A stretch of 64,000 nt of DNA from the IMG/VR virus record IMGVR_UViG_3300037512_001384, positions 6,442 to 70,441 of that record; one strand, written 5' to 3'. The notes under the pieces were generated by a model that saw nothing but the letters and a program-made list of their open reading frames with translations, was not told the DNA's origin and ran no database searches. Source of the stretch: a virus. Positions 1 through 64,000 of this stretch are shown here, piece after piece; the stretch's first letter is position 1, and every line of letters begins with the position of its first letter. The translations under genes were made by a program, and so were the position numbers.

Positions 1-567
1 CAGGTCGCTCAGTTCCAGATTATGACCCGTGGCTTGATTCAGCTCGCCATACGTAGCGGTCAGTACCTCAGAATAACCAACGCCGTTGTACATGAGGGAG
101 AGCTTGTGAAGTATAACCCCTTCACTGATGACTACGAGTTTGACCCGACCAAACGCACAAGCGACAAGGTTATCGGTTATATGGCATACTTCCGTATGGT
201 TGACGGATATGAGAAGTATTTCTATATGACTGAGGCTGAAGTCCTGGCTCATGGCAAGAAATACTCCAAGTCTTTCAACTCCGGTCCTTGGAAGGACAAC
301 ACAGAGGCTATGTGTCTCAAGACCGTGATGAAGTTGCTCCTCTCCAAGTTCGGTATCCTGTCTATCGAGATGCAGCGTGCCATCAAGTATGACCAGGGTA
401 TCGCTAAGGGTGACTTCACTCAGATGGGTAGCGTCGAGGAGATTGACAATGCTGAAGTGGAATATGTCGATAACCCGGAAGAGAACAACAAGCCCGTTGA
501 AGAGAGCGCAGACAACAAGAAGGAAAGGATGCGCAAGGAAAAGAAGGAGAAACCGGAAATGCCGTAA
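1..567 (+). CDS. recT: RecT-family single-strand annealing protein (5' end cut by window edge)
   Basis: Open frame runs from nt 1. Shows RecT-like blocks (GLIQLAIRSGQ, VIGYMAYFRMVDGYEKYFYMTEAEV, SGPWKDNTEAMCLKT) and a K/E-rich tail. Confidence 0.75.
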   Translation, partial: QVAQFQIMTRGLIQLAIRSGQYLRITNAVVHEGELVKYNPFTDDYEFDPTKRTSDKVIGYMAYFRMVDGYEKYFYMTEAEVLAHGKKYSKSFNSGPWKDNTEAMCLKTVMKLLLSKFGILSIEMQRAIKYDQGIAKGDFTQMGSVEEIDNAEVEYVDNPEENNKPVEESADNKKERMRKEKKEKPEMP

Positions 568-570
568 CGC

Positions 571-2658
571 ATGAACAAATACAGCAGCTACACTCCCGAT
601 GAGATGGATAACCTCCTGTCAGGTTATCTCATCGATTCATGGTCATACAGTAAGGTCAACACCTTCGCCCGTAACGAGAAGCAGTTTGAGAAGAACTTCG
701 TCTATCTCGAACCGGACAAACGCAGTATAAGCTCCATTGCCGGTAACGCCTATCACGAGGCGTTGAGGGTTTTCTTCATGGGCTACAATGAAGGTGCGAA
801 GAAGCCGGATCTTGTGGAGTTGTCAACGGTGGCATATAACTACATAGATGATGTTGACGCTAACACATGGAAGCTCAGTGATACTTATCCTTCCGTTGAC
901 CAGGCAAGAGAGCAATGTATCAAGATTGTCACTCTTCTGATTCAGAACTTCTGCGGCGAGTATGGTATCTATACCGACCATATAGCTGAGGTTCTGTCCG
1001 TCGAGGTCAAGGAAGAGTCTCTGGTGGTCTGCAACGGTGTCGATATCCCATTACCTCTGCATTATATTGCAGACCTTGTGATACGCACAAAGGACGGAAA
1101 GGTTGTCATCATAGACCATAAGAGCAAAAGCGCCTATACCGGTGACGATGAGGTCTCTCTTGTGCATGGTCAGCAGGCTATCGCTTACGTACTCGGATAT
1201 GAGCAGCATGACGAGAAGGATGACCGCCATGTAGATGAGGTCTGGTTCATCGAGAATAAGTATTCCAAGAACAAGAACGGCAGCGAGCAGCTTCGTCTGC
1301 ACCGTTTCGTGATGGATGAGGACTCACGCAAATTGCATGAGTATTATCTCTATCAGCCTCTTCGTCGTATGATAGAAGCTGTGGCTGATCCTGACTACAT
1401 CTACACAATCAACGCATCTGACAACCTTGCTGACAAGGCAGAGCTTTACGAGTTCTCGGCACGCACTCTGATTGCAGAGGTTGATGACTTCCCCAATATC
1501 CCGGAAAGGAAGAAGCCTCTGATAGAGAAACGTCAGCGTAAAATCAAGGACTCCAGCATCGCGATGATTTCACCGCGAGTCATACGTTCATTCAGAAAGA
1601 ATGCAGCATCGTTTATTACTTTCGACTATTCGCATAGCAATATGACAAACAAAGAAAAAATCGAACATAAGTTCCGTACCTTCGGCAAACAGGTTCAGGT
1701 AAGCCATGAGATAGAAGGATTCTCATGTAACACCTATCTGTGTGAGGTGGCGGCAGGCATACCCATCGCTTCTCTTAAGACATACGCGAAGGATATCGCT
1801 TACGCTCTTGATGTTCCGTCAGTACGTGTCGCTCAGGACCTGGTGGTACATGAAGGACGTTCTTATCTTTCCATAGAAGTGAGTAAGAAGAGTTCCGAGA
1901 TACTGGCATGGGATGCCAAATATCTTGAGGGTCATCGCATACCTCTCGGACTTGACAACTTCAAAGAGCCGGTAATATGGGATTTGGAGAACCATTCCAC
2001 TCCGCACATGCTTGTCTGTGGTGCTACCGGTTCCGGAAAATCCGTTCTTATCCGCTCTACTATCGCCTATGCCCTTCTCGCCAAGATGCGCGTTATCATC
2101 ATGGATCCCAAATACGAGTTCTCTGCATTCTCAGACAGATGTGAGGTTCATTCGGATATCGCAGACATAGAGAAACGCATGAAGGAACTTGTTGAGGAGA
2201 TGCAAGCCCGCAAGGGTACTTTCGGCGGTCTCACACTGATAGTATTCGATGAGTTCGCTGATGCAGTTTCATCGGCTCGTTCCGGCAAGGAGCTTGACAT
2301 CAGAGAGGAAGTGACAGTCGGTGAGTATAAGGATGGCAGACCGAAGAAGGAGTGGATTGTCACAGGACGTGACAAGAGTCTGGAAGAGAACCTGCAGATG
2401 CTCCTGCAGAAAGGTCGTTCTCTTGGTTATCGCATCCTGTCTGCCACACAGAGAGCTTCAGCCAAGGTTATCACAGGTGACGCCAAGGTCAATTTCCCAT
2501 GTATCTGTTGTTTCAGAGTACCCAAGGCTCTTGACAGTAAGGTTGTGATTGATGAGGATGGCGCACAAGCCCTTGCCGGTAACGGTGACGGACTGTTCAA
2601 GTCGCCTGAGTACATGGATCGTCTCGTGCGATTCCAGGGATTCTTCTATAAAGGATAA
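571..2658 (+). CDS. RecB-family PD-(D/E)xK nuclease fused to FtsK/SpoIIIE-like ATPase domain
   Basis: N-terminal half has GNAYHEAL, a D...IIDHKSKS PD-(D/E)xK core and a QQAIAYVLGY QxxxY motif (Cas4/RecB-like). C-terminal half has Walker A CGATGSGKS, Walker B LIVFDEFAD and an FtsK-like SATQRAS...FPCICCFRV block. One continuous 695-aa ORF placed directly after recT. Confidence 0.75.
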   Translation: MNKYSSYTPDEMDNLLSGYLIDSWSYSKVNTFARNEKQFEKNFVYLEPDKRSISSIAGNAYHEALRVFFMGYNEGAKKPDLVELSTVAYNYIDDVDANTWKLSDTYPSVDQAREQCIKIVTLLIQNFCGEYGIYTDHIAEVLSVEVKEESLVVCNGVDIPLPLHYIADLVIRTKDGKVVIIDHKSKSAYTGDDEVSLVHGQQAIAYVLGYEQHDEKDDRHVDEVWFIENKYSKNKNGSEQLRLHRFVMDEDSRKLHEYYLYQPLRRMIEAVADPDYIYTINASDNLADKAELYEFSARTLIAEVDDFPNIPERKKPLIEKRQRKIKDSSIAMISPRVIRSFRKNAASFITFDYSHSNMTNKEKIEHKFRTFGKQVQVSHEIEGFSCNTYLCEVAAGIPIASLKTYAKDIAYALDVPSVRVAQDLVVHEGRSYLSIEVSKKSSEILAWDAKYLEGHRIPLGLDNFKEPVIWDLENHSTPHMLVCGATGSGKSVLIRSTIAYALLAKMRVIIMDPKYEFSAFSDRCEVHSDIADIEKRMKELVEEMQARKGTFGGLTLIVFDEFADAVSSARSGKELDIREEVTVGEYKDGRPKKEWIVTGRDKSLEENLQMLLQKGRSLGYRILSATQRASAKVITGDAKVNFPCICCFRVPKALDSKVVIDEDGAQALAGNGDGLFKSPEYMDRLVRFQGFFYKG

Positions 2659-2663
2659 TCAAT

Positions 2664-3068
2664 ATGCAAGCAACTGGTAAGATTATAGCAATACTTGAAC
2701 CGCGTTCTGGCATTGCAAAGGCATCGGGCAATCCTTGGTTTATCCAAGGGTTCGTGCTTCAGACCGAAGAGCAATATCCGAAAAAGATACCATTTGAGGT
2801 ATCCGGTGAGGATAGAGTCAAGAACTTCAATATCCAAAAGGGTGAGACGCTGACCATCAGCTTCGATATTGACGCGAAAGAATGGAATGGAAAATGGATT
2901 CCTTCTATTCGATGCTTCAATATATCTCGTGGTGACGGTCAGCAGCAAGCAGCTCCGGCTCAAACGCAGAATCAGCAACCCGCACAACATGCTGCACCTG
3001 CACCGCAGGCACCGCCACCTGATCCGTTAGAGACCCAGGGAGGTGCAGATGATGATGTCCCCTTCTGA
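2664..3068 (+). CDS. SSB-like OB-fold protein (DUF3127-like) with SSB-type acidic C-terminal tip DDDVPF
   Basis: 134-aa ORF. MQATGKIIAILEPRSG...NPW...FDIDAKEWNGKW pattern, a Q/P/A-rich linker, and a terminal DDDVPF resembling the bacterial SSB C-terminus (DDDIPF). Confidence 0.6.
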   Translation: MQATGKIIAILEPRSGIAKASGNPWFIQGFVLQTEEQYPKKIPFEVSGEDRVKNFNIQKGETLTISFDIDAKEWNGKWIPSIRCFNISRGDGQQQAAPAQTQNQQPAQHAAPAPQAPPPDPLETQGGADDDVPF

Positions 3069-3103
3069 TTAGGATATGTCATTCATAGCCCGGTTAGGCT
3101 TGG

Positions 3104-3418
3104 TTGTCTCTCCGGGCACTAAAAGTGTTTTACATGAACGCAATAGATTTCACTCAGAAATACTCCTATGAGTTCATCCTTAAGCCTCCTCAAACCCTCG
3201 ATTATGAGGAATACAATGTTGATTGGTTCCTCACCCCTCGCGGTGACATGATGTGCAGGCGCGGCGGTTATGAAATATCGTCAGACATTCTGAACCGCCA
3301 ACACTGGCTGTGGTTTCTTGCAGAAAAACGTTGGTTTGACGCCAACACATTTCTTCCCGCCTATTTTGAGGCTTGTCGCAGAGCTGGGATAGAGAAAATT
3401 GAGATGAGGATAAGGTAA
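3104..3418 (+). CDS. hypothetical protein
   Basis: 104-aa ORF in the plus-strand operon with no recognisable motifs. Confidence 0.4.
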   Translation: MSLRALKVFYMNAIDFTQKYSYEFILKPPQTLDYEEYNVDWFLTPRGDMMCRRGGYEISSDILNRQHWLWFLAEKRWFDANTFLPAYFEACRRAGIEKIEMRIR

Positions 3419-3424
3419 TTAACA

Positions 3425-4258
3425 ATGAAAGATTCATTTGTTTTTCATAAAGACTGGTACTTAGCCTTAAAAGGGTTAGACGTTCAAGACAAAGTTGAGG
3501 TCTATGAAGCTATAATGAGCAAAATATTTGATGGTGTAGATAAGAAACTTTCGCCTGTTGCACAGATGGCAATGAATTTTATTTCGCCACAAATTGAAAG
3601 GGATGTTGAACGTTATAATTCCATTTGTGAGCAACGCAAACTATTTGGTAGTAAGGGCGGTATAGCAAAAGCTACCAAAAGCTACCAAAAGGTAGCAAAA
3701 GGTAGCAAAAGCAAGCAAAAGGTGGCAAGTGTAGCTGATAATGATAATAATATATCATCTTCTACTAACGTAGAATCTGATAATGATATTATAGATATAG
3801 AAGTAAAAGATAAATCTTTTCCTTCTAAGAAAAAAAATAAATTATTTATACCGCCTACATTAAACGAAGTAGAGGCGTATGTAAAAGAAAAAGGCTATCA
3901 TTTCAGCGCCAAGGCATTCTTTGACTATTACGAAGCGGATGACTGGCATTACGGCAAAGGCAGTAATAGAACAAAGATATCGAACTGGAAGCGCTGTTGT
4001 GCCACATGGGAGGAGCGGCGTACTACAAGTAATAATATACCTCGTGAACCCGCATCGTTGTTTGATAACCATACTCCCGAACCGGAAGACGAACAGACTT
4101 TATTACAGAAAGCATACGAAGAACTGAACGACACCCAGGAGGCTGAGATATACGGAATGGTCCCCTATGAGTTTCACATGCTGAATGAGAACGGCAAGAA
4201 ATATTGGCGCGAAGTTTACAAGGAAAAGATGCTTGATTGGATCAAGAGCAACAGATGA
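3425..4258 (+). CDS. putative replication initiator (lambda O-like organisation; lysine-rich repeat linker)
   Basis: 277-aa ORF immediately upstream of the primase-helicase, stop overlapping its start (ATGA). Contains an in-gene 10-bp iteron array followed by an AT-rich stretch. C-terminal W-rich block (AFFDYYEADDWHYGKG...NWKRCCATWEER) resembles phage replication-protein C-terminal domains. Confidence 0.45.
   Translation: MKDSFVFHKDWYLALKGLDVQDKVEVYEAIMSKIFDGVDKKLSPVAQMAMNFISPQIERDVERYNSICEQRKLFGSKGGIAKATKSYQKVAKGSKSKQKVASVADNDNNISSSTNVESDNDIIDIEVKDKSFPSKKKNKLFIPPTLNEVEAYVKEKGYHFSAKAFFDYYEADDWHYGKGSNRTKISNWKRCCATWEERRTTSNNIPREPASLFDNHTPEPEDEQTLLQKAYEELNDTQEAEIYGMVPYEFHMLNENGKKYWREVYKEKMLDWIKSNR
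3661..3730. repeat. 10-bp iterons GCTACCAAAA x2 then inverted GGTAGCAAAA x2 (+2 degenerate copies) inside the initiator gene; candidate origin
   Basis: Read directly: aaagctaccaaaagctaccaaaaggtagcaaaaggtagcaaaagcaagcaaaaggtggcaag. GCTACC and GGTAGC are reverse complements. Followed by an ~80% AT stretch at 3735-3860. Confidence 0.6.
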
Positions 4259-6150
4259 GCGACAATATTCTTTATGTAGAGGATTTCAGACACGTCTTAG
4301 GCAGCAGGTCATCAGGTAACATAAAAACCTTCTGTCCTTTCTGCCATGAGAATCGTGGAAACAAGAGGGATAAATCCCTTTCGATAAACTGCGCGACCCT
4401 GGCATATAACTGCCATTATTGCGGTGCGAGCGGTTATCTGAAATCCCGGCATGAGGAAATGATGCGGAGAATAGACAGGGAAACAAGACAGATGTCCAAG
4501 ACTTATCGCAAACCCTCGGTCAAGCCCAACCTTCAACCTAAGCTCAATGCGGACATGGTTGAGTATTTCAAAGGGCGCGGCATCAGCGAGAAGACACTTC
4601 TTGAGGCGAAGGTCACAAAGGAGAATTTCTTTTTCCCGCAAGACAATTGCAAGCGCGGATGTATCGCTTTCAACTACTATGTTGATGACGAGCATATCAA
4701 CACCAAATATCGCACAAGGGACAAGCATTTCGCATTCATTGCCGGTGCCAAGGTAGTCCCCTATAACATAGACAGCATAAGAGAGAGCGCATTCAAGAAG
4801 GGTGAAAAGAAAATCTGCATCATCACTGAAGGTGAAGCGGATACTCTCACTTATATCGAATGCGGCTATAAGCATGTCATATCCATGCCGTCCGGTGCTA
4901 ACACCAATCTGGAATGGATGGATGACTTCACCGAATCCCACTTTGATAAACTTGAACTGATTTATGTATCGACAGACAGTGACAAGAAGGGTGTTGAAGC
5001 CAAGAATGAGATAGTACGAAGGTTTGGAGCTGAAGTATGTAAGATAGTTGAGTATCCGGAAGACTGCAAGGATATAAACGAGGTTCTTGTCAAATATGGA
5101 CCGGAGAAGGTAAAGGAATGCTTCGAGGGTGCTGCGGATATTAGAATCCAAGGTGTCGAGGAACTTGTTGACATAGAGTCAGACCTTGACAACCTGTTTA
5201 CTTCGGGACTTCAAAAGGGAGTAACCCTGGGATTGGAGGATATGGATAAACTTCTGTCCTTCAATACCGGAATGGTGACGGTCGTTACAGGAATCCCTTC
5301 GCACGGCAAAACCCAATGGTTGAATTTCGCTCTGATCAGACTCAATATCCTTCACTCATGGAAGGTGGCGTTCTTCTCTCCTGAGTTCTATCCTGTAGCG
5401 CTGCATATATCCCAAATCATAGAGACGCTTGGAGGTAAAAGGTTCTCATCCCAGAACTATACGCCTCAGACTTACGGCATCCTGAAGGAGTATGTCAACA
5501 AGAATTTCTTTTGGGTGGATCCTGATGACACGGATATAAGCTCAGTCTTGGACAGAGCCAAGTTCCTCATCCGCAAGAGAGGTATCAAGGCGTTTGTGAT
5601 TGACCCTTTCAATTCGCTGACAGACGAGAAGCGAACGATATACAAGCAGGATGAATATATTTCGGACTTCCTGCAGAAGATACGATGGTTCGCCAGGAAG
5701 TATGACGTTGCAATGTTCATCGTCATGCATCCCACCAAACAATACAAGCAGGATAACGGCTTATATCCGGTCTGTGACCTGTACTCATGTAAGGGTGCAT
5801 CTGAGATATACGACAAGGCTGATATCGGCATCACCGTATGGAGAAACGAGCAGGGTAATTACGGTGAGGTGCATGTGACCAAGATGAAGTTCCGTCACAT
5901 GGGACAGAAAGGACATGACACTTTCGTCTATAACTTCAATAACGCCCGGTTCGTTGAGATTCCCACTATGGACGCGAAGCGTGTGGCTCCCGACATGGAT
6001 AAAGTGAAGTGGGATAACAGCAATTATGTAATTGAGAATATCAAGACGCAGCAGAATCAGCAGGAATTGGATTTTGGAGCGGAGCAGCCGGAAACACCAC
6101 ATAATGAAAAACCCTTTGATGCGCCGATAGACGAAGATATCCCGTTCTGA
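4255..6150 (+). CDS. bifunctional DNA primase (Zn-finger + TOPRIM) / DnaB-like helicase
   Basis: CPFCHENRGNKRDKSLSINCATLAYNCHYCG zinc finger; TOPRIM ICIITEGEADTL; Walker A GIPSHGKTQW; Walker B AFVIDPFNSL. ATG at 4255 overlaps the upstream stop (an in-frame ATG at 4237 is the alternative start). C-terminus ends in an SSB-like DEDIPF. Confidence 0.85.
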   Translation: MSDNILYVEDFRHVLGSRSSGNIKTFCPFCHENRGNKRDKSLSINCATLAYNCHYCGASGYLKSRHEEMMRRIDRETRQMSKTYRKPSVKPNLQPKLNADMVEYFKGRGISEKTLLEAKVTKENFFFPQDNCKRGCIAFNYYVDDEHINTKYRTRDKHFAFIAGAKVVPYNIDSIRESAFKKGEKKICIITEGEADTLTYIECGYKHVISMPSGANTNLEWMDDFTESHFDKLELIYVSTDSDKKGVEAKNEIVRRFGAEVCKIVEYPEDCKDINEVLVKYGPEKVKECFEGAADIRIQGVEELVDIESDLDNLFTSGLQKGVTLGLEDMDKLLSFNTGMVTVVTGIPSHGKTQWLNFALIRLNILHSWKVAFFSPEFYPVALHISQIIETLGGKRFSSQNYTPQTYGILKEYVNKNFFWVDPDDTDISSVLDRAKFLIRKRGIKAFVIDPFNSLTDEKRTIYKQDEYISDFLQKIRWFARKYDVAMFIVMHPTKQYKQDNGLYPVCDLYSCKGASEIYDKADIGITVWRNEQGNYGEVHVTKMKFRHMGQKGHDTFVYNFNNARFVEIPTMDAKRVAPDMDKVKWDNSNYVIENIKTQQNQQELDFGAEQPETPHNEKPFDAPIDEDIPF

Positions 6151-6162
6151 TCAAGACATACT

Positions 6163-6175
6163 TTATAGGCATATT
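6163..6175. repeat. left inverted repeat of MTase inverton (TTATAGGCATATT)
   Basis: Perfect 13-bp reverse complement of 6692-6704; 18/20 match when extended. Confidence 0.8.
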
Positions 6176-6688
6176 ATATTTCTTAGAGCCATGCATTATG
6201 GTATCCTTGCGACCGTCATAACCGGTTGCTATCTCCTGTATGGCTTCATGGTCAAAGAAATACTTCTCCTGTTTTGACATCAGGAATATATATTCATGTG
6301 CCTTCGTACAGCGGTCTTTGATGCTTTCGGGCTGCGGATTCAGCTTATGCCAGATGATGTCATTTCTCAGACGGAATCCGATACGGTCTCTTAGTGCGAA
6401 AGCCGCCATCCAGGGAATACCGATAAGACTTTTTGCATTGTCATAGCTATCTCCGAGGTTCAGCCAGAGCGTTCCTTCCGGTTTAAGAACGCGAAACACT
6501 TCCGTGAATACTTCGGTGAGTCTGTCGATATACTCTTCTGGTGACTTCTCCAGACCTATCTGACCGTCAATACCGTAGTCTCGCAGATTGAAATATGGCG
6601 GTGAGGTGACACAGCAATCAACGCAGTTGTCAGGAAGGCTTTTCATTCCGGTGAGGCAGTCTTCATTGAAAACTTTGTTGATTTCCAT
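6163..6688 (-). CDS. N6/N4 DNA methyltransferase, 5' half (MEINK...DPPY...HEYIFLMSK), inverted relative to its 3' half
   Basis: Minus-strand ATG at 6686-6688. Carries MEINKVFNEDCLTGMKSLPDNCVDCCVTSPPY, IIWHKLNP and HEYIFLMSKQEKYFFD (PF01555-like N-terminal and middle regions). As it stands, the frame runs on antisense into the primase 3' end down to 6041. Confidence 0.75.
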
Positions 6689-6691
6689 TAC

Positions 6692-6704
6692 AATATGCCT
6701 ATAA
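6692..6704. repeat. right inverted repeat of MTase inverton (AATATGCCTATAA)
   Basis: Perfect 13-bp reverse complement of 6163-6175. In both orientations it encodes residues N-M-P-I in frame. Confidence 0.8.
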
Positions 6705-7108
6705 TGCCTTCGGGTAACAGGCAGACGATGGCTACGCACGGGCATCAGCGATGGAGGTTCAAGAACCTTCAGGATGATGGACAGCAACCCAATTCGATGC
6801 ATATCAGACGTGCTGCCGGATTGCCGGACCAGCAATATCCGGTCAGAAACAAAAGGGATGTATGGAGTGTAGCCACCAAACCTGAGAAGGCGGCTCATTT
6901 CGCTGTCTATCCCGAAGAGCTCATCAGACCTTGCATCCTTGCCGGATGTCCGAAAGGTGGCCTGGTGCTTGACCCGTTTATGGGAAGTGGCACGACAGCC
7001 AGGGTCGCCCGTAAGTACAATCGCAACTTCATAGGGTATGAACTGAACCCTGAATATATCAAGATTATCAATCAGAAGACGGTGGTGACACCGGACTTGT
7101 TCTCATAG
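6692..7108 (+). CDS. N6/N4 DNA methyltransferase, 3' half (HFAVYPEEL...DPFMGSGTT...), in frame with the right inverted repeat
   Basis: DVWSVATKPEKAAHFAVYPEELIRP and the motif-I VLDPFMGSGTTARVARKYNRNFIGYELNPEY match the C-terminal half of a beta-class MTase. The ORF is open from the IR; the first ATG is at 6695. Confidence 0.75.
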   Translation, partial: NMPIMPSGNRQTMATHGHQRWRFKNLQDDGQQPNSMHIRRAAGLPDQQYPVRNKRDVWSVATKPEKAAHFAVYPEELIRPCILAGCPKGGLVLDPFMGSGTTARVARKYNRNFIGYELNPEYIKIINQKTVVTPDLFS

Positions 7109-7138
7109 AAACCTATTGTTTAACTAAATATCTATAGT

Positions 7139-7648
7139 ATGGCAGGTTTAAGAAGTAGAAGTGGTTTTTGGATGGAAGCAACCATCGAGATCACAGAGAC
7201 AACCCCCAAAGGGTTGCCAAAGACAGTGAGAGAACGCTACACAGTTGAGGCAGCGTCATTCATTGACGGTGAGGAGAGAATCCGCAAGGAGCTCAACTAC
7301 TCCAACCGTCCTATCAAGACCGTGAGCGGTATGTTGCGCCCCAAGTACGGTGAGATTTGTTTCTCTGATGACGCAGCAGCTGAGAACTGGTACAAGGTTA
7401 AGGTTGATATGAAGGAGGAGGTAGAGGTAAGAACCCGTAAGGGTGGCACCCGCACCAAGACCAAGACCGTATCGCACTATTATCTTGTCCAGTCTGACTC
7501 CAACGAGAACGCTCGCAAGGCAATCGGTGACGAGATTTACAAGGGTTCAAACGCCGACTATGAGATAGCCGATGTCGTGAAGACCCGTATCCTGGATGTG
7601 CTGGAGAAGGATAAGCATCTGAAGAGTGCTGAGAAAAAGGAAAATTAA
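7139..7648 (+). CDS. hypothetical protein
   Basis: 169-aa ORF followed by a strong terminator. Confidence 0.5.
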   Translation: MAGLRSRSGFWMEATIEITETTPKGLPKTVRERYTVEAASFIDGEERIRKELNYSNRPIKTVSGMLRPKYGEICFSDDAAAENWYKVKVDMKEEVEVRTRKGGTRTKTKTVSHYYLVQSDSNENARKAIGDEIYKGSNADYEIADVVKTRILDVLEKDKHLKSAEKKEN

Positions 7649-7670
7649 CCGTACACCATTTTGTTGTTGG

Positions 7671-7712
7671 AAAGCCCTATGCCGTGCCATTGCGGTGTAG
7701 GGCTTTCTTTTT
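7671..7712 (+). terminator. rho-independent terminator
   Basis: AAAGCCCTA...TAGGGCTTT stem followed by CTTTTT. Confidence 0.7.
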
Positions 7713-7722
7713 GAGAGAAGGG

Positions 7723-8202
7723 ATGAATACGTATGTAATTACTTTATCACAGACTTTCCCTGTGACACATAAACGCGCCGGTGAGCCCACCGACTTCGAG
7801 CATAAGTTCACCGCCGCGACCCACAAGTGGCTTGACCATTGGTGGAAGCGTCATACCATTCGTGCCAATTACGAATTATGGCGTAAGCGCTTTGAAAAGA
7901 TAGATGCCGGTCAAGCCCAGCTGTCTATACGTCAGTGGTCAGGTAAGCCTTACGCTTCCAAACAGGTTCAACTGGCTGTGCTCACCAAAGCTGACGGCAT
8001 CGGAATACAGAAACTGCAGTTCGATGTTGACAGGGATGGTATGCATTCCTTGAACCTGATAGAGATTGACGGCAAATCCGTAAGCAAGGAGCTTCTGGCA
8101 TATAACGATGGGTTGAAAATTGAGGATTGGATGGAATGGTTCCGTCGGTATGACCTCTCCAAACCTCTGGCTGTAATTCATTTCACAAGCATCAGGTATT
8201 AA
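7723..8202 (+). CDS. hypothetical protein
   Basis: ORF MNTYVITLSQ... starting just after the terminator (track gives 7684; the first ATG after the hairpin is 7723). Confidence 0.45.
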   Translation: MNTYVITLSQTFPVTHKRAGEPTDFEHKFTAATHKWLDHWWKRHTIRANYELWRKRFEKIDAGQAQLSIRQWSGKPYASKQVQLAVLTKADGIGIQKLQFDVDRDGMHSLNLIEIDGKSVSKELLAYNDGLKIEDWMEWFRRYDLSKPLAVIHFTSIRY

Positions 8203-8222
8203 CGATTATATCTGTCTGGGTT

Positions 8223-8681
8223 ATGCACAAACACAACTATTTCGTATCGGTTTTTGTTCACGGTAGGCATGTCAACTCGTATTTCAGCGAGGATCTTGAT
8301 GACCTCGTAACCATAAAGGTTATGAATGGTCCGGACTGTGAGCTGTCGATATTCGACATTAGCCGGTTTGTGCTTCTTACAGCCGAGCAGGTGGAGATAG
8401 AGATAGTCAAATCCAGGAACAGATGGAAGAAATCCCTGGAGAAACATATCGAAGAACCTCCTGAAGAGCCGATTGAGGAGGAGGTGGAGGAGAAACCGAA
8501 GAAGAGCTATGTATGGAAACGACCTGTGTTGTGCGTTGAGACCGGACAGGTATTCAAGTCCATACGTGAATGCTCGGATAAGGTTGGTATCCCATATATG
8601 ACAATAACCAATTGTATCAAGAACAAGAACGCCACGAGAGGCGTTCATTTTATTCAACTTGAAGAAGACGAGACGGAGTGA
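8223..8681 (+). CDS. hypothetical protein with NUMOD-like C-terminal DNA-binding module
   Basis: C-terminus VWKRPVLCVETGQVFKSIRECSDKVGIPYMTITNCIKNKNATRGVHF resembles the NUMOD1-type DNA-binding tail of homing endonucleases; acidic middle region. Confidence 0.45.
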   Translation: MHKHNYFVSVFVHGRHVNSYFSEDLDDLVTIKVMNGPDCELSIFDISRFVLLTAEQVEIEIVKSRNRWKKSLEKHIEEPPEEPIEEEVEEKPKKSYVWKRPVLCVETGQVFKSIRECSDKVGIPYMTITNCIKNKNATRGVHFIQLEEDETE

Positions 8682-9118
8682 TGAGACAGAAAACGATAGT
8701 CTTTGCCGTCATAGCAATGACGTGTGCCGCATTCATAGTGCTGCTTGGCGAGGCATGGCCGTTGATCCCCTTCATCTTGGCCGTATGGTGCGCAGTCAGA
8801 TGCTTCAATATAGAGAACGACCATGAGCCCTTTGACCGGGTGATTGCCGCCATGAGTGAGGCGAGCGGATTGGATACAGACTCGCTTCTTAAGAACACCA
8901 ACAAAAGGGACATCGTGTCATGCCGTTATCTGCTGTTCCTCTTCCTGTATGACAAATGGGAGTGGACAACGGGGCAGATAGGTCGTGCGTTCGGACGCGA
9001 CCATTCGACCGTGACTTACGGCATCAAGAGAGCCCGCGACTTCCTGTCGTTGGCATCCTACAAGAAAGAACAAGACATCTATGCCAAATTCCTGGCACAG
9101 ATACACAATATGGAGTAA
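8678..9118 (+). CDS. membrane-anchored protein with DnaA C-terminal (domain IV)-like helix-turn-helix
   Basis: Two N-terminal hydrophobic segments. C-terminus RDIVSCRYLLFLFLYDKWEWTTGQIGRAFGRDHSTVTYGIKRARDF resembles the DnaA DNA-binding domain. Confidence 0.45.
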   Translation: MMRQKTIVFAVIAMTCAAFIVLLGEAWPLIPFILAVWCAVRCFNIENDHEPFDRVIAAMSEASGLDTDSLLKNTNKRDIVSCRYLLFLFLYDKWEWTTGQIGRAFGRDHSTVTYGIKRARDFLSLASYKKEQDIYAKFLAQIHNME

Positions 9119-9292
9119 GCTAACTGGCATTTCTTTTTTATTTGGTTTATCCGGTCCCGTATGCAGTGATGTATGCGCGGCGGGTCTGCAGACGATGTGG
9201 TGCGGAGGTTTCTGGATTCGTTAGTTACTTGGAAGTAAAGTCATCTGCAGCAAGCGGGGCGGTTTGACAGCCTCCCCGCTGACTATATGGTC

Positions 9293-9363
9293 GGTCGTAT
9301 GGCGTAATGGTAGCGCAACAGACTTTGGTTCTGTGTGTCCCGGTTCGATTCCAGGTACGACTA
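9293..9363 (+). tRNA. tRNA-Gln (anticodon TTG)
   Basis: Cloverleaf folded by hand: acceptor GGTCGTA/TACGACT (G-U closing), D-arm GCGT-AATGGTA-GCGC, anticodon arm ACAGA-CTTTGGT-TCTGT (U33, TTG, G37), T-arm CCCGG-TTCGATT-CCAGG (one C-A mismatch), discriminator A. Confidence 0.65.
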
Positions 9364-9498
9364 CAAATTATTTCAGGGGAAATAAAACCTGAATCGGGGA
9401 AATTTTATCGCCCCAAAATGTGAGAGAAAGGCAATATTGGGAAATCAAAGGAAAATTTCCCCTGTTTTTCAGGTCAAACGGAACAACAAGAAAACAAC

Positions 9499-9909
9499 AT
9501 GATAGATAACCCTTATGACAGCAGAGACCCGCGTTTCGAGCCTGATCCCATACCGGTAGGTTTTATGAAGACGGTCATAGTCACCTTAAGCAAGGAGGTT
9601 AAACTTGAAACCACCGCCTATGAGGACCACATTGATTGTGACGGTAAAGGTTACTGCACTGAGATTGTCGGCGAGACCGATTGGGAACAGGTGTTCAAGG
9701 ATGAGCACAGGACCATACCGCAGCTTCTTGAACTGCTTGAGAAAGAGTGTGAGCGTAAGAAACAGGCGTTGGAGAGATACTTCGGTGTCCTGGAGTGCCA
9801 GGGTGAGAAACCCACAAAGGAGCTGCTGGATAAGAAGAGATACTGGGAGAGTGTCATTGAGGACTGCCGTAACTGGAAGGTTGACGAGATAGACATTGAT
9901 GATATTTGA
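9499..9909 (+). CDS. hypothetical protein
   Basis: 136-aa ORF. Confidence 0.5.
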   Translation: MIDNPYDSRDPRFEPDPIPVGFMKTVIVTLSKEVKLETTAYEDHIDCDGKGYCTEIVGETDWEQVFKDEHRTIPQLLELLEKECERKKQALERYFGVLECQGEKPTKELLDKKRYWESVIEDCRNWKVDEIDIDDI

Positions 9910-9915
9910 TGACCT

Positions 9916-10176
9916 ATGGACGAGATTCAAAGAGAACAATTAAGAGCTGTTGAAATAGCCTTATGTTCCATTAACGGGTATGTAGCACGAGACAAAGACG
10001 GTTCACTCTGGTTTCATTACAAAGAACCCCATAAGGAGAATGACATTGAGGAAACATGGTGGGGAAGTAACGATAAAGCATTTGAGATATTTGACAGCGA
10101 CTTTCCTCAGTTCAAGGATTTGCGTTGGCCGCAAGAGCCGGTTAAGGTTCAATTAGCGATACAGTTGAGTCAATAG
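9916..10176 (+). CDS. hypothetical protein
   Basis: 86-aa ORF. Confidence 0.45.
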   Translation: MDEIQREQLRAVEIALCSINGYVARDKDGSLWFHYKEPHKENDIEETWWGSNDKAFEIFDSDFPQFKDLRWPQEPVKVQLAIQLSQ

Positions 10177-10178
10177 AT

Positions 10179-10403
10179 ATGGAACCAAAATACATAGATT
10201 TCGGGGTTGCACCTTATGCCCTGCCTGATGTCTGTGAGGCATTATACAACAACGGGATAACCAATGGATTCCTCACTGTCGAAGACGGCGATATTCATGT
10301 TAGATGGCAATATGACATCAACCGCAAATCCAAACATCACGCAAAAACAAACGTCGATGGCTGCAATGAACAATCAGAAAACAAAGGCAAGCAGGATTCC
10401 TGA
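10179..10403 (+). CDS. hypothetical protein
   Basis: 74-aa ORF. Confidence 0.35.
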   Translation: MEPKYIDFGVAPYALPDVCEALYNNGITNGFLTVEDGDIHVRWQYDINRKSKHHAKTNVDGCNEQSENKGKQDS

Positions 10404-10449
10404 GCTGAACGTAACCAATGAAGTTCCCCCCAAGACCGTCATCAAACAC

Positions 10450-10806
10450 ATGGCGCGTGAGAGGGGTAAACTTCTCGCCTATATCGATGAGCTTGAGGAA
10501 AAGCTCAAACGTAAGGACGAAGCCATTGCCGAGTTCAAGAAATGGCAAGCCAAGGTCGCAGATTACAAATGGCACTATTGGCTGAGCGAAGGCATCAAGC
10601 TCATGGAGGAACCGCCAGACAAGACCATGCTTAACGCGCTGAAGCATCTGTTGGGTTGTCACCGGATCTTCGACGAGTGGCAGAAAAAGGTGGTCAACGC
10701 ATGGGAGCAATACAAGAAAGCCAAGGAGAAGTTTAAGAACGCTCTGGAGGCTCAGAATAAAACTGAAAAGAAAGAAACATCACAAGATGGAAAAGATACC
10801 GTTTAA
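10450..10806 (+). CDS. hypothetical coiled-coil protein
   Basis: ORF MARERGKLLAYIDELEEKL...; start chosen downstream of the overlapping 10179-10403 ORF (track start 10264). Confidence 0.4.
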   Translation: MARERGKLLAYIDELEEKLKRKDEAIAEFKKWQAKVADYKWHYWLSEGIKLMEEPPDKTMLNALKHLLGCHRIFDEWQKKVVNAWEQYKKAKEKFKNALEAQNKTEKKETSQDGKDTV

Positions 10807-11374
10807 CCCCAAATTCAGACCGCAGATTGAGTCCGGCGAATACCGTGTCGAGACCCGTTGCGGCTATCCGGTGCAGATTGTCTGTTGGAATCTCCGAGAC
10901 ACCAAGCATGAGGATGATACTCATAAACGCACCATACTTGGTCTTATAGACTGTGGCGACGGAACATTCGGACATGAGGTATTCAACTCAGAAGGATTAT
11001 ACATGCCGATTGCACAATCCAATATGGATTTGTTTGTCGTGACGGAAAATGTGCAACTGACGAAGTTCGAGAGCCGCTTATGTGAGATTCTTGATTACGC
11101 AATGCGTCACCCTGAAGATTCTCCAAATGCGATAATCTCTGTTGTCAAGCAGAAACTTTCTCCTGAGCTGATGGATTTAGCCCGAAAGGAGATAAAGACA
11201 GACGGTCCGAAATGGAGGATGGCTAAAGCCGGTACACGATTCGATAGCGATGCTGTTATTGTCGGCATAGGTGACGATAAGGACCCAAGGCTTGTAAGAT
11301 GTGCCGTGAATGACTGTTGGTATATCTTGGTGAAGGACCTGGTAGAGAAACTTACAAGTGAATTATCATTATGA
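10787..11374 (+). CDS. hypothetical protein
   Basis: 195-aa ORF. Confidence 0.5.
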   Translation: MEKIPFNPKFRPQIESGEYRVETRCGYPVQIVCWNLRDTKHEDDTHKRTILGLIDCGDGTFGHEVFNSEGLYMPIAQSNMDLFVVTENVQLTKFESRLCEILDYAMRHPEDSPNAIISVVKQKLSPELMDLARKEIKTDGPKWRMAKAGTRFDSDAVIVGIGDDKDPRLVRCAVNDCWYILVKDLVEKLTSELSL

Positions 11375-11952
11375 AACCTAAAGTTAAATTCTTGGAAGTA
11401 GGACGATATGTCCGTTGGATGTCACCCGAAGGTTACATGATGGCGGGTAAGATACTGGATGCGCCGGGAACGAACCGACAGAACCAATCAGTCTATCCCA
11501 TAGAACTTCTCAACGGCACCAAAACTGCCGTCAACGCCGATAAGCTGGAGGTGATCCCCAACTCACGAAAGAATATGTCTGCATCCGGCAAGCTGGCGCT
11601 TAAGAAAGAAATAGAAAACATAAACAATATGAAGAAAGGAAACAACCCCAATCAGAACGGAGGTATAGACCAGACCGCGTTACTCAAGGCTCGTGAAGCA
11701 GAGATAAGCGACCTGAAAGATAATCTCTCTCGTGGCAAACAGGAGTATGCAGAACTGCAGGCGAAGTTCGACGAGCTATCCAAGATGCGTGAGGAAACGC
11801 CTGTTAAGATTGATGTCATCCGCTCAGTCACCGAAGAGTTAAAGCAGTTGGTAAACGACCTTCTGTCCGACGAACAAGGTGAGACTGTGGAAACGAAAGC
11901 TGTGGCTCGTGGTCTGCTTCCGACTATCTATAAACTTGTAACACTGTGCTGA
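11371..11952 (+). CDS. hypothetical protein (coiled-coil C-terminus)
   Basis: 193-aa ORF; ATGA overlap with the upstream gene. Confidence 0.5.
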   Translation: MKPKVKFLEVGRYVRWMSPEGYMMAGKILDAPGTNRQNQSVYPIELLNGTKTAVNADKLEVIPNSRKNMSASGKLALKKEIENINNMKKGNNPNQNGGIDQTALLKAREAEISDLKDNLSRGKQEYAELQAKFDELSKMREETPVKIDVIRSVTEELKQLVNDLLSDEQGETVETKAVARGLLPTIYKLVTLC

Positions 11953-11964
11953 CATTAAACAGCA

Positions 11965-12438
11965 TTGACTGCCATGTTTGACTTGGAGAAACTGAAAGAT
12001 AATAACTGCATCTTTTGGGTGTTCATGTGGCCGGAGATACGCAGGGTTGCTTATGAACACGGCTGGGCTGTTGCCTTGCACGGCTCAATAGTACATGACC
12101 TTGACCTTATGGCGATGCCCTGGGTTGAGGAGCATTCTTCTGCCGACGTCCTTGCAGAGAAACTGTCTGAGGTTATCGGTACGAAATATGATGCGCCGAA
12201 GCGTGTCGCCAAGGATGATGGCGGAAAACCCAATAACAGGGTTGTCTATACCATCATATCCGGTCAGACATGGATTGACCTCAATGTCATCAAGGAGGTT
12301 GAGCCGCATGAAATGACATGGCAGGACATCGAGAAGATAGTCAGCATTGCTGATGCACTTGTCCATGACAAGAAGTTTACCAACACCAAAGAAGGTTATT
12401 ATACTGAGATACTTGAACGATTCAAAAAAGAGAAATAA
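11965..12438 (+). CDS. hypothetical protein
   Basis: 157-aa ORF. Confidence 0.5.
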   Translation: MTAMFDLEKLKDNNCIFWVFMWPEIRRVAYEHGWAVALHGSIVHDLDLMAMPWVEEHSSADVLAEKLSEVIGTKYDAPKRVAKDDGGKPNNRVVYTIISGQTWIDLNVIKEVEPHEMTWQDIEKIVSIADALVHDKKFTNTKEGYYTEILERFKKEK

Positions 12439-12439
12439 C

Positions 12440-12895
12440 ATGTGTGATAATGTTATGTGCGGTGATAACCGCTTTCAGATCATAGCTGCCGCGAAGAAGG
12501 ATATGCTGGAGAAAACCAACATTGAAACCTCAGAGGACGAGATGAAGGTGTTGGACAACTTCCTATTCCGTTGTTGGCAGATGGGATGGCTTGAGAAGTA
12601 TAACAGCACCTCTCACGCTATCACGGAAGAAGTTCGTGATGCGGCGATAGACTTCTTCAAATATCAGCCTGAACCCAACCGTTCGCGGCTTATCGAACAG
12701 GCTATCCTTGGTGCCGAATGGAGGTACTTGAACAAAGATAAGCCCTATGAGGCTATGTACCGAGAGAAAGATATCAGATATCCGATACCCGAAGGTGGTC
12801 GCACCTACGCTGCGGCAATGGATTGCAGTGCCTTTGAGTATGGCGCAGGGCTTGCTTATGAGTTCATAAGACGTAAACACAAGGAGAAAGTATGA
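12440..12895 (+). CDS. hypothetical protein
   Basis: ORF MCDNVMCGDNRFQ... (first ATG after the upstream stop). Confidence 0.45.
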   Translation: MCDNVMCGDNRFQIIAAAKKDMLEKTNIETSEDEMKVLDNFLFRCWQMGWLEKYNSTSHAITEEVRDAAIDFFKYQPEPNRSRLIEQAILGAEWRYLNKDKPYEAMYREKDIRYPIPEGGRTYAAAMDCSAFEYGAGLAYEFIRRKHKEKV

Positions 12896-13029
12896 AAGTG
12901 TTGTTTATTATAATCATTGCCGTGGTGTTCCTCTTGCTTCTCAACAACATGGATGACCGGTTGCTGTACATAGAGAACTACCTGCGTCAGATCAAGGATT
13001 TGCTTCACGAAATCAAGAGCAAGTTATGA
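12892..13029 (+). CDS. small hydrophobic protein (45 aa)
   Basis: MKVLFIIIIAVVFLLLLNN...; ATGA overlap with the upstream gene; not in the ORF track (<60 aa). Confidence 0.3.
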   Translation: MKVLFIIIIAVVFLLLLNNMDDRLLYIENYLRQIKDLLHEIKSKL

Positions 13030-13204
13030 GAATCATTCAATCTACTATAATCATCGACGAGAAACTGCCGGACATCATGGTGCAGTTCAAAGCCGACAAT
13101 AATGTGACGGTCTGGGATGATTTGTCACGCGAGGAACAGATAGCCGCGCTTAACGCTATGGCTGGTACTTGTTCTCTGTTTTCAAAAAACATAAAGAAAC
13201 CATA

Positions 13205-13543
13205 ATGAAAATCAACTATAAGGAGATACCCCCAACCGTCCGAATCGGGGGGGCGAACATCGAGATTCGTCAGGTCGAGAGATGTTCGAGTAATAACCTC
13301 GGAGAATGCTGCATCGCAGGCAGCTACATCGAGATTGCCGAGAAATTCGACAAGTGTGACCAGCAGAGCCAAGATAGCAAGCGCAACACTTTCTATCACG
13401 AATTGACTCATGCTATTCTCGATACTATGGGTGAGACTACGCTGAGCAGGAACGAGAAGTTCGTATGCGGATTCTCCAGCTTCCTGTGCGAAGCTATGAC
13501 CCACGCACGCTTTCAGGTTATGGAAGAAGACAACCAAGAGTAA
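13205..13543 (+). CDS. small protein with HExxH motif (possible metallopeptidase-like)
   Basis: FYHELTHAIL motif; 112 aa. Confidence 0.4.
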   Translation: MKINYKEIPPTVRIGGANIEIRQVERCSSNNLGECCIAGSYIEIAEKFDKCDQQSQDSKRNTFYHELTHAILDTMGETTLSRNEKFVCGFSSFLCEAMTHARFQVMEEDNQE

Positions 13544-13554
13544 TCATCTGAACA

Positions 13555-14334
13555 ATGGGTACAAAAATAGAGTGGACCAACAAGGTATGGAATCCCGTAT
13601 CGGGCTGCACTAAGGTCAGTGAGGCTTGCCAGAACTGTTATGCTGAAGTGATGGCAAGACGTCTGAGCGGAATGCCTGGCAGCAAGGAGAAATACAAGGA
13701 TGGATTCAAGGTGACGATTCACCCGGAAAGCCTCTATGAGCCTTACAAGTGGAAGAAACCATGCATGGTCTTCGTTTGCTCTATGGGCGACCTGTTCCAT
13801 GATGATGTTCCTATCCAGTTCATTGACGAGGTGATGAACGTGATCAGCGAGAATCCGCAGCACACGTTCCAAATTCTCACCAAGCGGGCTGGAGCGATGT
13901 ATTCATATTTTCAACATGAGGATGTTCCGAAGAACGCATGGCTCGGTGTCACCTGCGAGAGTGCCAAACATTATGACAGGGTGAGTCTTCTCCGTGATAT
14001 TAACCGTGTGAGTCTTCTCACCGATTTCCATAGCAAGACTGTCAAGTTCCTGTCATGCGAGCCTCTGTTGGGTGACATGGCGGATATAAACCTTGACGGT
14101 ATTGATTGGGTGATTACAGGAGGCGAAAGCGGTTCGCGAGCCCGAAGGACACCGATTGAATGGTTTCGGAATCTTCGTGACAGGTGTGTCGAGACCGGCA
14201 CGCCTTTCTTTTTCAAGCAATGGGGTGCGTTCGGCCCGGATGGTATCAAACGCAGCAAATATCTGAACGGTTCTGTACTGGACGGTCAGCAGTGGAAACA
14301 GATGCCACTTATAAAGCAAGACGATAATGATTGA
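13555..14334 (+). CDS. phage Gp37/Gp68-family protein (DUF5131)
   Basis: IEWTNKVWNPVSGCTKVSEACQNCYAE, CSMGDLFHDDVP, QHTFQILTKR and FLSCEPLLGD blocks typical of this family; directly upstream of a C5-MTase. Confidence 0.65.
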   Translation: MGTKIEWTNKVWNPVSGCTKVSEACQNCYAEVMARRLSGMPGSKEKYKDGFKVTIHPESLYEPYKWKKPCMVFVCSMGDLFHDDVPIQFIDEVMNVISENPQHTFQILTKRAGAMYSYFQHEDVPKNAWLGVTCESAKHYDRVSLLRDINRVSLLTDFHSKTVKFLSCEPLLGDMADINLDGIDWVITGGESGSRARRTPIEWFRNLRDRCVETGTPFFFKQWGAFGPDGIKRSKYLNGSVLDGQQWKQMPLIKQDDND

Positions 14335-16063
14335 CGAATTAGACAAGCAACTGCAGTATATCAAGACTTGCCCTCACTATACGGTCTTTGCCATAGACCT
14401 TTTCTGTGGCGCGGGCGGTGAAACGACAGGTATTGAACTGGCTATGGTGGATGGTAAGAAATGCGCCAAGGTCATAGCCTGCGTCAACCATGATCCGAAC
14501 GCTATTGCATCTCATGCTGCGAATCACCAATCCGTTCTGCATTATATCGAAGATATACGTACCCTCAACTTAGGCGGATTGGAGCAGTTGACGGAAGCTG
14601 TCCGGACTTTTCATCCAGGTTCATATATCCTGTTGCACGCTTCACTTGAATGTACAAACTTCTCCAAGGCCAAGGGTGGTCAACCACGTGACGCAGACTC
14701 CCGAACTCTGGCTGAGCATCTATTCCGATACATTGAGGCTATCAGACCGGATTATATCCAGATAGAGAATGTGGAAGAGTTTATGTGCTGGGGAGAGCTC
14801 GACAAGAACGGCAAGCCTTTGAGTAAAGACCGGGGTAGCAGTTATGTTCGTTGGGTGAACAACGTCAAACATTATGGGTATGATTTTGACTACAGGTTGC
14901 TTAACGCAGCTGATTTTGGCGCATACACAAGCCGTAAGCGCTTTTTCGGTCTTTTCGCCCGTCATGGATTACCGCTTGTCTTCCCGCATCAGACCTATGC
15001 GAAGAACGGTGACGAAGGTGGGCTTTTCCATCAGTACCGGAAATGGAAACCTGTACGTGAGGTGTTAGACCTGCAGGATGAAGGGGAAAGCATCTTTGGT
15101 AGAAAGAAACCGTTATGTGAAGCTACATTGGAGCGCATCTATGCAGGATTGGTGAAGTTTGTGGCAGGAGGTAAGCAGAAATGTGACGCCTGGATCCTAA
15201 AGTACAACTCCATGAATAAAGATAGAAGCCATAATGCACCCTCTATCGACGAGCCCTGTCCTACTGTTGCTGTGCAAAACAGATTAGGTTTATGCAAGTG
15301 TAATTTCCTGAGTCTGTATTATGGTGGCGCAGAGCATAACCAATCTATTGAAGAGCCAGCGGGTACTGTGACAACCAAAGACCATCATGCTTTCCTTTCG
15401 GTTCATTATGGACACGGTTGTAATAGAGATATTGACAAGCCTTCACCTACTGTGACATGCCAGGACAGAATTGAGCTTATTTCAAGCCAGTTCTTTGCCA
15501 ATGAGTATAGTGGCGGAGGACAGCTTTCTGATATAGAGAAACCTTCACCCGCTATACTTACCAAACCGAAACAGCATTTAGTCACGGCTAAACGCTGGCT
15601 GGCGAATACCAACTTCAAGAATGTGGGTAGCAGCATAGATTCTCCAGCACCGGTAGTGACAGCCAACTATAAGTACCACTATCTGATGAATCCGCAGTTT
15701 GCATCTGCAGGAGGTTCCATAGACAAGCCCTGTTTCACATTGATAGCCCGGATGGACAAGATGCCTCCGTATCTGATAAGCACAGAGAGCGGAGAAGTCG
15801 GAATCGCTGTATATGATTCGGATTCATCAATGACGTGCAAGGTCAAAGAGTTCATGGCTGCATACGGTATAGTGGATATCAAGATGCGTATGCTGAATGT
15901 GGGTGAACTTAAACGTATCATGGGCTTCCCTGATGATTATGTGCTTATCGGCACTCAGGCAGAGCAGAAGAAATATATAGGCAATGCCGTGGAGGTAAAT
16001 ATGTCCCGTATGTTATGTGAAGCACTTGCTACTAAATTAAACCTCACAAGACAAGCAATATGA
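14327..16063 (+). CDS. DNA (cytosine-5) methyltransferase
   Basis: Motif I AIDLFCGAGG; ECTNFS (motif IV-like); QIENVEEF (ENV motif VI); long variable region; 578 aa. Confidence 0.8.
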   Translation: MIDELDKQLQYIKTCPHYTVFAIDLFCGAGGETTGIELAMVDGKKCAKVIACVNHDPNAIASHAANHQSVLHYIEDIRTLNLGGLEQLTEAVRTFHPGSYILLHASLECTNFSKAKGGQPRDADSRTLAEHLFRYIEAIRPDYIQIENVEEFMCWGELDKNGKPLSKDRGSSYVRWVNNVKHYGYDFDYRLLNAADFGAYTSRKRFFGLFARHGLPLVFPHQTYAKNGDEGGLFHQYRKWKPVREVLDLQDEGESIFGRKKPLCEATLERIYAGLVKFVAGGKQKCDAWILKYNSMNKDRSHNAPSIDEPCPTVAVQNRLGLCKCNFLSLYYGGAEHNQSIEEPAGTVTTKDHHAFLSVHYGHGCNRDIDKPSPTVTCQDRIELISSQFFANEYSGGGQLSDIEKPSPAILTKPKQHLVTAKRWLANTNFKNVGSSIDSPAPVVTANYKYHYLMNPQFASAGGSIDKPCFTLIARMDKMPPYLISTESGEVGIAVYDSDSSMTCKVKEFMAAYGIVDIKMRMLNVGELKRIMGFPDDYVLIGTQAEQKKYIGNAVEVNMSRMLCEALATKLNLTRQAI

Positions 16064-16392
16064 ATATTATTTGTATGACAGAGGAGTTCTGGGCGAACTC
16101 ACAATTCAGCGTAGCAAGATATTATGGACGTATAGGAATTGACGGGCATGATTTCTTGATTGTAAACAAGGAAGGTAAGGATGTGTTCCAGTGTTCCGCC
16201 GAAGCAGAAAAGGATGGTCGTGAACATGCCATTGAGCCGGGTGAACCTGCAGACCTTTGCCGTTCTGATTTCGTCAAGTATTACAAGGAACTCAAACGTG
16301 ACAGATTCCTTGAAGTGTTGCGCGAGAATCCCAATGCCAGCGATAAGGAGCTATTAGAAATATTCAAACAACTGACAGCAAAGAAGAAATGA
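16060..16392 (+). CDS. hypothetical protein
   Basis: 110-aa ORF. Confidence 0.5.
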   Translation: MNIICMTEEFWANSQFSVARYYGRIGIDGHDFLIVNKEGKDVFQCSAEAEKDGREHAIEPGEPADLCRSDFVKYYKELKRDRFLEVLRENPNASDKELLEIFKQLTAKKK

Positions 16393-16522
16393 AGTGCTAT
16401 TTCAACAACCGGACAGTGAATGATAGTGTTTGTTCTTCCTGTACGCTAAAGAATGAATGTGTTGCTTATAACACACGGCAGACAGAGCATGTCAGTTCCG
16501 GAACCCCAGTAAACGTTTATAT

Positions 16523-17125
16523 ATGAAACTTGCATCACATAATACCTTCAGCTATCTGCCGGTACGCAAATGGTGGATGAAGCCTTTCGCATGGATGGCA
16601 CGCTGCCAGAGAATAACCACATATCAGCAGTTTAGATGTGGCGCTCGCTTCTTTGACTTAAGGGTCAGATTTGACAAGAAGAGAGAGCGAATAATATGTC
16701 ATGGGCTTATTGAGTATATGGACAATGAAGATACTTTGTCCGTTGCTCTTTCGATTCTTGATCATAAGGGTAGCTGCGGGATGAGGGTGGTCCTCGAAAC
16801 GAACAAGAGTGATGAGTTTCAGGAAGGTTGTTTCCGCCAATACTGCAGACACCTTCAAAATGAGTTTCCTAACATCATCTTCTGTGGCGGTAACAATCGC
16901 ACTGATTGGGGTTGCAAGCATCCCATATACGATTTCGGCAATCCACTTCCGGATATTGAGCATAAGTATTCAAGTACAACGAGCCTCTTTCCGAACGGTC
17001 CCAAGTGGCTGAGGCGTATCGATGACCTCTGTCCTTGGTATTATGCCAAACATCACAACAAGGAGAATCTTGAGAAGGGGACGAGCCATGAGTTTCTGAT
17101 GATTGACTTTGTTGATATACAGTGA
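16523..17125 (+). CDS. hypothetical protein, PI-PLC X-domain-like phosphodiesterase signature
   Basis: SHNTFSY...RCGARFFDLRVRF...ICHG resembles the catalytic core of PLC-like phosphodiesterases. Confidence 0.4.
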   Translation: MKLASHNTFSYLPVRKWWMKPFAWMARCQRITTYQQFRCGARFFDLRVRFDKKRERIICHGLIEYMDNEDTLSVALSILDHKGSCGMRVVLETNKSDEFQEGCFRQYCRHLQNEFPNIIFCGGNNRTDWGCKHPIYDFGNPLPDIEHKYSSTTSLFPNGPKWLRRIDDLCPWYYAKHHNKENLEKGTSHEFLMIDFVDIQ

Positions 17126-17439
17126 TGAAGAAATTAGACGAGTTATGTATTGCCAACGCTGTGGTCGCTCATGGTACTATGGCGGGTCTTCCTGTATATG
17201 AGCCTCCATATTATTGGTGGATAACCGATATAGAAAGGCGCATGTGGGTGCGAGAAGAAATGCGCAGGTATGGCAATAAATTACTGCATTTGCAACTCAG
17301 TAAGTACAATAAGCGTTACACAAAAATAGCTAATGAGTTGTTTGTACACAGCAATATGGGTTTTGCCGATATTGGTAGAACCCTTGGCTATCAGGGTTCA
17401 CTCTGGATGGCAAACGAATTTAACAAACACACAATATGA
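17122..17439 (+). CDS. hypothetical protein
   Basis: 105-aa ORF. Confidence 0.45.
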   Translation: MMKKLDELCIANAVVAHGTMAGLPVYEPPYYWWITDIERRMWVREEMRRYGNKLLHLQLSKYNKRYTKIANELFVHSNMGFADIGRTLGYQGSLWMANEFNKHTI

Positions 17440-17675
17440 AACCAGTAGAGTTTGAGGGCGTAAATACGACATACGCAAAGAATCAACCAGAGTATCTTCC
17501 ATTACCGGCACAGAGGATTAACGACAATACAATCATCACATGCTGGGAGTTGACCGATGAAGAAATCAAAGTGCTTAAAAAGACCAAGAAGCTGTGGCTT
17601 GGTGTGATGACATTCAACAAACCCTTGCAGCCGCTTCTTCCATCAGTATCAAAACAAGACATTTTAGAAGCATGA
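17436..17675 (+). CDS. hypothetical protein
   Basis: 79-aa ORF. Confidence 0.45.
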   Translation: MKPVEFEGVNTTYAKNQPEYLPLPAQRINDNTIITCWELTDEEIKVLKKTKKLWLGVMTFNKPLQPLLPSVSKQDILEA

Positions 17676-18304
17676 ATAAGTTACAAAAATTCTTCAACTT
17701 TTTCAACCAGAAGGTACTTATATGTGACCTTGACGGCACACTGATAGAAACAAAGAGCGGTAAGACTTTTCCTGAGAATGAGGACGATTGGAAATTCAAG
17801 AAGAACATCAGGGAGGCCATCCAAGAGTATAATCCCAAGTACGTTTTCATCGTAACCAATCAAGGTGGTATCGAAAAGGGTTTCGTCGATGAAGGTAAAT
17901 TCGCAACTAAACTGAGGGTTATTAAGGATGAAATCCGGTCGTGGGGTGATTATATTGTCTATGCCACTTACTGCACCTCCAACGATAAGAACTGTAAGTA
18001 TCGCAAGCCCAACACCGGAATGATAGATTGGTTGCGTCACGATTATGTTGGCGGCAATGACTTCAACCCTCGTAATGCGCTCATGATCGGCGATGCAAGC
18101 GGTCTTATAGGTCAGTTCTCAGATACAGACTTACAGTGTGCTCGTAATGCCGGTATCAAATACATTGATGTTGCAGATTTCATTAGGGCTATGGTGCCTT
18201 GCAGCATGTGCGATTCATGCAGTCTGGGTAGGGACATACCCGTATCGCGTCCATGTGACTTTAGTAAGAGATTCAGGCTGAAGGCTAACCTTTTAAACAA
18301 GTGA
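17672..18304 (+). CDS. HAD-superfamily (subfamily IIIA-like) phosphatase, PNK 3'-phosphatase/GmhB-like
   Basis: Motif I ICDLDGTLI, CKYRKPNTGM (RKP motif) and IGDASG; start codon overlaps the upstream stop (ATGA). Confidence 0.6.
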   Translation: MNKLQKFFNFFNQKVLICDLDGTLIETKSGKTFPENEDDWKFKKNIREAIQEYNPKYVFIVTNQGGIEKGFVDEGKFATKLRVIKDEIRSWGDYIVYATYCTSNDKNCKYRKPNTGMIDWLRHDYVGGNDFNPRNALMIGDASGLIGQFSDTDLQCARNAGIKYIDVADFIRAMVPCSMCDSCSLGRDIPVSRPCDFSKRFRLKANLLNK

Positions 18305-18308
18305 AATA

Positions 18309-18620
18309 ATGAAAGCAAGAAACACTGTTACAGGCGAAGTATTTAGGGATTTTGGAATCTCTAAGGAATTTGGGACAGCATCAGGAATTGATGAGAATAA
18401 CAAATTGAGATTCTTTACGCCTGCAGATGGCGCTTTTGAGATAATTGATGAACCAGAGGGGAAAGATTGGGATGAGTTCAGATGTGATGCTGCGAGTCGA
18501 TTTATGGCGGCTGCTTATGGTAAATACGGAACGCTCTTGGAACCGCGTATAACTGCCAAACAAAGCATTCATTACGCCGACATTCTTATTGAAGAACTTA
18601 AAAAACAAAGTGATATATGA
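18309..18620 (+). CDS. hypothetical protein
   Basis: 103-aa ORF. Confidence 0.45.
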   Translation: MKARNTVTGEVFRDFGISKEFGTASGIDENNKLRFFTPADGAFEIIDEPEGKDWDEFRCDAASRFMAAAYGKYGTLLEPRITAKQSIHYADILIEELKKQSDI

Positions 18621-18799
18621 GAGACAACAACAAAAGTAGAGGCTTGGGTCTTTGCGGAGTGCTGACGGTAGTATTCGTCGTTCTTAAACTGACCCATAAC
18701 ATTGATTGGTCATGGTGGTGGGTGCTTGCTCCATTATGGGGTGGCATAGCTCTTATCATTGCCTTGTTACTAATCTTGTTAATCATTAAACTGTTATGA
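18617..18799 (+). CDS. small membrane protein (two predicted TM helices)
   Basis: GLCGVLTVVFVVL...WWWVLAPLWGGIALIIALLLILLII. Confidence 0.4.
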   Translation: MRDNNKSRGLGLCGVLTVVFVVLKLTHNIDWSWWWVLAPLWGGIALIIALLLILLIIKLL

Positions 18800-18996
18800 C
18801 TGTAAATTTCACAAACGAAAAGGAAGAGCATATTAAGAGCTGGCCCAATTGGACCGGAGTCGTTCCTCAAATCGGAGATACTGTAATCCTCAACTTTGGC
18901 GATTACAATGAAATCCCGGAGAAGCATACGGTTACAGGTCGAGTCATCGATGGAAAGAAGCCGGACAAGGTTACTCTTGTCATAAATTGGGATTGA
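18796..18996 (+). CDS. hypothetical protein
   Basis: 66-aa ORF. Confidence 0.4.
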   Translation: MTVNFTNEKEEHIKSWPNWTGVVPQIGDTVILNFGDYNEIPEKHTVTGRVIDGKKPDKVTLVINWD

Positions 18997-18997
18997 T

Positions 18998-19465
18998 ATG
19001 GATGCGGGTATTCATTTGGGTATGGATAAAGCCCATAAGGAGTTGGAGGATGAAGCCAAGCGCATGATAGCAAGTTCGATTCTTGACGATTCACCTAAAC
19101 CGGTCTTTGTCGCTGCAGACTTTGGACAAGGAAAAGATTTGAGTTCGCTCATGCTTATAGATAAAGGCACCGGTAAAGTTGTCAGTTATGACAAAACAGC
19201 TGTCATTTCCATAAATGAGAACATGAAGATGGAAGTGCGCAAGAACGATTTTTCATATACGCCTCCTTCCGCAGAATGGAATGCCAAACTCAATTTCACC
19301 CATAAGCAGGCACGCCAGTTCCGAAAACTCAGAAGGGAAGTTGGTTTACACAAGTCACGTATTCCACGCAAAAGAAAGAAGAAGTTTAAGGCTTTTATGC
19401 GTATGACGATGCTATGCTGGCCAGATAGCGTATTCAGCCAAGTTTGCGATTATTCTAATTATTAA
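18998..19465 (+). CDS. hypothetical protein
   Basis: 155-aa ORF followed by a terminator. Confidence 0.45.
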   Translation: MDAGIHLGMDKAHKELEDEAKRMIASSILDDSPKPVFVAADFGQGKDLSSLMLIDKGTGKVVSYDKTAVISINENMKMEVRKNDFSYTPPSAEWNAKLNFTHKQARQFRKLRREVGLHKSRIPRKRKKKFKAFMRMTMLCWPDSVFSQVCDYSNY

Positions 19466-19470
19466 CCGAC

Positions 19471-19497
19471 AGGCATTCCGACAAGGATGCCTTTTTT
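19471..19497 (+). terminator. rho-independent terminator
   Basis: AGGCAT...ATGCCT stem followed by TTTTTT. Confidence 0.6.
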
Positions 19498-19509
19498 ATT
19501 TCCATAACA

Positions 19510-19806
19510 ATGAAGACTATTTTCGTTTCAATCCCCTGCACCGATCACATGGCAGAGCTGCCAGCAAGGTGCAAAGCCGCGCATGAGAAGTATGATGCGC
19601 CCGGTGTTAAGGTATTCACGCCTAAAGATGTGGTTCCGGATTCAAGCACACCCTATGCCACATGTCTGGGTAAGACCATTGAGAAGGTTCTGGAAGTTGA
19701 TGAAGTTGTCTTCGCCAACGGCTGGGCTGATTCCAAAGGTTGTACTATGGAAATGCACGCCGCACAGACCTATAACAAGAAATGGATTGTAGATGTCAAG
19801 ATTTGA
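19510..19806 (+). CDS. hypothetical protein
   Basis: 98-aa ORF. Confidence 0.45.
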   Translation: MKTIFVSIPCTDHMAELPARCKAAHEKYDAPGVKVFTPKDVVPDSSTPYATCLGKTIEKVLEVDEVVFANGWADSKGCTMEMHAAQTYNKKWIVDVKI

Positions 19807-19827
19807 TAACGATTAAAACCAGGAGAT

Positions 19828-20028
19828 ATGACTGACGCATTATGCTTTATTGCGCTCGTGATAGCCGCTTTCGCTGTCATAATTGCTGGCGCTGTATTCA
19901 TCGCAGTAAGATGCCTCGCCGATGATATTAGGGAGCAGATTGAAGGTTTTGAAAAGCGTCTGGACAACTTCGCTGAGGCTCGGATGTTTGAAAGGAAAGA
20001 ACAACGATATCACCATGACGAAAAGTGA
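19828..20028 (+). CDS. small membrane protein
   Basis: ALCFIALVIAAFAVIIAGAVFIAV hydrophobic helix. Confidence 0.35.
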   Translation: MTDALCFIALVIAAFAVIIAGAVFIAVRCLADDIREQIEGFEKRLDNFAEARMFERKEQRYHHDEK

Positions 20029-20211
20029 ATTTCTCTCAGAGTACACAGCCTTACTGACAAGGTATTGTGTGAACAACAAGGATTATGAGAACATTCAGCA
20101 TAGGGATATTCTCAAAACAGACATTCCCATAAAAGCAAGGAGCAGCGTAAGAGTGCAGCTGTCCACTTACCTGACAGCAACAGATGAATAGATAACCTAA
20201 AAGAAATACTT

Positions 20212-20736
20212 ATGAAACGTGATGTGTGGAAAGACGTAAAAGGCTATAAGGGTCTTTATAAGATAAACCGTGAAGGTGTTGTCATCAACAAACGAGGCAA
20301 GGTGGTAGGGACAGAGTTGTCGCAACGAGGTTACGTGCGCGTCAGACTGTATAAGAACAACGTCAAGAAGAATCATAAGGTTCACCGCTTGGTAGCCCAG
20401 GCTTTCATCCCCAACCCCAGACGTCTGTCACAGATAGACCATATCAATGGTGATAAGACGGACAACAGAGTCCAGAACCTTCGATGGATGGACAACAGAG
20501 AGAACAACAACGCATTCAAGAGTGAACATCTGAACAAGCAGCCGGTGGTAATCATCGGCTGTTTTGGTGAAATACTGAGATACTTCTCTTCATTACGCGA
20601 AGCAGCATCTGCCATAGGTGTCAGCAGGCATGGTATTTCAGCCGCCTGCCGTGGATTACAGAAGACATCAGGCGGTTATTCATGGCGTTTCGTGACTGAA
20701 GCTGAATTTGCTTTGTTCAACAGGAAGGCTGTATGA
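20212..20736 (+). CDS. HNH homing endonuclease (HNH_3 + NUMOD-like tail)
   Basis: WKDVKGYKGLYKINREGVV, VHRLVAQAFIPNP and HINGDKTDNRVQNLRWM (HNH). C-terminus VVIIGCFGEILRYFSSLREAASAIGVSRHGISAACRGLQKTSGGYSW (NUMOD-like). Confidence 0.8.
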   Translation: MKRDVWKDVKGYKGLYKINREGVVINKRGKVVGTELSQRGYVRVRLYKNNVKKNHKVHRLVAQAFIPNPRRLSQIDHINGDKTDNRVQNLRWMDNRENNNAFKSEHLNKQPVVIIGCFGEILRYFSSLREAASAIGVSRHGISAACRGLQKTSGGYSWRFVTEAEFALFNRKAV

Positions 20737-20770
20737 CATATACGGCCCGGAGAAAAACAATATCATTCTA

Positions 20771-21745
20771 ATGTATCGAAAAAAGAAACCGGCAGGTTTT
20801 GATGAACGTCTTCAGTGGTCTATCAATTTGTTGAAGAAAGCAGAAAAACTCGCTTTGCAATATGATCCTGATGACGGATTCTATTTAGCCTTCTCAGCAG
20901 GCAAGGATTCCCAAGCATTATATCACATCGCCAAACTTGCAGGTGTCAAGTTTCAGGCTCACATGAACTTTACGAGTATTGACCCTCCAGAGGTTATTCG
21001 CTTCTGTCGCGAACATTATCCTGATGTCATAACTCATGCACCCGAGGACAGCATCTACAATATTGCCGTAAACGGGAAATATCTGCTGCCTTCACGTATC
21101 ATTAGATGGTGCTGTGCCATTCTTAAAGAGACTGGAGGTGCCGGTACGGTCTGTCTTACAGGTGTACGCAGACAGGAAAGCATCAGACGCTCCAAACGTA
21201 ACAGCGTTGAAGTTAGCAACAGCTCCTTCTCCGGGGACCTCGATGCCTTCGAGACGTGGAGAAAAGAGAAGATTGCCAAGAAGATTCAGCATCTCAACCA
21301 GGACCAATTCAGTGAACAAGACGAGGAACAAATCAGATGTATCGGCGGCAAGGATAAAATCATTGTCAATCCGATAATAGACTGGTCTGAGTCTGATGTC
21401 TGGTATTTTCTCAACGAAGTTGTGAAAGTGCCTCACTGCTCGCTATATGACAGAGGATATAAACGTATCGGATGTATCTGCTGTCCTATGGCAAATTATA
21501 AGCAGAAACTCATCGAATTGGCGGATTACCCCCATGTCAAGCGCAACTGGATAAATGCCATCAAGCGGATACGCGAGCAGGGTATCGCAAAGAATATCCT
21601 GACAGAGAACTATTTCGGCAATGGTACGGAAGACGAGATATGTGAGAACATCTTCCAATGGTGGATCAGCGGGAAATCCTATGACGAATGGTATGCTGAG
21701 ACATTCCTTCAGCAAAGGATTGATTTTGGAGAGGAACAACAATAG
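20771..21745 (+). CDS. PAPS-reductase-family PP-loop ATPase with C-terminal Cys cluster (IbrA/DUF3440-like)
   Basis: PP-loop AFSAGKDSQAL; C-terminal RIGCICCPMA; sits directly upstream of the flanked MTase. Confidence 0.65.
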   Translation: MYRKKKPAGFDERLQWSINLLKKAEKLALQYDPDDGFYLAFSAGKDSQALYHIAKLAGVKFQAHMNFTSIDPPEVIRFCREHYPDVITHAPEDSIYNIAVNGKYLLPSRIIRWCCAILKETGGAGTVCLTGVRRQESIRRSKRNSVEVSNSSFSGDLDAFETWRKEKIAKKIQHLNQDQFSEQDEEQIRCIGGKDKIIVNPIIDWSESDVWYFLNEVVKVPHCSLYDRGYKRIGCICCPMANYKQKLIELADYPHVKRNWINAIKRIREQGIAKNILTENYFGNGTEDEICENIFQWWISGKSYDEWYAETFLQQRIDFGEEQQ

Positions 21746-21771
21746 AATGATATTGTAACCGGCAGTAGCAA

Positions 21772-21789
21772 ACAATATGTGGGTATTGT
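21772..21789. repeat. left inverted repeat flanking MTase A (ACAATATGTGGGTATTGT)
   Basis: 17/18 match to the reverse complement of 22468-22485 (13-bp perfect core ATGTGGGTATTGT). Confidence 0.55.
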
Positions 21790-21798
21790 ATTTCCATT

Positions 21799-22455
21799 TC
21801 AGAATAATTCGAGTTGTGTGATTGTGGTGCCGTCTTGCAATTTGGTCTCTCCGAGGCATTCCTCCCTGAACCGCTCTTCCTGGAGGTCATAGTATTCTTT
21901 GCTTATCTCACAAGCGTAGAAGTCAAACCCCATCTTATAGGCAGCGATGCGGCTTGAACCACTTCCAAGATGGCTGTCGAATATCTTGTCACCCGGCTTT
22001 GCGAAGGTCTTTAGCAGATAGGCGTATAGTTCTATTGGTTTACAGGTGGGATGCCATACAACCTTGTCGATGTGACCGCCTCGGTTGGATATTGTGATCA
22101 GTTTGGCTGGTTTATCAAATGACGTCCAGGCAAACTCACATTGACTGAAGTTCTCCCATACCTGCTGCTTATCCCAGATGACAAAGCAACGGCAAGGAGG
22201 TAAGGGAAAGTAGTTACCTCCCCAGATAATCTGGTTCTTGCTGACGCGGAATAACTCCTTCCAATATTCTGTGGGGGGTGCAACATCCCAACTCATATCA
22301 TGGCGGTTGAGGGTGCGATTCTTAAGTTTCCCGCTCCCTTGAACAGAGGATTTCTTGAGCTGATACGGCGGGTCCACTATCGCAAGGTCAAAGAATGCGT
22401 CTGGAAGCGTCTTCATATAGGCTAAGCAGTCTGTATTGAACACTTCGCTAACCAT
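21799..22455 (-). CDS. N6-adenine/N4-cytosine DNA methyltransferase (beta class), MTase A
   Basis: DLAIVDPPYQ (motif IV), VWHPTCKP, FDSHLGSGSSRIAAYKMG (motif I); 218 aa; whole gene bracketed by inverted repeats. Confidence 0.8.
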   Translation of the reverse strand: MVSEVFNTDCLAYMKTLPDAFFDLAIVDPPYQLKKSSVQGSGKLKNRTLNRHDMSWDVAPPTEYWKELFRVSKNQIIWGGNYFPLPPCRCFVIWDKQQVWENFSQCEFAWTSFDKPAKLITISNRGGHIDKVVWHPTCKPIELYAYLLKTFAKPGDKIFDSHLGSGSSRIAAYKMGFDFYACEISKEYYDLQEERFREECLGETKLQDGTTITQLELF

Positions 22456-22467
22456 TGTCTTTGGGTA

Positions 22468-22485
22468 ACAATACCCACATAATGT
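22468..22485. repeat. right inverted repeat flanking MTase A (ACAATACCCACATAATGT)
   Basis: Lies in the 31-bp gap between the divergent start codons of MTase A and MTase B. Confidence 0.55.
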
Positions 22486-22486
22486 A

Positions 22487-23245
22487 ATGCTTCATGGGGA
22501 TTGCCTTGAACTTATGCGGGATATTCCGGATAAGAGTATCGACATGATTCTGAGTGATCCGCCTTATGGAACGCTAAACAAGAGCAACCCGGATGCGCAA
22601 TGGGATAAGGAAGTTGACCTTAAGGCATTATGGAGGCAATACAAGCGCATCATCAAGCCCAACGGTGTCATTCTTCTGTTCGGTCAAGGTGTCTTTGGAG
22701 CCAAGCTGATTATGAGTAACCCGAAATGGTTCAGATATGACTTCGTTTGGGATAAGGTCAGGAAATCCAATTTCCTTAACTGTAAGAAGATGCCGATGCG
22801 TCAGCATGAGCAGATATTCGTGTTCTACGGCAAGCCGCCTCTGTATAACCCTCAGATGGTCCGGTGCAAGGAGTCTCAGAAGAACCACAGCAGAGGCACG
22901 ACAGGACGAGAGCAGAAGACCTCCTGTTACGGCAAATACAACGTGACGGAAACCATAGATACCGATTACAAGTATCCCGGAACTATCGTTCGGTTTCCCA
23001 AAGGGCACAGTAAGGAAGACTGGAAGCACGGGACAACCAAACCGGTCAATCTCTTGCGTTATCTCATCAGGACATATTCCAAAGAGGGTGATGTCATCCT
23101 TGACAATTTTGCAGGATCCGGCAATACACTGATTGCCGCCATCAAAGAGAAGAGAGACTGGATAGGTATGGAGATATCGGATAAGTTCTATGCTTTGGCT
23201 CAGCAACGTATAAATGACGAACTAAGAGAACCAACTTTATTCTGA
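22487..23245 (+). CDS. N6-adenine/N4-cytosine DNA methyltransferase (beta class), MTase B
   Basis: DMILSDPPYG, WKHGTTKPV, ILDNFAGSGNTLIAAIKEKRDWIGMEI; 252 aa. Confidence 0.8.
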   Translation: MLHGDCLELMRDIPDKSIDMILSDPPYGTLNKSNPDAQWDKEVDLKALWRQYKRIIKPNGVILLFGQGVFGAKLIMSNPKWFRYDFVWDKVRKSNFLNCKKMPMRQHEQIFVFYGKPPLYNPQMVRCKESQKNHSRGTTGREQKTSCYGKYNVTETIDTDYKYPGTIVRFPKGHSKEDWKHGTTKPVNLLRYLIRTYSKEGDVILDNFAGSGNTLIAAIKEKRDWIGMEISDKFYALAQQRINDELREPTLF

Positions 23246-23246
23246 A

Positions 23247-23459
23247 ATGAGCAAACAACAACGAGGTGGCGTAATCCATTTTCGCGACCGTGACAGGGAT
23301 GCATGGCCGCAATCTGATTTCAGGGATGTATATGTCAAGCCTAATATCAAGCTGCCTGAAGCACCCAAGAATCACATGATTTTAACTTGTAACCCTTCCG
23401 GGCTAAATATTTTCCATAAGAATTTCATCAACGACAACAATGAAAGAGATTCCCGATGA
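23247..23459 (+). CDS. hypothetical protein
   Basis: 70-aa ORF. Confidence 0.35.
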   Translation: MSKQQRGGVIHFRDRDRDAWPQSDFRDVYVKPNIKLPEAPKNHMILTCNPSGLNIFHKNFINDNNERDSR

Positions 23460-23715
23460 GCTGTACAACCAATTAGACTACTTGGGGTTGATTCCCAACG
23501 AAGTCCGTTCAACCAATGTAGGCAAGAGTGATTACTCCAAGCATTTCATCCAGCCCTGGACAATATGGTTGGATGCCAATCTCAACCCGTGGGATGCGGA
23601 TATAGTCAAGCGCATATTGAGGACAAAAGAAGGTGATTCCCGTATGATGGACTATGAGAAAATCATCCATATATGCGAGGAGCGTATCAGACAGCTTAAG
23701 TTCACTGCGAAATGA
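23440..23715 (+). CDS. hypothetical phage protein (DUF3310-like)
   Basis: SDYSKHFIQPWTIWLDANLNPWDADIVKRILRTKEG pattern. Confidence 0.4.
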   Translation: MKEIPDELYNQLDYLGLIPNEVRSTNVGKSDYSKHFIQPWTIWLDANLNPWDADIVKRILRTKEGDSRMMDYEKIIHICEERIRQLKFTAK

Positions 23716-24377
23716 AAAAGGTTGTAATCAAAACCGTGATGGAATATGAAGGTATGGAGTGGACATCACGGGTTGTGGACTTTGGTATTAGCCTTATGGT
23801 GGCGGCGGCTATCAACGAAGTGATTTGCGCCTTTATCATGGTGAAGGAATCCGACCTGTTCCGTCGTTCCGTCAAGCATAATGCGACAAGGGCTGTCAAG
23901 GAGGCTGAAGCCAAGCAACGTGAGTTGAAGGAATCGGCCGGGGATGGAGAGCTGTTCGCGTCTTACTCCGATGCAGTCATAGACAAGGCGCGTAACGACA
24001 TAACATTGCTGCAGCTTGCCATCAAGCAGGCGCTTGACACGCATAAAGTCAAACATTCAGATATCCTTGCTCGCGCTGAATGTGCGAGGGTATTATTGGA
24101 TATGTCAGCGAAGCAGTTCGCCAATACCATCAGGACTGCCGAATGCAGGTATCTGAAAAACTTCTATGAGCACTTCAAGGAGTTTGACATGAAGCATCTG
24201 CATGATGCATGGAAGATGGTTTGTACGGAACTGTTCGTGGGTTATAACGTTGACCTCAACACACCGACGGTGAAGGGGCTGTTCGAGTCTATGCTTAACA
24301 AGTTCTCCAACGGAGAGTACATATATGGTTGTCTGGACCAGGCGTATGAGGAATATCCCGAGAAACGACCTAATTAA
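23712..24377 (+). CDS. hypothetical protein
   Basis: 221-aa ORF. Confidence 0.5.
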   Translation: MKKVVIKTVMEYEGMEWTSRVVDFGISLMVAAAINEVICAFIMVKESDLFRRSVKHNATRAVKEAEAKQRELKESAGDGELFASYSDAVIDKARNDITLLQLAIKQALDTHKVKHSDILARAECARVLLDMSAKQFANTIRTAECRYLKNFYEHFKEFDMKHLHDAWKMVCTELFVGYNVDLNTPTVKGLFESMLNKFSNGEYIYGCLDQAYEEYPEKRPN

Positions 24378-24391
24378 ACATCAAAATAACT

Positions 24392-25162
24392 ATGGGAAAA
24401 TTTATCATTTATTTCAAGGAGAACAGAAACGGGCATTGCGCTTATCGTTTCGTCAAGAGTTATCGTAAGGGTGGTTTCTTAAGGAAAGAGCGTATTGAAT
24501 ATACGCTGGACTTGGTTCAGGCTATGGACTTTCCGGATATGGAAGTCGTAGTCAAAGCCCACAAGCGTTTGTCTGCAGATTATCCCGATGCGGCTGTGAA
24601 CTATATGGATGTCGAGGAGTTCAGGGACAGATTCGCACTGCATCGGTTCTGGCTGATATGCAGGCATGACAATAACGGTCAACCAATCGAGTATTACAGC
24701 GGCACCGGTAAGGGACATTTCTCCTGGACGAACGACATCACTAATGCCCTGTTGGGTCTGGATGCGAAGACGCAGGAAGAAACTTTCAGGCGTATCCGTC
24801 TGACCGGTGACAGGATTACCCTCATCCCTGTCTATCTCGACCTGATCAACGACCTTCTGAACCCCAACTTCATCATCACCTGTACCAGCAAGACCGGTGA
24901 ACAGAAGACCAAGTTCTTCGCCCGCAGGGAGGGTAACAGACTGAGGTTGGTTGAGACATCCGATGCCGCCAAGAAATTCAACTACCGCGAAGGACTGGAG
25001 GCGTTCGAGACTCTGAAGATAAACAACAAGAACTTCTTATATGCCATGCTTCCTGCATTCAAGGAGAATGTGTCATATAAGAATCTGGAAGCCTATTGCA
25101 AGGCAAACAACCCGTCTCGCGCCCTGCAGATGGAGATTAAGCTGGACGCTCTGAATAAATGA
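24392..25162 (+). CDS. hypothetical protein
   Basis: 256-aa ORF. Confidence 0.5.
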   Translation: MGKFIIYFKENRNGHCAYRFVKSYRKGGFLRKERIEYTLDLVQAMDFPDMEVVVKAHKRLSADYPDAAVNYMDVEEFRDRFALHRFWLICRHDNNGQPIEYYSGTGKGHFSWTNDITNALLGLDAKTQEETFRRIRLTGDRITLIPVYLDLINDLLNPNFIITCTSKTGEQKTKFFARREGNRLRLVETSDAAKKFNYREGLEAFETLKINNKNFLYAMLPAFKENVSYKNLEAYCKANNPSRALQMEIKLDALNK

Positions 25163-25165
25163 CGT

Positions 25166-25426
25166 ATGGACCAGACAAAAGCGCAGAAACTCGTTGATGA
25201 CCTTATGGAACTCATCAACAAGGAGAAGCTGGAAGGTTCTGAACGTCTCGCGGTCGTTTCGATGTTCTTCTCCACGGAGATAGCATGTGCGTTCTTGTCC
25301 GGCGTGATAGATGACACGCTGCCTACAGACCAGGTTCTGGACGGTGCGTTTGAAATCATACGTAAGGAGGTGAAGGATGCCATCTCACATGGCGGAGTGG
25401 CAGTGGATATTAAGGGAGATTGTTGA
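25166..25426 (+). CDS. hypothetical protein
   Basis: 86-aa ORF. Confidence 0.45.
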   Translation: MDQTKAQKLVDDLMELINKEKLEGSERLAVVSMFFSTEIACAFLSGVIDDTLPTDQVLDGAFEIIRKEVKDAISHGGVAVDIKGDC

Positions 25427-25442
25427 CGTGAAACATAAGACT

Positions 25443-25667
25443 ATGACTGAGCAGGAGGGACAGGAGATCCTGGACCGTATATCCGAGTTGTTCAACGAAC
25501 ATGAACTCACACTCGGTGACGCCTTTCGGGTACTGTCCTCCATGTTCATCAGTCTCACGAATGACGTTCAGAAGAGATATCCGAAAGAGAATGTCATTGG
25601 CGAAGCGGTCAAGTATCTGAATATCATCCGATATAACGTACTACCTCCTAAAGACAGACCGAACTGA
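25443..25667 (+). CDS. hypothetical protein
   Basis: ORF MTEQEGQEILDRISELF...; start chosen after the upstream stop (track 25377). Confidence 0.35.
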   Translation: MTEQEGQEILDRISELFNEHELTLGDAFRVLSSMFISLTNDVQKRYPKENVIGEAVKYLNIIRYNVLPPKDRPN

Positions 25668-25668
25668 T

Positions 25669-26619
25669 ATGGCACGATTGAAGAAAGCAGAGAGGGAACG
25701 TAGGGAGAAAGAGAGGATACACCGCGAGACTGACTGTATCAGACGTAAGGTCGTGGGTGATTTCTTTATCAGCTTCTCACGTCATATACGTCCTTGGCTC
25801 CTTGGTATGGCGGAACGGTATATCGAGAGAGGTATATACCCGATGCTGGCGCAGTCTATCCTGCCTTCCTATTACGAGGACAAGAATGACAAGGAGATAG
25901 CTGCTTTCGCGTCCCTGTTGCTGGACCCCGAATCAGAGTTTGACAGGATCCAGGCGTTCCGCGAGATGATGGGGGAGCATCCGTTTCTTTGGTTTGGTAA
26001 AAGGGATTATGTCATACTCTCTACCGGTGCCAATCAGAACAAACTGATAGGCGGCGTCCCGGGATGGAAGATAGCCAGGCTGATGGAGAAGCTATGGCAG
26101 CGAGGACGTATGGACGCTCAGGAAGGTGACGGTACATACTATGTCCTTACACCTATCATGGTGACACTGAATGTGAAGTACCTCAACTGGCTTCCGGAGG
26201 ATGCCGTACTTGATATGATAGGTGACTGCATTCCCAAGAAAGAGAGTCTTTATCGAATAAGGCTCGCATTGCTCGTTCTTTTGACGCCTGACGGCATCGG
26301 TCAGGATGTGTGGTCAGTTGAACCGGAACGTCTGAGATGTCCACTCTCAACCAAAATAACACCGTTCCTTGAAACGTGGTTTCCCGACTATACGAGATAC
26401 GGTACAAGGGAAGAGGCTATTGAGCTGTTCGACATGCCTCATCATTATGATTTCTTCTATGCTTATCTGGCTTACATGGAGATAGGCAAAAGAAAACCCC
26501 GCGAGTGCAGCAGGCTCGCCACTACATACCGACGATGGTATGACCGTGGCGATGATAAATACAGACCTGCTGTCTGGCGGGAAATAATGGACAGGGTGGA
26601 ACAACAAGACCTTGCTTAG
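25669..26619 (+). CDS. hypothetical protein
   Basis: 316-aa ORF, last gene of the plus-strand block, followed by a bidirectional terminator. Confidence 0.5.
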   Translation: MARLKKAERERREKERIHRETDCIRRKVVGDFFISFSRHIRPWLLGMAERYIERGIYPMLAQSILPSYYEDKNDKEIAAFASLLLDPESEFDRIQAFREMMGEHPFLWFGKRDYVILSTGANQNKLIGGVPGWKIARLMEKLWQRGRMDAQEGDGTYYVLTPIMVTLNVKYLNWLPEDAVLDMIGDCIPKKESLYRIRLALLVLLTPDGIGQDVWSVEPERLRCPLSTKITPFLETWFPDYTRYGTREEAIELFDMPHHYDFFYAYLAYMEIGKRKPRECSRLATTYRRWYDRGDDKYRPAVWREIMDRVEQQDLA

Positions 26620-26627
26620 TCTTATCG

Positions 26628-26667
26628 TGTGGGGAGTAGCTGTCATGCTGCTCCCCACTTTTTTTTG
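26628..26667. terminator. rho-independent terminator between convergent genes
   Basis: GTGGGGAG...CTCCCCAC stem followed by TTTTTTTT. Confidence 0.7.
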
Positions 26668-27510
26668 TTATGTGCCGGTGAAGAACCCCATACCGCTCAA
26701 GTCGAGATTATCGGCATCCACGCAGATGTAACGTGATGTCATGTTCTCGTTCTTGTTGTGGTTCATCAGGGCGCAGATGACGGCACGCGGCACACCGCGC
26801 AGAGTCAGGTTGGTGGCGAAGGATCTCCGGGCCGTATGACTCCCGACATACTCGTACTTGGGTCGCGTCTGCGTCTTACCGTGATAGAATATCTTGGTTT
26901 CCTGACTGATACCGCATCGGCGACAGATACGTTTGATGACATCGTTATAAACGGCTCTGTTATGTTCGCCGGTGGGCTTGTACTGCAGGTAACGCATGAG
27001 GTTGCGATGTATCGGTATGGAGCTCTCCACCTTCGTCTTCTGACTCACATAACACAGTCTGCCGTCAATGATGTTATGCTCGGTGAATGACTTGACATCG
27101 GACGTCCTGGCACCGCAGTAGCACTCGATGAGGAAAGCCGCCTTGATGTCCCGTTCCGTGTCATTATGGGGAACATATCGTTCGATACGCTCTATCTCCT
27201 CTTCCGTGAGATAGACGTTCTGTGACGGCACTCTCTTAGCCTTCAATTCCTTCCCGGGATTCTTACAGGGGAATAAATTCTCATCCAGATAAGCGGAAAG
27301 GAAAGCCTTCAATACGGCGAGATAGGTACATGCCGTATTACCGGCTACGTTGTCACAGATATTATCCCTCATCTCGGACAGGTTAAGCGTCGTGAGGTCG
27401 CTCCACTGCACCTCCTGAACGCCTATCGCATCACGCATATACCGAAGGATATGCGCATAGCTGGGTTGTCTTCTGACAAACTCCTGCTCAAAACTTAAAA
27501 TTCCGTTCAT
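26668..27510 (-). CDS. small tyrosine site-specific recombinase (Xer/invertase-sized, 280 aa)
   Basis: C-terminal catalytic region HTARRSFATNL...RGVPRAVICALMNHNKNENMTSRYI (R...HxxR...Y). No large N-terminal arm-binding domain. Confidence 0.8.
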   Translation of the reverse strand: MNGILSFEQEFVRRQPSYAHILRYMRDAIGVQEVQWSDLTTLNLSEMRDNICDNVAGNTACTYLAVLKAFLSAYLDENLFPCKNPGKELKAKRVPSQNVYLTEEEIERIERYVPHNDTERDIKAAFLIECYCGARTSDVKSFTEHNIIDGRLCYVSQKTKVESSIPIHRNLMRYLQYKPTGEHNRAVYNDVIKRICRRCGISQETKIFYHGKTQTRPKYEYVGSHTARRSFATNLTLRGVPRAVICALMNHNKNENMTSRYICVDADNLDLSGMGFFTGT

Positions 27511-27696
27511 ATCATTTGGTTTTTATTGATTACGACGAGTGAAGCCGGACAATATCCCATCGTCCGGCTCCTGATTAACCTAAATACTTATGTGGTAAAA
27601 ACGTACACACGAAAGTATGTGTAAACATGTTGACCACACTGCTACGACTATGGTAATCTTGCTGCCGGAGGACGTTTTACCGTCATCCGGCATTGT

Positions 27697-29073
27697 TTAC
27701 AGGCGCAGTGTACCCGCTCTTGCCGCCTCACAGCGTCTCAGCACCTCCTTACGGTCACGTATGAGTATCCTGGCTCTCATATCCATACCTTCGCCCGTGG
27801 GCTTATCCAGGACACCTATCGCAACCATCGTGAGGAAGTCCTCGATTGCCATACGGCGTGTAAGAAGGAAGGGGAACATACCGAAGTTACGTGGCGTCAA
27901 CTCTGTCCTGCCTTGTGACTCCTGCAGGAAGAGGCATTCGGGTTGTCCCTTGATAGTAACGGTGACACATGGCGCATCCTCCTGTCCCGGGATGTCAAGC
28001 ACGGAACCGGTAAATGTACCTCTGCAGACAAGGTTGAGCAGTATAGCATCCTCGATGTACTCCGTATCTGCATATCCGCATTGTACGCGCACGTCATCAA
28101 TGCCGTCTGAGTAGAGCATATCACCCTTACCCATCAGGTCCTCGGCACCGGTATGGTCGAGGATGACACGCGAATCAATACCCGATGCGACGCGGAACGC
28201 GATACGTACCGGGAAGTTCGCCTTGATGTTTCCTGTCACGATGGTCGCCGACGGACGTTGCGTGGCTATGATCATGTGGATACCGACGGCACGGGCTTTC
28301 TGTGCGATACGGCATATCATACGCTCCATATCCTTCCCGGCTGTCATAATAAGGTCGGCATACTCGTCTATGACCACGATGCAGTAACGCATGTAGTCTT
28401 CACCGTTGAGCTTGTCATTATACTCTTTGATGTTACGTACTCCTTTCTGCGAGAGAAGGGTGTAACGGTACTCCATGAGGTTAATGACACGCTGCAGGAT
28501 AGCGACAGCATCCTCTGTGGTCGTGGCTATGTCATCGGCGAGATACTTGTGCCAGAGAGGAGCGTAGATGTTGAGCTCAACCTGTTTGGGGTCGATGAGC
28601 ACCAACTGCATCTCTTCCGGTGTGCGCTTGCTCATCAGTGAGAGCAGCAGCATGTTCAGGCATACCGACTTACCTTGACCGGTCGCACCGGCAATAAGCA
28701 GGTGCGGCATCTGTGTGAGGTCACGGATGAAGAGTTCTCCCTGTACCGTCTTGCCTATGGCGCATGGAAGTGCCATCCTGCAGGACTCGTAATCGACATG
28801 ATGCAGAACGCTGTCCATGTGTACTATCTGACGTTGGAAGTTGGGAACCTCAATGCCAATCGTACCGCCTGCGAGCGGTCCCATGATGCGTACCGACTCC
28901 GTACCGACCGCCAAGGCAAACTCATCAGCGAGTCTGCGTACACGTGTCATATTCACACCCATATCCGGTCTGAACTCATACAGGGTGACGCTGGGTCCTT
29001 TCGTGACTCTCCAGCTCAGCGGTTCAATCTTATGAACCCTGAGCACCTGTTCTAACTTGTAAGTGTAATCCAT
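27697..29073 (-). CDS. FtsK/SpoIIIE-family DNA translocase (motor + gamma-like domain)
   Basis: Walker A IAGATGQGKS; Walker B IVVIDEYADL; IATQRPSATIVTGNIKANFPVRIAFRV; C-terminal winged-helix-like EDFLTMVAIGVLDKP. Start MDYTYK is preceded by the conserved array upstream element. Confidence 0.8.
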   Translation of the reverse strand: MDYTYKLEQVLRVHKIEPLSWRVTKGPSVTLYEFRPDMGVNMTRVRRLADEFALAVGTESVRIMGPLAGGTIGIEVPNFQRQIVHMDSVLHHVDYESCRMALPCAIGKTVQGELFIRDLTQMPHLLIAGATGQGKSVCLNMLLLSLMSKRTPEEMQLVLIDPKQVELNIYAPLWHKYLADDIATTTEDAVAILQRVINLMEYRYTLLSQKGVRNIKEYNDKLNGEDYMRYCIVVIDEYADLIMTAGKDMERMICRIAQKARAVGIHMIIATQRPSATIVTGNIKANFPVRIAFRVASGIDSRVILDHTGAEDLMGKGDMLYSDGIDDVRVQCGYADTEYIEDAILLNLVCRGTFTGSVLDIPGQEDAPCVTVTIKGQPECLFLQESQGRTELTPRNFGMFPFLLTRRMAIEDFLTMVAIGVLDKPTGEGMDMRARILIRDRKEVLRRCEAARAGTLRL

Positions 29074-29320
29074 AATGATTGTTTGAGTTATTATTGGCGG
29101 AGCAGCTGATGTCACTCAATCAGCTCCAGGACGTGGGATTTGTCCTTTGGAAAAGTGATGCGCACCCATGTCAATGAGTACGCATCTGTTTAACTCTTTA
29201 AATACTACAACTATGCGCCTCACGGCGTTCGTATGTAATAATTAGCACAAAGATAAGGATTCGCCCTTATCCTTGTATGGCGATGTTAATCCTTAACATA
29301 GTTAATGTACGGATTTAACA

Positions 29321-29593
29321 TTAGTAGTGTTGCTGAACGAGGTTGTCGATAGAATCAAGCACCTCATCCACGTCACGTATCACTCCCATCTTACCGAGAT
29401 CTTCCACGATACATTTAAGTCTGACGTAGTTCTTAACCCCCACACGTGTGGCTCCTACGCCGTTTTTTACGAATGACGGGCGTATGGAATGGAAGTGCTT
29501 ACGGAAGAACTGTTCAAGCGACATGAAGCCCACTGTCTTGCTCTTCTGTTCCCTGTTGCTGAAATACTCAGCGGCTAATTTCCTCAGTCTCAT
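29321..29593 (-). CDS. hypothetical protein (array gene)
   Basis: 90-aa ORF with an upstream element variant. Confidence 0.45.
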   Translation of the reverse strand: MRLRKLAAEYFSNREQKSKTVGFMSLEQFFRKHFHSIRPSFVKNGVGATRVGVKNYVRLKCIVEDLGKMGVIRDVDEVLDSIDNLVQQHY

Positions 29594-29844
29594 AGTTACT
29601 TCTCAATTAGTTAAGTTACTACCCTGTTAATTACTGACCGCCTGCACCGTATGAGCCTTGAAGTGGAATAATGCATCTGCAGGTGTCATAGGAATCGGGG
29701 TTGAAAGTATTTCCTCCTTACCCCGGCGGTACACCCTCCATTGGGTGTACTTCTTCTGGGTTGTTTTCTCTTCTTTCATTGCGAATCATTTTAGTTAGAC
29801 ATAATGGCGATTATAGCTGCGTTTCCACAGCTATAACCTTCTTG

Positions 29845-30435
29845 TTACTCGGCGATGTAATCATTCCAGAGAGCTTGTGCCATGATCTCCGCTGCAATCT
29901 CGTCCTCGGGAAGTTGGTTGAACATATCCAATGTGTTGCCATGAAGATCCTCGTCCCCGGCTTCCAAAACATCTCTAATCTCAGAGATGACATCGAGCAT
30001 ATCATCTTTGAGCTGTTGAAAATCCTCAATAGGATTACCGTCGCTGTCATAACAATGGTCGTTCGGATCATTAAGGTTAAGTAGGATGTCGCCCGTTAAG
30101 TTGATAAAGTGATATTCATGATACCCGGGTACGAACGAATACTCTGTCTTGGCGTACTGTTCGCGCAGTGATTTGAGAATGAATATCAGCTCTTCTACCG
30201 GATGCTGAATAACGTATTCGCCTTCTTCTTGGTAGTCTTCAAAGAGCAGGATGATACCGTTATCGATTGGATTTAGGTCCACACCCTGCAGCAATACCTC
30301 GCCGTCATGGTCGTCAATCATGATAGGTGTCTCGAACGTCCACGCAAATCCCATTTTCTTCATCTCCTTGCGGATGTCAGCGATTACCTGCTCTTTGAGC
30401 TCCTTTACTTTTTCGTTGTAGTTTTTTGTTTCCAT
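29845..30435 (-). CDS. hypothetical acidic protein (array gene)
   Basis: 196-aa ORF with the conserved upstream element. Confidence 0.5.
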   Translation of the reverse strand: METKNYNEKVKELKEQVIADIRKEMKKMGFAWTFETPIMIDDHDGEVLLQGVDLNPIDNGIILLFEDYQEEGEYVIQHPVEELIFILKSLREQYAKTEYSFVPGYHEYHFINLTGDILLNLNDPNDHCYDSDGNPIEDFQQLKDDMLDVISEIRDVLEAGDEDLHGNTLDMFNQLPEDEIAAEIMAQALWNDYIAE

Positions 30436-30497
30436 AATTGATGTTTTTTAGGTTAAACGTGGTTCCCTGCAAGCATTTCCGTACTTGCAGGAATAAA

Positions 30498-30977
30498 TCA
30501 CCAATGATTCGCAGTACGTATGTGTTTCATTGTGAATGTAGCGGTCTCTAATGAGCCCTTGAACTTGATGCGGGTAAAGAATGTCACACCCAATTCTCCT
30601 GTGTTGGACAGTTCAGTCTCGACCTTTGTGATTTTGGATGTGTGATTCTTTCCGTCATCAGGGCAATACCATTTGACGGTATCGTTGATGCTGTAGGGAA
30701 TGACAATCAATCCGTTCGGTTTCTCACCCAGATCCACGAAGAAATCAGTCCATCGGTCGTGGCAATTTGCGTTCTTTTCAGGAAGGTATGGCCAGGCGTG
30801 ACTTGCATTCATCTTGTCATTGGTTATAAACCCACAGTCATATTTGCCGGGAGTATAGTTCTCCTTCTGTGAGTAGGCGGGCTCAAAATCACATAGGTAA
30901 ATCCGTCCTTTGCGATAGTAACCCTTGATGTCCTGTTTGCACAAAAACATGTGCCCTTTAATAATCCTCGGTTCCAT
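30498..30977 (-). CDS. hypothetical protein (array gene)
   Basis: 159-aa ORF with the conserved upstream element. Confidence 0.5.
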   Translation of the reverse strand: MEPRIIKGHMFLCKQDIKGYYRKGRIYLCDFEPAYSQKENYTPGKYDCGFITNDKMNASHAWPYLPEKNANCHDRWTDFFVDLGEKPNGLIVIPYSINDTVKWYCPDDGKNHTSKITKVETELSNTGELGVTFFTRIKFKGSLETATFTMKHIRTANHW

Positions 30978-31203
30978 TGTAGTATGATTTAAGAGTTAAA
31001 CAATTGTTGCCGTCACAAAAACTTTCATATCTTTGTGACGTGGAAACTAAAACGGATGTTCAGTCCGTATGTCGGGACTTACCTAAACCCAAGACTTATA
31101 GTCAGGGTGAAGTGCCACACTCTCAGGGAAATTGTAATGCGCATAATTACAATATTTAAAGAGTTAGTTTCCGTCCTCAGCTTAGGGCGCATGAGGGGCC
31201 TAA

Positions 31204-31238
31204 ATGGATGTCTCGCTGGCATCCATTCTTTTTTTATG
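31204..31238 (+). terminator. hairpin + T-run (plus-strand-oriented terminator-like structure inside the minus-strand array)
   Basis: ATGGATG...CATCCAT stem followed by TCTTTTTTT. Confidence 0.35.
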
Positions 31239-31665
31239 ACCTGATTACACGGGCGTAGGAGTGAGTCGGATAGAATATTTCCTCTGCATTCCATGCGCTC
31301 GCCAAATCGTGCAAGTCCTCGAAGCAATCCACGTAATCCGAACCGGCATCGTACATCTCCAATATCTCCTTGTCGGATATTTCATTAAACTCTTTCTCGT
31401 CAAGGATGTCAGCATTGCTATCCAAGATATAGATGCGCTCACGAGATAATGGTTCCTTCATCAGACAACAGAGTAATGCGTCATTGAGCAGATTGGGGAG
31501 TTCTTCCTCGAAATAACCATCCGCGTAATTATCGATTACCTTTCCCTTGAGATTGCAGATGTCAAGGCGGTACGTGTTGTCTTCAGCTTTGACGCTTAGC
31601 TTATAACCGCGTTCTTTTAATTGTTCGTTGGCGAACTTCAGCAGTTTCTTGTTTTCTTTTTCCAT
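31234..31665 (-). CDS. hypothetical protein (array gene)
   Basis: 143-aa ORF with the conserved upstream element. Confidence 0.5.
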   Translation of the reverse strand: MEKENKKLLKFANEQLKERGYKLSVKAEDNTYRLDICNLKGKVIDNYADGYFEEELPNLLNDALLCCLMKEPLSRERIYILDSNADILDEKEFNEISDKEILEMYDAGSDYVDCFEDLHDLASAWNAEEIFYPTHSYARVIRS

Positions 31666-31730
31666 AATAGTGTAGTGTTAGAGTTAAACAATAGCTGATG
31701 CTGTCAGTGTCATCCGGCAGCATCGTAGAT

Positions 31731-32030
31731 TCATATCCAGCTCACGAAGTCAATCTCCGTCTCTTCAGTGATGTTGATAGGCTCTTCGGTGACAATCGTA
31801 CCGCAGAAGTTGACCATGATACCGGCACCTTCCTTCTGAACTGTTACGGGTGTACTCCAGTCCCCGTCATCATTGTGTCTGGTGTGATACATGTGTTTGC
31901 CTTCGGGGATTGAGTTCGGATCAAGGCGCATTCCGTCAAAGAACTGCACTTCCCGGTTCTTATCTTCTCCTACTACATGAATCTCCAGCTTGTCGCAGTA
32001 ATCGAGATGTTCGTTGTAATTGTAAAGCAT
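31731..32030 (-). CDS. hypothetical protein (array gene)
   Basis: 99-aa ORF with the conserved upstream element. Confidence 0.5.
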   Translation of the reverse strand: MLYNYNEHLDYCDKLEIHVVGEDKNREVQFFDGMRLDPNSIPEGKHMYHTRHNDDGDWSTPVTVQKEGAGIMVNFCGTIVTEEPINITEETEIDFVSWI

Positions 32031-32094
32031 AATAATATAATTTTGAGTTAAACATATTTGCTTTGGTGTCGAATATCACTCCGACACCAAACAA

Positions 32095-32706
32095 TCAGAA
32101 CGGAAGAGGAATGTCCTCGATGATTTCATTCATAACCTCTTTCTCGAACTTCTCCAACTCCTCGATGTAGTCATAGTTGCCTTCGTCTTCATCCTTGCCG
32201 CCCAACCTCTTCTCAAATTCAACAGCTTTCTTGATGAAGTAAGCGGCTTTATCTCTGGAATCCAACCAAGGGTAACTTCCGCTTTTCTCAATCTTGGCGA
32301 TGTCTTCAGCGAGGTCTGCTACCAGATGTACGGCATTCTCCATCTCCTTGTAGGTGTATGTACGCACTTCGTCTTCTCCCTTGACCTCTATCTCAGGCAG
32401 ATAATCCATGATAAAATCAATGTGCGAATAGTGTACATCACCGAGTCCAATCTCAATGTCTGACACAGAACCGTCATGCAGATTGACTGACATACGGATG
32501 TTACCTTTGGACTCCACCCATATTTTCATCACATCTACGTCGCCTACATACTCGCAATCGTCAATGCTGGCTGTTATGATGGGGTATTCTATACCGGAAT
32601 CCTTCCATGTAAAACTGCCTCCCAGCTTTTCCAGGCACTTGCGCAATTCCCTTTGTTCCTTTACGGCTATTTCAGCATACGCTTTGTAAAATGATTCATG
32701 TTTCAT
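32095..32706 (-). CDS. hypothetical protein (array gene)
   Basis: 203-aa ORF with the conserved upstream element. Confidence 0.5.
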   Translation of the reverse strand: MKHESFYKAYAEIAVKEQRELRKCLEKLGGSFTWKDSGIEYPIITASIDDCEYVGDVDVMKIWVESKGNIRMSVNLHDGSVSDIEIGLGDVHYSHIDFIMDYLPEIEVKGEDEVRTYTYKEMENAVHLVADLAEDIAKIEKSGSYPWLDSRDKAAYFIKKAVEFEKRLGGKDEDEGNYDYIEELEKFEKEVMNEIIEDIPLPF

Positions 32707-32749
32707 AATTGTAGTTTTAAGAGTTAGTTACATGGTGGAGAGATGCATT

Positions 32750-33250
32750 TTACTGCATCATCTCCTTCGGTATCAGACAGGTTGGGTTATCATTGATGTA
32801 TCTTATGATTCGCTCTATTGTAACCCAGCCGAGGCTTGCCACTCGGTCATGCCAATCATCTGCATCATCCGGATTATCCGTGTATATTATGCCCGGATTG
32901 ACGTAGTGGTAGCACATAAGATGCTCAGAGCCGTCATTTTCTTTCCGTATGTAGATACAACGGATAGAACGGTGGGTAAATTCATCTTCGAGAAGGTCAT
33001 AAACGTTATCGTCAATGTCACTCATGGAGATTTCAGGATTGACGAGACTCTTCATCTTGATAACTTCACATCCGGCTCTCTCATTGAAGGACAATACGTG
33101 AGTTGCCTCTGCTCCGTCCAAATCCAATCCGAACTCCTTGATGTCACCGGGCGTGGGCTTATGTCCTTTCTCGCGAACATACTCCATGAGTTGTTTAACC
33201 ACCTCATCCGCAGCTCTGTTCATTGATGTCATTAAGTCACTTGCTTTCAT
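32750..33250 (-). CDS. hypothetical protein (array gene)
   Basis: Start MKASDLMTS placed at the conserved upstream element (track extends to 33337). Confidence 0.45.
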   Translation of the reverse strand: MKASDLMTSMNRAADEVVKQLMEYVREKGHKPTPGDIKEFGLDLDGAEATHVLSFNERAGCEVIKMKSLVNPEISMSDIDDNVYDLLEDEFTHRSIRCIYIRKENDGSEHLMCYHYVNPGIIYTDNPDDADDWHDRVASLGWVTIERIIRYINDNPTCLIPKEMMQ

Positions 33251-33308
33251 AATCGTATTTATTTGAGTTAAGTTGTATCCTTGCGCCCGGTTAAGAGCGC
33301 ATGGATAG

Positions 33309-33854
33309 TCAGATCTCGTAGAAGGGAATCTGGTCATCGGCTGTCATCCTTCCTGTAAGCAGTTGGAAGAAGACCGTCTCATAACGTCTATGCTCAGGAC
33401 CTTCGGAATTTCTCATACAATCGAAGTATTTCTCCATTGCGGCTCGTCTGGTCATTACCTCTGTGTCGTTGTAGCAGATGACAGTTACCTGCTCTTCGAG
33501 TTTACTTTCAGCTAAACCGCTGAGAGCAGATGCTTTTGGTTCACTGAGTTCCTTGTCAAGCGTAGCCCATACGTCTATGAGAGATTCACCGAGATAGTTT
33601 AGAAGGCTGTCGCCAATCACCCATTCGGTCTCCTTGCCGGATACTTCCGTAGATACCTCGAATCGTAGTTCTCCGTCAGAATCAGCCATAACGGAATGAC
33701 ACAATTCCTTGGCGCATACCTCACCTTCAAGGAAGAAGATTTGTACGGGCTTCTTGAACTTATGGCAAACTCCCATACCCAGGCGGTTGAGCATATCACT
33801 AATCATCTGGCGTTTGGCGGCCTCAATCATCGTTTCATAAACTTGTCTTTGCAT
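33309..33854 (-). CDS. hypothetical protein (array gene)
   Basis: 181-aa ORF with the conserved upstream element. Confidence 0.5.
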   Translation of the reverse strand: MQRQVYETMIEAAKRQMISDMLNRLGMGVCHKFKKPVQIFFLEGEVCAKELCHSVMADSDGELRFEVSTEVSGKETEWVIGDSLLNYLGESLIDVWATLDKELSEPKASALSGLAESKLEEQVTVICYNDTEVMTRRAAMEKYFDCMRNSEGPEHRRYETVFFQLLTGRMTADDQIPFYEI

Positions 33855-33919
33855 AATTGTAGAGTATTTGAGTTAAACAATTGGTATGTGGCAAGGAAGC
33901 TGCTCGTTGCCACACTGAC

Positions 33920-34126
33920 TTACTTGACCTCATAGTAATCGTCGGGATAACGGCTCATATAGTTGCGAATATCCTCCTCTGTCCAATCATCGGTCATACA
34001 TCCTTTACCCTGAACGTTGGTCCTATATTTGGCTATTACCTTGCCTTTCTCATATACCCTGATGGTGTAAGTCCTGTCATGGTGGTTAGCCTTGATTCTG
34101 TAATTTCTGTCTTTTCTGTTGTACAT
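33920..34126 (-). CDS. hypothetical protein (array gene)
   Basis: Start MYNRKDRNYRI placed at the upstream element. Confidence 0.4.
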   Translation of the reverse strand: MYNRKDRNYRIKANHHDRTYTIRVYEKGKVIAKYRTNVQGKGCMTDDWTEEDIRNYMSRYPDDYYEVK

Positions 34127-34187
34127 AGTTTCGGTTTTAGTTGAACATAGTGACCATTCTATTGTTTCCAATAAAATGGTCCGGGTG

Positions 34188-34544
34188 CTAACTTACATAG
34201 TTACCGCAAGGGGTATCTGTTGTAACGTTGGCAAAACTAAGACGATAATCGGCTGGCTTGCCGTCAAAATACGTGTTGATAGTCTCAAGGATTTCTTCCT
34301 CAGAATGGTCATCCTGATATTGGCTGAAATCGCAGTAGCTGTCATCTACATAGTCTTTGTTCTCTGACATGTGGCGTACAAAATCCTCCAATTTCTCGAT
34401 GAAGAAATCGCACTCCATATTGGCCCAGTAATCCTCATTGTGGTAGATGTAACCGAAGATATGGATAAACTTTACTCCATGCTCTTCATAAATCTGGAAG
34501 AAGTCCAATTCTTCCGGTTTGGTTAATTTCTCGAATTTCTGCAT
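34188..34544 (-). CDS. hypothetical protein (array gene)
   Basis: Start MQKFEKL placed at the upstream element. Confidence 0.45.
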   Translation of the reverse strand: MQKFEKLTKPEELDFFQIYEEHGVKFIHIFGYIYHNEDYWANMECDFFIEKLEDFVRHMSENKDYVDDSYCDFSQYQDDHSEEEILETINTYFDGKPADYRLSFANVTTDTPCGNYVS

Positions 34545-34603
34545 AGCTGTACGTTTTGAGTTAATGGCATCTCCTGTCGGTGTCGCCCGGCAGAAGATGA
34601 TAG

Positions 34604-34834
34604 TCACTTGATCCAATAGAAGGATGCACGTTTGCCTACGATAGCCACCGCGTCAGTTACAAGCCCTCTCGCGTTGCTGATGTCATAGACTTGTCCGAGA
34701 CGCGATTCATACCTCTCGCTCTTGTTGGCTATGAATGTCTCCCAGTACATCTTGTCGATGACCAGCAATCCAAGGTCCATCAGATCTTTTGCGCTACCCG
34801 CAAGATGCAGGTCTTTCTTTGTCAGTTTCTCCAT
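34604..34834 (-). CDS. hypothetical protein (array gene)
   Basis: 76-aa ORF with the upstream element. Confidence 0.4.
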   Translation of the reverse strand: MEKLTKKDLHLAGSAKDLMDLGLLVIDKMYWETFIANKSERYESRLGQVYDISNARGLVTDAVAIVGKRASFYWIK

Positions 34835-34885
34835 AATCTTTTGTTTTGAGTTGGTGGACAGGCGAATGTTATTCCGCCTTATCCT

Positions 34886-35083
34886 TCAGGCGACAATCTC
34901 CAGCTCGTGAGGGAACGCCTCTAAGTCTGAATACTCGTCGGAGCACTGCACAAAATCGCCCTTGAGATTGTCAATGGTGAAGATGCGCGACAAGTCACGG
35001 TTCTCAATGTCAGGATCGTAGAATCTTACCTTAGCGCCAACAGACAATTCCTTTCCGTTGATGTCATACATTTTCTCTTCCAT
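34886..35083 (-). CDS. hypothetical protein (array gene)
   Basis: 65-aa ORF with the upstream element. Confidence 0.4.
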   Translation of the reverse strand: MEEKMYDINGKELSVGAKVRFYDPDIENRDLSRIFTIDNLKGDFVQCSDEYSDLEAFPHELEIVA

Positions 35084-35265
35084 AATTTAGAGTTTAAGAG
35101 TTAGTAGCTCCGTAACCGTCCGTCAAGACCGCTACGGAAATAGTTACGGGCGATAGAAGAAGCGGTGGTCCATTGATACCATGATAACTGAACCGTTGCT
35201 CTGCTCGTGCTCAAAAAAATCCTGATGCAGATATTCTTTGTTAATCTGCTTGCCTCGGAGTTCCG

Positions 35266-36039
35266 TCATGCCGCAATTTTTGAGAAGTGAATCTCTTCCA
35301 GCCTGTACGGTGTGCCGAAGTTGCCCCATGAGCTTGTCTTTACCTCGTACATGATGTGATACATGCCGTTCTTGCTCCGTTCATACTTGTAGCCTATTAT
35401 CGTTCCCTCTGTACGTTCATCAGCGTGACGGTAAAGTTTGACGTAGCATTTCTTGCCAATCTCAAAGCCGGATGCAGGGCGCAAATCTTCAGCGACCAGG
35501 CTCCCGTCCCAAGCTCCAAGATCAACCTTTTCCCATCCCTCACGGAACGCTTTCGGCATACGCTCGATGGTGTCGAACTTGATGTCTTCGGTGGAGGTGA
35601 TGAGCTTGTCCTTGCGGAGCTGCACGAGAAGATTGTTATATACATACTGCTGAATCTCTGTCGGAGCTTTGCAAGCCTCCTTATAGACGGCATAATACTG
35701 AGATGCTATCTGTCTGTTCTCGGAGAGATACTTCAGGTTCTGTCCGAAAGTCAGACCACCCAGATAATCATCGTTGACACGTGACGGATGCGAGTAGTTG
35801 CAGCCCCAATTCTGATAGTGGGATTCCCTGCGGTTCTCCGCATCCCATCTCTTCTTGAGTTCAGGGCGAAAGTCATGCCTCTCGCCATACTTGTCCACGT
35901 CATACTTGGGATAGGTGTATTCAAAATCGCCTACTTTCACTCTGACGCATTCGGTCTCGTGATTCCAATCGTCCTTGACGGTGATGTCCTCGCTCGTTCC
36001 TTTGTCGAGATAATCGAGGATGTTTTCTTTCTTTGCCAT
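35266..36039 (-). CDS. hypothetical protein (array gene)
   Basis: Start MAKKENILDY placed at the upstream element; 258 aa. Confidence 0.5.
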   Translation of the reverse strand: MAKKENILDYLDKGTSEDITVKDDWNHETECVRVKVGDFEYTYPKYDVDKYGERHDFRPELKKRWDAENRRESHYQNWGCNYSHPSRVNDDYLGGLTFGQNLKYLSENRQIASQYYAVYKEACKAPTEIQQYVYNNLLVQLRKDKLITSTEDIKFDTIERMPKAFREGWEKVDLGAWDGSLVAEDLRPASGFEIGKKCYVKLYRHADERTEGTIIGYKYERSKNGMYHIMYEVKTSSWGNFGTPYRLEEIHFSKIAA

Positions 36040-36103
36040 AGTTGTAGTCTTAAGTTGGTTAAACAATATGGCTCCAAGGGAAGATTCTACTCTTCCCTCA
36101 GAT

Positions 36104-36349
36104 TCAGAGCGCCCAGAAGATTTCCTCTTCGTCATCAAAATCCTCCGGGGCCCAATCGGAATCGTATCCCTTTTCGTCTGCAAAATCCGATATAAGTTCG
36201 ATAATAGCATCAATGATTTTACTTCCGTCATGGGTCATACGTAGAGGGCAGCGTTTGTGATCAACATCCACTAAAGCACGCCCTTCTTCCTCTTCTGTCC
36301 ACGTCTTATTGTCGCGGATGTACTGCAACAATTCATCTTTCAGCTCCAT
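36104..36349 (-). CDS. hypothetical acidic protein (array gene)
   Basis: 81-aa ORF. Confidence 0.4.
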   Translation of the reverse strand: MELKDELLQYIRDNKTWTEEEEGRALVDVDHKRCPLRMTHDGSKIIDAIIELISDFADEKGYDSDWAPEDFDDEEEIFWAL

Positions 36350-36361
36350 ATCCGTAAAAGT

Positions 36362-36538
36362 TTAGATGATTCCATTCTCGCGAAATTCGCGTGTCAGTCC
36401 GAATCGTCTGGCCAGCTTTGCGAAGAAGTTGCCGAAATAAGCCAACTCCGAATAGGAGTAGTTGTGGTTTGCAAAATCATACTGCCAGTCGATAGCTTTC
36501 TCTCTGGCGGCAGCTTTTCTTTTCTGATAATCTGTCAT
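36362..36538 (-). CDS. hypothetical small protein (array gene)
   Basis: Start MTDYQKRKAAAREK placed at the upstream element. Confidence 0.3.
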   Translation of the reverse strand: MTDYQKRKAAAREKAIDWQYDFANHNYSYSELAYFGNFFAKLARRFGLTREFRENGII

Positions 36539-36597
36539 AGTCGTGTAGTTTTGGTTAATGGCGCACCATACCGATGTCATCCGATATGATGCATGAC

Positions 36598-36729
36598 TCA
36601 CCGCGTGGGCTGCTTGTGACGTTTCATATCTTCCGCGTGCCAGCATATCTGACATACACCGCCATAGCGGATATACTGCAAATCGGATATCTCCTTTCCG
36701 CAGTTCAGGCATTTGCAAGGTTTACTCAT
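36598..36729 (-). CDS. small zinc-ribbon protein (43 aa)
   Basis: MSKPCKCLNCGKEISDLQYIRYGGVCQICWH with two CxxC pairs; not in the ORF track. Confidence 0.3.
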   Translation of the reverse strand: MSKPCKCLNCGKEISDLQYIRYGGVCQICWHAEDMKRHKQPTR

Positions 36730-37073
36730 GGCTGTGGCTTGCAGTAGATACACTTCACTTCATAATGCTGGCGTGTGAAGAGTTTGAGCAGTGCGTCCGA
36801 ACCCTTGTATGCCATATTCAGCTTAATCTCGTTGATTGTATCTTTCCCGAAGAAATCACTCCCCGAACGCAGGATATTGTTCACGTGATCCTTGTCGGCA
36901 AGGAAGGAATAGAGAGTGCATCGCCACGAACCATCCTCGTTCTGTACTCTATGTACAAAAGCGGCCAGCGCGTTACACTCGTAGATTCCGATAGTGAAAT
37001 CCACATACTTGTCACCCTGTTTCTGCGTGAGCTTGACCTCACCCATCTGATGATTGTACTTTACTTCTAACAT
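36726..37073 (-). CDS. hypothetical protein (array gene)
   Basis: Start MLEVKYNHQMG placed at the upstream element. Confidence 0.45.
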   Translation of the reverse strand: MLEVKYNHQMGEVKLTQKQGDKYVDFTIGIYECNALAAFVHRVQNEDGSWRCTLYSFLADKDHVNNILRSGSDFFGKDTINEIKLNMAYKGSDALLKLFTRQHYEVKCIYCKPQP

Positions 37074-37139
37074 AGTCGTAATATTTTGGTTAAACAATTT
37101 GCGCCCAGAGCGGATGTCATTCCGCTCCAGACTGAAAGG

Positions 37140-37925
37140 TTAATCGCGCTTTACGGCAATAACATCTTCGCAACCCATATCACTCACGCGGAGTCTGATT
37201 CTGAGCAATTTGTATGCTCTGCTGGGAAGGAGGTCATACTCCTCTTCGTTTACGTCCTCCTGATAGGCTACAAGATTATATCTACCGTTTGCGTTGGCGT
37301 TGAAAGCCAGCATGTCGCAGTTATCGGCATCATAGGCGAAACCGATACCCTTCTCTTGTGCGTTCTTCCAAGCATCCTCTACCGCTTTCAGCGCCTCCTT
37401 CTGCTCGTCTGTCAGCATGACCTTACGGACAACTCCTTCATGGACTTTCTCGTTGCCCTCTTCATCGACATACTTGAATGAAGACATTCCGGCACAAATT
37501 TCCTTGTCGATGTAGTAGTCATCGGGGAGGGAATCAGCCTTGAAGTCCCATACATCAGAGGCATTGATATGTCCTTCTATCGTCTGGAAGTCAAACTCAT
37601 GCTCAACTGGCTGGCCGTTCTCTGATGTGAAGTAACGCCATTCGTTATTGAGATTGAGCTGATAAGGCGACAGGGTGTCGGGAGATGCAGGTATATTCTC
37701 GGTGTACGCTTTCATGTTGGGATAGAGCTGGGTATAGTGAATCTTCATGTTTTCACTATCCTTGTCTGTCCTGACGATGAGATGAATGTCATTGTGGATA
37801 GGGTTGCCGTTCTCGTCCTCTTTCTTTGTGAGAATCTGACCGACAACTTGCACCTTACGCAGAGCGCCACCTGTGAATACGAATCCTTCTTTCAGATACA
37901 CACAATAAATGTTTGAATGTGTCAT
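37140..37925 (-). CDS. hypothetical protein (array gene)
   Basis: 261-aa ORF with the upstream element. Confidence 0.5.
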   Translation of the reverse strand: MTHSNIYCVYLKEGFVFTGGALRKVQVVGQILTKKEDENGNPIHNDIHLIVRTDKDSENMKIHYTQLYPNMKAYTENIPASPDTLSPYQLNLNNEWRYFTSENGQPVEHEFDFQTIEGHINASDVWDFKADSLPDDYYIDKEICAGMSSFKYVDEEGNEKVHEGVVRKVMLTDEQKEALKAVEDAWKNAQEKGIGFAYDADNCDMLAFNANANGRYNLVAYQEDVNEEEYDLLPSRAYKLLRIRLRVSDMGCEDVIAVKRD

Positions 37926-38012
37926 AGTTGTAATTTTTTAGAGTTAAACATAATGGTTGCTCCCGCCTGAGTTTTCATACCCAGGCAGGATGATTTGAGT
38001 TTGAACGAATGT

Positions 38013-38246
38013 TCAATAATCCACCTTAATCCCGCATCTCCTGACAACATCCTCTTGCGAACGATGAACCCAGCAGGGATATTTATCACCCTCAGTCCAC
38101 ATTATCAATTCGCCATCGTGCATAGTTCGTTTGTAATCAATATAATGAGCCCTTATAGCTTCTATATGTAACCCATTTTTTTGCAATACCTCAAGAACCT
38201 CATGCACAGAGTTCCTTCGCGTCTCGATGTAATATAGATTATTCAT
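38013..38246 (-). CDS. hypothetical protein (array gene)
   Basis: 77-aa ORF. Confidence 0.4.
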   Translation of the reverse strand: MNNLYYIETRRNSVHEVLEVLQKNGLHIEAIRAHYIDYKRTMHDGELIMWTEGDKYPCWVHRSQEDVVRRCGIKVDY

Positions 38247-38297
38247 AATTATAAGTTTTGGTTTGCGGATTCGGGGATGTCGTTCCCCGGAATCCTG

Positions 38298-38759
38298 TCA
38301 TGCCGCCATCTTCTCCCATTCCTCAATCTGCTCGTATGTCAGCCATTCGGGTTTGAGGTCTTCGGGTATCTTGTTCCAATACTCCTTGACGGCGGCAATA
38401 GTGTCGCGGATGCTACCGCCTATAAAATGCTCATTATGATAGCGGCAGTCCCATTTGTCGTTATCCTCGTTGCCTGACTTGCCGAAATATGCGGCTGCGT
38501 CATCGCTGAGGCGGCTCAGCATCATGTACTCGAACTGAAATCCTTTCATCCTCCGTTCTTTGTCCGTCAGAGGATTGGTGATTTCAAAGTTCTCGATACA
38601 AACATCCGGCTCTCCGTCTTGTTCCGTAGGAGGACACAGGCGGTAAAGTGCATTTGGATTGTCGTTGTTGCAGTCCACGTAATACCTGCCATATTCGTCC
38701 TTATACAGAGTTCCTTCCATTCGGTGCTCTCCGATTCTCGTCACTTTGATTTTTTCCAT
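38298..38759 (-). CDS. hypothetical protein (array gene)
   Basis: 153-aa ORF. Confidence 0.45.
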   Translation of the reverse strand: MEKIKVTRIGEHRMEGTLYKDEYGRYYVDCNNDNPNALYRLCPPTEQDGEPDVCIENFEITNPLTDKERRMKGFQFEYMMLSRLSDDAAAYFGKSGNEDNDKWDCRYHNEHFIGGSIRDTIAAVKEYWNKIPEDLKPEWLTYEQIEEWEKMAA

Positions 38760-38944
38760 ATCAGATACAGTTTTCTTAATAATCCATAGACTTGCATTCT
38801 CATTAGATTTTCAAGGCGGTAACGCTCCATGTAGTTAAAGGCGTATGACTTAGCCGTCATGTAGCCGCATCGTCTGTAACGTCTGCCTATACATCTGAGG
38901 AATGCTTTGAACATCACGGGTGAACACGTTGTTTTTTCTTCCAT
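38741..38944 (-). CDS. hypothetical protein (array gene)
   Basis: 67-aa ORF with the upstream element. Confidence 0.35.
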   Translation of the reverse strand: MEEKTTCSPVMFKAFLRCIGRRYRRCGYMTAKSYAFNYMERYRLENLMRMQVYGLLRKLYLIWKKSK

Positions 38945-39004
38945 AGTCTGTAATTTATAGTTAAACAGTTCCGCATGGAGATTTTGCTCTCCACGCAGAT
39001 AATG

Positions 39005-39997
39005 TCACGCATCGGCCCAGTAAGTCCAAGTGTGGATCTTGCTCACCCCGTAGCGGTTGAGGTAGGCGTCGAGACGTTTGCGGAACTTCTCCAGCCCGAA
39101 CTTCAGACCGTCAAGGATGAGGGCGCGTTCCTCCTTGCTCGCCTCATGGCCTTCGTTGTTGTACCACGACCTGCCGATAAGGAAATCGAGCTTGTTCTTG
39201 TAACCTGTCTCAGCGATACGCAGTGTCTCACCCTTCTCGATGCTCTCAATGGAGCGAGTGAAGGCGCTTTCGTTCTGCTGGATGAAATACTGACGGAGTT
39301 TACTCTCGTCTTTCATCAGCTCGCAATAGAACTTATAGTCCGGTCCTTCGTCATGGAAGCAGAAGCGGTTGTCTATTGACGGCTTGGTTATCAAGTAGAA
39401 ATGTCCGTCAATCTTCACCGCTCCGACACATCCCTTGCTGTAGTAGTCGCGGTCTGACTTGTCATCTTTGCACTCGGTGTCAAGAAACTCGCTGAGCCAC
39501 GTGATGAACTTCTCGTCCTTCTTGGCAGTCTTCTCGACCTTGGCGGTAATATGTGATGCTCCGCCTCCGATGAACGCCTCCACAGCCTCGCGCTTGTCGT
39601 TATTGAACAGCCAGCCCGCTCCGCAGGAGAGGAACTTGTTGAACTTCCAAGCCCCGAGTTTCTTCAGCTGCTCGCGGTAAGTGAACGTGTCACCCACAAC
39701 CGCGAAGCATTTCTCTGAATATTCTACGATTCTCAGGTCAGGCCCGTCGGTTTTCAGAGCCGCCTTGATGTCGTTGAAATCCTCCTCACCCAGCCAATCC
39801 GAACAGGAGAGGCCGTCAGGGAAATCCTCGGTGTCCTGAATCATAAACTCCGGATCGCTCTCGTTCTTGTGCAGTTCTTTGCACTTCGAGATAAACGCAT
39901 TGTAGTTCTCACAATCCGCGAGAGAAACCCATCCGCCCGCGATGCTGCCGTTGTTGTACTTACCCCAAGTACCGACATAAACTTTTGGATTACACAT
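39005..39997 (-). CDS. ardA: ArdA-like anti-restriction protein (N-terminal ArdA domain + C-terminal extension)
   Basis: N-terminus KVYVGTWGKYNNGSIAGGWVSLADCENYNAFISKCKELHKNESDPEFMIQDTEDF matches the ArdA family start (VYVg..a.YN.G.L.G.W..L...e...); 330 aa with the upstream element. Confidence 0.6.
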   Translation of the reverse strand: MCNPKVYVGTWGKYNNGSIAGGWVSLADCENYNAFISKCKELHKNESDPEFMIQDTEDFPDGLSCSDWLGEEDFNDIKAALKTDGPDLRIVEYSEKCFAVVGDTFTYREQLKKLGAWKFNKFLSCGAGWLFNNDKREAVEAFIGGGASHITAKVEKTAKKDEKFITWLSEFLDTECKDDKSDRDYYSKGCVGAVKIDGHFYLITKPSIDNRFCFHDEGPDYKFYCELMKDESKLRQYFIQQNESAFTRSIESIEKGETLRIAETGYKNKLDFLIGRSWYNNEGHEASKEERALILDGLKFGLEKFRKRLDAYLNRYGVSKIHTWTYWADA

Positions 39998-40058
39998 AGT
40001 TGTAGAATTTAAGGTTAAACATAGTGGCGGTTACGGGAGATTCCGCTCTCCCATAACC

Positions 40059-40319
40059 TTAACATTCGCCAAGCGGCTTAAGTCCGACATACTGATATTC
40101 TGCGTCGCCTGTTCCGTTTTTCTTGAAAGTCTGATAGAGTGCGCAATTGCGATTCCAATCGTGAGAATACGCCTCGCCCGGCTGGAAGATTCCTCTTTCC
40201 CAAGTTGCAGGCGGTAACGCACCGCACAGTTCCCAGAACACTTCGTTTGATATGAACTGACCGACTTTGACGTTCAGAGTCTTATCTTTCTCCCATTGCT
40301 CCATTGTGTAGATATCCAT
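40059..40319 (-). CDS. hypothetical protein (array gene)
   Basis: Start MDIYTMEQWEK placed at the upstream element. Confidence 0.4.
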   Translation of the reverse strand: MDIYTMEQWEKDKTLNVKVGQFISNEVFWELCGALPPATWERGIFQPGEAYSHDWNRNCALYQTFKKNGTGDAEYQYVGLKPLGEC

Positions 40320-40469
40320 AATCGTAGAATTAAGAGTTAAACAATAGCACCCCAGAGAATATTTCCTATTCCCTGAGATTTGACGTGTAAGGAAATTTCT
40401 CATACCCTCGTGAGAAAATCTACCGCTGAGAGGGAGAAAATCGTTTGTAGGGCAAAAATTGCGGGAAAT

Positions 40470-40917
40470 TCACGCTGATTCCTCCATATCCAACTCTCCG
40501 AGACAATAGAGGGCGAAGTTCTCAGCCGTATCCTTCGCCTCATCCCATCCGATAGCCTCACCGAATCCGTCCGCGTATTGGCTGACCTCCTTCGCCTCCA
40601 CTCCGAGAGTGTTCTTGTAGTCACTGACGTAGCACGAGCCGAGGCAAATCTGACCGCGCAGTTTCTTCAGTTCATTGTAGCACAGGTCATCCACGTGTCG
40701 CCACGGCTGCAAATCGGTCGGATCACAGAGGAATGTCTGTCCGTCCGAATCCACGACATAGACGTTCACTAATTTCGGGGTTTGGTCAATCTCCTTCTTG
40801 GTGGGCTGGTTCTCATTGCACAGGTCAAGAATCTCGTCAATAGTGACAACCTCCTTGAACCAAGTATGGAAAACCTTCTTCCCTGACTTTACGAATCTTG
40901 AGTATTTCATAATCATA
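40470..40917 (-). CDS. hypothetical protein (array gene)
   Basis: Start MIMKYSRFVK placed at the upstream element. Confidence 0.45.
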
Positions 40918-40971
40918 GAATTTGAGTTAAACTTGGTTTCCGGAACCGCTCTCGCACGATTCCGGAATGAT

Positions 40972-41361
40972 TCATACATACTGCTCGATGCTCTCAGCGA
41001 TAGAGCCCAGCGTCTCATAGCACAGGTAATCTCCGTCACCGAAGGCGAACCAATCGGGATCCCACGTGGAATCGTTGGCGTCAAACACCTCGCCCGGCTC
41101 GTTGAGGTTTATCTTGTCGGTGTTAGGGAGAATCTGCAGGGTGTCGTTCTTGACGCGCACCGCGATGACCTCATAGGGGAACATAATGTCCAAGCTGCCG
41201 TCAGAGCAGAACCTGTACGTCCAGATGTTGTCCGTTGCTCCGTCTTCCTTCACGTGGGTGTCTATGTATCCTTTCTCGCCCTGATGCAGACGGATGAAAT
41301 TCTTCACAACTTCCTCCAGCGCCTTGGTGCCGTGGAACATCAAATCCTTAAGTATTTCCAT
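40972..41361 (-). CDS. hypothetical protein (array gene)
   Basis: 129-aa ORF with the upstream element. Confidence 0.45.
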   Translation of the reverse strand: MEILKDLMFHGTKALEEVVKNFIRLHQGEKGYIDTHVKEDGATDNIWTYRFCSDGSLDIMFPYEVIAVRVKNDTLQILPNTDKINLNEPGEVFDANDSTWDPDWFAFGDGDYLCYETLGSIAESIEQYV

Positions 41362-41464
41362 ATCGTTTCAATTTTAGGTTAAACATAGTAGGCGCAGCCG
41401 GATTCCATCCCGCTGCACCCGAAAAACACTTAAATACACAACTAAGATTGTTGTTATCCTTTCG

Positions 41465-41785
41465 TCACGCAGGGACGGCCGGTTCGTACTCCAGCTCGCA
41501 GCTGCCGATTCCCTCGTCATAGAGTTTCAGCTCGGGAGCGCAGCACGAGATGACATCCGTTCCCTCATAGAAGAAACACGTCTTCTTGGACATCCCCACG
41601 ATGATTTTCTCACGCGCCCACTCAAGGTTGCGCTTGTTGAGGAAATCACGTTTGTATCGCTGGCAGATATAGAGAGTAAGCGCATAATAGGCGGAATATT
41701 TGCCCTCATACGTGGCCAGCTCCTCTATCTCGCCATTCTCGTGAATGACATTGATGACATTCAGGTTCTTGTTGGTCCTTCTCAT
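41465..41785 (-). CDS. hypothetical protein (array gene)
   Basis: 106-aa ORF. Confidence 0.4.
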   Translation of the reverse strand: MRRTNKNLNVINVIHENGEIEELATYEGKYSAYYALTLYICQRYKRDFLNKRNLEWAREKIIVGMSKKTCFFYEGTDVISCCAPELKLYDEGIGSCELEYEPAVPA

Positions 41786-41849
41786 AATCGTAGCATTAAA
41801 GAGTTATTCGCTCCGACAGGAGTTATCTCTCCTCCTGCCGGAAATAGTG

Positions 41850-42149
41850 TCAGTTGCCGATGACGAATCCGTAGCGTTTCCACATCTCCATACCGGTTTC
41901 CTTGTATTCGGCGTCCTTGTCCCAATTCTCGGGAATCCACACGTCAATGCCGAAGTCGCTGTCCTCTATGTATTCCCTCGGAATACCCAGGTCCTGACAT
42001 AGCATCTGCACGTCAGATAATGTCGGTACGTTACAGCCTCCGTAGATGCATACTTCTCCTTCTGTTTCCCAATCCTCGGTTGAATAGCCGAAATCGTGGT
42101 TCTGGGCTATATGCTCGATACCCCAGCATAATACTTCAATTTTCTTCAT
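41850..42149 (-). CDS. hypothetical protein (array gene)
   Basis: 99-aa ORF with the upstream element. Confidence 0.4.
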   Translation of the reverse strand: MKKIEVLCWGIEHIAQNHDFGYSTEDWETEGEVCIYGGCNVPTLSDVQMLCQDLGIPREYIEDSDFGIDVWIPENWDKDAEYKETGMEMWKRYGFVIGN

Positions 42150-42211
42150 AGTTGTATAGTTTAAGAGTTGGTTGGCGCGTCAGGGAATTTCCGTATTCCC
42201 TGACACAAAAG

Positions 42212-42874
42212 TCACGCTGCGTCCGGCTCGCATATACCACGGAACAGCGTTCCGTCCTCGCAGTAGATCTCGTCCTCGTCAATCAGCAGCTCCTCGCGGA
42301 CGTACTCGTCACTTCCTCCGGATTCCATATCATCCCGCCTTTCCTTGAAGAAACTGTCCAGGCAGTCATCCACCAAATCATACAGGGATTTGTTGTAGTC
42401 GGGTTTCCTGAACCATTCATAGACAGGATGCAGGATGAAGTTGTCACCGCAGAATCCGGTGAGCGGACAGTCGTAGTCCACGAGCAGGATCTTGGAGTTC
42501 TTGCTCTTGCCGTACACCCACTTGCCGTCCTCTCCGAGATGTCCTTTCGCGGAGATATATTTCCCTTTGAATACGTACTTGTGGATGTCACGCATAAAAC
42601 GCGCCAGATATTTTCCTGTCACGTCCTCCGCGTCTCTCTCATAGACGTCATTCTTGAAACGGAACCGGTAATCGTAGGAACAGGAATCCACCTCCCAGTG
42701 TCTCACGTCAATACCGAACAGCTCGCAGAACTCTTTCAGCGAGTCGCGGTATTCCGATTCCCAGGCGTCTATGTGTAACCGCTGTATGTCGTCACGCTCG
42801 CGGTCAATGACTTTCTTCTGAGCCTCTTCGCTCAGCTCCTCAAACTTGTAGAGCTTACATTTCACTTCTCTCAT
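42212..42874 (-). CDS. hypothetical protein (array gene)
   Basis: 220-aa ORF with the upstream element. Confidence 0.5.
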   Translation of the reverse strand: MREVKCKLYKFEELSEEAQKKVIDRERDDIQRLHIDAWESEYRDSLKEFCELFGIDVRHWEVDSCSYDYRFRFKNDVYERDAEDVTGKYLARFMRDIHKYVFKGKYISAKGHLGEDGKWVYGKSKNSKILLVDYDCPLTGFCGDNFILHPVYEWFRKPDYNKSLYDLVDDCLDSFFKERRDDMESGGSDEYVREELLIDEDEIYCEDGTLFRGICEPDAA

Positions 42875-42914
42875 TGTCGTAGTATTTAAGTATGGTTTAT
42901 CGTACTCCGGTAGT

Positions 42915-43230
42915 CCGTCAGGACAGCCGGAATCATTTTCACGCAGCGGAGTATGATTTATCGTACTTTCCGAACTGTCCGTACATCGTCAGGTTCTTTC
43001 CCGTACTCTTGGCGGTCAGCTCATAACTCCTGTTGCGGATTCTCCTGTAGATTCTCGTCTTCATAATCGTAGTATTTTAGAGTTGGTGATAATCGTACTG
43101 CGTAGGGTTTCCGTACTCTCCGTCAGTTTTCGTACTGCGGATAATTATCGTACTATCCGCAGTTATGGCCGCGAATCGCTTTGTCTGTCATCCGCGTGAC
43201 GTATCCTCAGCCGTTGGTTTACGTACTGAT
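42915..43230. repeat. cluster of 8 direct CGTACT-core repeats (TTATCGTACTnnCCG-like)
   Basis: Copies read at ~42921, 42981, 43022, 43113, 43142, 43150, 43161 and 43222. Confidence 0.5.
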
Positions 43231-43239
43231 TCCGCGTTC

Positions 43240-43380
43240 TCAGGACAGACCTTCAAGCAATCCGCAAAGGAGTATGAACAGGACACAGCCGGACATCGTG
43301 ACGATGATCCCGCCTATCGTGTAGTCCTCATCGAGCCAGTGCACTTTCTTGCACAGCAAATCCAAAATCTTCTCTTTCAT
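43240..43380 (-). CDS. small membrane protein (46 aa; array gene)
   Basis: MKEKILDLL...GIIVTMSGCVLFILLCGLL with the upstream element. Confidence 0.3.
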   Translation of the reverse strand: MKEKILDLLCKKVHWLDEDYTIGGIIVTMSGCVLFILLCGLLEGLS

Positions 43381-43411
43381 AATCGTAGTATCTATAGAGT
43401 TGTAGTTTCCG

Positions 43412-43768
43412 TCACGCATTTCCCATACGTGACAGAATGACCACGCGGTCCTGTTCCGGCAGTGTCGGGAGGATCGCGAAGAACAGCTTCTTGGCGGATG
43501 TGAAATCCACTCCGTTCTCCGCCAGAAATTCCTTTGACCATCGGTACTGCGCCATATCTTTCTTAAGGGCGCAGAAGTCAAACATAAAATCAAAGACTTT
43601 CATCGATACCTTGCGGGCCTCCGGTGTCTGCATCCATTCGGCCGATTTCAGGTATTCGGGAAAGTCACGTCCGTAAACCTTGAGGTTGCGGACGTCACGA
43701 GGGAGCTGCATCATATAATCCCAGGCACGCTGGCGCTCATACTCCCGTCTTTCCTTGTCTGCGTTCAT
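43412..43768 (-). CDS. hypothetical protein (array gene)
   Basis: 118-aa ORF. Confidence 0.45.
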   Translation of the reverse strand: MNADKERREYERQRAWDYMMQLPRDVRNLKVYGRDFPEYLKSAEWMQTPEARKVSMKVFDFMFDFCALKKDMAQYRWSKEFLAENGVDFTSAKKLFFAILPTLPEQDRVVILSRMGNA

Positions 43769-44473
43769 AGTTCAAGAGAATCTTCTGCGCACAGACATTC
43801 GATCATCTCCTCCGCTCCCAGTCTTTCAAGCAGCTTGGAGGATAACCTGATAAATTCTTTCATAGTTGCGCGTATTTAAGGTTAAACAATATTCGTAAGC
43901 GGACCGGCAATCTTTCAGCCGTTCCGCCCTGTCCTGTGTCTTTCATCTCTCAGGCGTTTTCCAATAGATTCTAAGTTTAACCATAACTCTGAATCCCACA
44001 GCTCCGGCCTACCGGAGATTCCAGCGGAATTATTCTCAGGCGGAAAAGGGAAATAAATTCCGGTCCGCGAGGAAAGCCCAGGGATTCGCGTAACGATACG
44101 CAAATCCGCATAATCCGCTGATTAGGGATGATGTTCAACGCTGCCGTATAATCCGCGCTCCGATTACTCACTGTTTCGGCTTTCATCTTTCACTACTTGC
44201 CTATATCACTTTCAAACGGAGTGCGCCCTGATCCTGCACGCAGCGCAAAAGCACCGGTACAGGACCGCACGGGAACAGCGCCCGCTATCCGCCAGCTCTT
44301 TGCAGAACAGCCGGAAATATTCGCGTCCAATATGTCAATGTACGTTTTATTAACTTGCACCCTTCACGGAATCCAACCGCGCCCAGATAAGCAGCTCACC
44401 TGGGTTGCAAAAAGGGTATGATCCAAGCGCCCACCTGATAGGCAAATCCTTTCAGATAGGCACAAAAAAGATA

Positions 44474-44500
44474 GGCGGCGGAAAGTATCCGCCACCTATC
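44474..44500 (-). terminator. candidate terminator for the first array gene
   Basis: GGCGG...CCGCC hairpin followed, on the minus strand, by a U-run (tatcttttttgtg). Confidence 0.35.
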
Positions 44501-44515
44501 AAACAGGGTTAAAAT

Positions 44516-45100
44516 TTAATCAACTTTGCAAACTCTTGTAAAACCAAATTTTGCCAACAGTTCAGGAGTTAAAAGACTTGCGTCTATTCCAAGACTTGCG
44601 GCCAGACTTGCGGACGCTCTTTGCAATTGCTTTTCATTTGCCTGCTTGCGTGCAGTCCGTGCAACTTCATCCCTGAATATATCGTAACTATTAAAACAAG
44701 TACGGAGGCCAGCGGCCGAAATTGTAGTTTTACGGTATGGAGTTAAACCGCTTTCCGTATTTCCTATTGTGTTTGTATCCGCTTCACTTTGAAAAGTGAT
44801 TGTAAAGTTGTTTGTTGCTTTCCTCACTTTTGCAAACACCCTCAAAAACAGATATTTTTCTGTTGCCATAAAAGGAGCGGAACGGAAAGAATCCGCAAAA
44901 CAAGCGGATAATTTATTAAGGTTTTCGGCCTCAATACTTGCGTTTTCGTTGTCAATACTTGCAAGTAGTTTGCTAATTGTGGTTTTACTTGCGTTTGCTT
45001 TTCTCAATTCCTTAACTGAAATACTTGTTACCAGTGTTTCAAGTTCAACGGTTGAAATACCTGAATAAAGGTAATCAACAAGATTTTTGTTTACTTGCAT
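44516..45100 (-). CDS. hypothetical protein (first gene of the minus-strand array, next to the origin-like region)
   Basis: 194-aa ORF with the upstream element. Confidence 0.5.
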   Translation of the reverse strand: MQVNKNLVDYLYSGISTVELETLVTSISVKELRKANASKTTISKLLASIDNENASIEAENLNKLSACFADSFRSAPFMATEKYLFLRVFAKVRKATNNFTITFQSEADTNTIGNTESGLTPYRKTTISAAGLRTCFNSYDIFRDEVARTARKQANEKQLQRASASLAASLGIDASLLTPELLAKFGFTRVCKVD

Positions 45101-45180
45101 AGTTGTAATATTTAAGAGTTAATAAAATAGTGTCAAAGTGCGCATATCGGAAACACCTTTCCGACACTATAAAATTACAA

Positions 45181-45370
45181 AAATAATCCGATATAATGCC
45201 AATATTTGTATATTTAACTTATGTTTAATTGATTGATATATAGTAAGTTATAAAGAAAGATTATACAATATTGTAGTATATATACAGGTTATTATTGTAT
45301 ATATACATAGATAGTTAATTATATAATAACTTAAATATATAGATATTTAACGGAAAAATACTTACAAATT
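45181..45370. other. ~80% AT stretch with TATATA-type repeats (candidate DNA-unwinding element of an origin)
   Basis: Base composition read directly; ORF-free. Confidence 0.45.
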
Positions 45371-45609
45371 GATCCCAGAGTTTCGGCAATAGGTGCAAAC
45401 CGATGAACACACAACCAACACGGCAATAAAGCGGAAAAGTTGCAAGGAGCGACAAACCCCACAACGGACCGACAACGCGACCGCGAGCGGATACAATACA
45501 ATTATAATGTATTTGTTTTGCAGGAAAAACCGCGCGAATACCCCACCCAGAGAAGGCTACCCCCGACCCCCTAAATACGTTTGTATTGCGTGGGGGTCAG
45601 CCCCCGCCG

Positions 45610-45850
45610 AGATTTTCAATTTTTCATTTTTCGTTTTTACTTTTCGTATGCGGAACATGTTTCTGTGTATCTCAATCGGTGTTTCTGGTCTATATATATC
45701 AGTCCTGATGCCGTGTATCCTTGTCTGCGCGTTGATTATGGTCTGATACATGGGTATCTATGGAAAAAGGGTCAAAAAAGCCTGAAAAAGCCCCAAAATA
45801 CCCTGAAAATAGGGGTCAAAAAGAGGTGCTTTTCCTCAAAAAAGGCTGTT
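45610..45850. other. phased T-tracts then A-tracts at ~10-bp spacing (intrinsically bent DNA)
   Basis: gattttcaatttttcatttttcgtttttacttttcg ... ggtcaaaaaagcctgaaaaagccccaaaataccctgaaaataggggtcaaaaag. Confidence 0.45.
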
Positions 45851-45854
45851 TTTG

Positions 45855-45975
45855 GCGTATGAATGTACCAAAAATGGAATTTGATGTACCAAAATAGAGA
45901 TTACCAAAAAAAAACGTAAGTTATTGAAATATAGGGTAGATATTTGTCATGCAATGAACCAAATGAACCAAATGT
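45855..45975. repeat. iteron-like repeats (TGTACCAAA x3, TGAACCAAA x2, ATTACCAAA) upstream of the SF3 helicase gene
   Basis: Read directly; irregular spacing and only 9 bp long, so not CRISPR. Confidence 0.55.
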
Positions 45976-46013
45976 ACCAAATTTCGATACCCAGGTATTG
46001 GTTTGTTTAGTTA

Positions 46014-47483
46014 TTGTTTTTATATATGGGTAAAGGTACACAAAACAACAATTTCACGCTTATTGAAGACCTTAGTAAGCTGATTTACAACTCGCTGAAC
46101 AAAGCTCCGTTGAAGGAGTCCTATAAGCTGTATTCATCGGGTGACAGGGTATATGTCTATCAGGAGGTCATCCTTGATGCCTGCAGCAAGTGTTTCCGGT
46201 CTTACATGGGTGATGTATATTACTTCGACGGCAGGATATGGTGTCCTCTGGCTGATATTGTGCTTGAGACTGCGTTGAGCAAGGCGTTGGTGCAGGGAGG
46301 AGCGCGTAAGTCGGATATCGTGAATGCCAGGAGCAAGATTCTGTATTCGGCACGTGGCGGTGCGTCGATGTCACCGTTGGAGTTGCGTGCGTCGGTCATC
46401 GGATTCCGTAACGGCGTATGGGATTTCACTGACATAGACAACCCGGTCTATCACTCTTTTGCCGAGCGTATGCCTGTGGTGCGGATACTCCCTTACGACT
46501 ATGACCCTGATGCGGGCTGTCCGAAGTGGCAGGCGTTCCTGCAGTCCATCTTGCCGAAGGGTGAGATAATGAAGCTCCAGAAGTACCTCGGTCTCGGCTG
46601 TGCTGACCGTAAGAGCATGACGCATAAGATTGAAGAGACGCTGTGGCTCATCGGGTCGGGTGCCAACGGCAAGTCCACCATCTTCGACGTGGTACGCGGG
46701 GTGTACGGTGCGGATAACATCAGCTATGTGGGTCTCGATACGCTGCTTAGCGGCTCGTCGGACGTGCGTGCGCGGTTCATCGGGAGCATCGTGGGTAAGA
46801 TCTTCAACTACTGCTCGGAGATACAGGCGGATGACATATCACGTTACGCCGATACCTTCAAGTCCCTCTGTTCGGGTGAGCCGCAGACCGTGAGAAGGTT
46901 GGGTCAGAACCCCGAGACCACCTTCGACATACCGTTCCTTGTGTTCAACATGAACCAGAAGCCCACGAACCGGCGTATGGACCAGGCTCTCGTGCGCCGT
47001 CTGCTCTTCATACCTTTCAAGACCACCGTCTCTGCCGCCGACATGAACCGTGAGCTCTCGTCGGAGCTGCTGAAGGAGCTGCCGGGTATCCGCAACTGGA
47101 TGATAGAGGGCTATAAGATGCTCATACGTGACGGCTATCAGTTCAACACCACCAAAGCCGCCGATGATGAGATGACCGACTACATGCTGGAGAACGGTCA
47201 GACGGTGCAGGTGTTCCTACAGAAGAAGGGCTACTCATGTAACAGGCGCACGGGACACTGGGAGGACCGTATCCAGTGGGTTCCTGCGTCCGCTCTCTAT
47301 GAGGACTATGTGTCGTTCTGCGAGAAGTGGCTGCAGGATCCTGTCAAGCAGCGTGCTTTCGGCAGTGAGATGGCACGTCTCGGATGGCATGAGACGGGAG
47401 GGAACCGCAAACGTACCGGCACGGGTTACGCCTACGGCATCTTCTGCGAGAAGGATATCGATTACGCAAAAAATAACATCTGA
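46014..47483 (+). CDS. P4/D5-family SF3 helicase (phage/plasmid primase C-terminal domain + D5_N-like)
   Basis: NGVWDFTDIDN...CPKWQAFLQSIL...LWLIGSGANGKST (Walker A)...FNMNQKPT...RRLLFIPF. Confidence 0.75.
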   Translation: MFLYMGKGTQNNNFTLIEDLSKLIYNSLNKAPLKESYKLYSSGDRVYVYQEVILDACSKCFRSYMGDVYYFDGRIWCPLADIVLETALSKALVQGGARKSDIVNARSKILYSARGGASMSPLELRASVIGFRNGVWDFTDIDNPVYHSFAERMPVVRILPYDYDPDAGCPKWQAFLQSILPKGEIMKLQKYLGLGCADRKSMTHKIEETLWLIGSGANGKSTIFDVVRGVYGADNISYVGLDTLLSGSSDVRARFIGSIVGKIFNYCSEIQADDISRYADTFKSLCSGEPQTVRRLGQNPETTFDIPFLVFNMNQKPTNRRMDQALVRRLLFIPFKTTVSAADMNRELSSELLKELPGIRNWMIEGYKMLIRDGYQFNTTKAADDEMTDYMLENGQTVQVFLQKKGYSCNRRTGHWEDRIQWVPASALYEDYVSFCEKWLQDPVKQRAFGSEMARLGWHETGGNRKRTGTGYAYGIFCEKDIDYAKNNI

Positions 47484-47486
47484 GCT

Positions 47487-47768
47487 ATGGTGACGGGAAG
47501 AGACAGACAGCCGCTCTCGGAGGAGCAGGAGCGTGAGATAAGGAAGGAGCTGGAGATGATGGACGCCGACGAGCGTGCCATGCTCGCGGGTTACGGACTC
47601 CCGCAGATAAGACGTATCCGTGACATCTGCCATTCGGACATGCAGCCGGATGCGATGAGCGCGATACTGCGTATGGAGGGTTTCGTCAACATAGCCGATG
47701 ACATAGACCGCCGCCTGGAGGAATACAGGCAATACAGGGAGAAGCATAAAAACGACACTATTGTTTAA
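47487..47768 (+). CDS. hypothetical protein
   Basis: 93-aa ORF. Confidence 0.45.
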   Translation: MVTGRDRQPLSEEQEREIRKELEMMDADERAMLAGYGLPQIRRIRDICHSDMQPDAMSAILRMEGFVNIADDIDRRLEEYRQYREKHKNDTIV

Positions 47769-47783
47769 CCAATACTATTATCT

Positions 47784-48608
47784 ATGAAGAAGTTTCTTTT
47801 GTTTCTGGCAGTAGCTTTATTGACAAGCATTGCGATGACCTCCTGTCACGGTGTCCGTCCGGATGCCGACGAGGAGGCGGTGCTCATTCACAAGCCGTGG
47901 TTCTTCGGTCATGGCGGCGTGGCAGATAACCCTGTCGAGACCGGACTGCGCTGGTGCTGGTGGAGCACGTCGAGTGAGACGTTCAAGATCGTGCCGCAGA
48001 AGCAGCAGGTGGATATGGAGGACTTGGTATCCAACGACAACACACCGCTGGACTTCCATACGGTCATCATCACGCAGATCGTCAAGGGCAAGTCACCCGT
48101 CCTGCTGGTCAACTACGGCACGGACTGGTTCAACACCAACCTCTACAACTACTACTGTAACCGTGTGCGTGACTACATATCACAACACAGCCCCTTCGAC
48201 CTGATGTCCAATCGTGAGGTGTTAAATGAGATTGACACCAAGGTGCTCAGGGAGATGCGCGAGTACGTAGCCGAGCTGTCAGCCGAGAAGGAGTTCCCCG
48301 TGGAGATAAAACAGGTGGTCATCGGACGTGCCATTCCCAACGCGGAGCAGCTGGAGGAGATGAACCGCACCGCCAAGGCTGTTCAGGCGAAGCAGACACA
48401 GGAACGTGAGGTGGAGGTGCAGCTGGCACGTGAGAAAGCCGAGCGTCAGCGTGCCATCGCGGATAAAGCCTATCAGAATGAGATGGGACTGTCGGCACAG
48501 CAGTTCATACAGCTCAAGGCATGGGATATCATCGCGCAGAAGCAGGGTGCCAACATAGACGTCCTCTTCGATGCGGACGGAGCAAGCAAGATGTGGAACA
48601 TTAAATAA
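47784..48608 (+). CDS. SPFH/band-7-like lipoprotein
   Basis: Lipoprotein signal MKKFLLFLAVALLTSIAMTSC. C-terminal coiled AEQLEEMNRTAKAVQAKQTQEREVEVQLAREKAERQRAIADKAYQ typical of SPFH (HflK/C-like) proteins. Confidence 0.55.
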   Translation: MKKFLLFLAVALLTSIAMTSCHGVRPDADEEAVLIHKPWFFGHGGVADNPVETGLRWCWWSTSSETFKIVPQKQQVDMEDLVSNDNTPLDFHTVIITQIVKGKSPVLLVNYGTDWFNTNLYNYYCNRVRDYISQHSPFDLMSNREVLNEIDTKVLREMREYVAELSAEKEFPVEIKQVVIGRAIPNAEQLEEMNRTAKAVQAKQTQEREVEVQLAREKAERQRAIADKAYQNEMGLSAQQFIQLKAWDIIAQKQGANIDVLFDADGASKMWNIK

Positions 48609-48616
48609 CTATCACT

Positions 48617-49348
48617 ATGGGTACAATCAGAGTAGGACAGAAAGACCCCAAGAAATTCGCAAACGAGGGTATCACACTGGTACGTCCCACCAAGGTGGAG
48701 GCAGGGACCTCCATGACAGAGGACGAGAAGAAGCGTTTCATCGACGCCGTGATGCAGATGCCGAAGGAGAAGCGTGTCGGTATGCTGCGTGAGAAGGGTC
48801 TCACGAAAGAGGCTGACGAGTATGAGCAGTTTCTCGCGGAGGATCACCTGCGTGAGATGCGCGAAGCCAACCGCAAGAAACGTCTTGAGGATATACGTAC
48901 ATTACCGGAGGATGAGCAGCTGCCGCTCCTGATAGCCGAGGGTTATGAGGATGAGGCGGAGGAGCTGTCCGCCAAACTCGCCGAGGAGAAAGCCGCCGAG
49001 AAAGCCGCGAAAGCGGCAGCAGAGGCTAAGGGCTCAGGCGAGGGTAAGGAAGATACTGATGCCGGCACCGGTGAAGGTGAGCAAGCCCCCGAACAGAACG
49101 GTGAGGGTGAGCAGGCATCAGGTGAAGCCAAGGAGGGTGAGGAAACCCAGGAGGAGGCACCTGCTGACGCTGCACCTGCTGAGAGCGAGGCTGCACCAGA
49201 GCCAGAGCCGGAACCCGAGCCCGAACCTGCACCTGCACCGGCGGAGGAGAAAGCCGCTGTGAATGAGAGTAAGAGCAAGAAGAACGTCGCCAAGGCACCA
49301 TCCAAGGCCAAGGCTCCGTCAAAAGCAAATAACCCTTCAAAGAAGTGA
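48617..49348 (+). CDS. acidic low-complexity protein (E/A/K/P-rich; EPEPEP repeats)
   Basis: 243-aa ORF; the out-of-frame ORFs 48943-49311 (-) and 48945-49262 (+) are repeat artefacts. Confidence 0.45.
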   Translation: MGTIRVGQKDPKKFANEGITLVRPTKVEAGTSMTEDEKKRFIDAVMQMPKEKRVGMLREKGLTKEADEYEQFLAEDHLREMREANRKKRLEDIRTLPEDEQLPLLIAEGYEDEAEELSAKLAEEKAAEKAAKAAAEAKGSGEGKEDTDAGTGEGEQAPEQNGEGEQASGEAKEGEETQEEAPADAAPAESEAAPEPEPEPEPEPAPAPAEEKAAVNESKSKKNVAKAPSKAKAPSKANNPSKK

Positions 49349-49351
49349 GTT

Positions 49352-49825
49352 ATGGATGAAGAGAAAAGACAAAAGATAGAGTCGTTCGTCAGTGGTCTGA
49401 CGGAGGCTGAGGCACGGGAGCAGCTGAAACTGGCTTACGAGCAGATGGAGTTATGCAATGAACTCCTGCACGGTCATAAGGCAGAACCTGTAGAGATGAA
49501 GGACAACGGTCTGTCATCTGACCTGGAGTTGTTCTACAGCTGTAAGAAGATACGTATCGAGCTCAACGGCTATACCGGCGAGAAATTCGGCGAGGGACAG
49601 AACTATCCCGTCTTCGAGGTCGGCGAGGAGGTCTTCTACATGCGTGACAACAGGATTCGCATGTCTGCGGTCAAGGAGGTGGACGCCAGTGACATAGAGA
49701 ACGTCATGTACACCCTGGAAACAGGTGAGGTCATGGCGGAGGATGACCTCTATGACGGCATCGACGAGCTGACGGAAAGCCTCGTGTTTAATCTCTATGA
49801 GGATCTGAGACAGGAGGGTGACTGA
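49352..49825 (+). CDS. hypothetical protein
   Basis: 157-aa ORF. Confidence 0.45.
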   Translation: MDEEKRQKIESFVSGLTEAEAREQLKLAYEQMELCNELLHGHKAEPVEMKDNGLSSDLELFYSCKKIRIELNGYTGEKFGEGQNYPVFEVGEEVFYMRDNRIRMSAVKEVDASDIENVMYTLETGEVMAEDDLYDGIDELTESLVFNLYEDLRQEGD

Positions 49826-51404
49826 TATGCATGTAGGCAAGAGAAGAGGTTACAGGGCACCGCTGCGGGTTTCGACCGGCGGCGGTATCGCCCTTTGTGT
49901 CATCGGACGTATGGAGAACCGCTATGCTGTGGAGTTCGTGGAGCATTACCTCTCTCTGGGATTCGACAAGATATACGTCTGTGACAACAACAGGGACGGC
50001 GAGGAGCGGTTCGAGGATGTGTTGCAGCCTTATATCGACGAGCACCGTGTGACGATAGTGGATTACCGTAACCGCAGTGCGGCGCAGTGTCCCGCCTATG
50101 CAGAGGTCTATGAGCAGCACCGTAACGAATACCGGTGGATGGCGTTCTTCGACTTCGACGAGTTCCTGGAGCTGGAGGTCTGTGATGACATACATGAGCT
50201 CATGGATAACTACTCGGGGTTCGACTGTGTGTTTTTCAACTGGAAGAACTACGGTGACAACGGTCAGGTGCGTGATGACGGTCGTGACCTGCAGGAGCGT
50301 TTCACCGAGCCCTTACCCGATAACCTGTGCGTGCAGTATGATGACATACCCGAGAACTGGCATGTCAAGAGCATCGTCCGTGGCGGCATCAGGGATCTGG
50401 CGTTCCATTCCAACCCTCATATACCGTCCAAGTTCATGCGTTGCTGTAACACGTCGGCTCAGGAATGTGAGCAGAAACCCTTCCAAAAACCCGACTTCTC
50501 GGTGGCTTACCTAAAGCATTACATCACCAAGACCGTTGAGGAATGGGCTTCCGTCAAATGCAGGCGTGGCGGTGGCACGCACCGTAACCTTGAGCAGTTC
50601 CGCTCCCTTTATACCGGGCGATTCTTCAAGTATAACGAGTGGACACAGGAGAAGGAGGACATCTTCCGCCGTATAAGCGGTATGCCGCCGTTCAAGGCAG
50701 CTAAGAACCGTAACGTCGTTATCGTCAACTACAACACGCAGAAGCTCACGGATGCGACGATAATGTCTCTCAACAGGCATACTCCGGGATGTAAGGTGTA
50801 TGTGTTCGACAACAGCAACAAAGAGCCGTTCGTCAACACCTTCGGTAACGTCGAGGTGATTGACAACACCAAGTGTCAGCATATAGACTTCGAGAAGATG
50901 CTGCAGGAGTATCCGGACCGTGTGGTTGAGACGTGGGTCGGCAGTAACTACGGTTCTGCGAAGCACTGCAGGACGGTGGACATTTGTCTTGACCTCTTCC
51001 CCGAGGGATTTCTTCTCATGGACAGTGACGTCCTGGTGAAGAAGGACATAACGCCGTTCTTCGACGCCTCATGTGTCTGGACGGGTCTGGTGGGTAATCA
51101 TACGAGCCGCTGGGGTATCACCGTGCCGCGTGTGCTGCCTTACATCTGCTACCTCAACGTGCCGATGATACGTAAGAACGGCATACGTTACTTCAACGGT
51201 GACAAGATGTACGCCCTCACCGACCGTGAACCGAATAAAGCCTATGATACCGGTGCCTGGTTCTATGAGGACTGCAACAACCACGGTCTGCCGGTCCACG
51301 ACCTGCAGATCAACGACTATATCCTGCACTTCGACCACGGGAGCTGGCTTGACAAGAGCCCCGACGAGTGGCTGGATGAACATTCTGATTTATGGAAAGA
51401 CTAA
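49818..51404 (+). CDS. two-domain glycosyltransferase (GT-A fold: GT92/DUF23-like N-domain + GT2-like C-domain)
   Basis: ENRYAVEFVEHYLSLGFDKIYVCDNN...WMAFFDFDEFLEL (GT92-like DxD); second domain VVIVNYNTQKLTDATIMSLNRHTPGCKVYVFDNSN...MDSDV. Confidence 0.55.
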   Translation: MTDMHVGKRRGYRAPLRVSTGGGIALCVIGRMENRYAVEFVEHYLSLGFDKIYVCDNNRDGEERFEDVLQPYIDEHRVTIVDYRNRSAAQCPAYAEVYEQHRNEYRWMAFFDFDEFLELEVCDDIHELMDNYSGFDCVFFNWKNYGDNGQVRDDGRDLQERFTEPLPDNLCVQYDDIPENWHVKSIVRGGIRDLAFHSNPHIPSKFMRCCNTSAQECEQKPFQKPDFSVAYLKHYITKTVEEWASVKCRRGGGTHRNLEQFRSLYTGRFFKYNEWTQEKEDIFRRISGMPPFKAAKNRNVVIVNYNTQKLTDATIMSLNRHTPGCKVYVFDNSNKEPFVNTFGNVEVIDNTKCQHIDFEKMLQEYPDRVVETWVGSNYGSAKHCRTVDICLDLFPEGFLLMDSDVLVKKDITPFFDASCVWTGLVGNHTSRWGITVPRVLPYICYLNVPMIRKNGIRYFNGDKMYALTDREPNKAYDTGAWFYEDCNNHGLPVHDLQINDYILHFDHGSWLDKSPDEWLDEHSDLWKD

Positions 51405-51416
51405 TAACAATGTGAT

Positions 51417-52034
51417 ATGGAGAAAGAAGAGTTGACAATTAAGATACCGTTCGGCAAGGCCGCACGTATCGGTAACTTCAAGATATGGCGTTCACGTGTG
51501 GAGCAGCAGTTCATGCCTCAGCTCTCCGACGAGCAGAAGGAGATGATAAAGGAAGGCAAGGCGCGACCCAAGAAGCTGAAAGGGGACATCGAGGCTATCA
51601 ATATCAGTAACCTTGACGGCACATGGATGGTACGCATACCGCAGACCTATGAGATGTTCGGCATGATCACCTGCTGCTATCAGTGGAGTCAGAGCCACAA
51701 CCCCGAGGACCGTGAGCGTGGTGTGAGTTTTCTCTCCACCGCTTTGTCGAACATGATATTCTGCTCGACGATTTGCAACGGATTCTACCACCAGGCTCTT
51801 AAGATGATAGCCACCGCCTACGCCCATCCGTCACTGCTGTCCGACAAGAAGCAGCGTAAGGATTTCGATAAGGAAGCCAAAGACCTCATCAAACGGTTCC
51901 TTGACTGGCGTGTGGAGTATGAGCGTCATCTCAAGGAGAAGGAGCTCAGCGATAAGGAACTGGAGCGTGACGCCAAGGCCGATGCCATGCGTGAGGAGCT
52001 GGCAAAAGCCGAGGAGGGTGAGAAAAGCGAGTGA
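51417..52034 (+). CDS. hypothetical protein
   Basis: 205-aa ORF. Confidence 0.45.
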   Translation: MEKEELTIKIPFGKAARIGNFKIWRSRVEQQFMPQLSDEQKEMIKEGKARPKKLKGDIEAINISNLDGTWMVRIPQTYEMFGMITCCYQWSQSHNPEDRERGVSFLSTALSNMIFCSTICNGFYHQALKMIATAYAHPSLLSDKKQRKDFDKEAKDLIKRFLDWRVEYERHLKEKELSDKELERDAKADAMREELAKAEEGEKSE

Positions 52035-52624
52035 TAGCTATGGAACTCTCGAAGACCAAGCAGAACGAAGCGAATAAATTGGGTGTGCCATTGCAGTATC
52101 TCATCATGGCGGATCTGATGGCTCTGGGTTATACCGAGGATGACGCGCATACCCTCGCCTATCCGGAGAACGCCTTGCTGTCCGAACAGAAGAAGAAGAC
52201 GGTCATCACCGGTATCATCGAGACCGCCAAGTTCCGCAAGCTGCTTGACACCCGCCGCGCACGTATCAAGGACGGTACGGCCGCTCCCATACTGCTTGAC
52301 GAGGTGGAGCTGGCAGACACAGAGGAGGTGCTGAAGGAGGTGCTGCGCTCAGCCAAGCAGCAGCCGGTCGGCTCCAAGGAACGCGCAGACCTGTTCGCAC
52401 GCTATCACGAGATAAAGACCAAGAACGAGCAGGGGTCGGAGGACGAGACCGATTACATCAACTTCGTCCTTCCCCTCAAATGCAACCAGTGTCCGCTCCT
52501 GTCGGCTTATAACGACTTCTTGAAACAGGAGGGTAAGAAAGAGCTCAGACCGGATGAGATGATGCATGTGATGCGTAACGCACATGTCGTTGTCGATGCG
52601 GCACGTAAGGCACATACGCTGTAA
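52031..52624 (+). CDS. hypothetical protein
   Basis: 197-aa ORF. Confidence 0.45.
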   Translation: MIAMELSKTKQNEANKLGVPLQYLIMADLMALGYTEDDAHTLAYPENALLSEQKKKTVITGIIETAKFRKLLDTRRARIKDGTAAPILLDEVELADTEEVLKEVLRSAKQQPVGSKERADLFARYHEIKTKNEQGSEDETDYINFVLPLKCNQCPLLSAYNDFLKQEGKKELRPDEMMHVMRNAHVVVDAARKAHTL

Positions 52625-52644
52625 CCGACGGCTCATAAGAAGGC

Positions 52645-52686
52645 GAAAGGCGATCTCTTCACAGAGACCGCCTTTCTGATTTTTAA
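52645..52686. terminator. bidirectional rho-independent terminator between convergent operons
   Basis: GAAAGGCG...CGCCTTTC stem followed by TGATTTTTAATTT. Confidence 0.65.
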
Positions 52687-52702
52687 TTTCATTACTATGA
52701 TG

Positions 52703-53587
52703 CTATTGCGGATTATCTATTGTATTCTCATCGAGAAGGAAGATTGGGATTGCGTAACAGCAGCAGTTGGCATGATACATGGGGAATCCCTCCTTGTCCT
52801 TGATGTCATGGAAGCCCACCATCGAGTCACATTTCGCACACGGATAGGTCGAGCCGCGCAGCACGTAATAGCCCACTGCACCGTCTTTCTCGTAATCCAT
52901 GCCGAGAGACTTCATCCATGCCATCTGCAGCGTTGTCTTCGCCATGTTGGTGACGTTGGTCGAGCCGTTGTTGGATATGCCGACCGCGCCGTGCTGCACG
53001 CCGAGGCTCTGTATATACTGAGCGGCGAAGTCACGGTTATGCTTGAACGCCGCCAGCACCTCCGGCATGACATATATGGCATGTTTGTACATCTTGAGTC
53101 TGATGACCGCCTGTGCCATCGTGACCTTCACGGCCCGGAGCGCGGCGATAGCGGCTTCAAAGTCCTTCATCGTCTTATACAGGTAGCCGTCGAGGGTGTC
53201 ACGCAGGTTCTTGTTACCACGTCCGAGTACAGCCATCCATGCGAGCAGCCGTGCTATACGGTCCTTGTCATCGGTCACACGTGTCGAATACTCGTTGATG
53301 AGATTCAGTATCCTCTCTTCGACATCATCCATGACCTCCGATATCTCACTCATCATGTCCTCGTTGTACTGGTAGCTGATGGTGAAGGTCTCGGGGTCCA
53401 CGTCATAACGGTAACAGATGGTGACGATACGTTCAGCCATGTCATCGAGGATATCGTCAACACGTGACGCGAGGGCACGCGCCATCTCGTTACGACGGAG
53501 TATGAAATCCTTGGCAGAACGGATGTCATCCTCCTTCGGTAAACGGTAGCGTGTGCCGTCAATCTTTATCCTGATGGTGCTGGCCAT
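52703..53587 (-). CDS. phage head morphogenesis protein (Mu gpF / SPP1 gp7 family)
   Basis: C-terminal signature AVGYYVLRGSTYPCAKCDSMVGFHDIKDKEGFPMYHANCCCYAIP (Y.W...C..C...G......P.HpnC.C); placed after the portal. Confidence 0.7.
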   Translation of the reverse strand: MASTIRIKIDGTRYRLPKEDDIRSAKDFILRRNEMARALASRVDDILDDMAERIVTICYRYDVDPETFTISYQYNEDMMSEISEVMDDVEERILNLINEYSTRVTDDKDRIARLLAWMAVLGRGNKNLRDTLDGYLYKTMKDFEAAIAALRAVKVTMAQAVIRLKMYKHAIYVMPEVLAAFKHNRDFAAQYIQSLGVQHGAVGISNNGSTNVTNMAKTTLQMAWMKSLGMDYEKDGAVGYYVLRGSTYPCAKCDSMVGFHDIKDKEGFPMYHANCCCYAIPIFLLDENTIDNPQ

Positions 53588-53590
53588 GAA

Positions 53591-55348
53591 TTAGTGTGTT
53601 GCGTTCCACCGGTTCCAGTTGTTCTCGTTCGGACGATTACCCCACTTGTCGGTATTCAGACGGTTGGGTCTTCCCTGTCCGCGACCTGTGGCTACCGAGC
53701 CTTTGGTCTTCTTTGAGACCTTACCTTTCTCCTCCTGTCCCTGCTCAATCCTGTTCTCAGCTTTGGCGACCTCAATTTGCTGGTTGGTCTCAATCTCACT
53801 GAGCTCACGCTGCATGTCTATGTTAGCGTCGTTCTGAATCTCCAGACGTTGCTCTTCAAGGAGCAGCTGGTTCATCATAGCCTCATGCTCCTCGTTGCAG
53901 ATACGCTCCCATTCGTTCGGTGTAGCATACGGGCTCTTCTCGGATGCCGTCTGTCGTGACAGGAACTTACCTACCACGGATGTGTTGAGGTTATTGGTCA
54001 GCTCGGTGTTGTTGACATGGATGTAAGGCTCAAGGTAATGACGTATGTTGGTTTTCATAAACGACAGCCTCATCTCAGCCTCGATGCCGTAACCCCATGT
54101 GAATATCTGAACCATGTCATCCACCACGCCGTCATACTCCTGTGCGTCATTCATAGCCTTCTCATAGGCGTCGGAGTACATGATCTTCAATGCCACACCC
54201 GGAGTGTCACCGGACTTGAGCTCAGGAGTCTTGACGGCGAAGGACTGCTTGTATATGGCATCCTCCACCTTATCCAGCTCGGCTTTGTAGGCGTTGGAGG
54301 CATCCTGGCGGTTGAGGAATCCAATCTCACCGTCTTCAGGAAGCAGCATTATCTTCGATGCGTATGACATATCCTTGGTGGTGATCTCCTCCGAACCCTC
54401 GCCCTTGACATACATGATAGGCAGACCGAAGTCATGGTTGCTGTGGGCGAGGTTGGAGAAGGCTACCTCATAGTTCTCGATGGACTCCTCTGAGAATGTC
54501 CAGCACGGACCGTTGTCATCACGCTTGTAAGCGACCGGGATACCGTTGAAACCATGCGGTTCTATGTACTCCAGCTTATAGCCGTCGGTGGAGAATATCT
54601 TCAGTATGAGTTGCTTCGCCTTATCGAAGATATTGGAAGGGTCGCCGTCAGCCACGAACCGGTAGTAGTAGGTGTTGTCCCATACGTCGATGTAACGCTT
54701 GGTGACGCTGCCGTCTTCCGAGTAGTTGCAGTAGGTACGTGCCAGGGTGTTGATTTTGCCGGTACGCATGTCATAATGCGGAAACAGACGGTCGCCGTTG
54801 AGGAAGCTCAGCACCTTCCATCCGAACTTACCGTTATCCATGAAGCCCACGAACGCGCCGTCACCGGTCGCCTTGACGGACTTGGCCAGCTGATACCATG
54901 CCACCTCCATGTTCTTGTTCGCCCATCCGTTACGGAAGGCGTTGAAGACGTTACGGCTCTCTTCGGTCACGGTGGTATCCGACAGCTCGAACTGCACGTC
55001 ATTACCGCACAGGTGTGTGAGGTGCTTGACGAGTATGATCTGCTGGTATGCGAAGGCGTAACGTGGTATCTCCTGGATATACCAGCGTCCGTCCTCCTCG
55101 TTCTGCTGCCATACGTCAGGGTAGAGCTCCCTGTCGTTGATGATGTGTCCTGCAGGATCCAGCTCACGCAAGAAATCCTCCTGTGTGATAATCTTACGTC
55201 TGAGGATGTCATGTGTCAGCGGAATCTCCGACGCTTCGTTCCAAACATACCCGTGGTCATAATGACCGTCGGGAAGGATACGAGTGAAAGGCTTCTTTGT
55301 CAGAAGGTCTCTCAGTTGTTTCTTGGTCTCGATGATGTTGTCTGCCAT
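53591..55348 (-). CDS. portal protein (by size and synteny)
   Basis: 585-aa ORF between the large terminase and the MuF-like gene; basic C-terminal tail. Confidence 0.55.
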   Translation of the reverse strand: MADNIIETKKQLRDLLTKKPFTRILPDGHYDHGYVWNEASEIPLTHDILRRKIITQEDFLRELDPAGHIINDRELYPDVWQQNEEDGRWYIQEIPRYAFAYQQIILVKHLTHLCGNDVQFELSDTTVTEESRNVFNAFRNGWANKNMEVAWYQLAKSVKATGDGAFVGFMDNGKFGWKVLSFLNGDRLFPHYDMRTGKINTLARTYCNYSEDGSVTKRYIDVWDNTYYYRFVADGDPSNIFDKAKQLILKIFSTDGYKLEYIEPHGFNGIPVAYKRDDNGPCWTFSEESIENYEVAFSNLAHSNHDFGLPIMYVKGEGSEEITTKDMSYASKIMLLPEDGEIGFLNRQDASNAYKAELDKVEDAIYKQSFAVKTPELKSGDTPGVALKIMYSDAYEKAMNDAQEYDGVVDDMVQIFTWGYGIEAEMRLSFMKTNIRHYLEPYIHVNNTELTNNLNTSVVGKFLSRQTASEKSPYATPNEWERICNEEHEAMMNQLLLEEQRLEIQNDANIDMQRELSEIETNQQIEVAKAENRIEQGQEEKGKVSKKTKGSVATGRGQGRPNRLNTDKWGNRPNENNWNRWNATH

Positions 55349-55359
55349 ATCTGTTGATG

Positions 55360-58152
55360 TTAATTATAGTGTGGTGACAGCTTACGCACTGTCCTTACCC
55401 GGTTTCCTTTCTGGAGCCAGTTGGGTACGGTAGCCTGCGTATGCTTGATGTCGAAAATCTCACGCATAAACAGAGCCTCGAAGAAGTCCGGTGAGTGACC
55501 TACGACGGCTTTGTTCTTCATCTGTTCCTTGTGAATAAGACACCATCCCTTATCGGCTTTTGACATATCCTGCTTGACGCATTTACGTTCAAGCTGCAGG
55601 ATGGCATATAATGTCTTGATCTCCTTTCCTATCTTGTATTTGCGCTGCAGCAGTGTCGGCTCGATGCTCCATCCGGACTGCTGTGTGCGCTCCGCGAACT
55701 TGTAAGCGCACTGTGACTTCTTGTTGTCATAGAGATGCTTGTCCTTGACGGACACAGCCTCCTGGTTGTTGAACGGTACGGCACGCGGGAACGCACCTTT
55801 GAGCACCTGTCCCATTCCGTTGAGGTCATAGGCGAAGTTCTCCTCCAGCACACCCCACTCACGCAGTTTCTCTTTCAGCATGGATGCGGTGGTGAAGGGG
55901 TCACGACGGCATACGAAGACATCGGCGACATGCCATCCTATCCACAGCCATGTGACGCAGTTGTCACCGCCGTCACCTGCTACGTCACAGGTGGCGCGAC
56001 GTATCTTGTCACCTACCATCTGTGAGTTCTTGAAGCAGGAATCGAGATGGAACGGCTGTATCATGTCATCACCCATCTTGATGATGTCCCAGTTACCGTC
56101 GAACTCACGGGCCCTGATTTCAGGAGGTTGGTTGAGCAGTGATGCTATATAACCCGGGTCGTTCTTGAGCAGCGCCTTGTTGTCCTTGAGGTTAGCCTTG
56201 ACGAAAGTGACCGATTTGACGAAGAAGGAGGTCTTGGTGTAGCCGTACTGCTCCCACTCGGGGTCCCATGCGTCATCAATCATCTCCTTACACTGCTCAT
56301 ATACCTCTTCGGGTGTGTCACCCCAGATGATGTTATCCACGCTATCATCCGGCATGTAGCAGTAACGCAGCACGCCGTCACGCTCCGGTATGGCGAACCC
56401 TTTGCGTTCCGGGTGTTTCTTACCGTCGAGATAGACGGTATCCTCCTTGCCTATCCACCAGTCCACGAACTTACGCAGCCATGACAGAGGGTCGGGGTTG
56501 CAGGTGCCGAGGATACGAGAATGGACACCGACGGTGTTACGGTTACAGGTCATCAGGAACTTGAACATCTCGAACGGCATCTGCGGCAGCTCGTCGATAC
56601 CGATATACGCGAACTGCTGTCCACGGAACTTTCTGTCGAAGTCCGCCATCGGCATGTCGTAAATGGTCAGTCCCAGCTTGGCTCCGGAACGGAAGTTCCA
56701 GGTCATATCATCCTTGGACTTGTTGTATCGTCCGAGTCCGGAGAACCAACGCTGGCTTTCGTTGATGATATTATCGAAGTCATCCTTGTTCCTTCTGAAG
56801 ATGTAACCATTAAAGTGCTTGTTCTTGATGTCATACATCGGTTCCATGAGCATTGTCACGGTATTGTGGTTGATGGTGTATGCATCGGTCAGATACAGGT
56901 GGTCACGTCCGGTGACGGTGATGCAACGGCACTGCTGCTTGGTATGATCCTTCGTTATGTACTGGATTTTCTTGGACAGCATGTTGGTGCATTGCGGGTT
57001 GGTCGGACATTCGGCGTTGACCCTGACAGTCCGGTCCGCTCCGCTGCCTTTCCTGAACAGTTCCTTGTCGTTCGGCGCCTTCATGGTGACGCGCCACCAT
57101 CCGAGGTAATTGGGTTCATCCTCTACCTGATGCACACGCGCCCATATACCCAGCGAGCGTGCGAGTTCAGCTATATCATCTATGAAATCCTTGTTCGGGA
57201 GTGTGATTATCGGACAGTTATGTCTTGTACGTCCGGAGCGTGCCATGATGCCAAGCAGGTATGACCATCTCACGGACACCGCTGCAGTCTTATACTCATG
57301 CGGTATGCGACAGGGCTCTTCCTGTCTGCAGCATGTTATCCTGCGTCTGTTTTCGTCGCTGATGCCGCGAATATAGAAGAAGCCGTCTTCTGCGTTGAGG
57401 TTGACCTTATAACCCCAAGCGCGGTATCTGACACGCATGAACTTGTCATCATCGAGGCGGATTCCCTTCTTGCCGAACTCCCATGTCCCCTTGCTGCTAA
57501 GAACGCCGAGCAGATACGGATGTATAGGCATATCGATGGCGGTCTTCTGCTCGTTCATCTCCACCTTGCCACAGAGCGGTATCTCCACATACTGTGTCTT
57601 ACCCCTACGCAGTGACATAGGGAACGGACGGTCTATGACGTAGTTGTCGAATATCTCACGTGCGGTCATCTCATGGTATATGTCACCTGCACCCACGCGA
57701 GCCCAGAACCGGTGGTTGTTCATGCATTTGAGTGTCGTGCCGTCATCGAAGTGTAGCGTGTATATCGTCTGCTCACCCTGCTCGAATATCTCACTGACCT
57801 TCTGAACGCCGTTGTAGGGCGTACATATAAGGTCGCCCACCTCCAGGTCGCCCATCCTGCGGAATCCCGAGGGTGTGGCTACCATAGTGCTGTAGGGGTT
57901 GGCTTTGCCGCCGCCCCTGTTGCCGCCGAACACCGTGATGTCCGCGACATTACCGAGTCCGAACTCCTGAGCGCCATCCTGGACGATGAAATATTTGTTT
58001 TTCTTGTCCGTTTCGGCTATCGTCCGAATATGCGGTAAAAAATCGTGACTAAAGATGTTCTTTCCATCCTTAGTACGTAACGCTGTCAAGCATGTTGAAT
58101 CCTGCATATTTCTTATACATTTTTGACAAAGATATTTCAGAACAAGTGTCAC
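55360..58152 (-). CDS. terL: terminase large subunit carrying an intein in the Walker A P-loop
   Basis: Extein P-loop FGGNRGGGK|...|T rebuilt across the insert; Walker B AYIGIDE; C-terminal nuclease-like region. The 930-aa ORF minus a 347-aa insert leaves a ~583-aa terminase. Confidence 0.8.
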   Translation of the reverse strand: MTLVLKYLCQKCIRNMQDSTCLTALRTKDGKNIFSHDFLPHIRTIAETDKKNKYFIVQDGAQEFGLGNVADITVFGGNRGGGKANPYSTMVATPSGFRRMGDLEVGDLICTPYNGVQKVSEIFEQGEQTIYTLHFDDGTTLKCMNNHRFWARVGAGDIYHEMTAREIFDNYVIDRPFPMSLRRGKTQYVEIPLCGKVEMNEQKTAIDMPIHPYLLGVLSSKGTWEFGKKGIRLDDDKFMRVRYRAWGYKVNLNAEDGFFYIRGISDENRRRITCCRQEEPCRIPHEYKTAAVSVRWSYLLGIMARSGRTRHNCPIITLPNKDFIDDIAELARSLGIWARVHQVEDEPNYLGWWRVTMKAPNDKELFRKGSGADRTVRVNAECPTNPQCTNMLSKKIQYITKDHTKQQCRCITVTGRDHLYLTDAYTINHNTVTMLMEPMYDIKNKHFNGYIFRRNKDDFDNIINESQRWFSGLGRYNKSKDDMTWNFRSGAKLGLTIYDMPMADFDRKFRGQQFAYIGIDELPQMPFEMFKFLMTCNRNTVGVHSRILGTCNPDPLSWLRKFVDWWIGKEDTVYLDGKKHPERKGFAIPERDGVLRYCYMPDDSVDNIIWGDTPEEVYEQCKEMIDDAWDPEWEQYGYTKTSFFVKSVTFVKANLKDNKALLKNDPGYIASLLNQPPEIRAREFDGNWDIIKMGDDMIQPFHLDSCFKNSQMVGDKIRRATCDVAGDGGDNCVTWLWIGWHVADVFVCRRDPFTTASMLKEKLREWGVLEENFAYDLNGMGQVLKGAFPRAVPFNNQEAVSVKDKHLYDNKKSQCAYKFAERTQQSGWSIEPTLLQRKYKIGKEIKTLYAILQLERKCVKQDMSKADKGWCLIHKEQMKNKAVVGHSPDFFEALFMREIFDIKHTQATVPNWLQKGNRVRTVRKLSPHYN
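56863..57903 (-). mobile_element. intein (Ala-1, class-3-like) with LAGLIDADG homing endonuclease domain inside terL
   Basis: Block A ANPYSTMVATPSGFRRMGDLEVGDLI; block B LKCMNNHRF; LAGLIDADG-like YLLGVLSSKG and SYLLGIMARSG; block F/G RCITVTGRDHLYLTDAYTINHN followed by +1 Thr, which completes GKT. Confidence 0.7.
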
Positions 58153-58261
58153 ATACGGTGTATTTCATTGGTAAAATGAAAGATTACCAAAATAAAAGCG
58201 CTTAGGAAAACACCAATCACTATAATTTGGCGAAAAATCTTTACAAATTATAGCAATTGGT

Positions 58262-59125
58262 ATGGAAAAAACAGCACTAATTCAGGAATTTAGGACCAGG
58301 CTTGGAGAAGACAACGCCAAGGTCATCAGTGACAAAACTTTCGACGGTATCGCCGATACAGTATTACCTCTCTTCGCGGATGACTCGAAAATCACCGAAG
58401 AGACGTGGAAGCTCCCTATCGCCATGCTGACTCAGTATGCAGGGCAGAAGCGTCACGATGAAGCCGAGTTCGCCAAGAAGTATCAAACCGAGTACGCCAC
58501 ACAGCATGAGCAAGATGTTGCCAAGCGTATCAAGGACGCAGCTGGCAAGGCTGTCGAGGAGTACAAGAAAGCTCACCCGGATAAGCCCGGTGGAGAAGGT
58601 GGCGACGGCGGTAACGGCGGCGAAGGTGGAAAGGACGATCTCAAAACAATGGTAAGTAACGCCGTAGCCGAGGCTATGAAGGGACTGACCGGTGACGAGA
58701 GCGAACTTTCAAAGGCACTGAAATCAATAAACGCATTTACGGCTTCACAGGCTGCACGGGAAAAAACCGACAACAAGAACCGCGTGAAGACCGAGCTCAT
58801 CAGCTACCTCACCGGTCTGGAGAAGGAAGCCCGCAAGGGTGGAGATATCCCGGCCGAGATTCAAGCTCTCATCGAAGATGCCGCTACTTACCTCGATTAC
58901 GGAGAAGACCCGAAGACTGACGCTCTCAAGCCCAGCATCAAGGCTTTCTACGAGAAGGAGTACAAGCGTCGCTACCCCAACGGAGGACAACCCTTCGGCG
59001 GTTCAAGCACCGGCGGTGGCGGCGGAGAGACGAACACCTTCGTCAAGGAGAAGATCGAGCAGCTGAAGAAGGAGGCCAAGGAAAGCGCGGACTACGCCAC
59101 CGAACAGGAGAAGACCTTCTGCTAA
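58262..59125 (+). CDS. scaffolding-like protein (acidic, Gly-rich, coiled-coil)
   Basis: 287-aa ORF upstream of the capsid candidates. Confidence 0.45.
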   Translation: MEKTALIQEFRTRLGEDNAKVISDKTFDGIADTVLPLFADDSKITEETWKLPIAMLTQYAGQKRHDEAEFAKKYQTEYATQHEQDVAKRIKDAAGKAVEEYKKAHPDKPGGEGGDGGNGGEGGKDDLKTMVSNAVAEAMKGLTGDESELSKALKSINAFTASQAAREKTDNKNRVKTELISYLTGLEKEARKGGDIPAEIQALIEDAATYLDYGEDPKTDALKPSIKAFYEKEYKRRYPNGGQPFGGSSTGGGGGETNTFVKEKIEQLKKEAKESADYATEQEKTFC

Positions 59126-59171
59126 TCCAGGGGGCAAACAAAAGGTTTGTTAAACAAAAACTCACAGAAAA

Positions 59172-59834
59172 ATGAGAACAGGAACTATCAACAACTATGT
59201 GAAGTTCAGCAAGAGCTTCGGTGGTGTCCGCAAGTGCTACGAGGGCAAGCCCGAGATCGTAGTAGGCGGTTTCTCCTGCGACAAGTCATTGATGCCGCTT
59301 GACGGCGCTGCAATGGCTGCTGGAACCCCCGTGCTCTATGACGAGCAGCTCCGCACCCTCGTTCCTCTCTACACCTTCCGTGTCCTGGATGTTGACACCG
59401 AAGAGAACACCATCAAGGTGGAGAAGTTCGAGACCGGTAGTATCGCCAAGGTCGGCATGAACCTCATCGTCGTGGGTGATGACCTGACCGCCGCCGCTGC
59501 AGCCGTCCTGACCATCACCGATATCGACAAGTCAGCATCAGACTATGACATCCTGACCGTTACCGGTCTCACCGGTGGCAGCTCAGCCAATGTCCAGGTC
59601 GGTGACATCCTCGCAGAAGCCATGTCTGCAGTGGTGAAGAAAGTTAAGGTCATACCTAACGGTCTCACCTATTGCGACAACGTGCTTGACAACGATGCCT
59701 ACGCCATTGACGTAGATCCCATCTATTTCAGCGTGCGCCCCGTCCTTGAGCGTCGTATGCCTCCTCTGACCGCCAGTCTGAAGAAGGCCCTCATCGAGAA
59801 CGGTTGCTACTTCAATTTCTCAAACCGCAAGTAA
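59172..59834 (+). CDS. hypothetical structural protein
   Basis: 220-aa ORF. Confidence 0.4.
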   Translation: MRTGTINNYVKFSKSFGGVRKCYEGKPEIVVGGFSCDKSLMPLDGAAMAAGTPVLYDEQLRTLVPLYTFRVLDVDTEENTIKVEKFETGSIAKVGMNLIVVGDDLTAAAAAVLTITDIDKSASDYDILTVTGLTGGSSANVQVGDILAEAMSAVVKKVKVIPNGLTYCDNVLDNDAYAIDVDPIYFSVRPVLERRMPPLTASLKKALIENGCYFNFSNRK

Positions 59835-59851
59835 ACAAAGGAGATTAGATT

Positions 59852-61015
59852 ATGAGAGACCAAAATCTTTATGGAATCAACGGTCTGCATCAGTATGTGG
59901 ACGCTGAGAGCTTCGGTCTGATCCTCGATAACGTCAACGCAAAGTACAACAATGCGATTTGGCGTCAGTTTGCTTCGTGGGGACAGCCGTCAAACGAGAG
60001 AGAGTGGAAGCAGGGTCTGAAGAAGACTCCTATCCTGGTACGTGCCAGCGTGCTCGGTACTCATTCCGAGAAGCCGCAGCGCTCAACCCAGGGTTGGGAA
60101 CTCTACGGAGGCACACTGCCCAAGGTAGGTCACGGATTCAGCATCGACCAGGATGACCTGATTGAGCTCCGTCGTTACAGCAAGGTCAATGACATCACCT
60201 TCGGTGAGGCCATTACCGACAGCTTCATACAGAACTCCAGCAACATGCTCGGAGGTGTACACAACGAACTCTCCTACATGACCCTCCAGGCCATGTCAAC
60301 AGGTGAGATTCACGATGTCGCCGTTGACGGCTACAAGTACGACTTCAAGTTCCAGATCCCCGAGGAGAACTTCGTAGCTCCCGACTCTGGCAAGGAGTGG
60401 TATGTATGGGATACCACCAGTGGCACTCCCAAGCTCGTCGCCAACGAGAACGCCGATGTCATCGAGGACATCTTGACCTTCCAGGATTACTACACCAACG
60501 TCCGCAACCTTGGTGTTGACCACTGGAAGCTGTCGAAGAACCTGCTCGACAAGATCGTGCTCCATCCGAGTGTCGTGAAGGCTTACATCGCCAGCAAGAA
60601 CTACTTCTCACCGACCAACGTGAAGGTGGTTCGCACCGATGTGCTGGCATGGATGCACAATGACATGAAGATATGGCCGTTCCAGGTCATCGACTTCAAG
60701 TCACGTCACGAGGAGGACGGCAAGCCCGTTGCCGATGCTCCCGCCTTCGATGAGCACAACATGGTAGCTGCCTCACGCGCTTACCGTCTCTTTGAGATGA
60801 AGTGCATGAACAGCGTCTATGTTGACCGCGTGAAGCTGGGTGGTCTGAGCGCTTCGGACCGCTATTCATTCGTTGAGGGACGTATCGCCGTGCTCAATAC
60901 ATGGCAGGAGCGTCCTATCAAGAACATCGTGGACTGCGAGCTCTTCGCCGGTCCTGTGTTCAACAACGTGAATGACTACGGCATCGCTACCGTATGGTAC
61001 GACTACGCCGGGTAA
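59852..61015 (+). CDS. major capsid protein candidate
   Basis: 387-aa ORF after the scaffold-like gene; assigned by size and position only. Confidence 0.45.
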   Translation: MRDQNLYGINGLHQYVDAESFGLILDNVNAKYNNAIWRQFASWGQPSNEREWKQGLKKTPILVRASVLGTHSEKPQRSTQGWELYGGTLPKVGHGFSIDQDDLIELRRYSKVNDITFGEAITDSFIQNSSNMLGGVHNELSYMTLQAMSTGEIHDVAVDGYKYDFKFQIPEENFVAPDSGKEWYVWDTTSGTPKLVANENADVIEDILTFQDYYTNVRNLGVDHWKLSKNLLDKIVLHPSVVKAYIASKNYFSPTNVKVVRTDVLAWMHNDMKIWPFQVIDFKSRHEEDGKPVADAPAFDEHNMVAASRAYRLFEMKCMNSVYVDRVKLGGLSASDRYSFVEGRIAVLNTWQERPIKNIVDCELFAGPVFNNVNDYGIATVWYDYAG

Positions 61016-61037
61016 TACTTTGACAATGTGATTTGAC

Positions 61038-61451
61038 ATGTCCGAACCCGAGGTACATATCTACACAGCTGAGGAGTATATCCAGAGCCTGTCACCCAAT
61101 GCCAACGTCAGTGAGAGCACCATGTCCGGTGTTCTCGCTGATGCGGGCATTAAGGCTGACACCGCCTTCGAGACCCTTACTGAGAAACAGAAGGACCTGG
61201 CTCAAGCCTATCTTTTCATTCGTTTCGCAAGCAATCCCATTCAGTCACAGAGAGTGTCTGACAAGGATGGTGACTGGGAACATTCGGAAGGTAGCGAGCA
61301 GTGGTCACGTTCGCAGATGCAGCAGTTCCTGTTGCTGGCACGTGACCTTTTGAAGAAGTGGGGTATCACTGATCAGCGTGTCGAGTCTCTTGCTCCCAAG
61401 TGGGGCATGAAAGGTAACGGTTTCCACAAGATACGCAGACCTATACGGTAA
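61038..61451 (+). CDS. hypothetical structural protein
   Basis: 137-aa ORF. Confidence 0.4.
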   Translation: MSEPEVHIYTAEEYIQSLSPNANVSESTMSGVLADAGIKADTAFETLTEKQKDLAQAYLFIRFASNPIQSQRVSDKDGDWEHSEGSEQWSRSQMQQFLLLARDLLKKWGITDQRVESLAPKWGMKGNGFHKIRRPIR

Positions 61452-61455
61452 AGCT

Positions 61456-61926
61456 ATGAGAGTCAACAATCCGCGATTTCCCCATACCTGCCGCATCACG
61501 CGCAACACTGACGAAGGTCCCATGTCAGACGAGTCGGTAGTCAGCAATCCCATGCTTGACGAAGACCCTATGGCAGACAGCGAACCGACGTCCGGCACTG
61601 GCGGTGACGAGACGCAGGATCCCGCGCAGGAAGAACCCACGCAGGAGGGCGAAGAGGTCAAGGAGGGAGATTCGGTCATCTATGAGGGCAAATGCCGCGC
61701 CTACGACAAGCATACGACGTCAGACAAGGGAGAGGTTATCACGTCATACCGTGCTCTCGCCTTGCCTCTCACACGGGACGACTGGCAGAAGCTGGGTGTG
61801 GTGCCGAGAGCAGGTGACATCATCGTTGTTGACCGTGGCGGTTATACCGAATATGGTTTTGTGCTGGATGCCAACCCAGCGAATTTCGGAGGGACACATC
61901 TGATTTGGAAATATGGCAGGAACTAA
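61456..61926 (+). CDS. hypothetical structural protein (acidic N-terminus)
   Basis: 156-aa ORF. Confidence 0.4.
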   Translation: MRVNNPRFPHTCRITRNTDEGPMSDESVVSNPMLDEDPMADSEPTSGTGGDETQDPAQEEPTQEGEEVKEGDSVIYEGKCRAYDKHTTSDKGEVITSYRALALPLTRDDWQKLGVVPRAGDIIVVDRGGYTEYGFVLDANPANFGGTHLIWKYGRN

Positions 61927-62458
61927 CGACAGTATCATAGACAAGGCTTGTAAGGATTACAAGAAGGCGATTTTCAACGAGGTTGAGAAGCGCTGTAAGT
62001 CTTTCTGCGATGACCTCTGTCTCAGGGCTATCGAGTTCCGTAAGTCCGCACCGGGTAAGCATGACTTCACCGGTAACTTGCTGACATCTATCGTGGTCTG
62101 TCTGTATCGCAACGGCAGACCGGTATATGCTTGTTACGCGGGTGACAGTCTCTCTTATCCCATCCAGGTCAAGATGACCGCTCCCAAGAAATATCACTTC
62201 AAGGTTGACTATGAGGGTGCTGAGAGTCATTACACACCTTCAGTGAAGACCGATGAGGGTTGGGGACCGGATGATGCGGTCAAGTTCTTCCAGTCGTACA
62301 GACCGGAGGGCAAGAACCTGTTCGACATCGTTGTGGCATACCCTGTTGAGTATGCTTCATGGGTGGAGAAGCAACGCAGCACCACCGGTATCCTGCAGAC
62401 CTATGCCTACGCCGAGCGCGTGGGTACTACCTTCCTCGGATTACCACGAGCCGCTTAA
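61913..62458 (+). CDS. hypothetical structural protein
   Basis: 181-aa ORF. Confidence 0.4.
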   Translation: MAGTNDSIIDKACKDYKKAIFNEVEKRCKSFCDDLCLRAIEFRKSAPGKHDFTGNLLTSIVVCLYRNGRPVYACYAGDSLSYPIQVKMTAPKKYHFKVDYEGAESHYTPSVKTDEGWGPDDAVKFFQSYRPEGKNLFDIVVAYPVEYASWVEKQRSTTGILQTYAYAERVGTTFLGLPRAA

Positions 62459-62470
62459 CACATTACGACT

Positions 62471-62887
62471 ATGGCAAGCAAACCGCTGATATACCGCATC
62501 TATGAGGATATGAGTGCAGCCCTTCTGACCGTCACGTCGAAGGTGTACTTAGGACGTCCCAAGACCACCGACTCCAATCTCTCGGAGTTCCTGGTCTTTG
62601 AGATTCCGACGGAGCTGCTGGGTATGATTGCCGGAAACGCCGATGTGCGGTCGGACTGTTACCCTCTCATCTCTGTCTATGTGAATGCCAAGAGCAACGG
62701 CACTCTCAACATAGGGGCACAGAGTAACCTCATTCAGAAGGTTCTCGACCTGTTTCCCATCAACGGGAAGCATATCGTAGCCAAGAAGCCGAGGATACTC
62801 ATGCGCGGCAATGATGACACGGGTTATCAGGTCACACAGATAACGTTCAAGCTGAGAACCAAGTTCAATGCGAGAACTATAGAGTAA
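62471..62887 (+). CDS. hypothetical structural protein
   Basis: 138-aa ORF. Confidence 0.4.
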   Translation: MASKPLIYRIYEDMSAALLTVTSKVYLGRPKTTDSNLSEFLVFEIPTELLGMIAGNADVRSDCYPLISVYVNAKSNGTLNIGAQSNLIQKVLDLFPINGKHIVAKKPRILMRGNDDTGYQVTQITFKLRTKFNARTIE

Positions 62888-62909
62888 TCAATCCAAAAAC
62901 TATACGACA

Positions 62910-63527
62910 ATGAAAAAGAAGATTCAACTGCAAGACGAGGTATTTGAGGGCATATCCTCAGTATTCGCCGTGAAGGGTGGTTTCGATTTCACCATCCCCA
63001 CTTCTGGTTCAGGTGCAGGTAAGGCTTCCGCAAGCATCAACAGCAACGACAGCAACCTGTTCGAGTTCCCCGTCTCTGACGAGTCAGGTTTCAACTTCGA
63101 CACCGGTGCTCCTACTGTTGACAACTTCAAGATCAAGGGTCTTGGAGCAGCTTGGGTGAGCACATTCACTCCTGGTGATGGCTCCATCACACTGGAGATC
63201 CCCTGCAATGAGACCAACATCATGGAGGCTTGCTTCGGCAGCGCTCCTGTTGAAGCCACCATCGAGCTCAAGAGCGGTATCCTGGGTAACAGCGCTGTCA
63301 GCTTCAAGGGCGCAGCCTTTGCAGCTCCTCAGAAGGCTGTTTACTTCGGTATGCTCATCTTGAACGACGCCGAGGACAAGCTGCTCTTCATCAAGAAGGC
63401 GAAGTTCATGGCTCAGGCCATCTTCGACGGCAGCAACAAGCCTCTGTGCGTGGTGCTGACCGGCAATCTCAGCGCAGCTGCCGATCCCACCTCATTCGGT
63501 GTGCTGACCAAGGTGGTTGCAGCCTAA
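62910..63527 (+). CDS. hypothetical structural protein (possible tail component)
   Basis: 205-aa ORF. Confidence 0.4.
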   Translation: MKKKIQLQDEVFEGISSVFAVKGGFDFTIPTSGSGAGKASASINSNDSNLFEFPVSDESGFNFDTGAPTVDNFKIKGLGAAWVSTFTPGDGSITLEIPCNETNIMEACFGSAPVEATIELKSGILGNSAVSFKGAAFAAPQKAVYFGMLILNDAEDKLLFIKKAKFMAQAIFDGSNKPLCVVLTGNLSAAADPTSFGVLTKVVAA

Positions 63528-63606
63528 GTGCTGTCGGGACCGATTCCTTAAAGGGTAGTGGCGGCGTACAACCACCGCTGCCCTTTAAAATTTCAAACGA
63601 GACGAT

Positions 63607-64000
63607 ATGCAACAGATAGATTACGTAGTACCGATGGTGTTCACTGATGACCCTGTATGGCAGGCGCAGTGTGCAGAAGCTATGGGACGTCCGGTGGAGT
63701 CACTGAATGAGTCACCGCGTTGGCGTAGCTGGGGTACGGAGGAGCTGCTGGTGAAGGCAATCCTCAAGTTCATGCCGTGGATACGTCGTATCCATATCCT
63801 GCTGTCCGGTGAGAGCCAGGTGCAGCCGTGGATGAAGGATTACGAGAAGGTCAACGTGGTGTTCCATAAGGATGTTATTCCCGAGGAGTACCGTCCGTGC
63901 TTCGTGTCACGCACAGTGGAGATGTTCCTTGGTTCCATCCCGGGACTGGCTGCGCAGTTTATATACGGCAATGATGACATGTATCCGTTGTCACCCTTGG
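63607..64000 (+). CDS. Stealth-CR1-like protein (3' end beyond window)
   Basis: IDYVVPMVFTDDPVWQAQ resembles Stealth conserved region 1 (DVVYTWVNGSDP); the ORF is open to the window end. Confidence 0.35.
   Translation, partial: MQQIDYVVPMVFTDDPVWQAQCAEAMGRPVESLNESPRWRSWGTEELLVKAILKFMPWIRRIHILLSGESQVQPWMKDYEKVNVVFHKDVIPEEYRPCFVSRTVEMFLGSIPGLAAQFIYGNDDMYPLSPL

Follow-up and report, generated by a model that had tools for sequence, protein, structure and literature searches.

The window (the whole 64,000-nucleotide stretch of viral DNA that was analysed) opens with the 3' part of a gene encoding a RecT-family single-strand annealing protein (SSAP; Pfam RecT, E 1.6e-26; phrog_148, E 5.7e-45), the complete 270-aa version of which is found at L001:9185-9997. 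ORF analysis of the window placed the start codon of the next gene 3 nt past the stop of the RecT gene. This second gene, hereafter the fusion, encodes a nuclease domain and an FtsK-like motor in the same polypeptide, and is itself followed by a gene for an SSB-like protein belonging to a family (phrog_4932) of single-strand DNA binding proteins. Together with RusA and a primase-helicase, which are also encoded around the fusion, these genes form a replication/recombination module. The coordinates of these features, and of genes lying further away in the window, are collected in the table.

Features of the fusion locus and of other relevant genes (nucleotide positions in the window; amino acids numbered in the fusion protein)
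Feature	Position	Strand	Remarks
RecT-family SSAP	1..567	+	C-terminal 188 aa; N-terminus cut by window edge
C-terminal tail module of RecT, KKERMRKEKKEKPEMP-COOH	517..564	+	candidate docking peptide
Nuclease-FtsK fusion gene	571..2658	+	695 aa, ATG start, single uninterrupted ORF
RecB/Cas4-like PD-(D/E)xK nuclease domain	571..1470	+	aa 1-300, N-terminal
PDDEXK_1 (PF12705) match	637-1311	+	aa 23-247, E 1.1e-9 (Pfam)
Catalytic core of the nuclease	1072..1188	+	D168, D182-x-K184, Q202xxxY206
D168	1072-1074	+	nuclease residue
D182-x-K184	1114-1122	+	nuclease residues
Q202xxxY206	1174-1188	+	nuclease residues
Inter-domain linker	1471..1635	+	aa 301-355
FtsK alpha domain	1636..1881	+	aa 356-437; FtsK_alpha PF17854, E 2.5e-7
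FtsK beta (RecA-like) ATPase domain	1939..2646	+	aa 457-692
Walker A	2020-2043	+	beta domain
Walker B, D560/E561	2248-2253	+	beta domain
Variable beta-hairpin insertion	2266-2379	+	aa 566-603
R616	2416-2418	+	beta domain
Q627/R628	2449-2454	+	beta domain
DUF3127 / SSB-like protein ending ADDDVPF	2664..3068	+	Pfam DUF3127 E 1.6e-24; phrog_4932 E 4.9e-14
Tyrosine recombinase and second FtsK-like gene (pair)	26668-29115		
Second FtsK-like gene	27697..29115	-	adjoins tyrosine recombinase
SPP1-type portal	53591-55348	-	same genome as fusion
Canonical large terminase (Terminase_6N)	55360-58152	-	same genome as fusion

A previous sequence-only reading had proposed that the 695-aa frame joins a RecB/Cas4-like nuclease to an FtsK/SpoIIIE motor, and domain searches (Pfam, PHROGs) assigned both halves as claimed. 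In the N-terminal half, which possesses the PD-(D/E)xK core fold, PHROGs exonuclease families match aa 24-226, in line with the PDDEXK_1 match. All the motifs quoted in that reading (GNAYHEAL, IIDHKSKS, QxxxY, CGATGSGKS, FDEFAD and ATQRAS) were found, and the key residues are invariant in an alignment of 34 diverse fusions. These residues are D168, D182, K184 and Q202, plus G58, in the nuclease domain, and G484-K490, D560, E561, R616 and Q627, which align with the FtsK motifs, in the motor; Y206 is also invariant, in a separate family alignment. The proposed likeness to Cas4 stood for the PD-(D/E)xK and QxxxY signatures, but not for the Fe-S cluster: the four cysteines of the subgroup comprising Cas4, AddB and Dna2 are missing, with no cysteine among the invariant or near-invariant columns of the nuclease domain in the family alignments, and the N-terminal motif of the domain reads SWSYS...FARNEK where Cas4 presumably has Cys-Pro. 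By sequence profile, the nuclease domain had no match in the PDB, and its structural relatives (RecB-family) came from the fold search alone.

The C-terminal half possesses the alpha domain and then the RecA-like beta domain of FtsK/SpoIIIE motors, with Walker A and B, the conserved glutamine and the conserved arginine (R616, a putative arginine finger). Pfam FtsK_SpoIIIE (PF01580) matches aa 457-552 (E 4.6e-13), a PHROGs FtsK/SpoIIIE-like family aa 326-693 (E 1e-42), and the solved FtsK motors 2iuu/2ius aa 308-692 (E 3e-28). The winged-helix FtsK_gamma domain is absent, as judged from Pfam and structure comparison, and the protein stops 3 residues past the beta domain. As judged from the domain matches and the model, there is no N-terminal membrane anchor either, the N-terminus being the globular nuclease domain (pLDDT mostly >90). 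The AlphaFold2 model (mean pLDDT 89.2) comprises two confident domains and a linker, with an inter-domain geometry that is not confident (pTM 0.54); the linker consists of a conserved basic helix followed by a disordered segment (aa 346-353). A structure search of BFVD returned no viral protein spanning both domains (query TM-score ≤0.40).

The second FtsK-like gene of the window, the resemblance of which to the C-terminal motor half of the fusion had been noticed from the sequence, aligns with the motor region at 26% identity (E 1e-24), and the two are distant paralogues. This gene bears on the possibility that the fusion is a DNA pump, operating in packaging, concatemer processing or the FtsK-XerCD style of dimer resolution and segregation, with the nuclease cutting concatemers. 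Such a role is very unlikely, even though membrane-containing viruses rely on FtsK/HerA-superfamily ATPases for DNA packaging, a terminase large subunit family (phrog_2666, E 7e-11) matches the Walker region of the fusion and an ATPase joined to a nuclease has the layout of a terminase. First, the phage encodes its own terminase and portal, as well as a capsid protein, elsewhere in the window, so that packaging is not driven by the fusion. Second, the fusion lacks the gamma domain required for a KOPS/dif-type guidance. Third, the separate FtsK-like gene, which lies beside a tyrosine recombinase gene, is a better candidate for resolution.

The fusion recurs as a conserved gene across hundreds of phages of Bacteroidota. 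In total, 2306 homologues were found, and a relative is encoded on at least 496 IMG/VR stretches. The nuclease domain is matched by 133 representatives of 50%-identity clusters, 44 of which are full-length fusions (selected by length and Walker A motif), and the fusion loci belong to Bacteroidales, Chitinophagales and Flavobacteriales, with cultured isolates such as Parabacteroides sp. AM08-6, Chitinophaga tropicalis and Tenacibaculum sp. C7A-26P2 among them. Genome contigs queried with the single protein gave no match, and a narrower alignment query gave matches. Among the cultured phages of INPHARED (tblastn), no record covered at least 80% of the fusion protein, the matches being confined to the FtsK half with less than 60% identity. 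We found no account of a nuclease-FtsK fusion in the literature searched, and it may have been mentioned in the FtsK-HerA literature.

The sequence-only reading had allowed for a frameshift at the junction of the two domains, and this junction proved to be intact. Four lines of evidence virtually dismiss the view that a sequencing or assembly error fused two neighbouring genes, one for an FtsK-like ATPase and the other for a RecB-like exonuclease. First, the identical 695-aa protein was recovered on independent contigs from different sources (JGI and ENA). Second, 136 of 150 related loci possess the full-length protein as one continuous ORF. Third, the architecture persists while the identity of the nuclease domain drops to about 25% among the matches listed. 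Fourth, invariant residues (R321, K324 and D327) occur inside the linker, in its basic helix. On the other side, an artefact could be argued from rare relatives with a frameshift, which falls between the two domains in L232 and in the late part of the ATPase domain in L070, and from the existence of standalone homologues of the nuclease domain. Two such homologues are encoded directly after RecT (L235 and L236), and for this reason the nuclease of the fusion was probably derived from an ordinary RecT partner. The L237 and L238 loci, which we had considered as a split pair of nuclease and FtsK genes, turned out to encode the fusion in its full length, with in-frame TGA codons as the sole interruptions, and they thus provide no evidence of gene fission; L237 is a diverged, apparently TGA-recoded locus. 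As judged from its sequence relatives, the fusion is old and under selection.

The sequence-only reading had also viewed the fusion as the partner of RecT, a view that was strengthened by the comparison of loci. A co-oriented gene lies directly upstream of the fusion in 134 of the 136 loci, the gaps being mostly -3 to +7 nt, and up to about 200 nt in a few clusters. The products of these 134 genes comprise 67 members of recognised SSAP families (48 RecT, 13 Sak4/AAA_24, three ERF and three Rad52-like), 63 unannotated phrog_3657-like proteins (one of them encoded at L003:3854-4681) and four other proteins. The phrog_3657-like family, which had no match in a profile search of the PDB, aligned with RecT profiles (hhalign) over one segment only, the C-terminal tail; it is a candidate SSAP by virtue of its position and tail, and not demonstrably an SSAP. 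This change of SSAP family before a constant fusion is what gene swapping within SSAP-exonuclease modules is expected to produce. Furthermore, 50 of 80 RecT loci devoid of the fusion possess a YqaJ (lambda-Exo-type) exonuclease gene directly downstream of RecT; the fusion thus stands where related modules carry a known recombination exonuclease.

Most of the proteins encoded upstream of the fusion end with the same tip, x[DE][ML]P-COOH. The [ML]P-COOH end was found in 103 of the 134 fusion-linked proteins, across unrelated families, and in none of the 80 RecTs without fusion (0/80), a comparison in which the host phylum was controlled through a Shine-Dalgarno proxy only (like the fusion loci, most of the 80 controls make little use of Shine-Dalgarno sequences). 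The remaining 31 of the 134 proteins lack [ML]P, and the tip is also missing at L237. Among the 377 ORFs of the window, that of RecT is the sole one with a [DE][ML]P end. These data suggest that the tip is a docking peptide common to the SSAPs that partner the fusion; alternatively, its target could be a factor of the host, for instance SSB. The C-terminal domains of SSAPs are believed to bind both the exonuclease partner and the host SSB, and it is unknown whether annealases beyond Red-beta, RecT included, bind their partners through a similar domain (PMC11611040).

Both the position of the gene and the tip weigh against the fusion being a weapon, i.e. a translocase-coupled nuclease degrading host or competing-phage DNA for host takeover or superinfection exclusion, in the manner of DndH/SspH or HerA-nuclease systems. 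Pairings of nucleases with HerA/FtsK proteins are used in defence systems too (PMC10853773). We nevertheless regard this role as rather unlikely: in 134 of 136 loci the gene keeps its place between an SSAP gene and replication genes, and it is a positional substitute for YqaJ; the SSAP tail co-occurs with the fusion; and no Dnd/Ssp partner genes lie nearby. As to membership of a known defence system, it was rejected, the PADLOC models matching only the generic ATPase domain (aa 458-692).

The observed features are the domain architecture, the conservation of the residues needed for catalysis and ATP hydrolysis, a gene order with the fusion behind an SSAP gene, and the link between tip and fusion. 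From them we propose, as the likely interpretation, that the fusion supplies the exonuclease of a two-component phage module, the SSAP being the other component. Here, a small passive ring exonuclease of the lambda Exo/YqaJ or RecE type would be replaced by a RecB-family nuclease attached to an FtsK alpha-beta motor. We infer that, at the ends of double-stranded DNA, the FtsK halves would form a hexameric ring powered by ATP. The translocating ring would then feed one strand, presumably the 5' strand, to the attached nuclease domains, so that ATP-coupled resection in the 5'-3' direction would generate a 3' single-stranded tail. Finally, the upstream SSAP (RecT here) would be recruited by the fusion through its C-terminal tip (...KPEMP-COOH), and loaded on the 3' tail for annealing. 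A ring shape is regarded as fundamental to processive recombination exonucleases (PMC11611040).

One aspect of this scheme invites another recombination mechanism. The FtsK motors move on duplex DNA without unwinding it, and consequently the delivery of a strand to the fusion nuclease is unexplained. The FtsK ring might rather be a branch-migration or fork-remodelling motor, or a scaffold for oligomerisation or SSAP loading, with the nuclease acting as a structure-specific endonuclease. The fold search is compatible with this idea, the RecB-family fold being shared by Dna2, MGME1 and similar flap- or structure-specific nucleases, as is the presence of RusA just upstream in a related phage, which makes junction processing a part of the module. 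We consider this mechanism unlikely, however: the enzymes positionally replaced are YqaJ-type exonucleases, the invariant Walker A/B, arginine and glutamine argue for an active ATPase and not a passive scaffold, and junction resolution is already supplied by RusA.

Going beyond the motorised exonuclease that we favour, it is conceivable, with somewhat less than an even chance, that the FtsK-ring exonuclease is a universal hub into which any SSAP family plugs through a portable [DE][ML]P-COOH peptide. This would hold for the RecT, ERF, Rad52-like and Sak4-like families, and for the phrog_3657-like proteins as a previously unrecognised family. C-terminal signal peptides are bound by EccC and the coupling proteins, which are FtsK-like ATPases, and the FtsK-like domain of the fusion may recognise the tip in much the way that EccC recognises secretion signals. 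Such a hub, if it exists, would mean a new class of recombination exonuclease, driven by a motor, together with a transferable docking code and a new SSAP family.

Recombineering rests on phage SSAP-exonuclease pairs, and a widespread FtsK-fused exonuclease would show that phages also use an ATP-driven, HerA-NurA-like resection. The fusion would offer a compact, single-polypeptide model of a duplex-DNA ring translocase coupled to strand-specific degradation, and the SSAP tail tip is a candidate docking code between annealase and exonuclease. Candidate tools for dsDNA recombineering in Bacteroidota are the cognate pairs of SSAP and fusion in prophages of Bacteroides, Parabacteroides, Flavobacterium, Chryseobacterium or Tenacibaculum.

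A translocase-coupled exonuclease had been called an unusual design from the sequence alone; this holds for a module of the Red/RecET type, but the design is not unprecedented, as translocase-nucleases exist elsewhere (HerA-NurA, DndH). Similarly to lambda Red (Exo + Beta) and Rac RecET, the module lies in an early operon of the phage and pairs an SSAP gene with an adjoining PD-(D/E)xK nuclease gene, and the fusion stands in the position of the YqaJ/lambda-Exo-type enzyme of related RecT loci. Lambda Exo and RecE are ATP-independent rings, whereas the fusion possesses a complete FtsK alpha-beta ATPase, so that both its ring and its movement would be ATP-driven. In addition, its exonuclease is RecB/Cas4-like (PDDEXK_1), not YqaJ or RecE, and one exonuclease family would serve at least four SSAP superfamilies through the common tail tip. 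The SSAP C-terminus may serve partner binding in the fusion modules, as it likely does in lambda Red/RecET (PMC11611040).

The HerA-NurA system of archaea and Deinococcus also combines a hexameric ATPase of the FtsK/HerA superfamily with a nuclease for end resection (PMC3326311, PMC5715905, PMC9960219). The fusion does not belong to it: its ATPase has an alpha domain and belongs to the FtsK, not the HerA, clade; its nuclease is PD-(D/E)xK instead of the NurA fold; its single polypeptide would give six nucleases per ring; and its partner is a phage SSAP, not Mre11-Rad50/RadA. DndH/DptH and SspH are proteins of about 1500-1800 aa, with many extra domains, encoded with DndFG/Ssp partners. The 695-aa fusion, which matches them by its ATPase half alone and lies in a phage SSAP/replication context, is not a member of that group either. 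Unlike cellular FtsK/SpoIIIE, it has neither the N-terminal membrane domain and long linker nor the KOPS-reading, XerD-activating gamma domain, and it bears a nuclease at its N-terminus; it is also unlike type VII secretion EccC and the conjugative coupling proteins, which are membrane-associated ATPases for protein or DNA export. As compared with RecBCD/AddAB/AdnAB and Dna2, the fusion is much smaller, its motor is an FtsK-family ring translocase, not an SF1 helicase, and it has neither the conserved Fe-S cysteines nor an evident Chi-type regulation. By analogy with these systems, we infer that the fusion would work like HerA-NurA or AddAB, as a member of neither family.

The sequence-only reading had described a RecB-family nuclease joined to an FtsK-like motor in one frame behind recT. 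This was confirmed by the single ORF, by the Pfam search of both halves (table) and by two further comparisons. In PHROGs, residues 24-226 match 'exonuclease' families and residues 326-693 are FtsK/SpoIIIE-like (E 1e-42); at E about 1e-28, the FtsK motor structures 2iuu, 2iut and 2ius align to residues 308-692, a stretch that includes both the alpha and the beta domain. With only three residues past the beta domain, the protein has no gamma domain. The domain junction, where a frameshift would have refuted the same reading, is intact: the identical protein occurs on independent JGI and ENA contigs, which led us to reject a sequencing or assembly artefact, and the full-length gene is a single unbroken ORF at 136 of 150 related loci. 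The remainder are mostly truncated where a contig ends; in addition, L070 is frameshifted late in the gene, and L149 and L150 hold only FtsK-like relatives.

Homologue searching retrieved 2306 proteins (E <= 0.001); among the 120 matches listed, all are 656-708 aa long with 57-100% identity, and all but three combine the nuclease Pfam family with FtsK families. With the nuclease half (residues 1-330) as query against 1.84 billion cluster representatives, 133 proteins matched, with nuclease-domain identity down to about 25% among the matches listed; 44 were selected as full-length fusions by length (590-800 aa) and a Walker A motif. When 34 diverse members are aligned, invariance coincides exactly with the functional positions, namely G58, D168, D182-x-K184, Q202, K230 and Q240 in the nuclease, and the Walker A glycines with K490, D560/E561 (Walker B), R616, Q627, D673 and Q689 in the ATPase, indicating purifying selection on both enzymatic halves. 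In the fusion, a RecB-family nuclease whose active site is intact is covalently joined to an FtsK motor whose ATPase motifs are likewise intact. Among these 34 members the nuclease domain has no conserved cysteine, so the Fe-S cluster found in Cas4, AddB and Dna2 is missing. Frameshifts occur inside the fusion of two relatives, L232:373-2350 (exactly at the nuclease-domain end) and L070:2104-4213 (after residue 566); sequencing error or prophage decay may be the cause, and these two account for some seemingly standalone nuclease entries in databases.

The AlphaFold2 model (input, 34 diverse homologues; mean pLDDT 89.2) comprises two confident globular halves separated by a linker disordered at residues 346-353; its pTM of 0.54 means that the relative orientation of the halves is not predicted. 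The basic linker helix is conserved, with R321, K324 and D327 invariant. No function is attached to the beta-hairpin insertion at residues 566-603, since it is variable and missing in some members. The second FtsK-like gene cited by the sequence-only reading is also real: its product shares 26% identity (E 1e-24) with the C-terminal half of the fusion, and cellular FtsK is much closer to it than to the fusion. This 472-aa alpha+beta protein has no gamma match and carries a C-terminal extension of about 115 aa without Pfam match; together with the adjacent tyrosine recombinase, it may constitute a phage-encoded FtsK/Xer-like resolution pair.

Features of the fusion gene and its surroundings (window nucleotides unless stated)
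Feature	Position	Strand	Remarks
RecT gene	1-567		N-terminus lost to window edge
C-terminal module KKExLKxK...x[DE][ML]P-COOH	517-564; also L003-L150 (related loci)		RecT, Sak4-like, ERF, Rad52-like and phrog_3657-like proteins
Nuclease-FtsK fusion gene	571..2658	+	single ORF, ATG start, 695 aa
PDDEXK_1	fusion aa 23-247		Pfam E 1.1e-9
FtsK_alpha	fusion aa 356-437		Pfam E 2.5e-7
FtsK_SpoIIIE	fusion aa 457-552		Pfam E 4.6e-13
DUF3127 / SSB-like gene	2664-3068		downstream of fusion; protein ends ADDDVPF
DUF6291 gene			downstream of fusion
Primase-helicase	4237-6150		downstream of fusion; ends IDEDIPF
Anti-restriction set	6695-7108, 14327-16063, 20708-21745, 22487-23245, 39005-39997 (-)		at least three DNA methyltransferase genes, PAPS-reductase-like gene, ArdA
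tRNA-Gln (anticodon TTG)	9293-9364		phage early region
Tyrosine recombinase	26668-27510	-	280 aa; beside second FtsK-like gene
Second FtsK-like gene	27697..29115	-	
P4/D5-type primase, SPP1-type portal and capsid protein genes			downstream of fusion
Large terminase	55360-58152	-	930 aa; Hom_end aa 283-345, then Terminase_6N aa 433-688

The proposal that the fusion is the exonuclease partner of RecT was supported by its position. In the window it starts 3 nt past the RecT stop codon, and 134 of the 136 loci have a gene in the same orientation whose end lies near the start of the fusion (gap mostly -3 to +7 nt, up to about 200 nt in a few clusters). The upstream families are mutually unrelated: phrog_3657-like without Pfam match (63 loci), RecT in three BLAST clusters (48), Sak4-like AAA_24 (13), ERF (3), Rad52_Rad22 (3) and singletons (4). 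A constant nuclease beside interchangeable annealases is the signature of phage SSAP (single-strand annealing protein)-exonuclease modules. None of 80 control IMG/VR RecT loci (42-54% identity to the RecT of L001, a contig encoding the identical fusion protein) contains the fusion; 50 of them have a YqaJ (lambda-Exo-type) exonuclease directly after RecT, showing that the fusion occupies the exonuclease slot of the SSAP module. The nuclease half also has homologues that stand alone (291-304 aa, 33-39% identity) and that in loci L235 and L236 directly follow RecT; this suggests that the fusion descended from an ordinary RecT-partner exonuclease. We consider it likely that the fusion is an SSAP-partner exonuclease. 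The phrog_3657 family ('unknown function'; about 275 aa; representative L003:3854-4681), which precedes the fusion in the SSAP position and bears the same tail as the other families, has no Pfam or PDB sequence match and is a candidate SSAP family, either new or highly divergent.

Whichever family they belong to, the proteins encoded upstream of the fusion share a C-terminal tip, ...[KP]x[DE][ML]P-COOH (KEKPEMP in the window RecT; EDMP, IELP, VDLP or FDMP in other loci), which, we propose, probably acts as a portable peptide for docking to the fusion. First, an [ML]P end is present in 103 of 134 such proteins but in 0/80 control RecTs; 125 of the 134 have [ML] as the penultimate residue and P, L, S, A, Y or K as the last. 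Second, since Shine-Dalgarno usage, a proxy for phylum, is low in most controls as in the fusion loci, this difference is unlikely to be only a host-phylum effect. Third, when the profile of the phrog_3657-like family is compared with that of RecT, the alignment is confined to the final ~38 residues (KKExLKxK...[DE]LP). Fourth, RecT is the only one of 377 window ORFs (>=50 aa) with a [DE][ML]P end. Alternatively, the tip could bind host SSB instead of the fusion. The genes downstream of the fusion vary among loci (DUF3127, DUF4494, others), so that the fusion is the only constant neighbour. The tip is absent from both RecTs beside standalone nucleases without FtsK half (n=2), which is only a hint that it goes with the motor half. 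Docking to the fusion would have a parallel in the FtsK-like EccC, whose structure was solved with a bound C-terminal signal peptide (PDB 4n1a).

RecE, Cas4 and Dna2 relatives degrade DNA 5'-3'. In the mechanism we propose, the FtsK halves would form their usual hexameric ring on duplex DNA ends, the FtsK domain both supplying and powering this ring, whose use of ATP would drive DNA towards the tethered nucleases; these would degrade one strand, presumably 5'-3', and the SSAP, recruited by its tip, would be received on the resulting 3' tail. As a review notes, recombination exonucleases that act processively depend fundamentally on a ring shape with a central channel (PMC11611040). We give this specific ATP-driven ring resection even chances, and place somewhat more confidence in our overall reading of the fusion.

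The whole window is phage, and in a related contig lysis genes, an integrase, an HTH gene, RusA and RecT lie just upstream of the fusion. A role as packaging motor was ruled out, because a canonical terminase and portal are present in the same window. In that terminase, the Hom_end match preceding Terminase_6N suggests a putative homing-endonuclease or intein insertion. The ends of the DUF3127 / SSB-like protein and the primase-helicase look like the acidic DDDIPF tip at the C-terminus of bacterial SSB, a likeness suggesting that both may dock to the same SSB-tail-binding partners. At ~44000-46000, GC, at first about 0.41-0.49, climbs to about 0.53 near 46 kb, with phage genes on both sides (replication and anti-restriction versus P4/D5 primase, glycosyltransferase, portal, terminase and capsid); this may reflect a mosaic genome or a junction of two elements.

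The fusion is widespread, yet only generically named in the sources searched ('PD-(D/E)XK nuclease family protein', 'DUF87 domain-containing protein', 'DNA segregation ATPase FtsK/SpoIIIE'). Relatives are encoded by at least 496 IMG/VR stretches, the contigs of the best 80 being mostly tens of kilobases long, and the fusion is carried by 68 GTDB species genomes, almost all Bacteroidota. Cultured isolates include Parabacteroides sp. AM08-6, Dysgonomonas sp. 511, Chitinophaga tropicalis, Flavihumibacter petaseus, Paraflavitalea pollutisoli, Tenacibaculum spp., Chryseobacterium spp., Flavobacterium fluvii, Wenyingzhuangia and a Puniceicoccaceae strain (43% identity). The full fusion was absent from the INPHARED phage collection, and both domains together from the viral structures of BFVD. 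One relative (L126) was binned to Candidatus Gracilibacteria. A distant homologue (L237:4001-5875, also L238; 25% identity), whose accompanying RecT lacks the [ML]P tip, has TAA as its stop and no interruption other than three in-frame TGA codons; since one TGA aligns with the nearly invariant G670, we suggest that this phage may read TGA as Gly, i.e. have a recoded host. TGA encodes Gly in genetic code 25.

By its alpha and beta domains and motifs, the fusion belongs to the FtsK/SpoIIIE motor family, but it lacks the gamma domain and membrane anchor of FtsK/SpoIIIE. Its nuclease is RecB-family PD-(D/E)xK and, having no Fe-S cysteines, not a strict Cas4. Combinations of nucleases with HerA/FtsK are documented in defence systems (PMC10853773); DndH/SspH membership was rejected, as the match is limited to the ATPase half and the proteins differ in size and context. 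Our full-text literature search (FtsK/HerA with SSAP/exonuclease), whose scope did not extend to the 2004 FtsK-HerA survey, found no paper describing the fusion in a recombination module. On balance, we favour a motorised exonuclease in a Red/RecET-type module. Its proposed action is like that of AddAB, AdnAB and Dna2, and also like that of HerA-NurA, where end resection is carried out by a nuclease coupled to a hexameric ATPase of the FtsK/HerA superfamily (PMC3326311, PMC5715905, PMC9960219). We rejected membership of HerA-NurA itself, whose ATPase belongs to another clade and whose nuclease has another fold.

What the first reader, a model, noticed from the sequence alone, without database searches (positions are those of the whole stretch)
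2664..6150. SSB-like protein and primase-helicase both end in SSB-like acidic tails (DDDVPF, DEDIPF)
The 134-aa OB-fold-like protein ends in ...GGADDDVPF and the primase-helicase ends in ...DAPIDEDIPF. Both resemble the bacterial SSB C-terminal peptide DDDIPF, which is the hub for SSB-interacting proteins. In T7, gp2.5 (SSB) and gp4 (primase-helicase) both carry acidic tails ending in Phe that bind the polymerase. This phage may use the same tail trick to recruit host SSB-binding partners (chi/Pol III, PriA, RecQ) or its own replisome. No polymerase gene is visible in the window.
Basis: partly seen in the sequence, partly recalled or inferred. Interest (0 to 1): 0.55.

Follow-up and report, generated by a model that had tools for sequence, protein, structure and literature searches.

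The report
SSB-like tails on phage replication proteins
A temperate Bacteroidales phage with no detectable DNA polymerase gene carries the short acidic "...D-D-x-P-F" end-tag of bacterial single-strand-binding protein on both its SSB-like protein and its primase-helicase; the pairing is conserved across hundreds of related phages and probably connects both proteins to the host replication machinery.

Summary
ORF 2664-3068 ends ...GGADDDVPF and ORF 4255-6150 ends ...DAPIDEDIPF. They are the only two of 377 ORFs in the window with such ends.

The 134-aa protein is a DUF3127 protein. It has a predicted SSB/PriB-like OB fold, a disordered P/Q/A-rich linker and a DDLPF-type tip. 111 of 120 homologues end in PF, and canonical Bacteroidota SSBs also end in DDLPF.

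The 631-aa protein is a T7 gp4/Twinkle-type primase-helicase whose last ~30 residues are disordered. 113 of 120 close homologues end in PF, as do 299 of 404 unique tails overall (counting PF, PW and PY), although the linkers have diverged completely. Six cultured Bacteroidota phages carry the same pair of tails, and about 50 prophage and viral loci carry a PF-tailed helicase beside a small protein with a DDLPF-type end. No DNA polymerase was found in the window, upstream of it, or in three complete related genomes. A literal T7 mechanism, in which the tails bind the phage's own polymerase, is therefore excluded.

The most likely reading is that both tails are C-terminal docking peptides for host, and possibly phage, proteins that recognise the SSB tip. 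The helicase tip is looser ([DE][DE]-x-P-F) than the SSB tip, and no partner has been shown. I rate this a new variant of a known design, of moderate interest.

The parts
2664..3068 (+). DUF3127 SSB-like protein, 134 aa. OB-fold domain is residues 1-90 (2664-2933), the disordered P/Q/A-rich linker is residues 91-128 (2934-3047), and the tip DDDVPF is 3048-3065.
   Evidence: Pfam PF11325 E=1.6e-24 and phrog_4932 'single strand DNA binding protein'. AF2 pLDDT is at least 89 for residues 1-90 and below 50 for 92-127. Best Foldseek PDB matches are bacterial SSB and PriB. Alignment A1 shows invariant W25, F44, F67, W78, P133, F134.
4255..6150 (+). T7 gp4/Twinkle-type bifunctional primase-helicase, 631 aa, with a Cys4 zinc ribbon, a TOPRIM primase and an SF4 RecA-type helicase.
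   Evidence: Toprim_2 and DnaB_C; phrog_239 E=8e-80. Best PDB sequence hit is T7 gp4 5IKN, E=2e-8. Foldseek best hits are T7 gp4 (E=4e-27), then Twinkle. Invariant C27/C30/C53/C56, E192/G193/D196, D241/D243, G351-K352.
6010..6027 (+). Conserved WDNSNY motif (residues 586-591) that begins the C-terminal extension beyond the helicase core.
   Evidence: D587 and N590 are invariant and W586 and N588 at least 90% conserved in A2/A3. It is followed by a predicted helix at 591-600. Homologues without a tail end before or just after it.
6055..6129 (+). Disordered linker of the primase-helicase (residues 601-625), including an internal PF at residues 620-621 (6112-6117).
   Evidence: AF2 pLDDT is 38-55 from residue 601 onward. 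Sequence and length vary freely among homologues. 65 of 113 close PF-tailed homologues have an internal PF 8-11 residues before the terminal one.
6130..6147 (+). C-terminal tip DEDIPF of the primase-helicase.
   Evidence: terminal P-F in 113/120 close homologues and acidic residues at -4 to -6.
3425..4258 (+). DUF6291 protein, 277 aa, translationally coupled (ATGA) to the primase-helicase. It is the probable replication organiser or helicase loader. Included as context.
   Evidence: PF19808 E=7e-18; weak phrog_6451 'primosomal protein'. A homologous gene sits immediately upstream of the primase-helicase in phi10:1, PJN03, elemoA ('replication protein') and hattifnatt.
22..2658 (+). Recombination genes just upstream: RecT (22-567, cut by the window start) and a PD-(D/E)XK nuclease fused to an FtsK-like ATPase (571-2658). 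Included as context, because RecT is a possible reader of the SSB-like tail.
   Evidence: Pfam RecT 1.6e-26, PDDEXK_1 and FtsK_SpoIIIE. Full-length RecT (270 aa), RusA and an integrase lie upstream on the parent contig.

Best explanation
The region is the replication and recombination module of a temperate Bacteroidales phage: RecT, nuclease, SSB-like protein, organiser, primase-helicase. No DNA polymerase gene was found, so the phage presumably copies its DNA with the host polymerase.

Both the SSB-like DUF3127 protein and the hexameric gp4-type primase-helicase end in a flexible linker tipped by an acidic ...[DE][DE]-x-P-F-COOH peptide.

Shown: what the proteins are, that the tails are disordered, that the tips are strongly conserved while the linkers drift, that the two tails occur together in Bacteroidota phages, and that no polymerase was found.

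Inferred:
(1) The tips are C-terminal docking peptides read through the terminal Phe and its free carboxylate plus the neighbouring acidic residues, as for bacterial SSB-Ct and for the T7 gp4 and gp2.5 tails.
(2) The DUF3127 tip copies the host SSB tip (DDLPF). The phage SSB can therefore coat phage ssDNA while keeping access to proteins that read the host SSB tip, including the phage's own RecT.
(3) The six tails of the helicase ring tether it to one or more host replisome or restart proteins. This replaces the helicase-polymerase link that T7 makes with its own polymerase.
For: - Identity of the proteins.
- Conservation of the tips against diverged linkers.
- The tips sit at the extreme C-terminus in more than 90% of close homologues, as expected if the carboxylate is recognised.
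- Canonical Bacteroidota SSBs end in DLPF/DDLPF (PMC3991886), the same as the DUF3127 consensus.
- Six cultured Bacteroidota phages (phi10:1, Nekkels_1, PJN03, elemoA, hattifnatt, Tenacibaculum JQ) each carry exactly two such tails in the region examined, one on an SSB-like protein and one on the primase-helicase.
- 28 prophage loci and 22 viral loci pair a PF-tailed helicase with a small protein carrying a DDLPF-type ([DEN][DEGN]-x-P-F) end.
- In locus L023 the two tails are ALDDDEDLPY and ALDDDEDLPF.
- Tails from the same genome are more alike at -3 to -8 than shuffled pairs, p about 0.001-0.005 (not corrected for phylogeny).
- No polymerase: for the window and metagenomic relatives; for complete cultured genomes.
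- Precedents: T7 gp4 and gp2.5 tails bind the gp5 basic patches (PMC8472574, PMC12339929). RecT proteins read the last 7 residues of SSB (bioRxiv 10.1101/2020.04.14.041095).
- A minority of homologues replace the PF tip with a Q-x-E-L-x-[LF] end that resembles a beta-clamp-binding motif: 11 observed against 0.46 expected (motif definition in PMC11139829). This fits a tail whose job is to reach the host replisome.
Against: - No interaction has been measured or modelled.
- Position -3 of the helicase tip is usually A/S/T/C, not the I/L/V of SSB tips, so the helicase tail may use a different receptor from the SSB tail.
- Relatives from phages of Pseudomonas and Synechococcus have no such tail, and about a quarter of the homologues lack it, so it is dispensable in some backgrounds.
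- Which Bacteroidota proteins read SSB-Ct is unknown. Chi may be absent from that phylum; this comes from my own knowledge and was not tested.
- The covariation test is confounded by shared ancestry.
- The clamp-motif pattern was defined after seeing the data.
- 'No polymerase' rests on Pfam/PHROG hits and on depositors' annotation, and the window does not reach the right end of the prophage.
Confidence: 0.5

Rival explanations
1. The tails serve contacts within the phage's own proteins. Candidates are the annealing or mediator protein (RecT, ERF or Orf, depending on the phage), the DUF6291 organiser/loader, or each other. For example, the SSB tail could dock on the primase-helicase while the helicase's own tail competes for that site as a cis-acting pseudo-ligand, much as the tips of E. 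coli SSB and T7 gp2.5 fold back on their own DNA-binding grooves.
For: - RecT proteins recognise the SSB C-terminal 7 residues (bioRxiv 10.1101/2020.04.14.041095), and RecT lies two genes upstream.
- The gp2.5 tail competes with ssDNA for its own groove (PMC12339929).
- The DUF6291 gene is always directly upstream of the helicase.
- Within-genome similarity of the two tails fits a shared phage-specific receptor as well as a host one.
Against: - The SSB-like tip is nearly invariant DDLPF across at least five unrelated protein families and equals the canonical host SSB tip. That argues for a receptor set fixed by the host rather than one co-evolving inside each phage.
- The annealing protein differs between phages (RecT, ERF, Orf), yet the tails persist.
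Confidence: 0.25
2. This is a literal T7-type mechanism. Both tails bind basic patches on a phage-encoded DNA polymerase and so couple helicase, SSB and polymerase.
For: The primase-helicase is a gp4 homologue, and T7 uses exactly this two-tail design (PMC8472574, PMC12339929).
Against: - No polymerase domain among the large ORFs of the window.
- None among the called genes in the 10 kb either side of the helicase on the parent contig, which reaches past the upstream integrase.
- None in the complete genomes of phi10:1, PJN03 and elemoA.
- None among 10 large neighbouring ORFs of viral relatives.
Confidence: 0.04
3. The terminal LPF/xPF is a degradation tag that controls protein turnover, such as the LPF motif that ClpXP recognises on SsbA in Streptococcus mutans, rather than a docking peptide.
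For: In S. mutans UA159 the last three residues (LPF) of SsbA are sufficient for ClpXP degradation (PMC5143411).
Against: - That recognition is strain-dependent and was not seen in the other bacteria tested (PMC5143411, section headings).
- It does not explain the conserved acidic residues at -4 to -6.
- It does not explain why the tag sits on exactly the two proteins that work at the fork.
Confidence: 0.05
4. The resemblance is coincidental or without function. Acidic low-complexity ends are common, and the two genes merely happen to end alike.
For: The motif is short. About a quarter of the helicase homologues lack it.
Against: The terminal P-F is retained in 113/120 and 111/120 homologues while the adjacent linkers are unalignable. 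Apart from the helicases and their small partners, only about 0.3% of ORFs in the same loci end in PF.
Confidence: 0.02

Closest known systems
Bacteriophage T7 gp4 (primase-helicase) and gp2.5 (SSB) acidic C-terminal tails
   Same: A homologous gp4-type primase-helicase. Both the helicase and the phage SSB end in a flexible acidic tail with a terminal Phe. A hexamer presents six tails (PMC8472574; the gp4 tail peptide DTDF and the essential gp2.5 C-terminal Phe are described in PMC12339929).
   Different: T7's tails dock on its own polymerase gp5, and no polymerase was found in this phage. The tip here is ...x-P-F, as in bacterial SSB, not ...D-F. The SSB here is a DUF3127 OB-fold protein, not related to gp2.5 by sequence (one search found no PDB sequence match).
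Bacterial SSB C-terminal tip (SSB-Ct, DDDIPF in E. coli, DDLPF in Bacteroidota) as a protein-interaction hub
   Same: The same architecture for the 134-aa protein: OB fold, disordered P/Q/A-rich linker and acidic tip ending in PF at the free C-terminus (PMC5872125; PMC3991886).
   Different: The OB domain belongs to Pfam DUF3127, not to the SSB family PF00436. ssDNA binding, oligomeric state and partners are untested. Finding the same kind of tip on a replicative helicase is not part of the known SSB picture.
Bacillus phage SPP1 helicase G40P binding the host clamp-loader subunit tau (DnaX) (from my own knowledge; not checked with the tools)
   Same: A polymerase-less phage with its own replicative helicase and SSB that must couple to the host Pol III holoenzyme through a direct helicase-host contact.
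   Different: G40P is a DnaB-type helicase without a fused primase. To my knowledge it uses no SSB-like C-terminal peptide.
RecT/Red-beta recognition of the host SSB C-terminal 7 residues
   Same: A RecT gene lies two genes upstream of the SSB-like gene, and the phage SSB keeps the host-type tip (bioRxiv 10.1101/2020.04.14.041095; PMC13490951).
   Different: That work concerns the host SSB. Here the phage brings its own tip-bearing SSB-like protein, and the helicase carries a tip as well.

Membership tests
T7 gp4 / Twinkle-type bifunctional primase-helicase | N-terminal Cys4 zinc-ribbon domain | tested here: met
   CPFC...CHYC: C27, C30 and C53 are invariant in both helicase alignments; C56 is invariant in A3 and at least 90% conserved in A2. 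Strands are predicted at 22-61.
T7 gp4 / Twinkle-type bifunctional primase-helicase | TOPRIM primase domain with conserved acidic residues | tested here: met
   Pfam Toprim_2 E=1.1e-8 at residues 195-284. E192/G193/D196 and D241/D243 are invariant.
T7 gp4 / Twinkle-type bifunctional primase-helicase | C-terminal SF4 (DnaB-like, RecA-fold) helicase domain with a Walker A GK[TS] motif | tested here: met
   DnaB_C E=8e-9 at residues 328-562. GIPSHGKT with G351 and K352 invariant.
T7 gp4 / Twinkle-type bifunctional primase-helicase | Overall sequence and fold similarity to gp4 | tested here: met
   phmmer against the PDB: 5IKN_D E=2e-8 over residues 148-556. Foldseek: 5IKN, 6N9X and 1Q57 at E=1e-27 to 1e-25, Twinkle at 1e-25.
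T7-type replisome (two acidic tails docking on the phage polymerase) | A phage-encoded replicative DNA polymerase that receives the tails | tested here: not met
   No polymerase domain in the large ORFs of the window or on the upstream contig. None is annotated in the complete genomes of phi10:1, PJN03 and elemoA. None among the large neighbours in viral loci.
T7-type replisome (two acidic tails docking on the phage polymerase) | Acidic flexible C-terminal tail ending in an aromatic residue on both the helicase and the SSB | tested here: met
   disorder; conservation.
Bacterial SSB family (Pfam PF00436) | Sequence membership in PF00436 | tested here: not met
   The only Pfam hit is DUF3127 (PF11325). 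A profile of the family finds no PDB sequence.
Bacterial SSB family (Pfam PF00436) | OB fold resembling SSB | tested here: met
   The AF2 model has pLDDT of at least 89 over residues 1-90. Foldseek best matches are bacterial SSBs and PriB, E=2e-4 to 1e-3, target-normalised TM 0.5-0.66. The similarity is modest.
Bacterial SSB family (Pfam PF00436) | Disordered linker plus acidic tip ending in PF | tested here: met
Bacterial SSB family (Pfam PF00436) | ssDNA binding and homo-oligomerisation | not testable with these tools
   The only indirect hint is four invariant aromatic residues (W25, F44, F67, W78) in alignment A1. This recalls the Trp/Phe stacking residues of E. coli SSB listed in PMC3991886.
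SSB-Ct-type docking peptide | P-F at the extreme C-terminus (free carboxylate) preceded by acidic residues | tested here: met
   Both proteins in the window and both families.
SSB-Ct-type docking peptide | Aliphatic residue (I/L/V) at position -3 | tested here: inconclusive
   Met in the window (V and I) and in DUF3127 (L 0.90). In close helicase homologues position -3 is A 0.33, S 0.14, T 0.12, C 0.12. In more distant PF-tailed representatives it is L 0.23, V 0.18, A 0.14, P 0.13.
SSB-Ct-type docking peptide | Binding to SSB-Ct pockets of partner proteins | not testable with these tools
   No tool for modelling complexes or measuring binding was available.
Pfam DUF3127 | Match above the gathering score | tested here: met
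   86.3 bits against a cut-off of 27, covering profile positions 3-84 of 85.

The most novel reading that the evidence does not exclude
The free-carboxylate tip ...[DE][DE]-x-P-F may be a portable recruitment code in the replication modules of Bacteroidota phages. It is grafted onto at least five unrelated small, presumably ssDNA-binding, protein families and onto the replicative primase-helicase itself. The hexameric helicase would then imitate SSB by presenting six SSB-like tips and so capture host proteins that read SSB-Ct, such as the Pol III holoenzyme or restart factors. That would be the first described replicative helicase to hijack a host replisome by mimicking SSB-Ct. In some relatives the tip appears to be swapped for a beta-clamp-binding-like motif that would reach the same machine by another handle.
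Probability: 0.35. Interest if true: 0.7.

Novelty: new variant of a known kind. Interest (0 to 1): 0.55.

Why it matters
How phages that lack a polymerase connect their own helicase to the host polymerase is known for only a few models: lambda P with DnaB, and SPP1 G40P with tau. This finding offers a simple, testable handle. A six-residue peptide on a disordered tail is conserved across hundreds of temperate phages of gut and marine Bacteroidota.

If the tails dock on host SSB-Ct readers, three things follow:
- They would identify the SSB interactome of Bacteroidota, which is unstudied.
- They would explain why these phages bring their own tip-bearing SSB-like proteins next to RecT or ERF, which bears on building recombineering tools for Bacteroides.
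- They would show that the T7 two-tail design has a host-directed counterpart.

The finding also gives DUF3127, and several unnamed small protein families, a concrete and testable role.

Tried and rejected
1. Does the tail go with absence of a phage polymerase? I looked for polymerases next to tailed and untailed helicases in viral loci. None of 10 large neighbouring ORFs was a polymerase; they were tail, portal or unknown proteins. The whole clade seems to lack a polymerase, so no contrast is available.

2. Does the helicase tip follow the host SSB tip across phyla (for example PPF for Actinobacteria)? The nearest cultured relatives of a PPF-tailed (P0311) and an IPF-tailed (P0279) representative are again Bacteroidota phages. 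The test could not be made.

3. Literature. Searches for DUF3127, for SSB-Ct mimicry by phage helicases and for DDLPF found no description of this arrangement. DUF3127 is mentioned once, only as a domain hit in a Pantoea phage SSB. The library does not hold subscription-only papers.

4. A profile of DUF3127 against PDB sequences gave no meaningful hit. Only the fold comparison links it to SSB and PriB.

5. Small DDLPF-ended proteins of the prophage loci were scanned against Pfam and PHROGs. There were no Pfam hits, and the PHROG hits were families of unknown function.

6. Models of complexes (tail peptide with host proteins, RecT or DUF6291) could not be run with the tools offered.

7. The third ORF with a similar end (32095-32706, minus strand...EDIPLPF) has no family hit and lies in what looks like a separate nested element. 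I did not count it as part of the system.

Full report
**1. The observation**

ORF 2664-3068 (+) encodes 134 aa ending ...LETQGGADDDVPF. The ORF ending at 6150 (+) ends ...HNEKPFDAPIDEDIPF. Its likely start is the ATG at 4255, which overlaps the stop of the upstream gene as ATGA. Public gene calls give the same 631-aa product. Of 377 ORFs of at least 50 aa in all six frames of the window, only these two end in an acidic ...[IV]PF. A third ORF, on the other strand at 32095-32706, ends ...EDIPLPF.

**2. The two proteins**

The 134-aa protein matches Pfam DUF3127 (E=1.6e-24) and phrog_4932, which PHROGs labels 'single strand DNA binding protein'.
- An AlphaFold2 model built on 36 homologues is confident for residues 1-90 (pLDDT at least 89) and disordered from 92 to 127.
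- The folded part is a five-stranded barrel with one helix. Its best Foldseek matches in the PDB are bacterial SSBs and PriB. The scores are modest (E=2e-4 to 1e-3, target-normalised TM 0.5-0.66).
- A sequence profile finds nothing in the PDB.
- The alignment shows a conserved ~88-residue domain with invariant W25, F44, F67 and W78, a P/Q/A-rich linker of variable length, and a tip.
- The protein therefore has the three-part layout of bacterial SSB without belonging to the SSB Pfam family.

The 631-aa protein has Toprim_2 and DnaB_C domains and matches phrog_239 'DNA primase/helicase' at E=8e-80.
- Its best PDB sequence hit is T7 gp4 (5IKN, E=2e-8).
- The best structural matches of its AF2 model are T7 gp4 (E=4e-27) and then human Twinkle.
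- The zinc-ribbon cysteines, the TOPRIM acidic residues and the Walker A lysine are invariant or nearly so.
- The model is confident to residue ~600 and disordered for 601-631.
- A conserved WDNSNY motif at 586-591 marks the start of a C-terminal extension. Homologues without a tail lack this extension.

**3. Conservation of the tails**

- DUF3127: 111 of 120 homologues end in PF. Counting from the end, the residues are D 0.90, D 0.80, L 0.90, P 0.93, F 0.93.
- Primase-helicase, close homologues: 113 of 120 (53-99% identical) end in PF, with 3 PW and 2 PY. P at -2 is 0.99 and F at -1 is 0.94. Positions -4 to -6 are 50-68% acidic, position -3 is never acidic, and the 20-40 residues before that cannot be aligned.
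- Cluster representatives at 50% identity (32-58% identical to the query): 78 of 150 end in PF.
- Pooled over all sources: 299 of 404 distinct tails end in P[FWY].
- A terminal dipeptide held fixed at the end of a freely drifting, disordered linker is the signature of a C-terminal docking peptide that is read with its carboxylate.

The two tips differ. The SSB-like tip is nearly invariant DDLPF. The helicase tip is [DE][DE]-x-P-F, with A/S/T/C commoner than I/L/V at -3 among close relatives. DEDIPF in this phage is at the SSB-like end of that range. In addition, 65 of 113 close PF-tailed homologues, including this one (KPF at 619-621), have a second PF 8-11 residues upstream.

**4. The pairing is a trait of Bacteroidota phages**

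The primase-helicase has relatives in 142 deposited phage genomes, mostly phages of Flavobacterium, Cellulophaga, Tenacibaculum and Riemerella. In six cultured phages I read both genes:

| Phage | SSB-like tail | Primase-helicase tail |
|---|---|---|
| Cellulophaga phi10:1 | DESDLPF | KEDEVPF |
| Cellulophaga Nekkels_1 | GDDVPF | EDEVPF |
| Riemerella PJN03 | DDDDDLPF (canonical SSB) | YDDFPF |
| Flavobacterium elemoA | HDDLPF (small unnamed protein) | NKEIPF |
| Flavobacterium hattifnatt | SNDLPF (DUF3127) | NSDVPF |
| Tenacibaculum JQ | SDDLPF | EDDVPF |

In each region examined these were the only two ORFs with such ends. More distant relatives from a Pseudomonas phage (...EQAA) and a Synechococcus phage (...DPWA) have no such tail.

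A scan of species-representative genomes found 416 relatives. The best 80 are almost all prophages in Bacteroidales, including Phocaeicola, Parabacteroides, Prevotella, Muribaculaceae, Alistipes, Tannerella and Dysgonomonas.
- 61 of 79 helicases there end in PF, as do 50 of 78 in IMG/VR loci.
- 28 and 22 of those loci respectively also encode a small protein with a DDLPF-type ([DEN][DEGN]-x-P-F) end.
- Most of these small proteins are not DUF3127 and have no Pfam match. They fall into several families of unknown function: phrog_36980, phrog_24909, phrog_19605 and unassigned.
- The tip therefore travels on at least five unrelated protein scaffolds.
- In locus L023 the helicase ends ALDDDEDLPY and the small protein ends ALDDDEDLPF.
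- Over 36 genomes, the two tails of one genome are more alike at positions -3 to -8 than shuffled pairs (p about 0.001, or 0.005 without L023). This test does not correct for shared ancestry.

**5. The host tip**

Canonical SSBs of two Bacteroidota species end in DLPF, against DIPF in E. coli (PMC3991886, table 1). Seven PF00436 SSBs from Riemerella, Cruoricaptor, Elizabethkingia and relatives all end in DDLPF. The DUF3127 tip is thus the tip typical of canonical SSBs from the host phylum.

**6. No polymerase found**

- The exact protein lies on a 107-kb metagenomic contig, on which an integrase sits about 5 kb upstream of RecT. None of the 35 genes called in the 10 kb either side of the helicase gene there has a polymerase domain.
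- The ten largest ORFs of the window are a methylase, an FtsK-like ATPase, a D5-like primase, a glycosyltransferase, a portal, a terminase and a capsid protein, among others. Ten mid-sized ORFs include none either.
- The complete genomes of phi10:1, PJN03 and elemoA have no annotated polymerase.
- Ten large ORFs beside viral relatives are not polymerases.
- The window stops inside the structural genes, so the far right end of the prophage was not examined.

**7. Mechanism**

In T7, the acidic tails of gp4 and gp2.5, each ending in Phe, bind basic patches on the phage polymerase (PMC8472574, PMC12339929). Here the receiver cannot be a phage polymerase.

The simplest account of the data has two parts.
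- The SSB-like protein keeps the host-type tip, so that phage ssDNA coated by it is still served by proteins that read SSB-Ct. These include the phage's own RecT, because RecT proteins recognise the last seven residues of SSB (bioRxiv 10.1101/2020.04.14.041095).
- The helicase ring uses its six tips to hold on to a host replisome or restart component. This replaces the helicase-polymerase link of T7.

I put this at about 0.5. The main rival, at about 0.25, is that the receivers are phage proteins (the annealing protein, the DUF6291 organiser that always precedes the helicase gene, or the helicase itself), possibly with the helicase tail acting as a competing pseudo-ligand. A degradation-tag role (PMC5143411) and chance are unlikely, for the reasons given under the rival explanations.

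One further hint favours a host-replisome role. Among the 105 tails that do not end in PF, 11 end in Q-x-x-[LIM]-(x-[LF]|F), for example QGELEL, QGELGLE and QGEIF, against 0.46 expected from shuffled tails. This resembles the beta-clamp-binding motif Q-phi-x-[LM]-(x)-[FL] and the C-terminal QVELEF of Pol III alpha (PMC11139829). The pattern was chosen after seeing the data, and position 2 is Gly rather than aliphatic, so I treat it only as a lead.

**8. Comparison and novelty**

The primase-helicase is a member of the gp4/Twinkle family; every sequence and fold feature tested was met. The system is not a T7-type replisome, because the defining partner polymerase is absent. The 134-aa protein is a DUF3127 member that looks and is organised like SSB, but it is not a PF00436 member.

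SSB tips, acidic phage SSB tails and the T7 two-tail design are all known. I could not find any description of an SSB-type x-P-F tip on a replicative primase-helicase, conserved across a large clade of polymerase-less Bacteroidota phages and paired with tip-bearing SSB-like proteins of several folds. I rate this a new variant of a known kind, with interest 0.55. It is specific, widespread and directly testable, but it rests on sequence inference, and its logic is an extension of T7 rather than a new principle.

Noticed in passing
C-termini of primase-helicase homologues, e.g. L074 9911-11746, L085 9971-11752, L080 9857-11734, P0268, P0276, P0373: A minority of homologues without the PF tip end instead in QGELEL, QGELGLE, QGRLDL, QGEIF(T) or QQGELFE. 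This resembles the bacterial beta-clamp-binding motif. 11 of 105 non-PF tails fit, against 0.46 expected from shuffling. The pattern was defined post hoc.
   Followed up: partly
L016 14894-15268, L012 6683-6991, L032 7883-8173, L081 5075-5719, L072 3580-4437 (Bacteroidales prophage loci): Several unrelated small proteins beside the primase-helicase end in DDLPF but are not DUF3127 and have no Pfam hit (phrog_36980, phrog_24909, phrog_19605, or none). They may be undescribed SSB-like or adaptor proteins.
   Followed up: partly
window 26668-45100 (minus strand): A second integrase (26668-27510), an FtsK/SpoIIIE-like ATPase (27697-29115) and an ArdA-like antirestriction protein (39005-39997) all lie on the opposite strand. 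This looks like a separate mobile element nested in or abutting the prophage.
   Followed up: no
window ~46000-64000: G+C rises from about 46% to about 53% at ~46 kb. The higher-GC part holds a D5_N/DUF5906 primase-like gene (46014-47483), a glycosyltransferase, and the portal, terminase and capsid genes. This suggests a mosaic genome, two adjacent elements, or possibly a chimeric assembly.
   Followed up: no
window 55360-58152 (minus strand); homologues P0011, P0016, P0033, P0070, P0088, P0116: The 930-aa large terminase carries a homing-endonuclease (Hom_end) hit, so it probably contains an intein. Many primase-helicase homologues of 930-1000 aa also carry LAGLIDADG/Hom_end domains, which indicates inteins in the helicase gene of related phages.
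   Followed up: no
window 32095-32706 (minus strand): A 203-aa acidic protein ends ...EIIEDIPLPF, a third LPF-type end in the window. It has no Pfam or PHROG match and lies in the putative nested element.
   Followed up: partly
window 6010-6027 (primase-helicase residues 586-591): A nearly invariant WDN(S/T)N(Y/W) motif, followed by a short helix, sits between the helicase core and the disordered tail. Its role is unknown.
   Followed up: no
window 6041-7108: The N6/N4 DNA methyltransferase is split into two ORFs on opposite strands (minus 6041-6898, plus 6695-7108; both carry N6_N4_Mtase hits in the public gene calls). The first overlaps the end of the primase-helicase gene. This may be an inversion or a shufflon-like arrangement.
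   Followed up: no
window 8678-9118 and 9293-9364: A small protein with a DnaA C-terminal (Bac_DnaA_C) domain is followed by a tRNA-Gln gene. DnaA-C-like genes recur in the early regions of phi10:1 and hattifnatt, so this may be an origin-recognition factor.
   Followed up: no

Follow-up and report, generated by a model that had tools for sequence, protein, structure and literature searches.

The window, a stretch of 64,000 nucleotides (64 kb) of viral DNA, probably carries a replication origin of the lambda/SPP1 (theta) type at positions 3661 to 3855, belonging to a phage or prophage and embedded in the gene of its own putative initiator. The candidate origin consists of an array of 10-bp direct repeats followed by an AT-rich tract. 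An origin had already been proposed in a preliminary description of this DNA; its initiator context is upheld, as is a repeat kept as DNA while the encoded peptide changes, but the inverted symmetry then attributed to the repeats is not, and the function as an origin is one that we infer. The location of an origin within an initiator gene is textbook knowledge. What is new here is the involvement of the uncharacterised DUF6291 family and a repeat format in which 10-bp units abut, each spanning one helical turn, under the influence of the overlapping reading frame.

The putative initiator protein

The candidate replication initiator gene (positions 3425 to 4258, forward strand) encodes a protein of 277 amino acids, in which a disordered linker connects a DUF6291 N-domain to a C-terminal module. 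The N-domain, encoded by positions 3425 to 3657 on the forward strand and presumed to be the iteron-binding domain, matches PF19808 over the full length of the profile (64.9 bits against a gathering cut-off of 27.2, E-value 7.4e-18, residues 4 to 82, profile positions 1 to 79 of 79). In an AF2 model of the protein, residues 1 to 76 are helical (pLDDT about 90), residues 79 to 137 are predicted to be a disordered linker (pLDDT below 50) and residues 140 to 203 form a confidently folded C-terminal module (pLDDT 82 to 91), after which a helical tail follows. The disordered linker coincides exactly with the repeat array and the AT-rich tract. For the DUF6291 N-domain no fold match was recognisable, nor was a DNA-binding or winged-helix fold, and profile searches with the 277-residue protein gave no match to PF04492 (Phage_rep_O), PF09681 or TIGR01714. 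An hhalign comparison of DUF6291 with the SPP1-type Phage_rep_org_N domain (PF09681) gave a probability of 0.1%, and remote homology between them was rejected. A literature search found no publication on the DUF6291 family, and homologues in cultured phages are annotated as hypothetical proteins.

The C-terminal module (encoded by positions 3842 to 4033, forward strand; FIPPTLNEVEAYV...DYYEADDWHYG...WKRCCATW) is presumed to be helicase-recruiting. No Pfam or NCBIfam model was found for it. The module recurs behind N-domains of several other families, namely PF09681/TIGR01714 (Phage_rep_org_N), PF06970 (RepA_N), HTH_36/DnaD_N-like and PF14297 (Lin1244_N). Its similarity to the C-terminal part of PF09681-bearing proteins amounts to 57% identity over 21% of the query (E-values 1e-14 to 1e-11), the proteins compared being P0040 to P0061.

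Gene neighbourhood

Gene order around the initiator is RecT, a PDDEXK-FtsK fusion, a DUF3127 single-strand DNA-binding protein (SSB; positions 2664 to 3068, forward strand; PF11325, phrog_4932), a small ORF (positions 3104 to 3418), the initiator and a primase-helicase with Toprim and DnaB_C domains (positions 4255 to 6150, forward strand; phrog_239, E-value 8.4e-80), with a methylase gene also near. By their predicted functions, these neighbours constitute a replication-recombination module. The synteny of SSB and initiator genes is repeated in three related loci (L098, L099 and L100), and counterparts of the small upstream ORF are present in L096, L097, L098 and L099. The initiator and primase-helicase genes share a start/stop overlap, as the preliminary description had it (ATGA, positions 4255 to 4258), and gene calls of L098 show the same overlap (5001 to 5834 and 5831 to 7726).

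Among 50 related loci, a helicase or loader is encoded directly after the DUF6291 gene in at least 29. In 21 loci this gene encodes a DnaB-type helicase (6 of these with Toprim), in four an IstB/DnaC-like loader, in two a G39P-type loader, in one lambda P and in one a DnaA-type ATPase. Such a pattern is the order of lambda O-P and SPP1 38-39-40. A downstream helicase or loader, together with a C-domain common to replisome organizers, is a context that fits a putative initiator.

The iteron array

The iteron array (positions 3661 to 3730, forward strand) is composed of seven contiguous 10-bp units with phased A-tracts. In register these are TATAGCAAAA at 3661, GCTACCAAAA at 3671 and 3681, GGTAGCAAAA at 3691 and 3701, GCAAGCAAAA at 3711 and GGTGGCAAGT at 3721. 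The two tandem pairs at 10-bp spacing had been recognised before, and every copy listed at that time is present, but the additional upstream copy at 3661 had been missed. Tandem Repeats Finder assigns positions 3663 to 3728 a period of 10 (6.6 copies, 85% matches) and gives the array a second, in-frame period of 30 bp, or 10 amino acids (2.2 copies); a repeat search returned the array as six overlapping 30-nt copies stepped by 10 nt. The motif GSTASCAAAA has four matches in the 64 kb, every one of them inside the array (0.28 expected), a count reached in none of 100 shuffles, and TAGCAAA has only two matches in the window outside the array. The array is translated as IAKATKSYQKVAKGSKSKQKVAS inside the predicted disordered linker, in keeping with the K-rich linker described initially.

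The second repeat had been described as the reverse complement of the first, from which inverted symmetry was concluded. The reverse complement of GCTACCAAAA is TTTTGGTAGC, which differs from GGTAGCAAAA, and the relation is limited to the 6-bp cores GCTACC and GGTAGC. Because the A4 tract has one polarity throughout, the units form a direct array in helical phase and not an inverted one; GCTACC and GCAAGC are best taken as variants of one unit, and dyad symmetry in the array is confined to the near-palindromic 6-bp core GSTASC. As single-stranded DNA the array could form a hairpin in which GCTACC pairs with GGTAGC. This was discounted as a signal, as any near-palindromic core permits such a hairpin and the arrangement is not conserved.

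Curvature was estimated by a wedge model with approximate wedge parameters. In this model the segment 3641 to 3730 ranks second in curvature among the 90-bp segments of the window, with an end-to-end/contour ratio of 0.81 compared with 0.977 ± 0.02 for the window. The strong curvature predicted for the array is as expected from phased A-tracts.

The 10-bp unit and the reading frame

A consensus was derived from 250 units, taken as strict 10-bp chains from 49 loci, and reads G-[C 56%/G 27%]-[T 64%/A 35%]-A-[G 84%/C 15%]-C-A-A-A-[A/T]. The 10-bp period passes through all three frames, which would place the sites under the constraints of the coding sequence. Usage of the three codon offsets is roughly even (68, 83 and 99 units). 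Where core positions 3 to 5 make up a codon, TAG would be an in-frame stop, and none of the units at this offset has it; GCAAGC (37 units), GCTACC (18) and GTAAGC (14) take its place, while GCTAGC and GGTAGC predominate at the remaining two offsets. The same rule is followed in the window, where the units at 3681 (GCTACC) and 3711 (GCAAGC) are those at the would-be-TAG offset. The copies previously termed 'inverted' and 'degenerate' are best explained, from this usage of offsets, as stop-avoiding variants of a single near-palindromic unit, G[C/G]TAGCAAAW. The idea that core positions 2 and 5 depend strictly on each other was also considered and was dropped, since a GGTACC core exists in L098, a 99%-identical contig.

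The AT-rich tract and its small elements

The AT-rich tract at positions 3731 to 3855 is the presumed DNA-unwinding element (DUE) and encodes an N/D/S/K-rich part of the linker. Its AT content is 76.8% overall and 81.8% over positions 3741 to 3850, which bears out the approximately 125 bp of about 80% AT initially reported to follow the repeats, and the GC fraction of positions 3750 to 3849 is 0.19. The tract is the second lowest-GC 120-bp stretch of the 64-kb window. Calculated with nearest-neighbour energies, positions 3745 to 3844 form the second least stable 100-bp duplex in the 64 kb, with a duplex dG of -103 kcal/mol against -138.8 ± 7.5 kcal/mol for the window. Counting against the origin reading, an intergenic region at 45.1 to 45.8 kb is both more AT-rich and more curved than the region of the array and AT-rich tract.

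Several small elements were identified within the tract. Two copies of CTGATAATGATA[A/T]TA, 42 bp apart (positions 3735 to 3791, forward strand), are hexamer repeats of the GATAAT type, and most homologues have AT-rich hexamer runs after the iterons, in the forms (GATAAT)n, (GATAGT)n and (GTAAGT)n. A small inverted repeat, IR1 (TTCTAC-TAAC-GTAGAA, positions 3760 to 3775), is conserved in the close clade and gives a fold of -5.5 kcal/mol as single-stranded DNA (z -5.4). In nine close-clade sequences 96% of the cells of IR1 are paired and three of the six pairs are altered on both sides, with a score that was reached by none of 500 shuffles. Compensatory forms of the outer arms in this clade are GAT..ATC, GGT..ACC, TCT..AGA and AAT..ATT, and the encoded peptide varies along with them (DTNVS, GTKVP and STNVE). 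A second inverted repeat, IR2 (positions 3798 to 3827), possesses 14-nt arms (TAGAAGTAAAAGAT and ATCTTTTCCTTCTA) that are 93% complementary with a 2-nt gap (single-stranded fold -6.4 kcal/mol, z -3.2). At about the position of IR2, loci L001, L002 and L004 carry an extra copy of the IR1-type repeat. A known RNA family was ruled out as the explanation of the region by an Rfam search, which returned only a sub-threshold chance match. Some class-B-like proteins retain, at the peptide level, the segment encoding the GATAAT run and the hairpin; this may point to a repeat module tied to the N-domain, together with an unwinding module that is shared.

Conservation of the DNA repeat and of the encoded peptide

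Viral contigs and genomes supplied a sample of 77 non-identical DUF6291 genes, to which contigs of close homologues were added. Relatives keeping the linker peptide and losing the DNA repeats, the pattern named beforehand as speaking against an origin, did not occur; it is the DNA that is kept and the peptide that changes. In L001, whose protein has 60% amino acid identity to that of the window, the array is kept almost base for base. At the nucleotide level the two arrays agree at 93.5% of positions (88% at third codon positions), compared with 63.5% in the N-domain (third codon positions 48%), 71% in the C-domain (third codon positions 47%) and 51% in the AT-rich tract. In L002 and L004 (46% amino acid identity) the units read GCTA[G/C]CAAAT, the A4 tract having become AAAT in concert, and this concerted A-to-T change turns the peptide into AKQANASKCYQMLPNDSKSKQNVANLP.

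A synonymous-recoding test was applied to a stretch set by position only, the 75 nt after residue 77. The lag-10 identity of the window is 0.74, compared with 0.40 ± 0.06 in 2000 synonymous recodings of the same peptide, and across class A, the class of the unit G[C/G]TAGCAAAW, the test gives p<0.01 in 47 of 51 genes. A motif-agnostic count was made of genes with a 7-mer occurring three or more times; 66 of 77 have one within the 120 nt that follow the N-domain, and one of 77 has one inside the N-domain. The position-defined resampling replaced evidence from codon usage (Ser AGC 85% vs 19%), which was discarded: the arrays had been defined by motif, and that test was consequently circular. These sequence comparisons argue for selection on the DNA, and not on the peptide, at the array.

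They also make it very improbable that the array is a neutral coding minisatellite, that is, a slippage-prone K-rich linker with a periodicity that is a by-product of mutation or of selection on the peptide. Such an origin of the repeats would accord with their place in a disordered linker, with the additional 30-bp in-frame period, with the adjoining slippage-type hexamer runs such as (GATAAT)n and with an array copy number that ranges from 3 to 10 among relatives. The 10-bp periodicity, however, lies far above that of synonymous recodings of the same peptides, and a repeat at the peptide level cannot account for a 10-bp unit, which is out of frame. Third codon positions are conserved at 88% in the array and at 47-48% in the flanking domains, and the DNA unit is kept while the peptides change. 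Between N-domains of about 30% identity, too, the unit is the same, while the neighbouring hexamer runs drift, differing between relatives in both unit and copy number.

Repeat classes and distribution of the family

At 50% identity, the DUF6291 N-domain matches (E-value at most 1e-3) fall into 840 clusters. Across N-domains of about 30% identity, and across phages of different host phyla, the class A unit stays the same. Class A arrays are present in two cultured phages, Vibrio phage D478 (OZ196413.1, gene VPHD478_0024; 8 units) and Riemerella phage vB_RanS_CRP19 (OR089151.1, gene CRP19_000055; about 5 units). In other clades different units occupy the same place, namely AAACCCA with inverted GTGGGTT (L041, L050 and a Bacteroides finegoldii record), GGAACAAAT with inverted GTTCCAAAT (L007) and an ATCGCC-type unit (L022 group). 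Repeat class tracks the N-domain cluster in a UPGMA tree, a co-segregation that physical linkage alone may produce. The array directly abuts the N-domain coding sequence even where the C-domain and the downstream genes differ; L099 and L100 combine the same N-domain and linker with different C-domains, the array lying at the boundary.

A constant class A unit is not obviously expected of a site that is read by a diverging N-domain, and this counts against the origin reading as put forward here. The region could instead be an origin with units that are read by something else (a host factor, bending alone or the protein of the small ORF at 3104 to 3418), in which case the DUF6291 protein would serve as an adaptor or organizer only. 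We consider this unlikely. The unit is indeed unchanged over very divergent N-domains and host phyla, as in Vibrio phage D478 and Riemerella phage CRP19; the N-domain is without a recognisable DNA-binding fold; a small ORF lies just upstream in the window and in L096, L097, L098 and L099; and curvature is intrinsic to the sequence. Reading of the units by the DUF6291 protein is favoured by the change of repeat class along with the N-domain cluster, and by an array that always abuts the N-domain coding sequence despite differing C-domains and downstream genes. Moreover, the repeats bound by lambda O, G38P, ORF13 and Rep2009 all lie within the respective genes of these proteins (PMC7466680, PMC5737612, PMC8965321).

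A DNA similarity search of 50,697 phage records with the window gave no match. Among 72,556 plasmid records DUF6291 was found in one, which is prophage-like with an integrase adjacent; as this sole plasmid record looks like a prophage, it provides no independent plasmid-replicon evidence for DUF6291 as a 'Rep'. The GC-skew inflection that had been suggested as a check is absent at 3.7 kb. GC skew of the window is positive to about 26 kb and negative from 26 to 44 kb, and as it tracks gene orientation the test is uninformative.

Comparison with known origins

The lambda origin is located in the middle of gene O and consists of four iterons and an AT-rich tract (PMC7466680), while oriL of SPP1 lies inside gene 38 and possesses AB boxes and a DUE (PMC5737612). 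ORF13 of TP901-1 and Rep2009 of Tuc2009 bind repeats within their own genes (PMC8965321). As in ori-lambda, the array and AT-rich tract of the window lie over the interdomain linker-coding part of a putative initiator gene, the repeat region is bent or curved (here by prediction) and the gene of a helicase partner follows directly; a lambda P homologue is encoded downstream of the DUF6291 gene in one of the 50 loci. The ori-lambda layout initially proposed thus holds for the succession of repeats and AT-rich tract within an initiator gene, but neither for kinship with lambda O nor for inverted symmetry. Unlike lambda O, the protein of the window is without PF04492 and its N-domain is DUF6291. 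Lambda iterons are about 19 bp in length; there are four of these longer units, with dyad symmetry and with spacers between them, whereas the window has seven abutting 10-bp units, one per helical turn. The next gene in the window also differs, encoding a fused primase-helicase and not a loader for the host DnaB.

In common with oriL and gene 38 of SPP1, the window has repeats and a presumed DUE inside a gene of the organizer type. In G38P an N-terminal part binds DNA and a C-terminal part recruits the helicase, and the protein of the window is similarly arranged, both activities being predicted here. The window-type C-module is fused to PF09681/TIGR01714 N-domains in other phages, and G39P-type loaders follow two of the 50 DUF6291 genes. 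The N-domain, however, is not PF09681, and the sequence and format of the repeats differ from those of SPP1. A second origin copy (oriR-like) was not found in the window, where the unit occurs essentially only at the array. SSB and loader or helicase genes are found nearby as in the lactococcal P335 phages TP901-1 and Tuc2009, from which the window system differs in N-domain family, repeat units and hosts (Firmicutes vs Bacteroidota and others). The TP901-1 and Tuc2009 systems were shown experimentally, while that of the window is predicted from its sequence.

Iteron origins of plasmids such as pPS10, F, R6K and RK2 consist of direct repeats bound by a cis-encoded initiator, with an adjacent DUE and bent DNA. 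Their iterons are typically 17-22 bp in length, are spaced by about two helical turns and lie outside the rep gene. The generic anatomy of an iteron origin is present in the window, with at least three phased direct repeats, an AT element of low stability, a putative initiator gene in cis and a helicase or loader gene near. The 10-bp units of the window differ from plasmid iterons in their one-turn spacing and in their location inside the gene, and DUF6291 is near-absent from plasmids.

Contiguous direct repeats of about one helical turn are also a feature of ParR/parC centromeres such as that of plasmid R1, where binding is cooperative along one face, and the contiguous short direct repeats of the window, likewise about one turn each, resemble parC in this respect. 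In contrast to parC, the window has no partition NTPase nearby, and its array lies in a replication gene beside an AT-rich tract and a helicase gene. The likeness bears on the notion that the array is a functional DNA site other than an origin, be it an autoregulatory operator, a centromere-like or packaging site, or a recombination linker for the exchange of C-modules. Its geometry is that of ParR-type centromeres; plasmid iterons also act in autoregulation, and the array sits exactly where different C-domains meet the same N-domain and linker. Nevertheless, we regard a role of this kind as improbable. No partition family was found among the 50 downstream genes, and no partition ATPase or terminase gene lies near the array in the window. 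The AT-rich tract of low stability and the helicase or loader genes across the family are an origin signature, and autoregulation is compatible with a role as an origin.

A possible mode of initiation

If positions 3661 to 3855 act as an origin, neighbouring units would each be occupied by a DUF6291 N-domain, all on the same face of the helix. The bound N-domains would then oligomerise into an O-some-like complex on DNA that is already bent, and the resulting stress would open the neighbouring AT-rich element. The C-terminal module, being common to SPP1-type replisome organizers, would recruit the primase-helicase from the adjoining gene, and the opened strands would be covered and stabilised by the DUF3127 SSB. 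Binding, opening and recruitment are steps that we infer from lambda, SPP1 and TP901-1/Tuc2009.

Implications for the DUF6291 family

On a wider reading, for and against which we find the balance about even, DUF6291 proteins would be a large unrecognised class of phage initiators. Their origins may be minimal 10-bp iterons, one per turn, in the linker-coding region of the initiator; G[C/G]TAGCAAAW may be kept across phages of different bacterial phyla; the sequence of the site may be co-optimised with three frames by means of stop-avoiding variants; and the compensating hairpin in the unwinding element may be an extra signal, for example for helicase loading or priming. The class may extend over phages of Bacteroidota, Vibrio and Riemerella and many uncultured lineages.

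Should this be true, DUF6291, a domain of unknown function, would gain a function as an origin-binding initiator. The array would represent a clean natural case of a coding sequence and an array of DNA sites constraining each other, with variants that avoid stop codons. It would also provide a simple sequence rule for finding origins in hundreds of uncultured phages and prophages, many of them of gut Bacteroidota, in which origins are almost never mapped. This would aid their annotation and the readout of prophage replication from read depth, and it would help in designing phage-derived replicons and engineering tools.

Genes flanking the candidate initiator and a putative methyltransferase switch

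Directly downstream of RecT, a PD-(D/E)XK nuclease domain and an FtsK/HerA-type ATPase are fused in a single ORF of 695 aa (571-2658). This fusion is an uncommon companion for a RecT recombinase and is also encoded by L098, a related contig that is 99% identical to the window. The phage-like region carries in addition a tRNA-Gln gene with anticodon TTG (9293-9364).

A DNA methyltransferase gene lies downstream of the primase-helicase gene. In L098 it is intact and encodes 329 aa, whereas in the window it is broken up by a 516-bp inversion (region 6163-6704, compared with 7743-8272 of L098). When the two were compared, the reverse complement of 6171-6700 aligned with the L098 gene as one block of 530 nt, and a 13-nt inverted repeat (TTATAGGCATATT / AATATGCCTATAA) was identified at both ends of the inverted segment. 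From its sequence, this arrangement looks like an intragenic invertible switch, with the methylase ON in L098 and OFF in the window, or else like an artefact of assembly at the inverted repeat.

The 45-46 kb region

The window minimum for both GC content (0.15) and stability was found at 45221-45340, between two divergent ORFs, one on the minus strand to the left (44516-45100) and one on the plus strand to the right (45393-45746). Curvature calculation across the window placed the start of its most curved 90-bp segment at 45776, with 21-bp direct repeats (45763-45804) underlying it. Region 45100-45850 may serve as a regulatory switch, mark the boundary of an element or act as a second origin. 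At approximately 46 kb the GC content climbs from about 0.46 to about 0.53 (window ~46000-64000), the first gene past the shift being that of a D5_N/DUF5906 primase-helicase-like protein (46014-47483). This point is probably the junction of a phage or prophage with host DNA or with a second mobile element.

The candidate initiator gene and its homologues

The C-terminal module of the candidate initiator (aa 140-203; 3842-4033) has the pattern F.PPT..EV..Y..EKGY...DYYEADDWHYG...WK..C.TW and was matched by no Pfam or NCBIfam model. Among the proteins that share it (P0009-P0062), it is joined to at least five initiator-type N-domains, namely DUF6291, Phage_rep_org_N, RepA_N, HTH_36/DnaD_N-like and Lin1244_N. 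Judged from these sequences, the module is a mobile domain that was previously undescribed.

Over the first 426 nt of the candidate initiator gene, comprising the N-domain, the iteron array and the AT-rich tract, the window and L098 differ at two nucleotides, both within the array stretch (3658-3734); iterons therefore vary even between near-identical phages. One difference lies in unit 2 (3681-3690; L098 5257-5266), where GCTACC of the window is GGTACC in L098. Very long perfect hexamer runs, for instance GATAAT repeated more than 10 times, occur immediately 3' of the iterons in some homologues (L088 ~230-330, L009 ~3290-3360, L070 and L013), which suggests that the AT-rich element grows and shrinks in length through slippage.

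Genes that combine the same C-terminal module with N-domains other than DUF6291 possess short repeats of their own in the linker-coding part. In locus L006 (~4160-4290), CTAACGCA occurs six times, as two groups of three at a spacing of 12 bp; linker-coding repeats are likewise found in such a gene of L005 (~3930-4000), and the peptide SIEYRDKSIENRDKSIE recurs in the alignment of proteins with a PF09681 N-domain (P0040 group). Given these repeats, the origin-in-linker layout may be general across all of these modular initiators.
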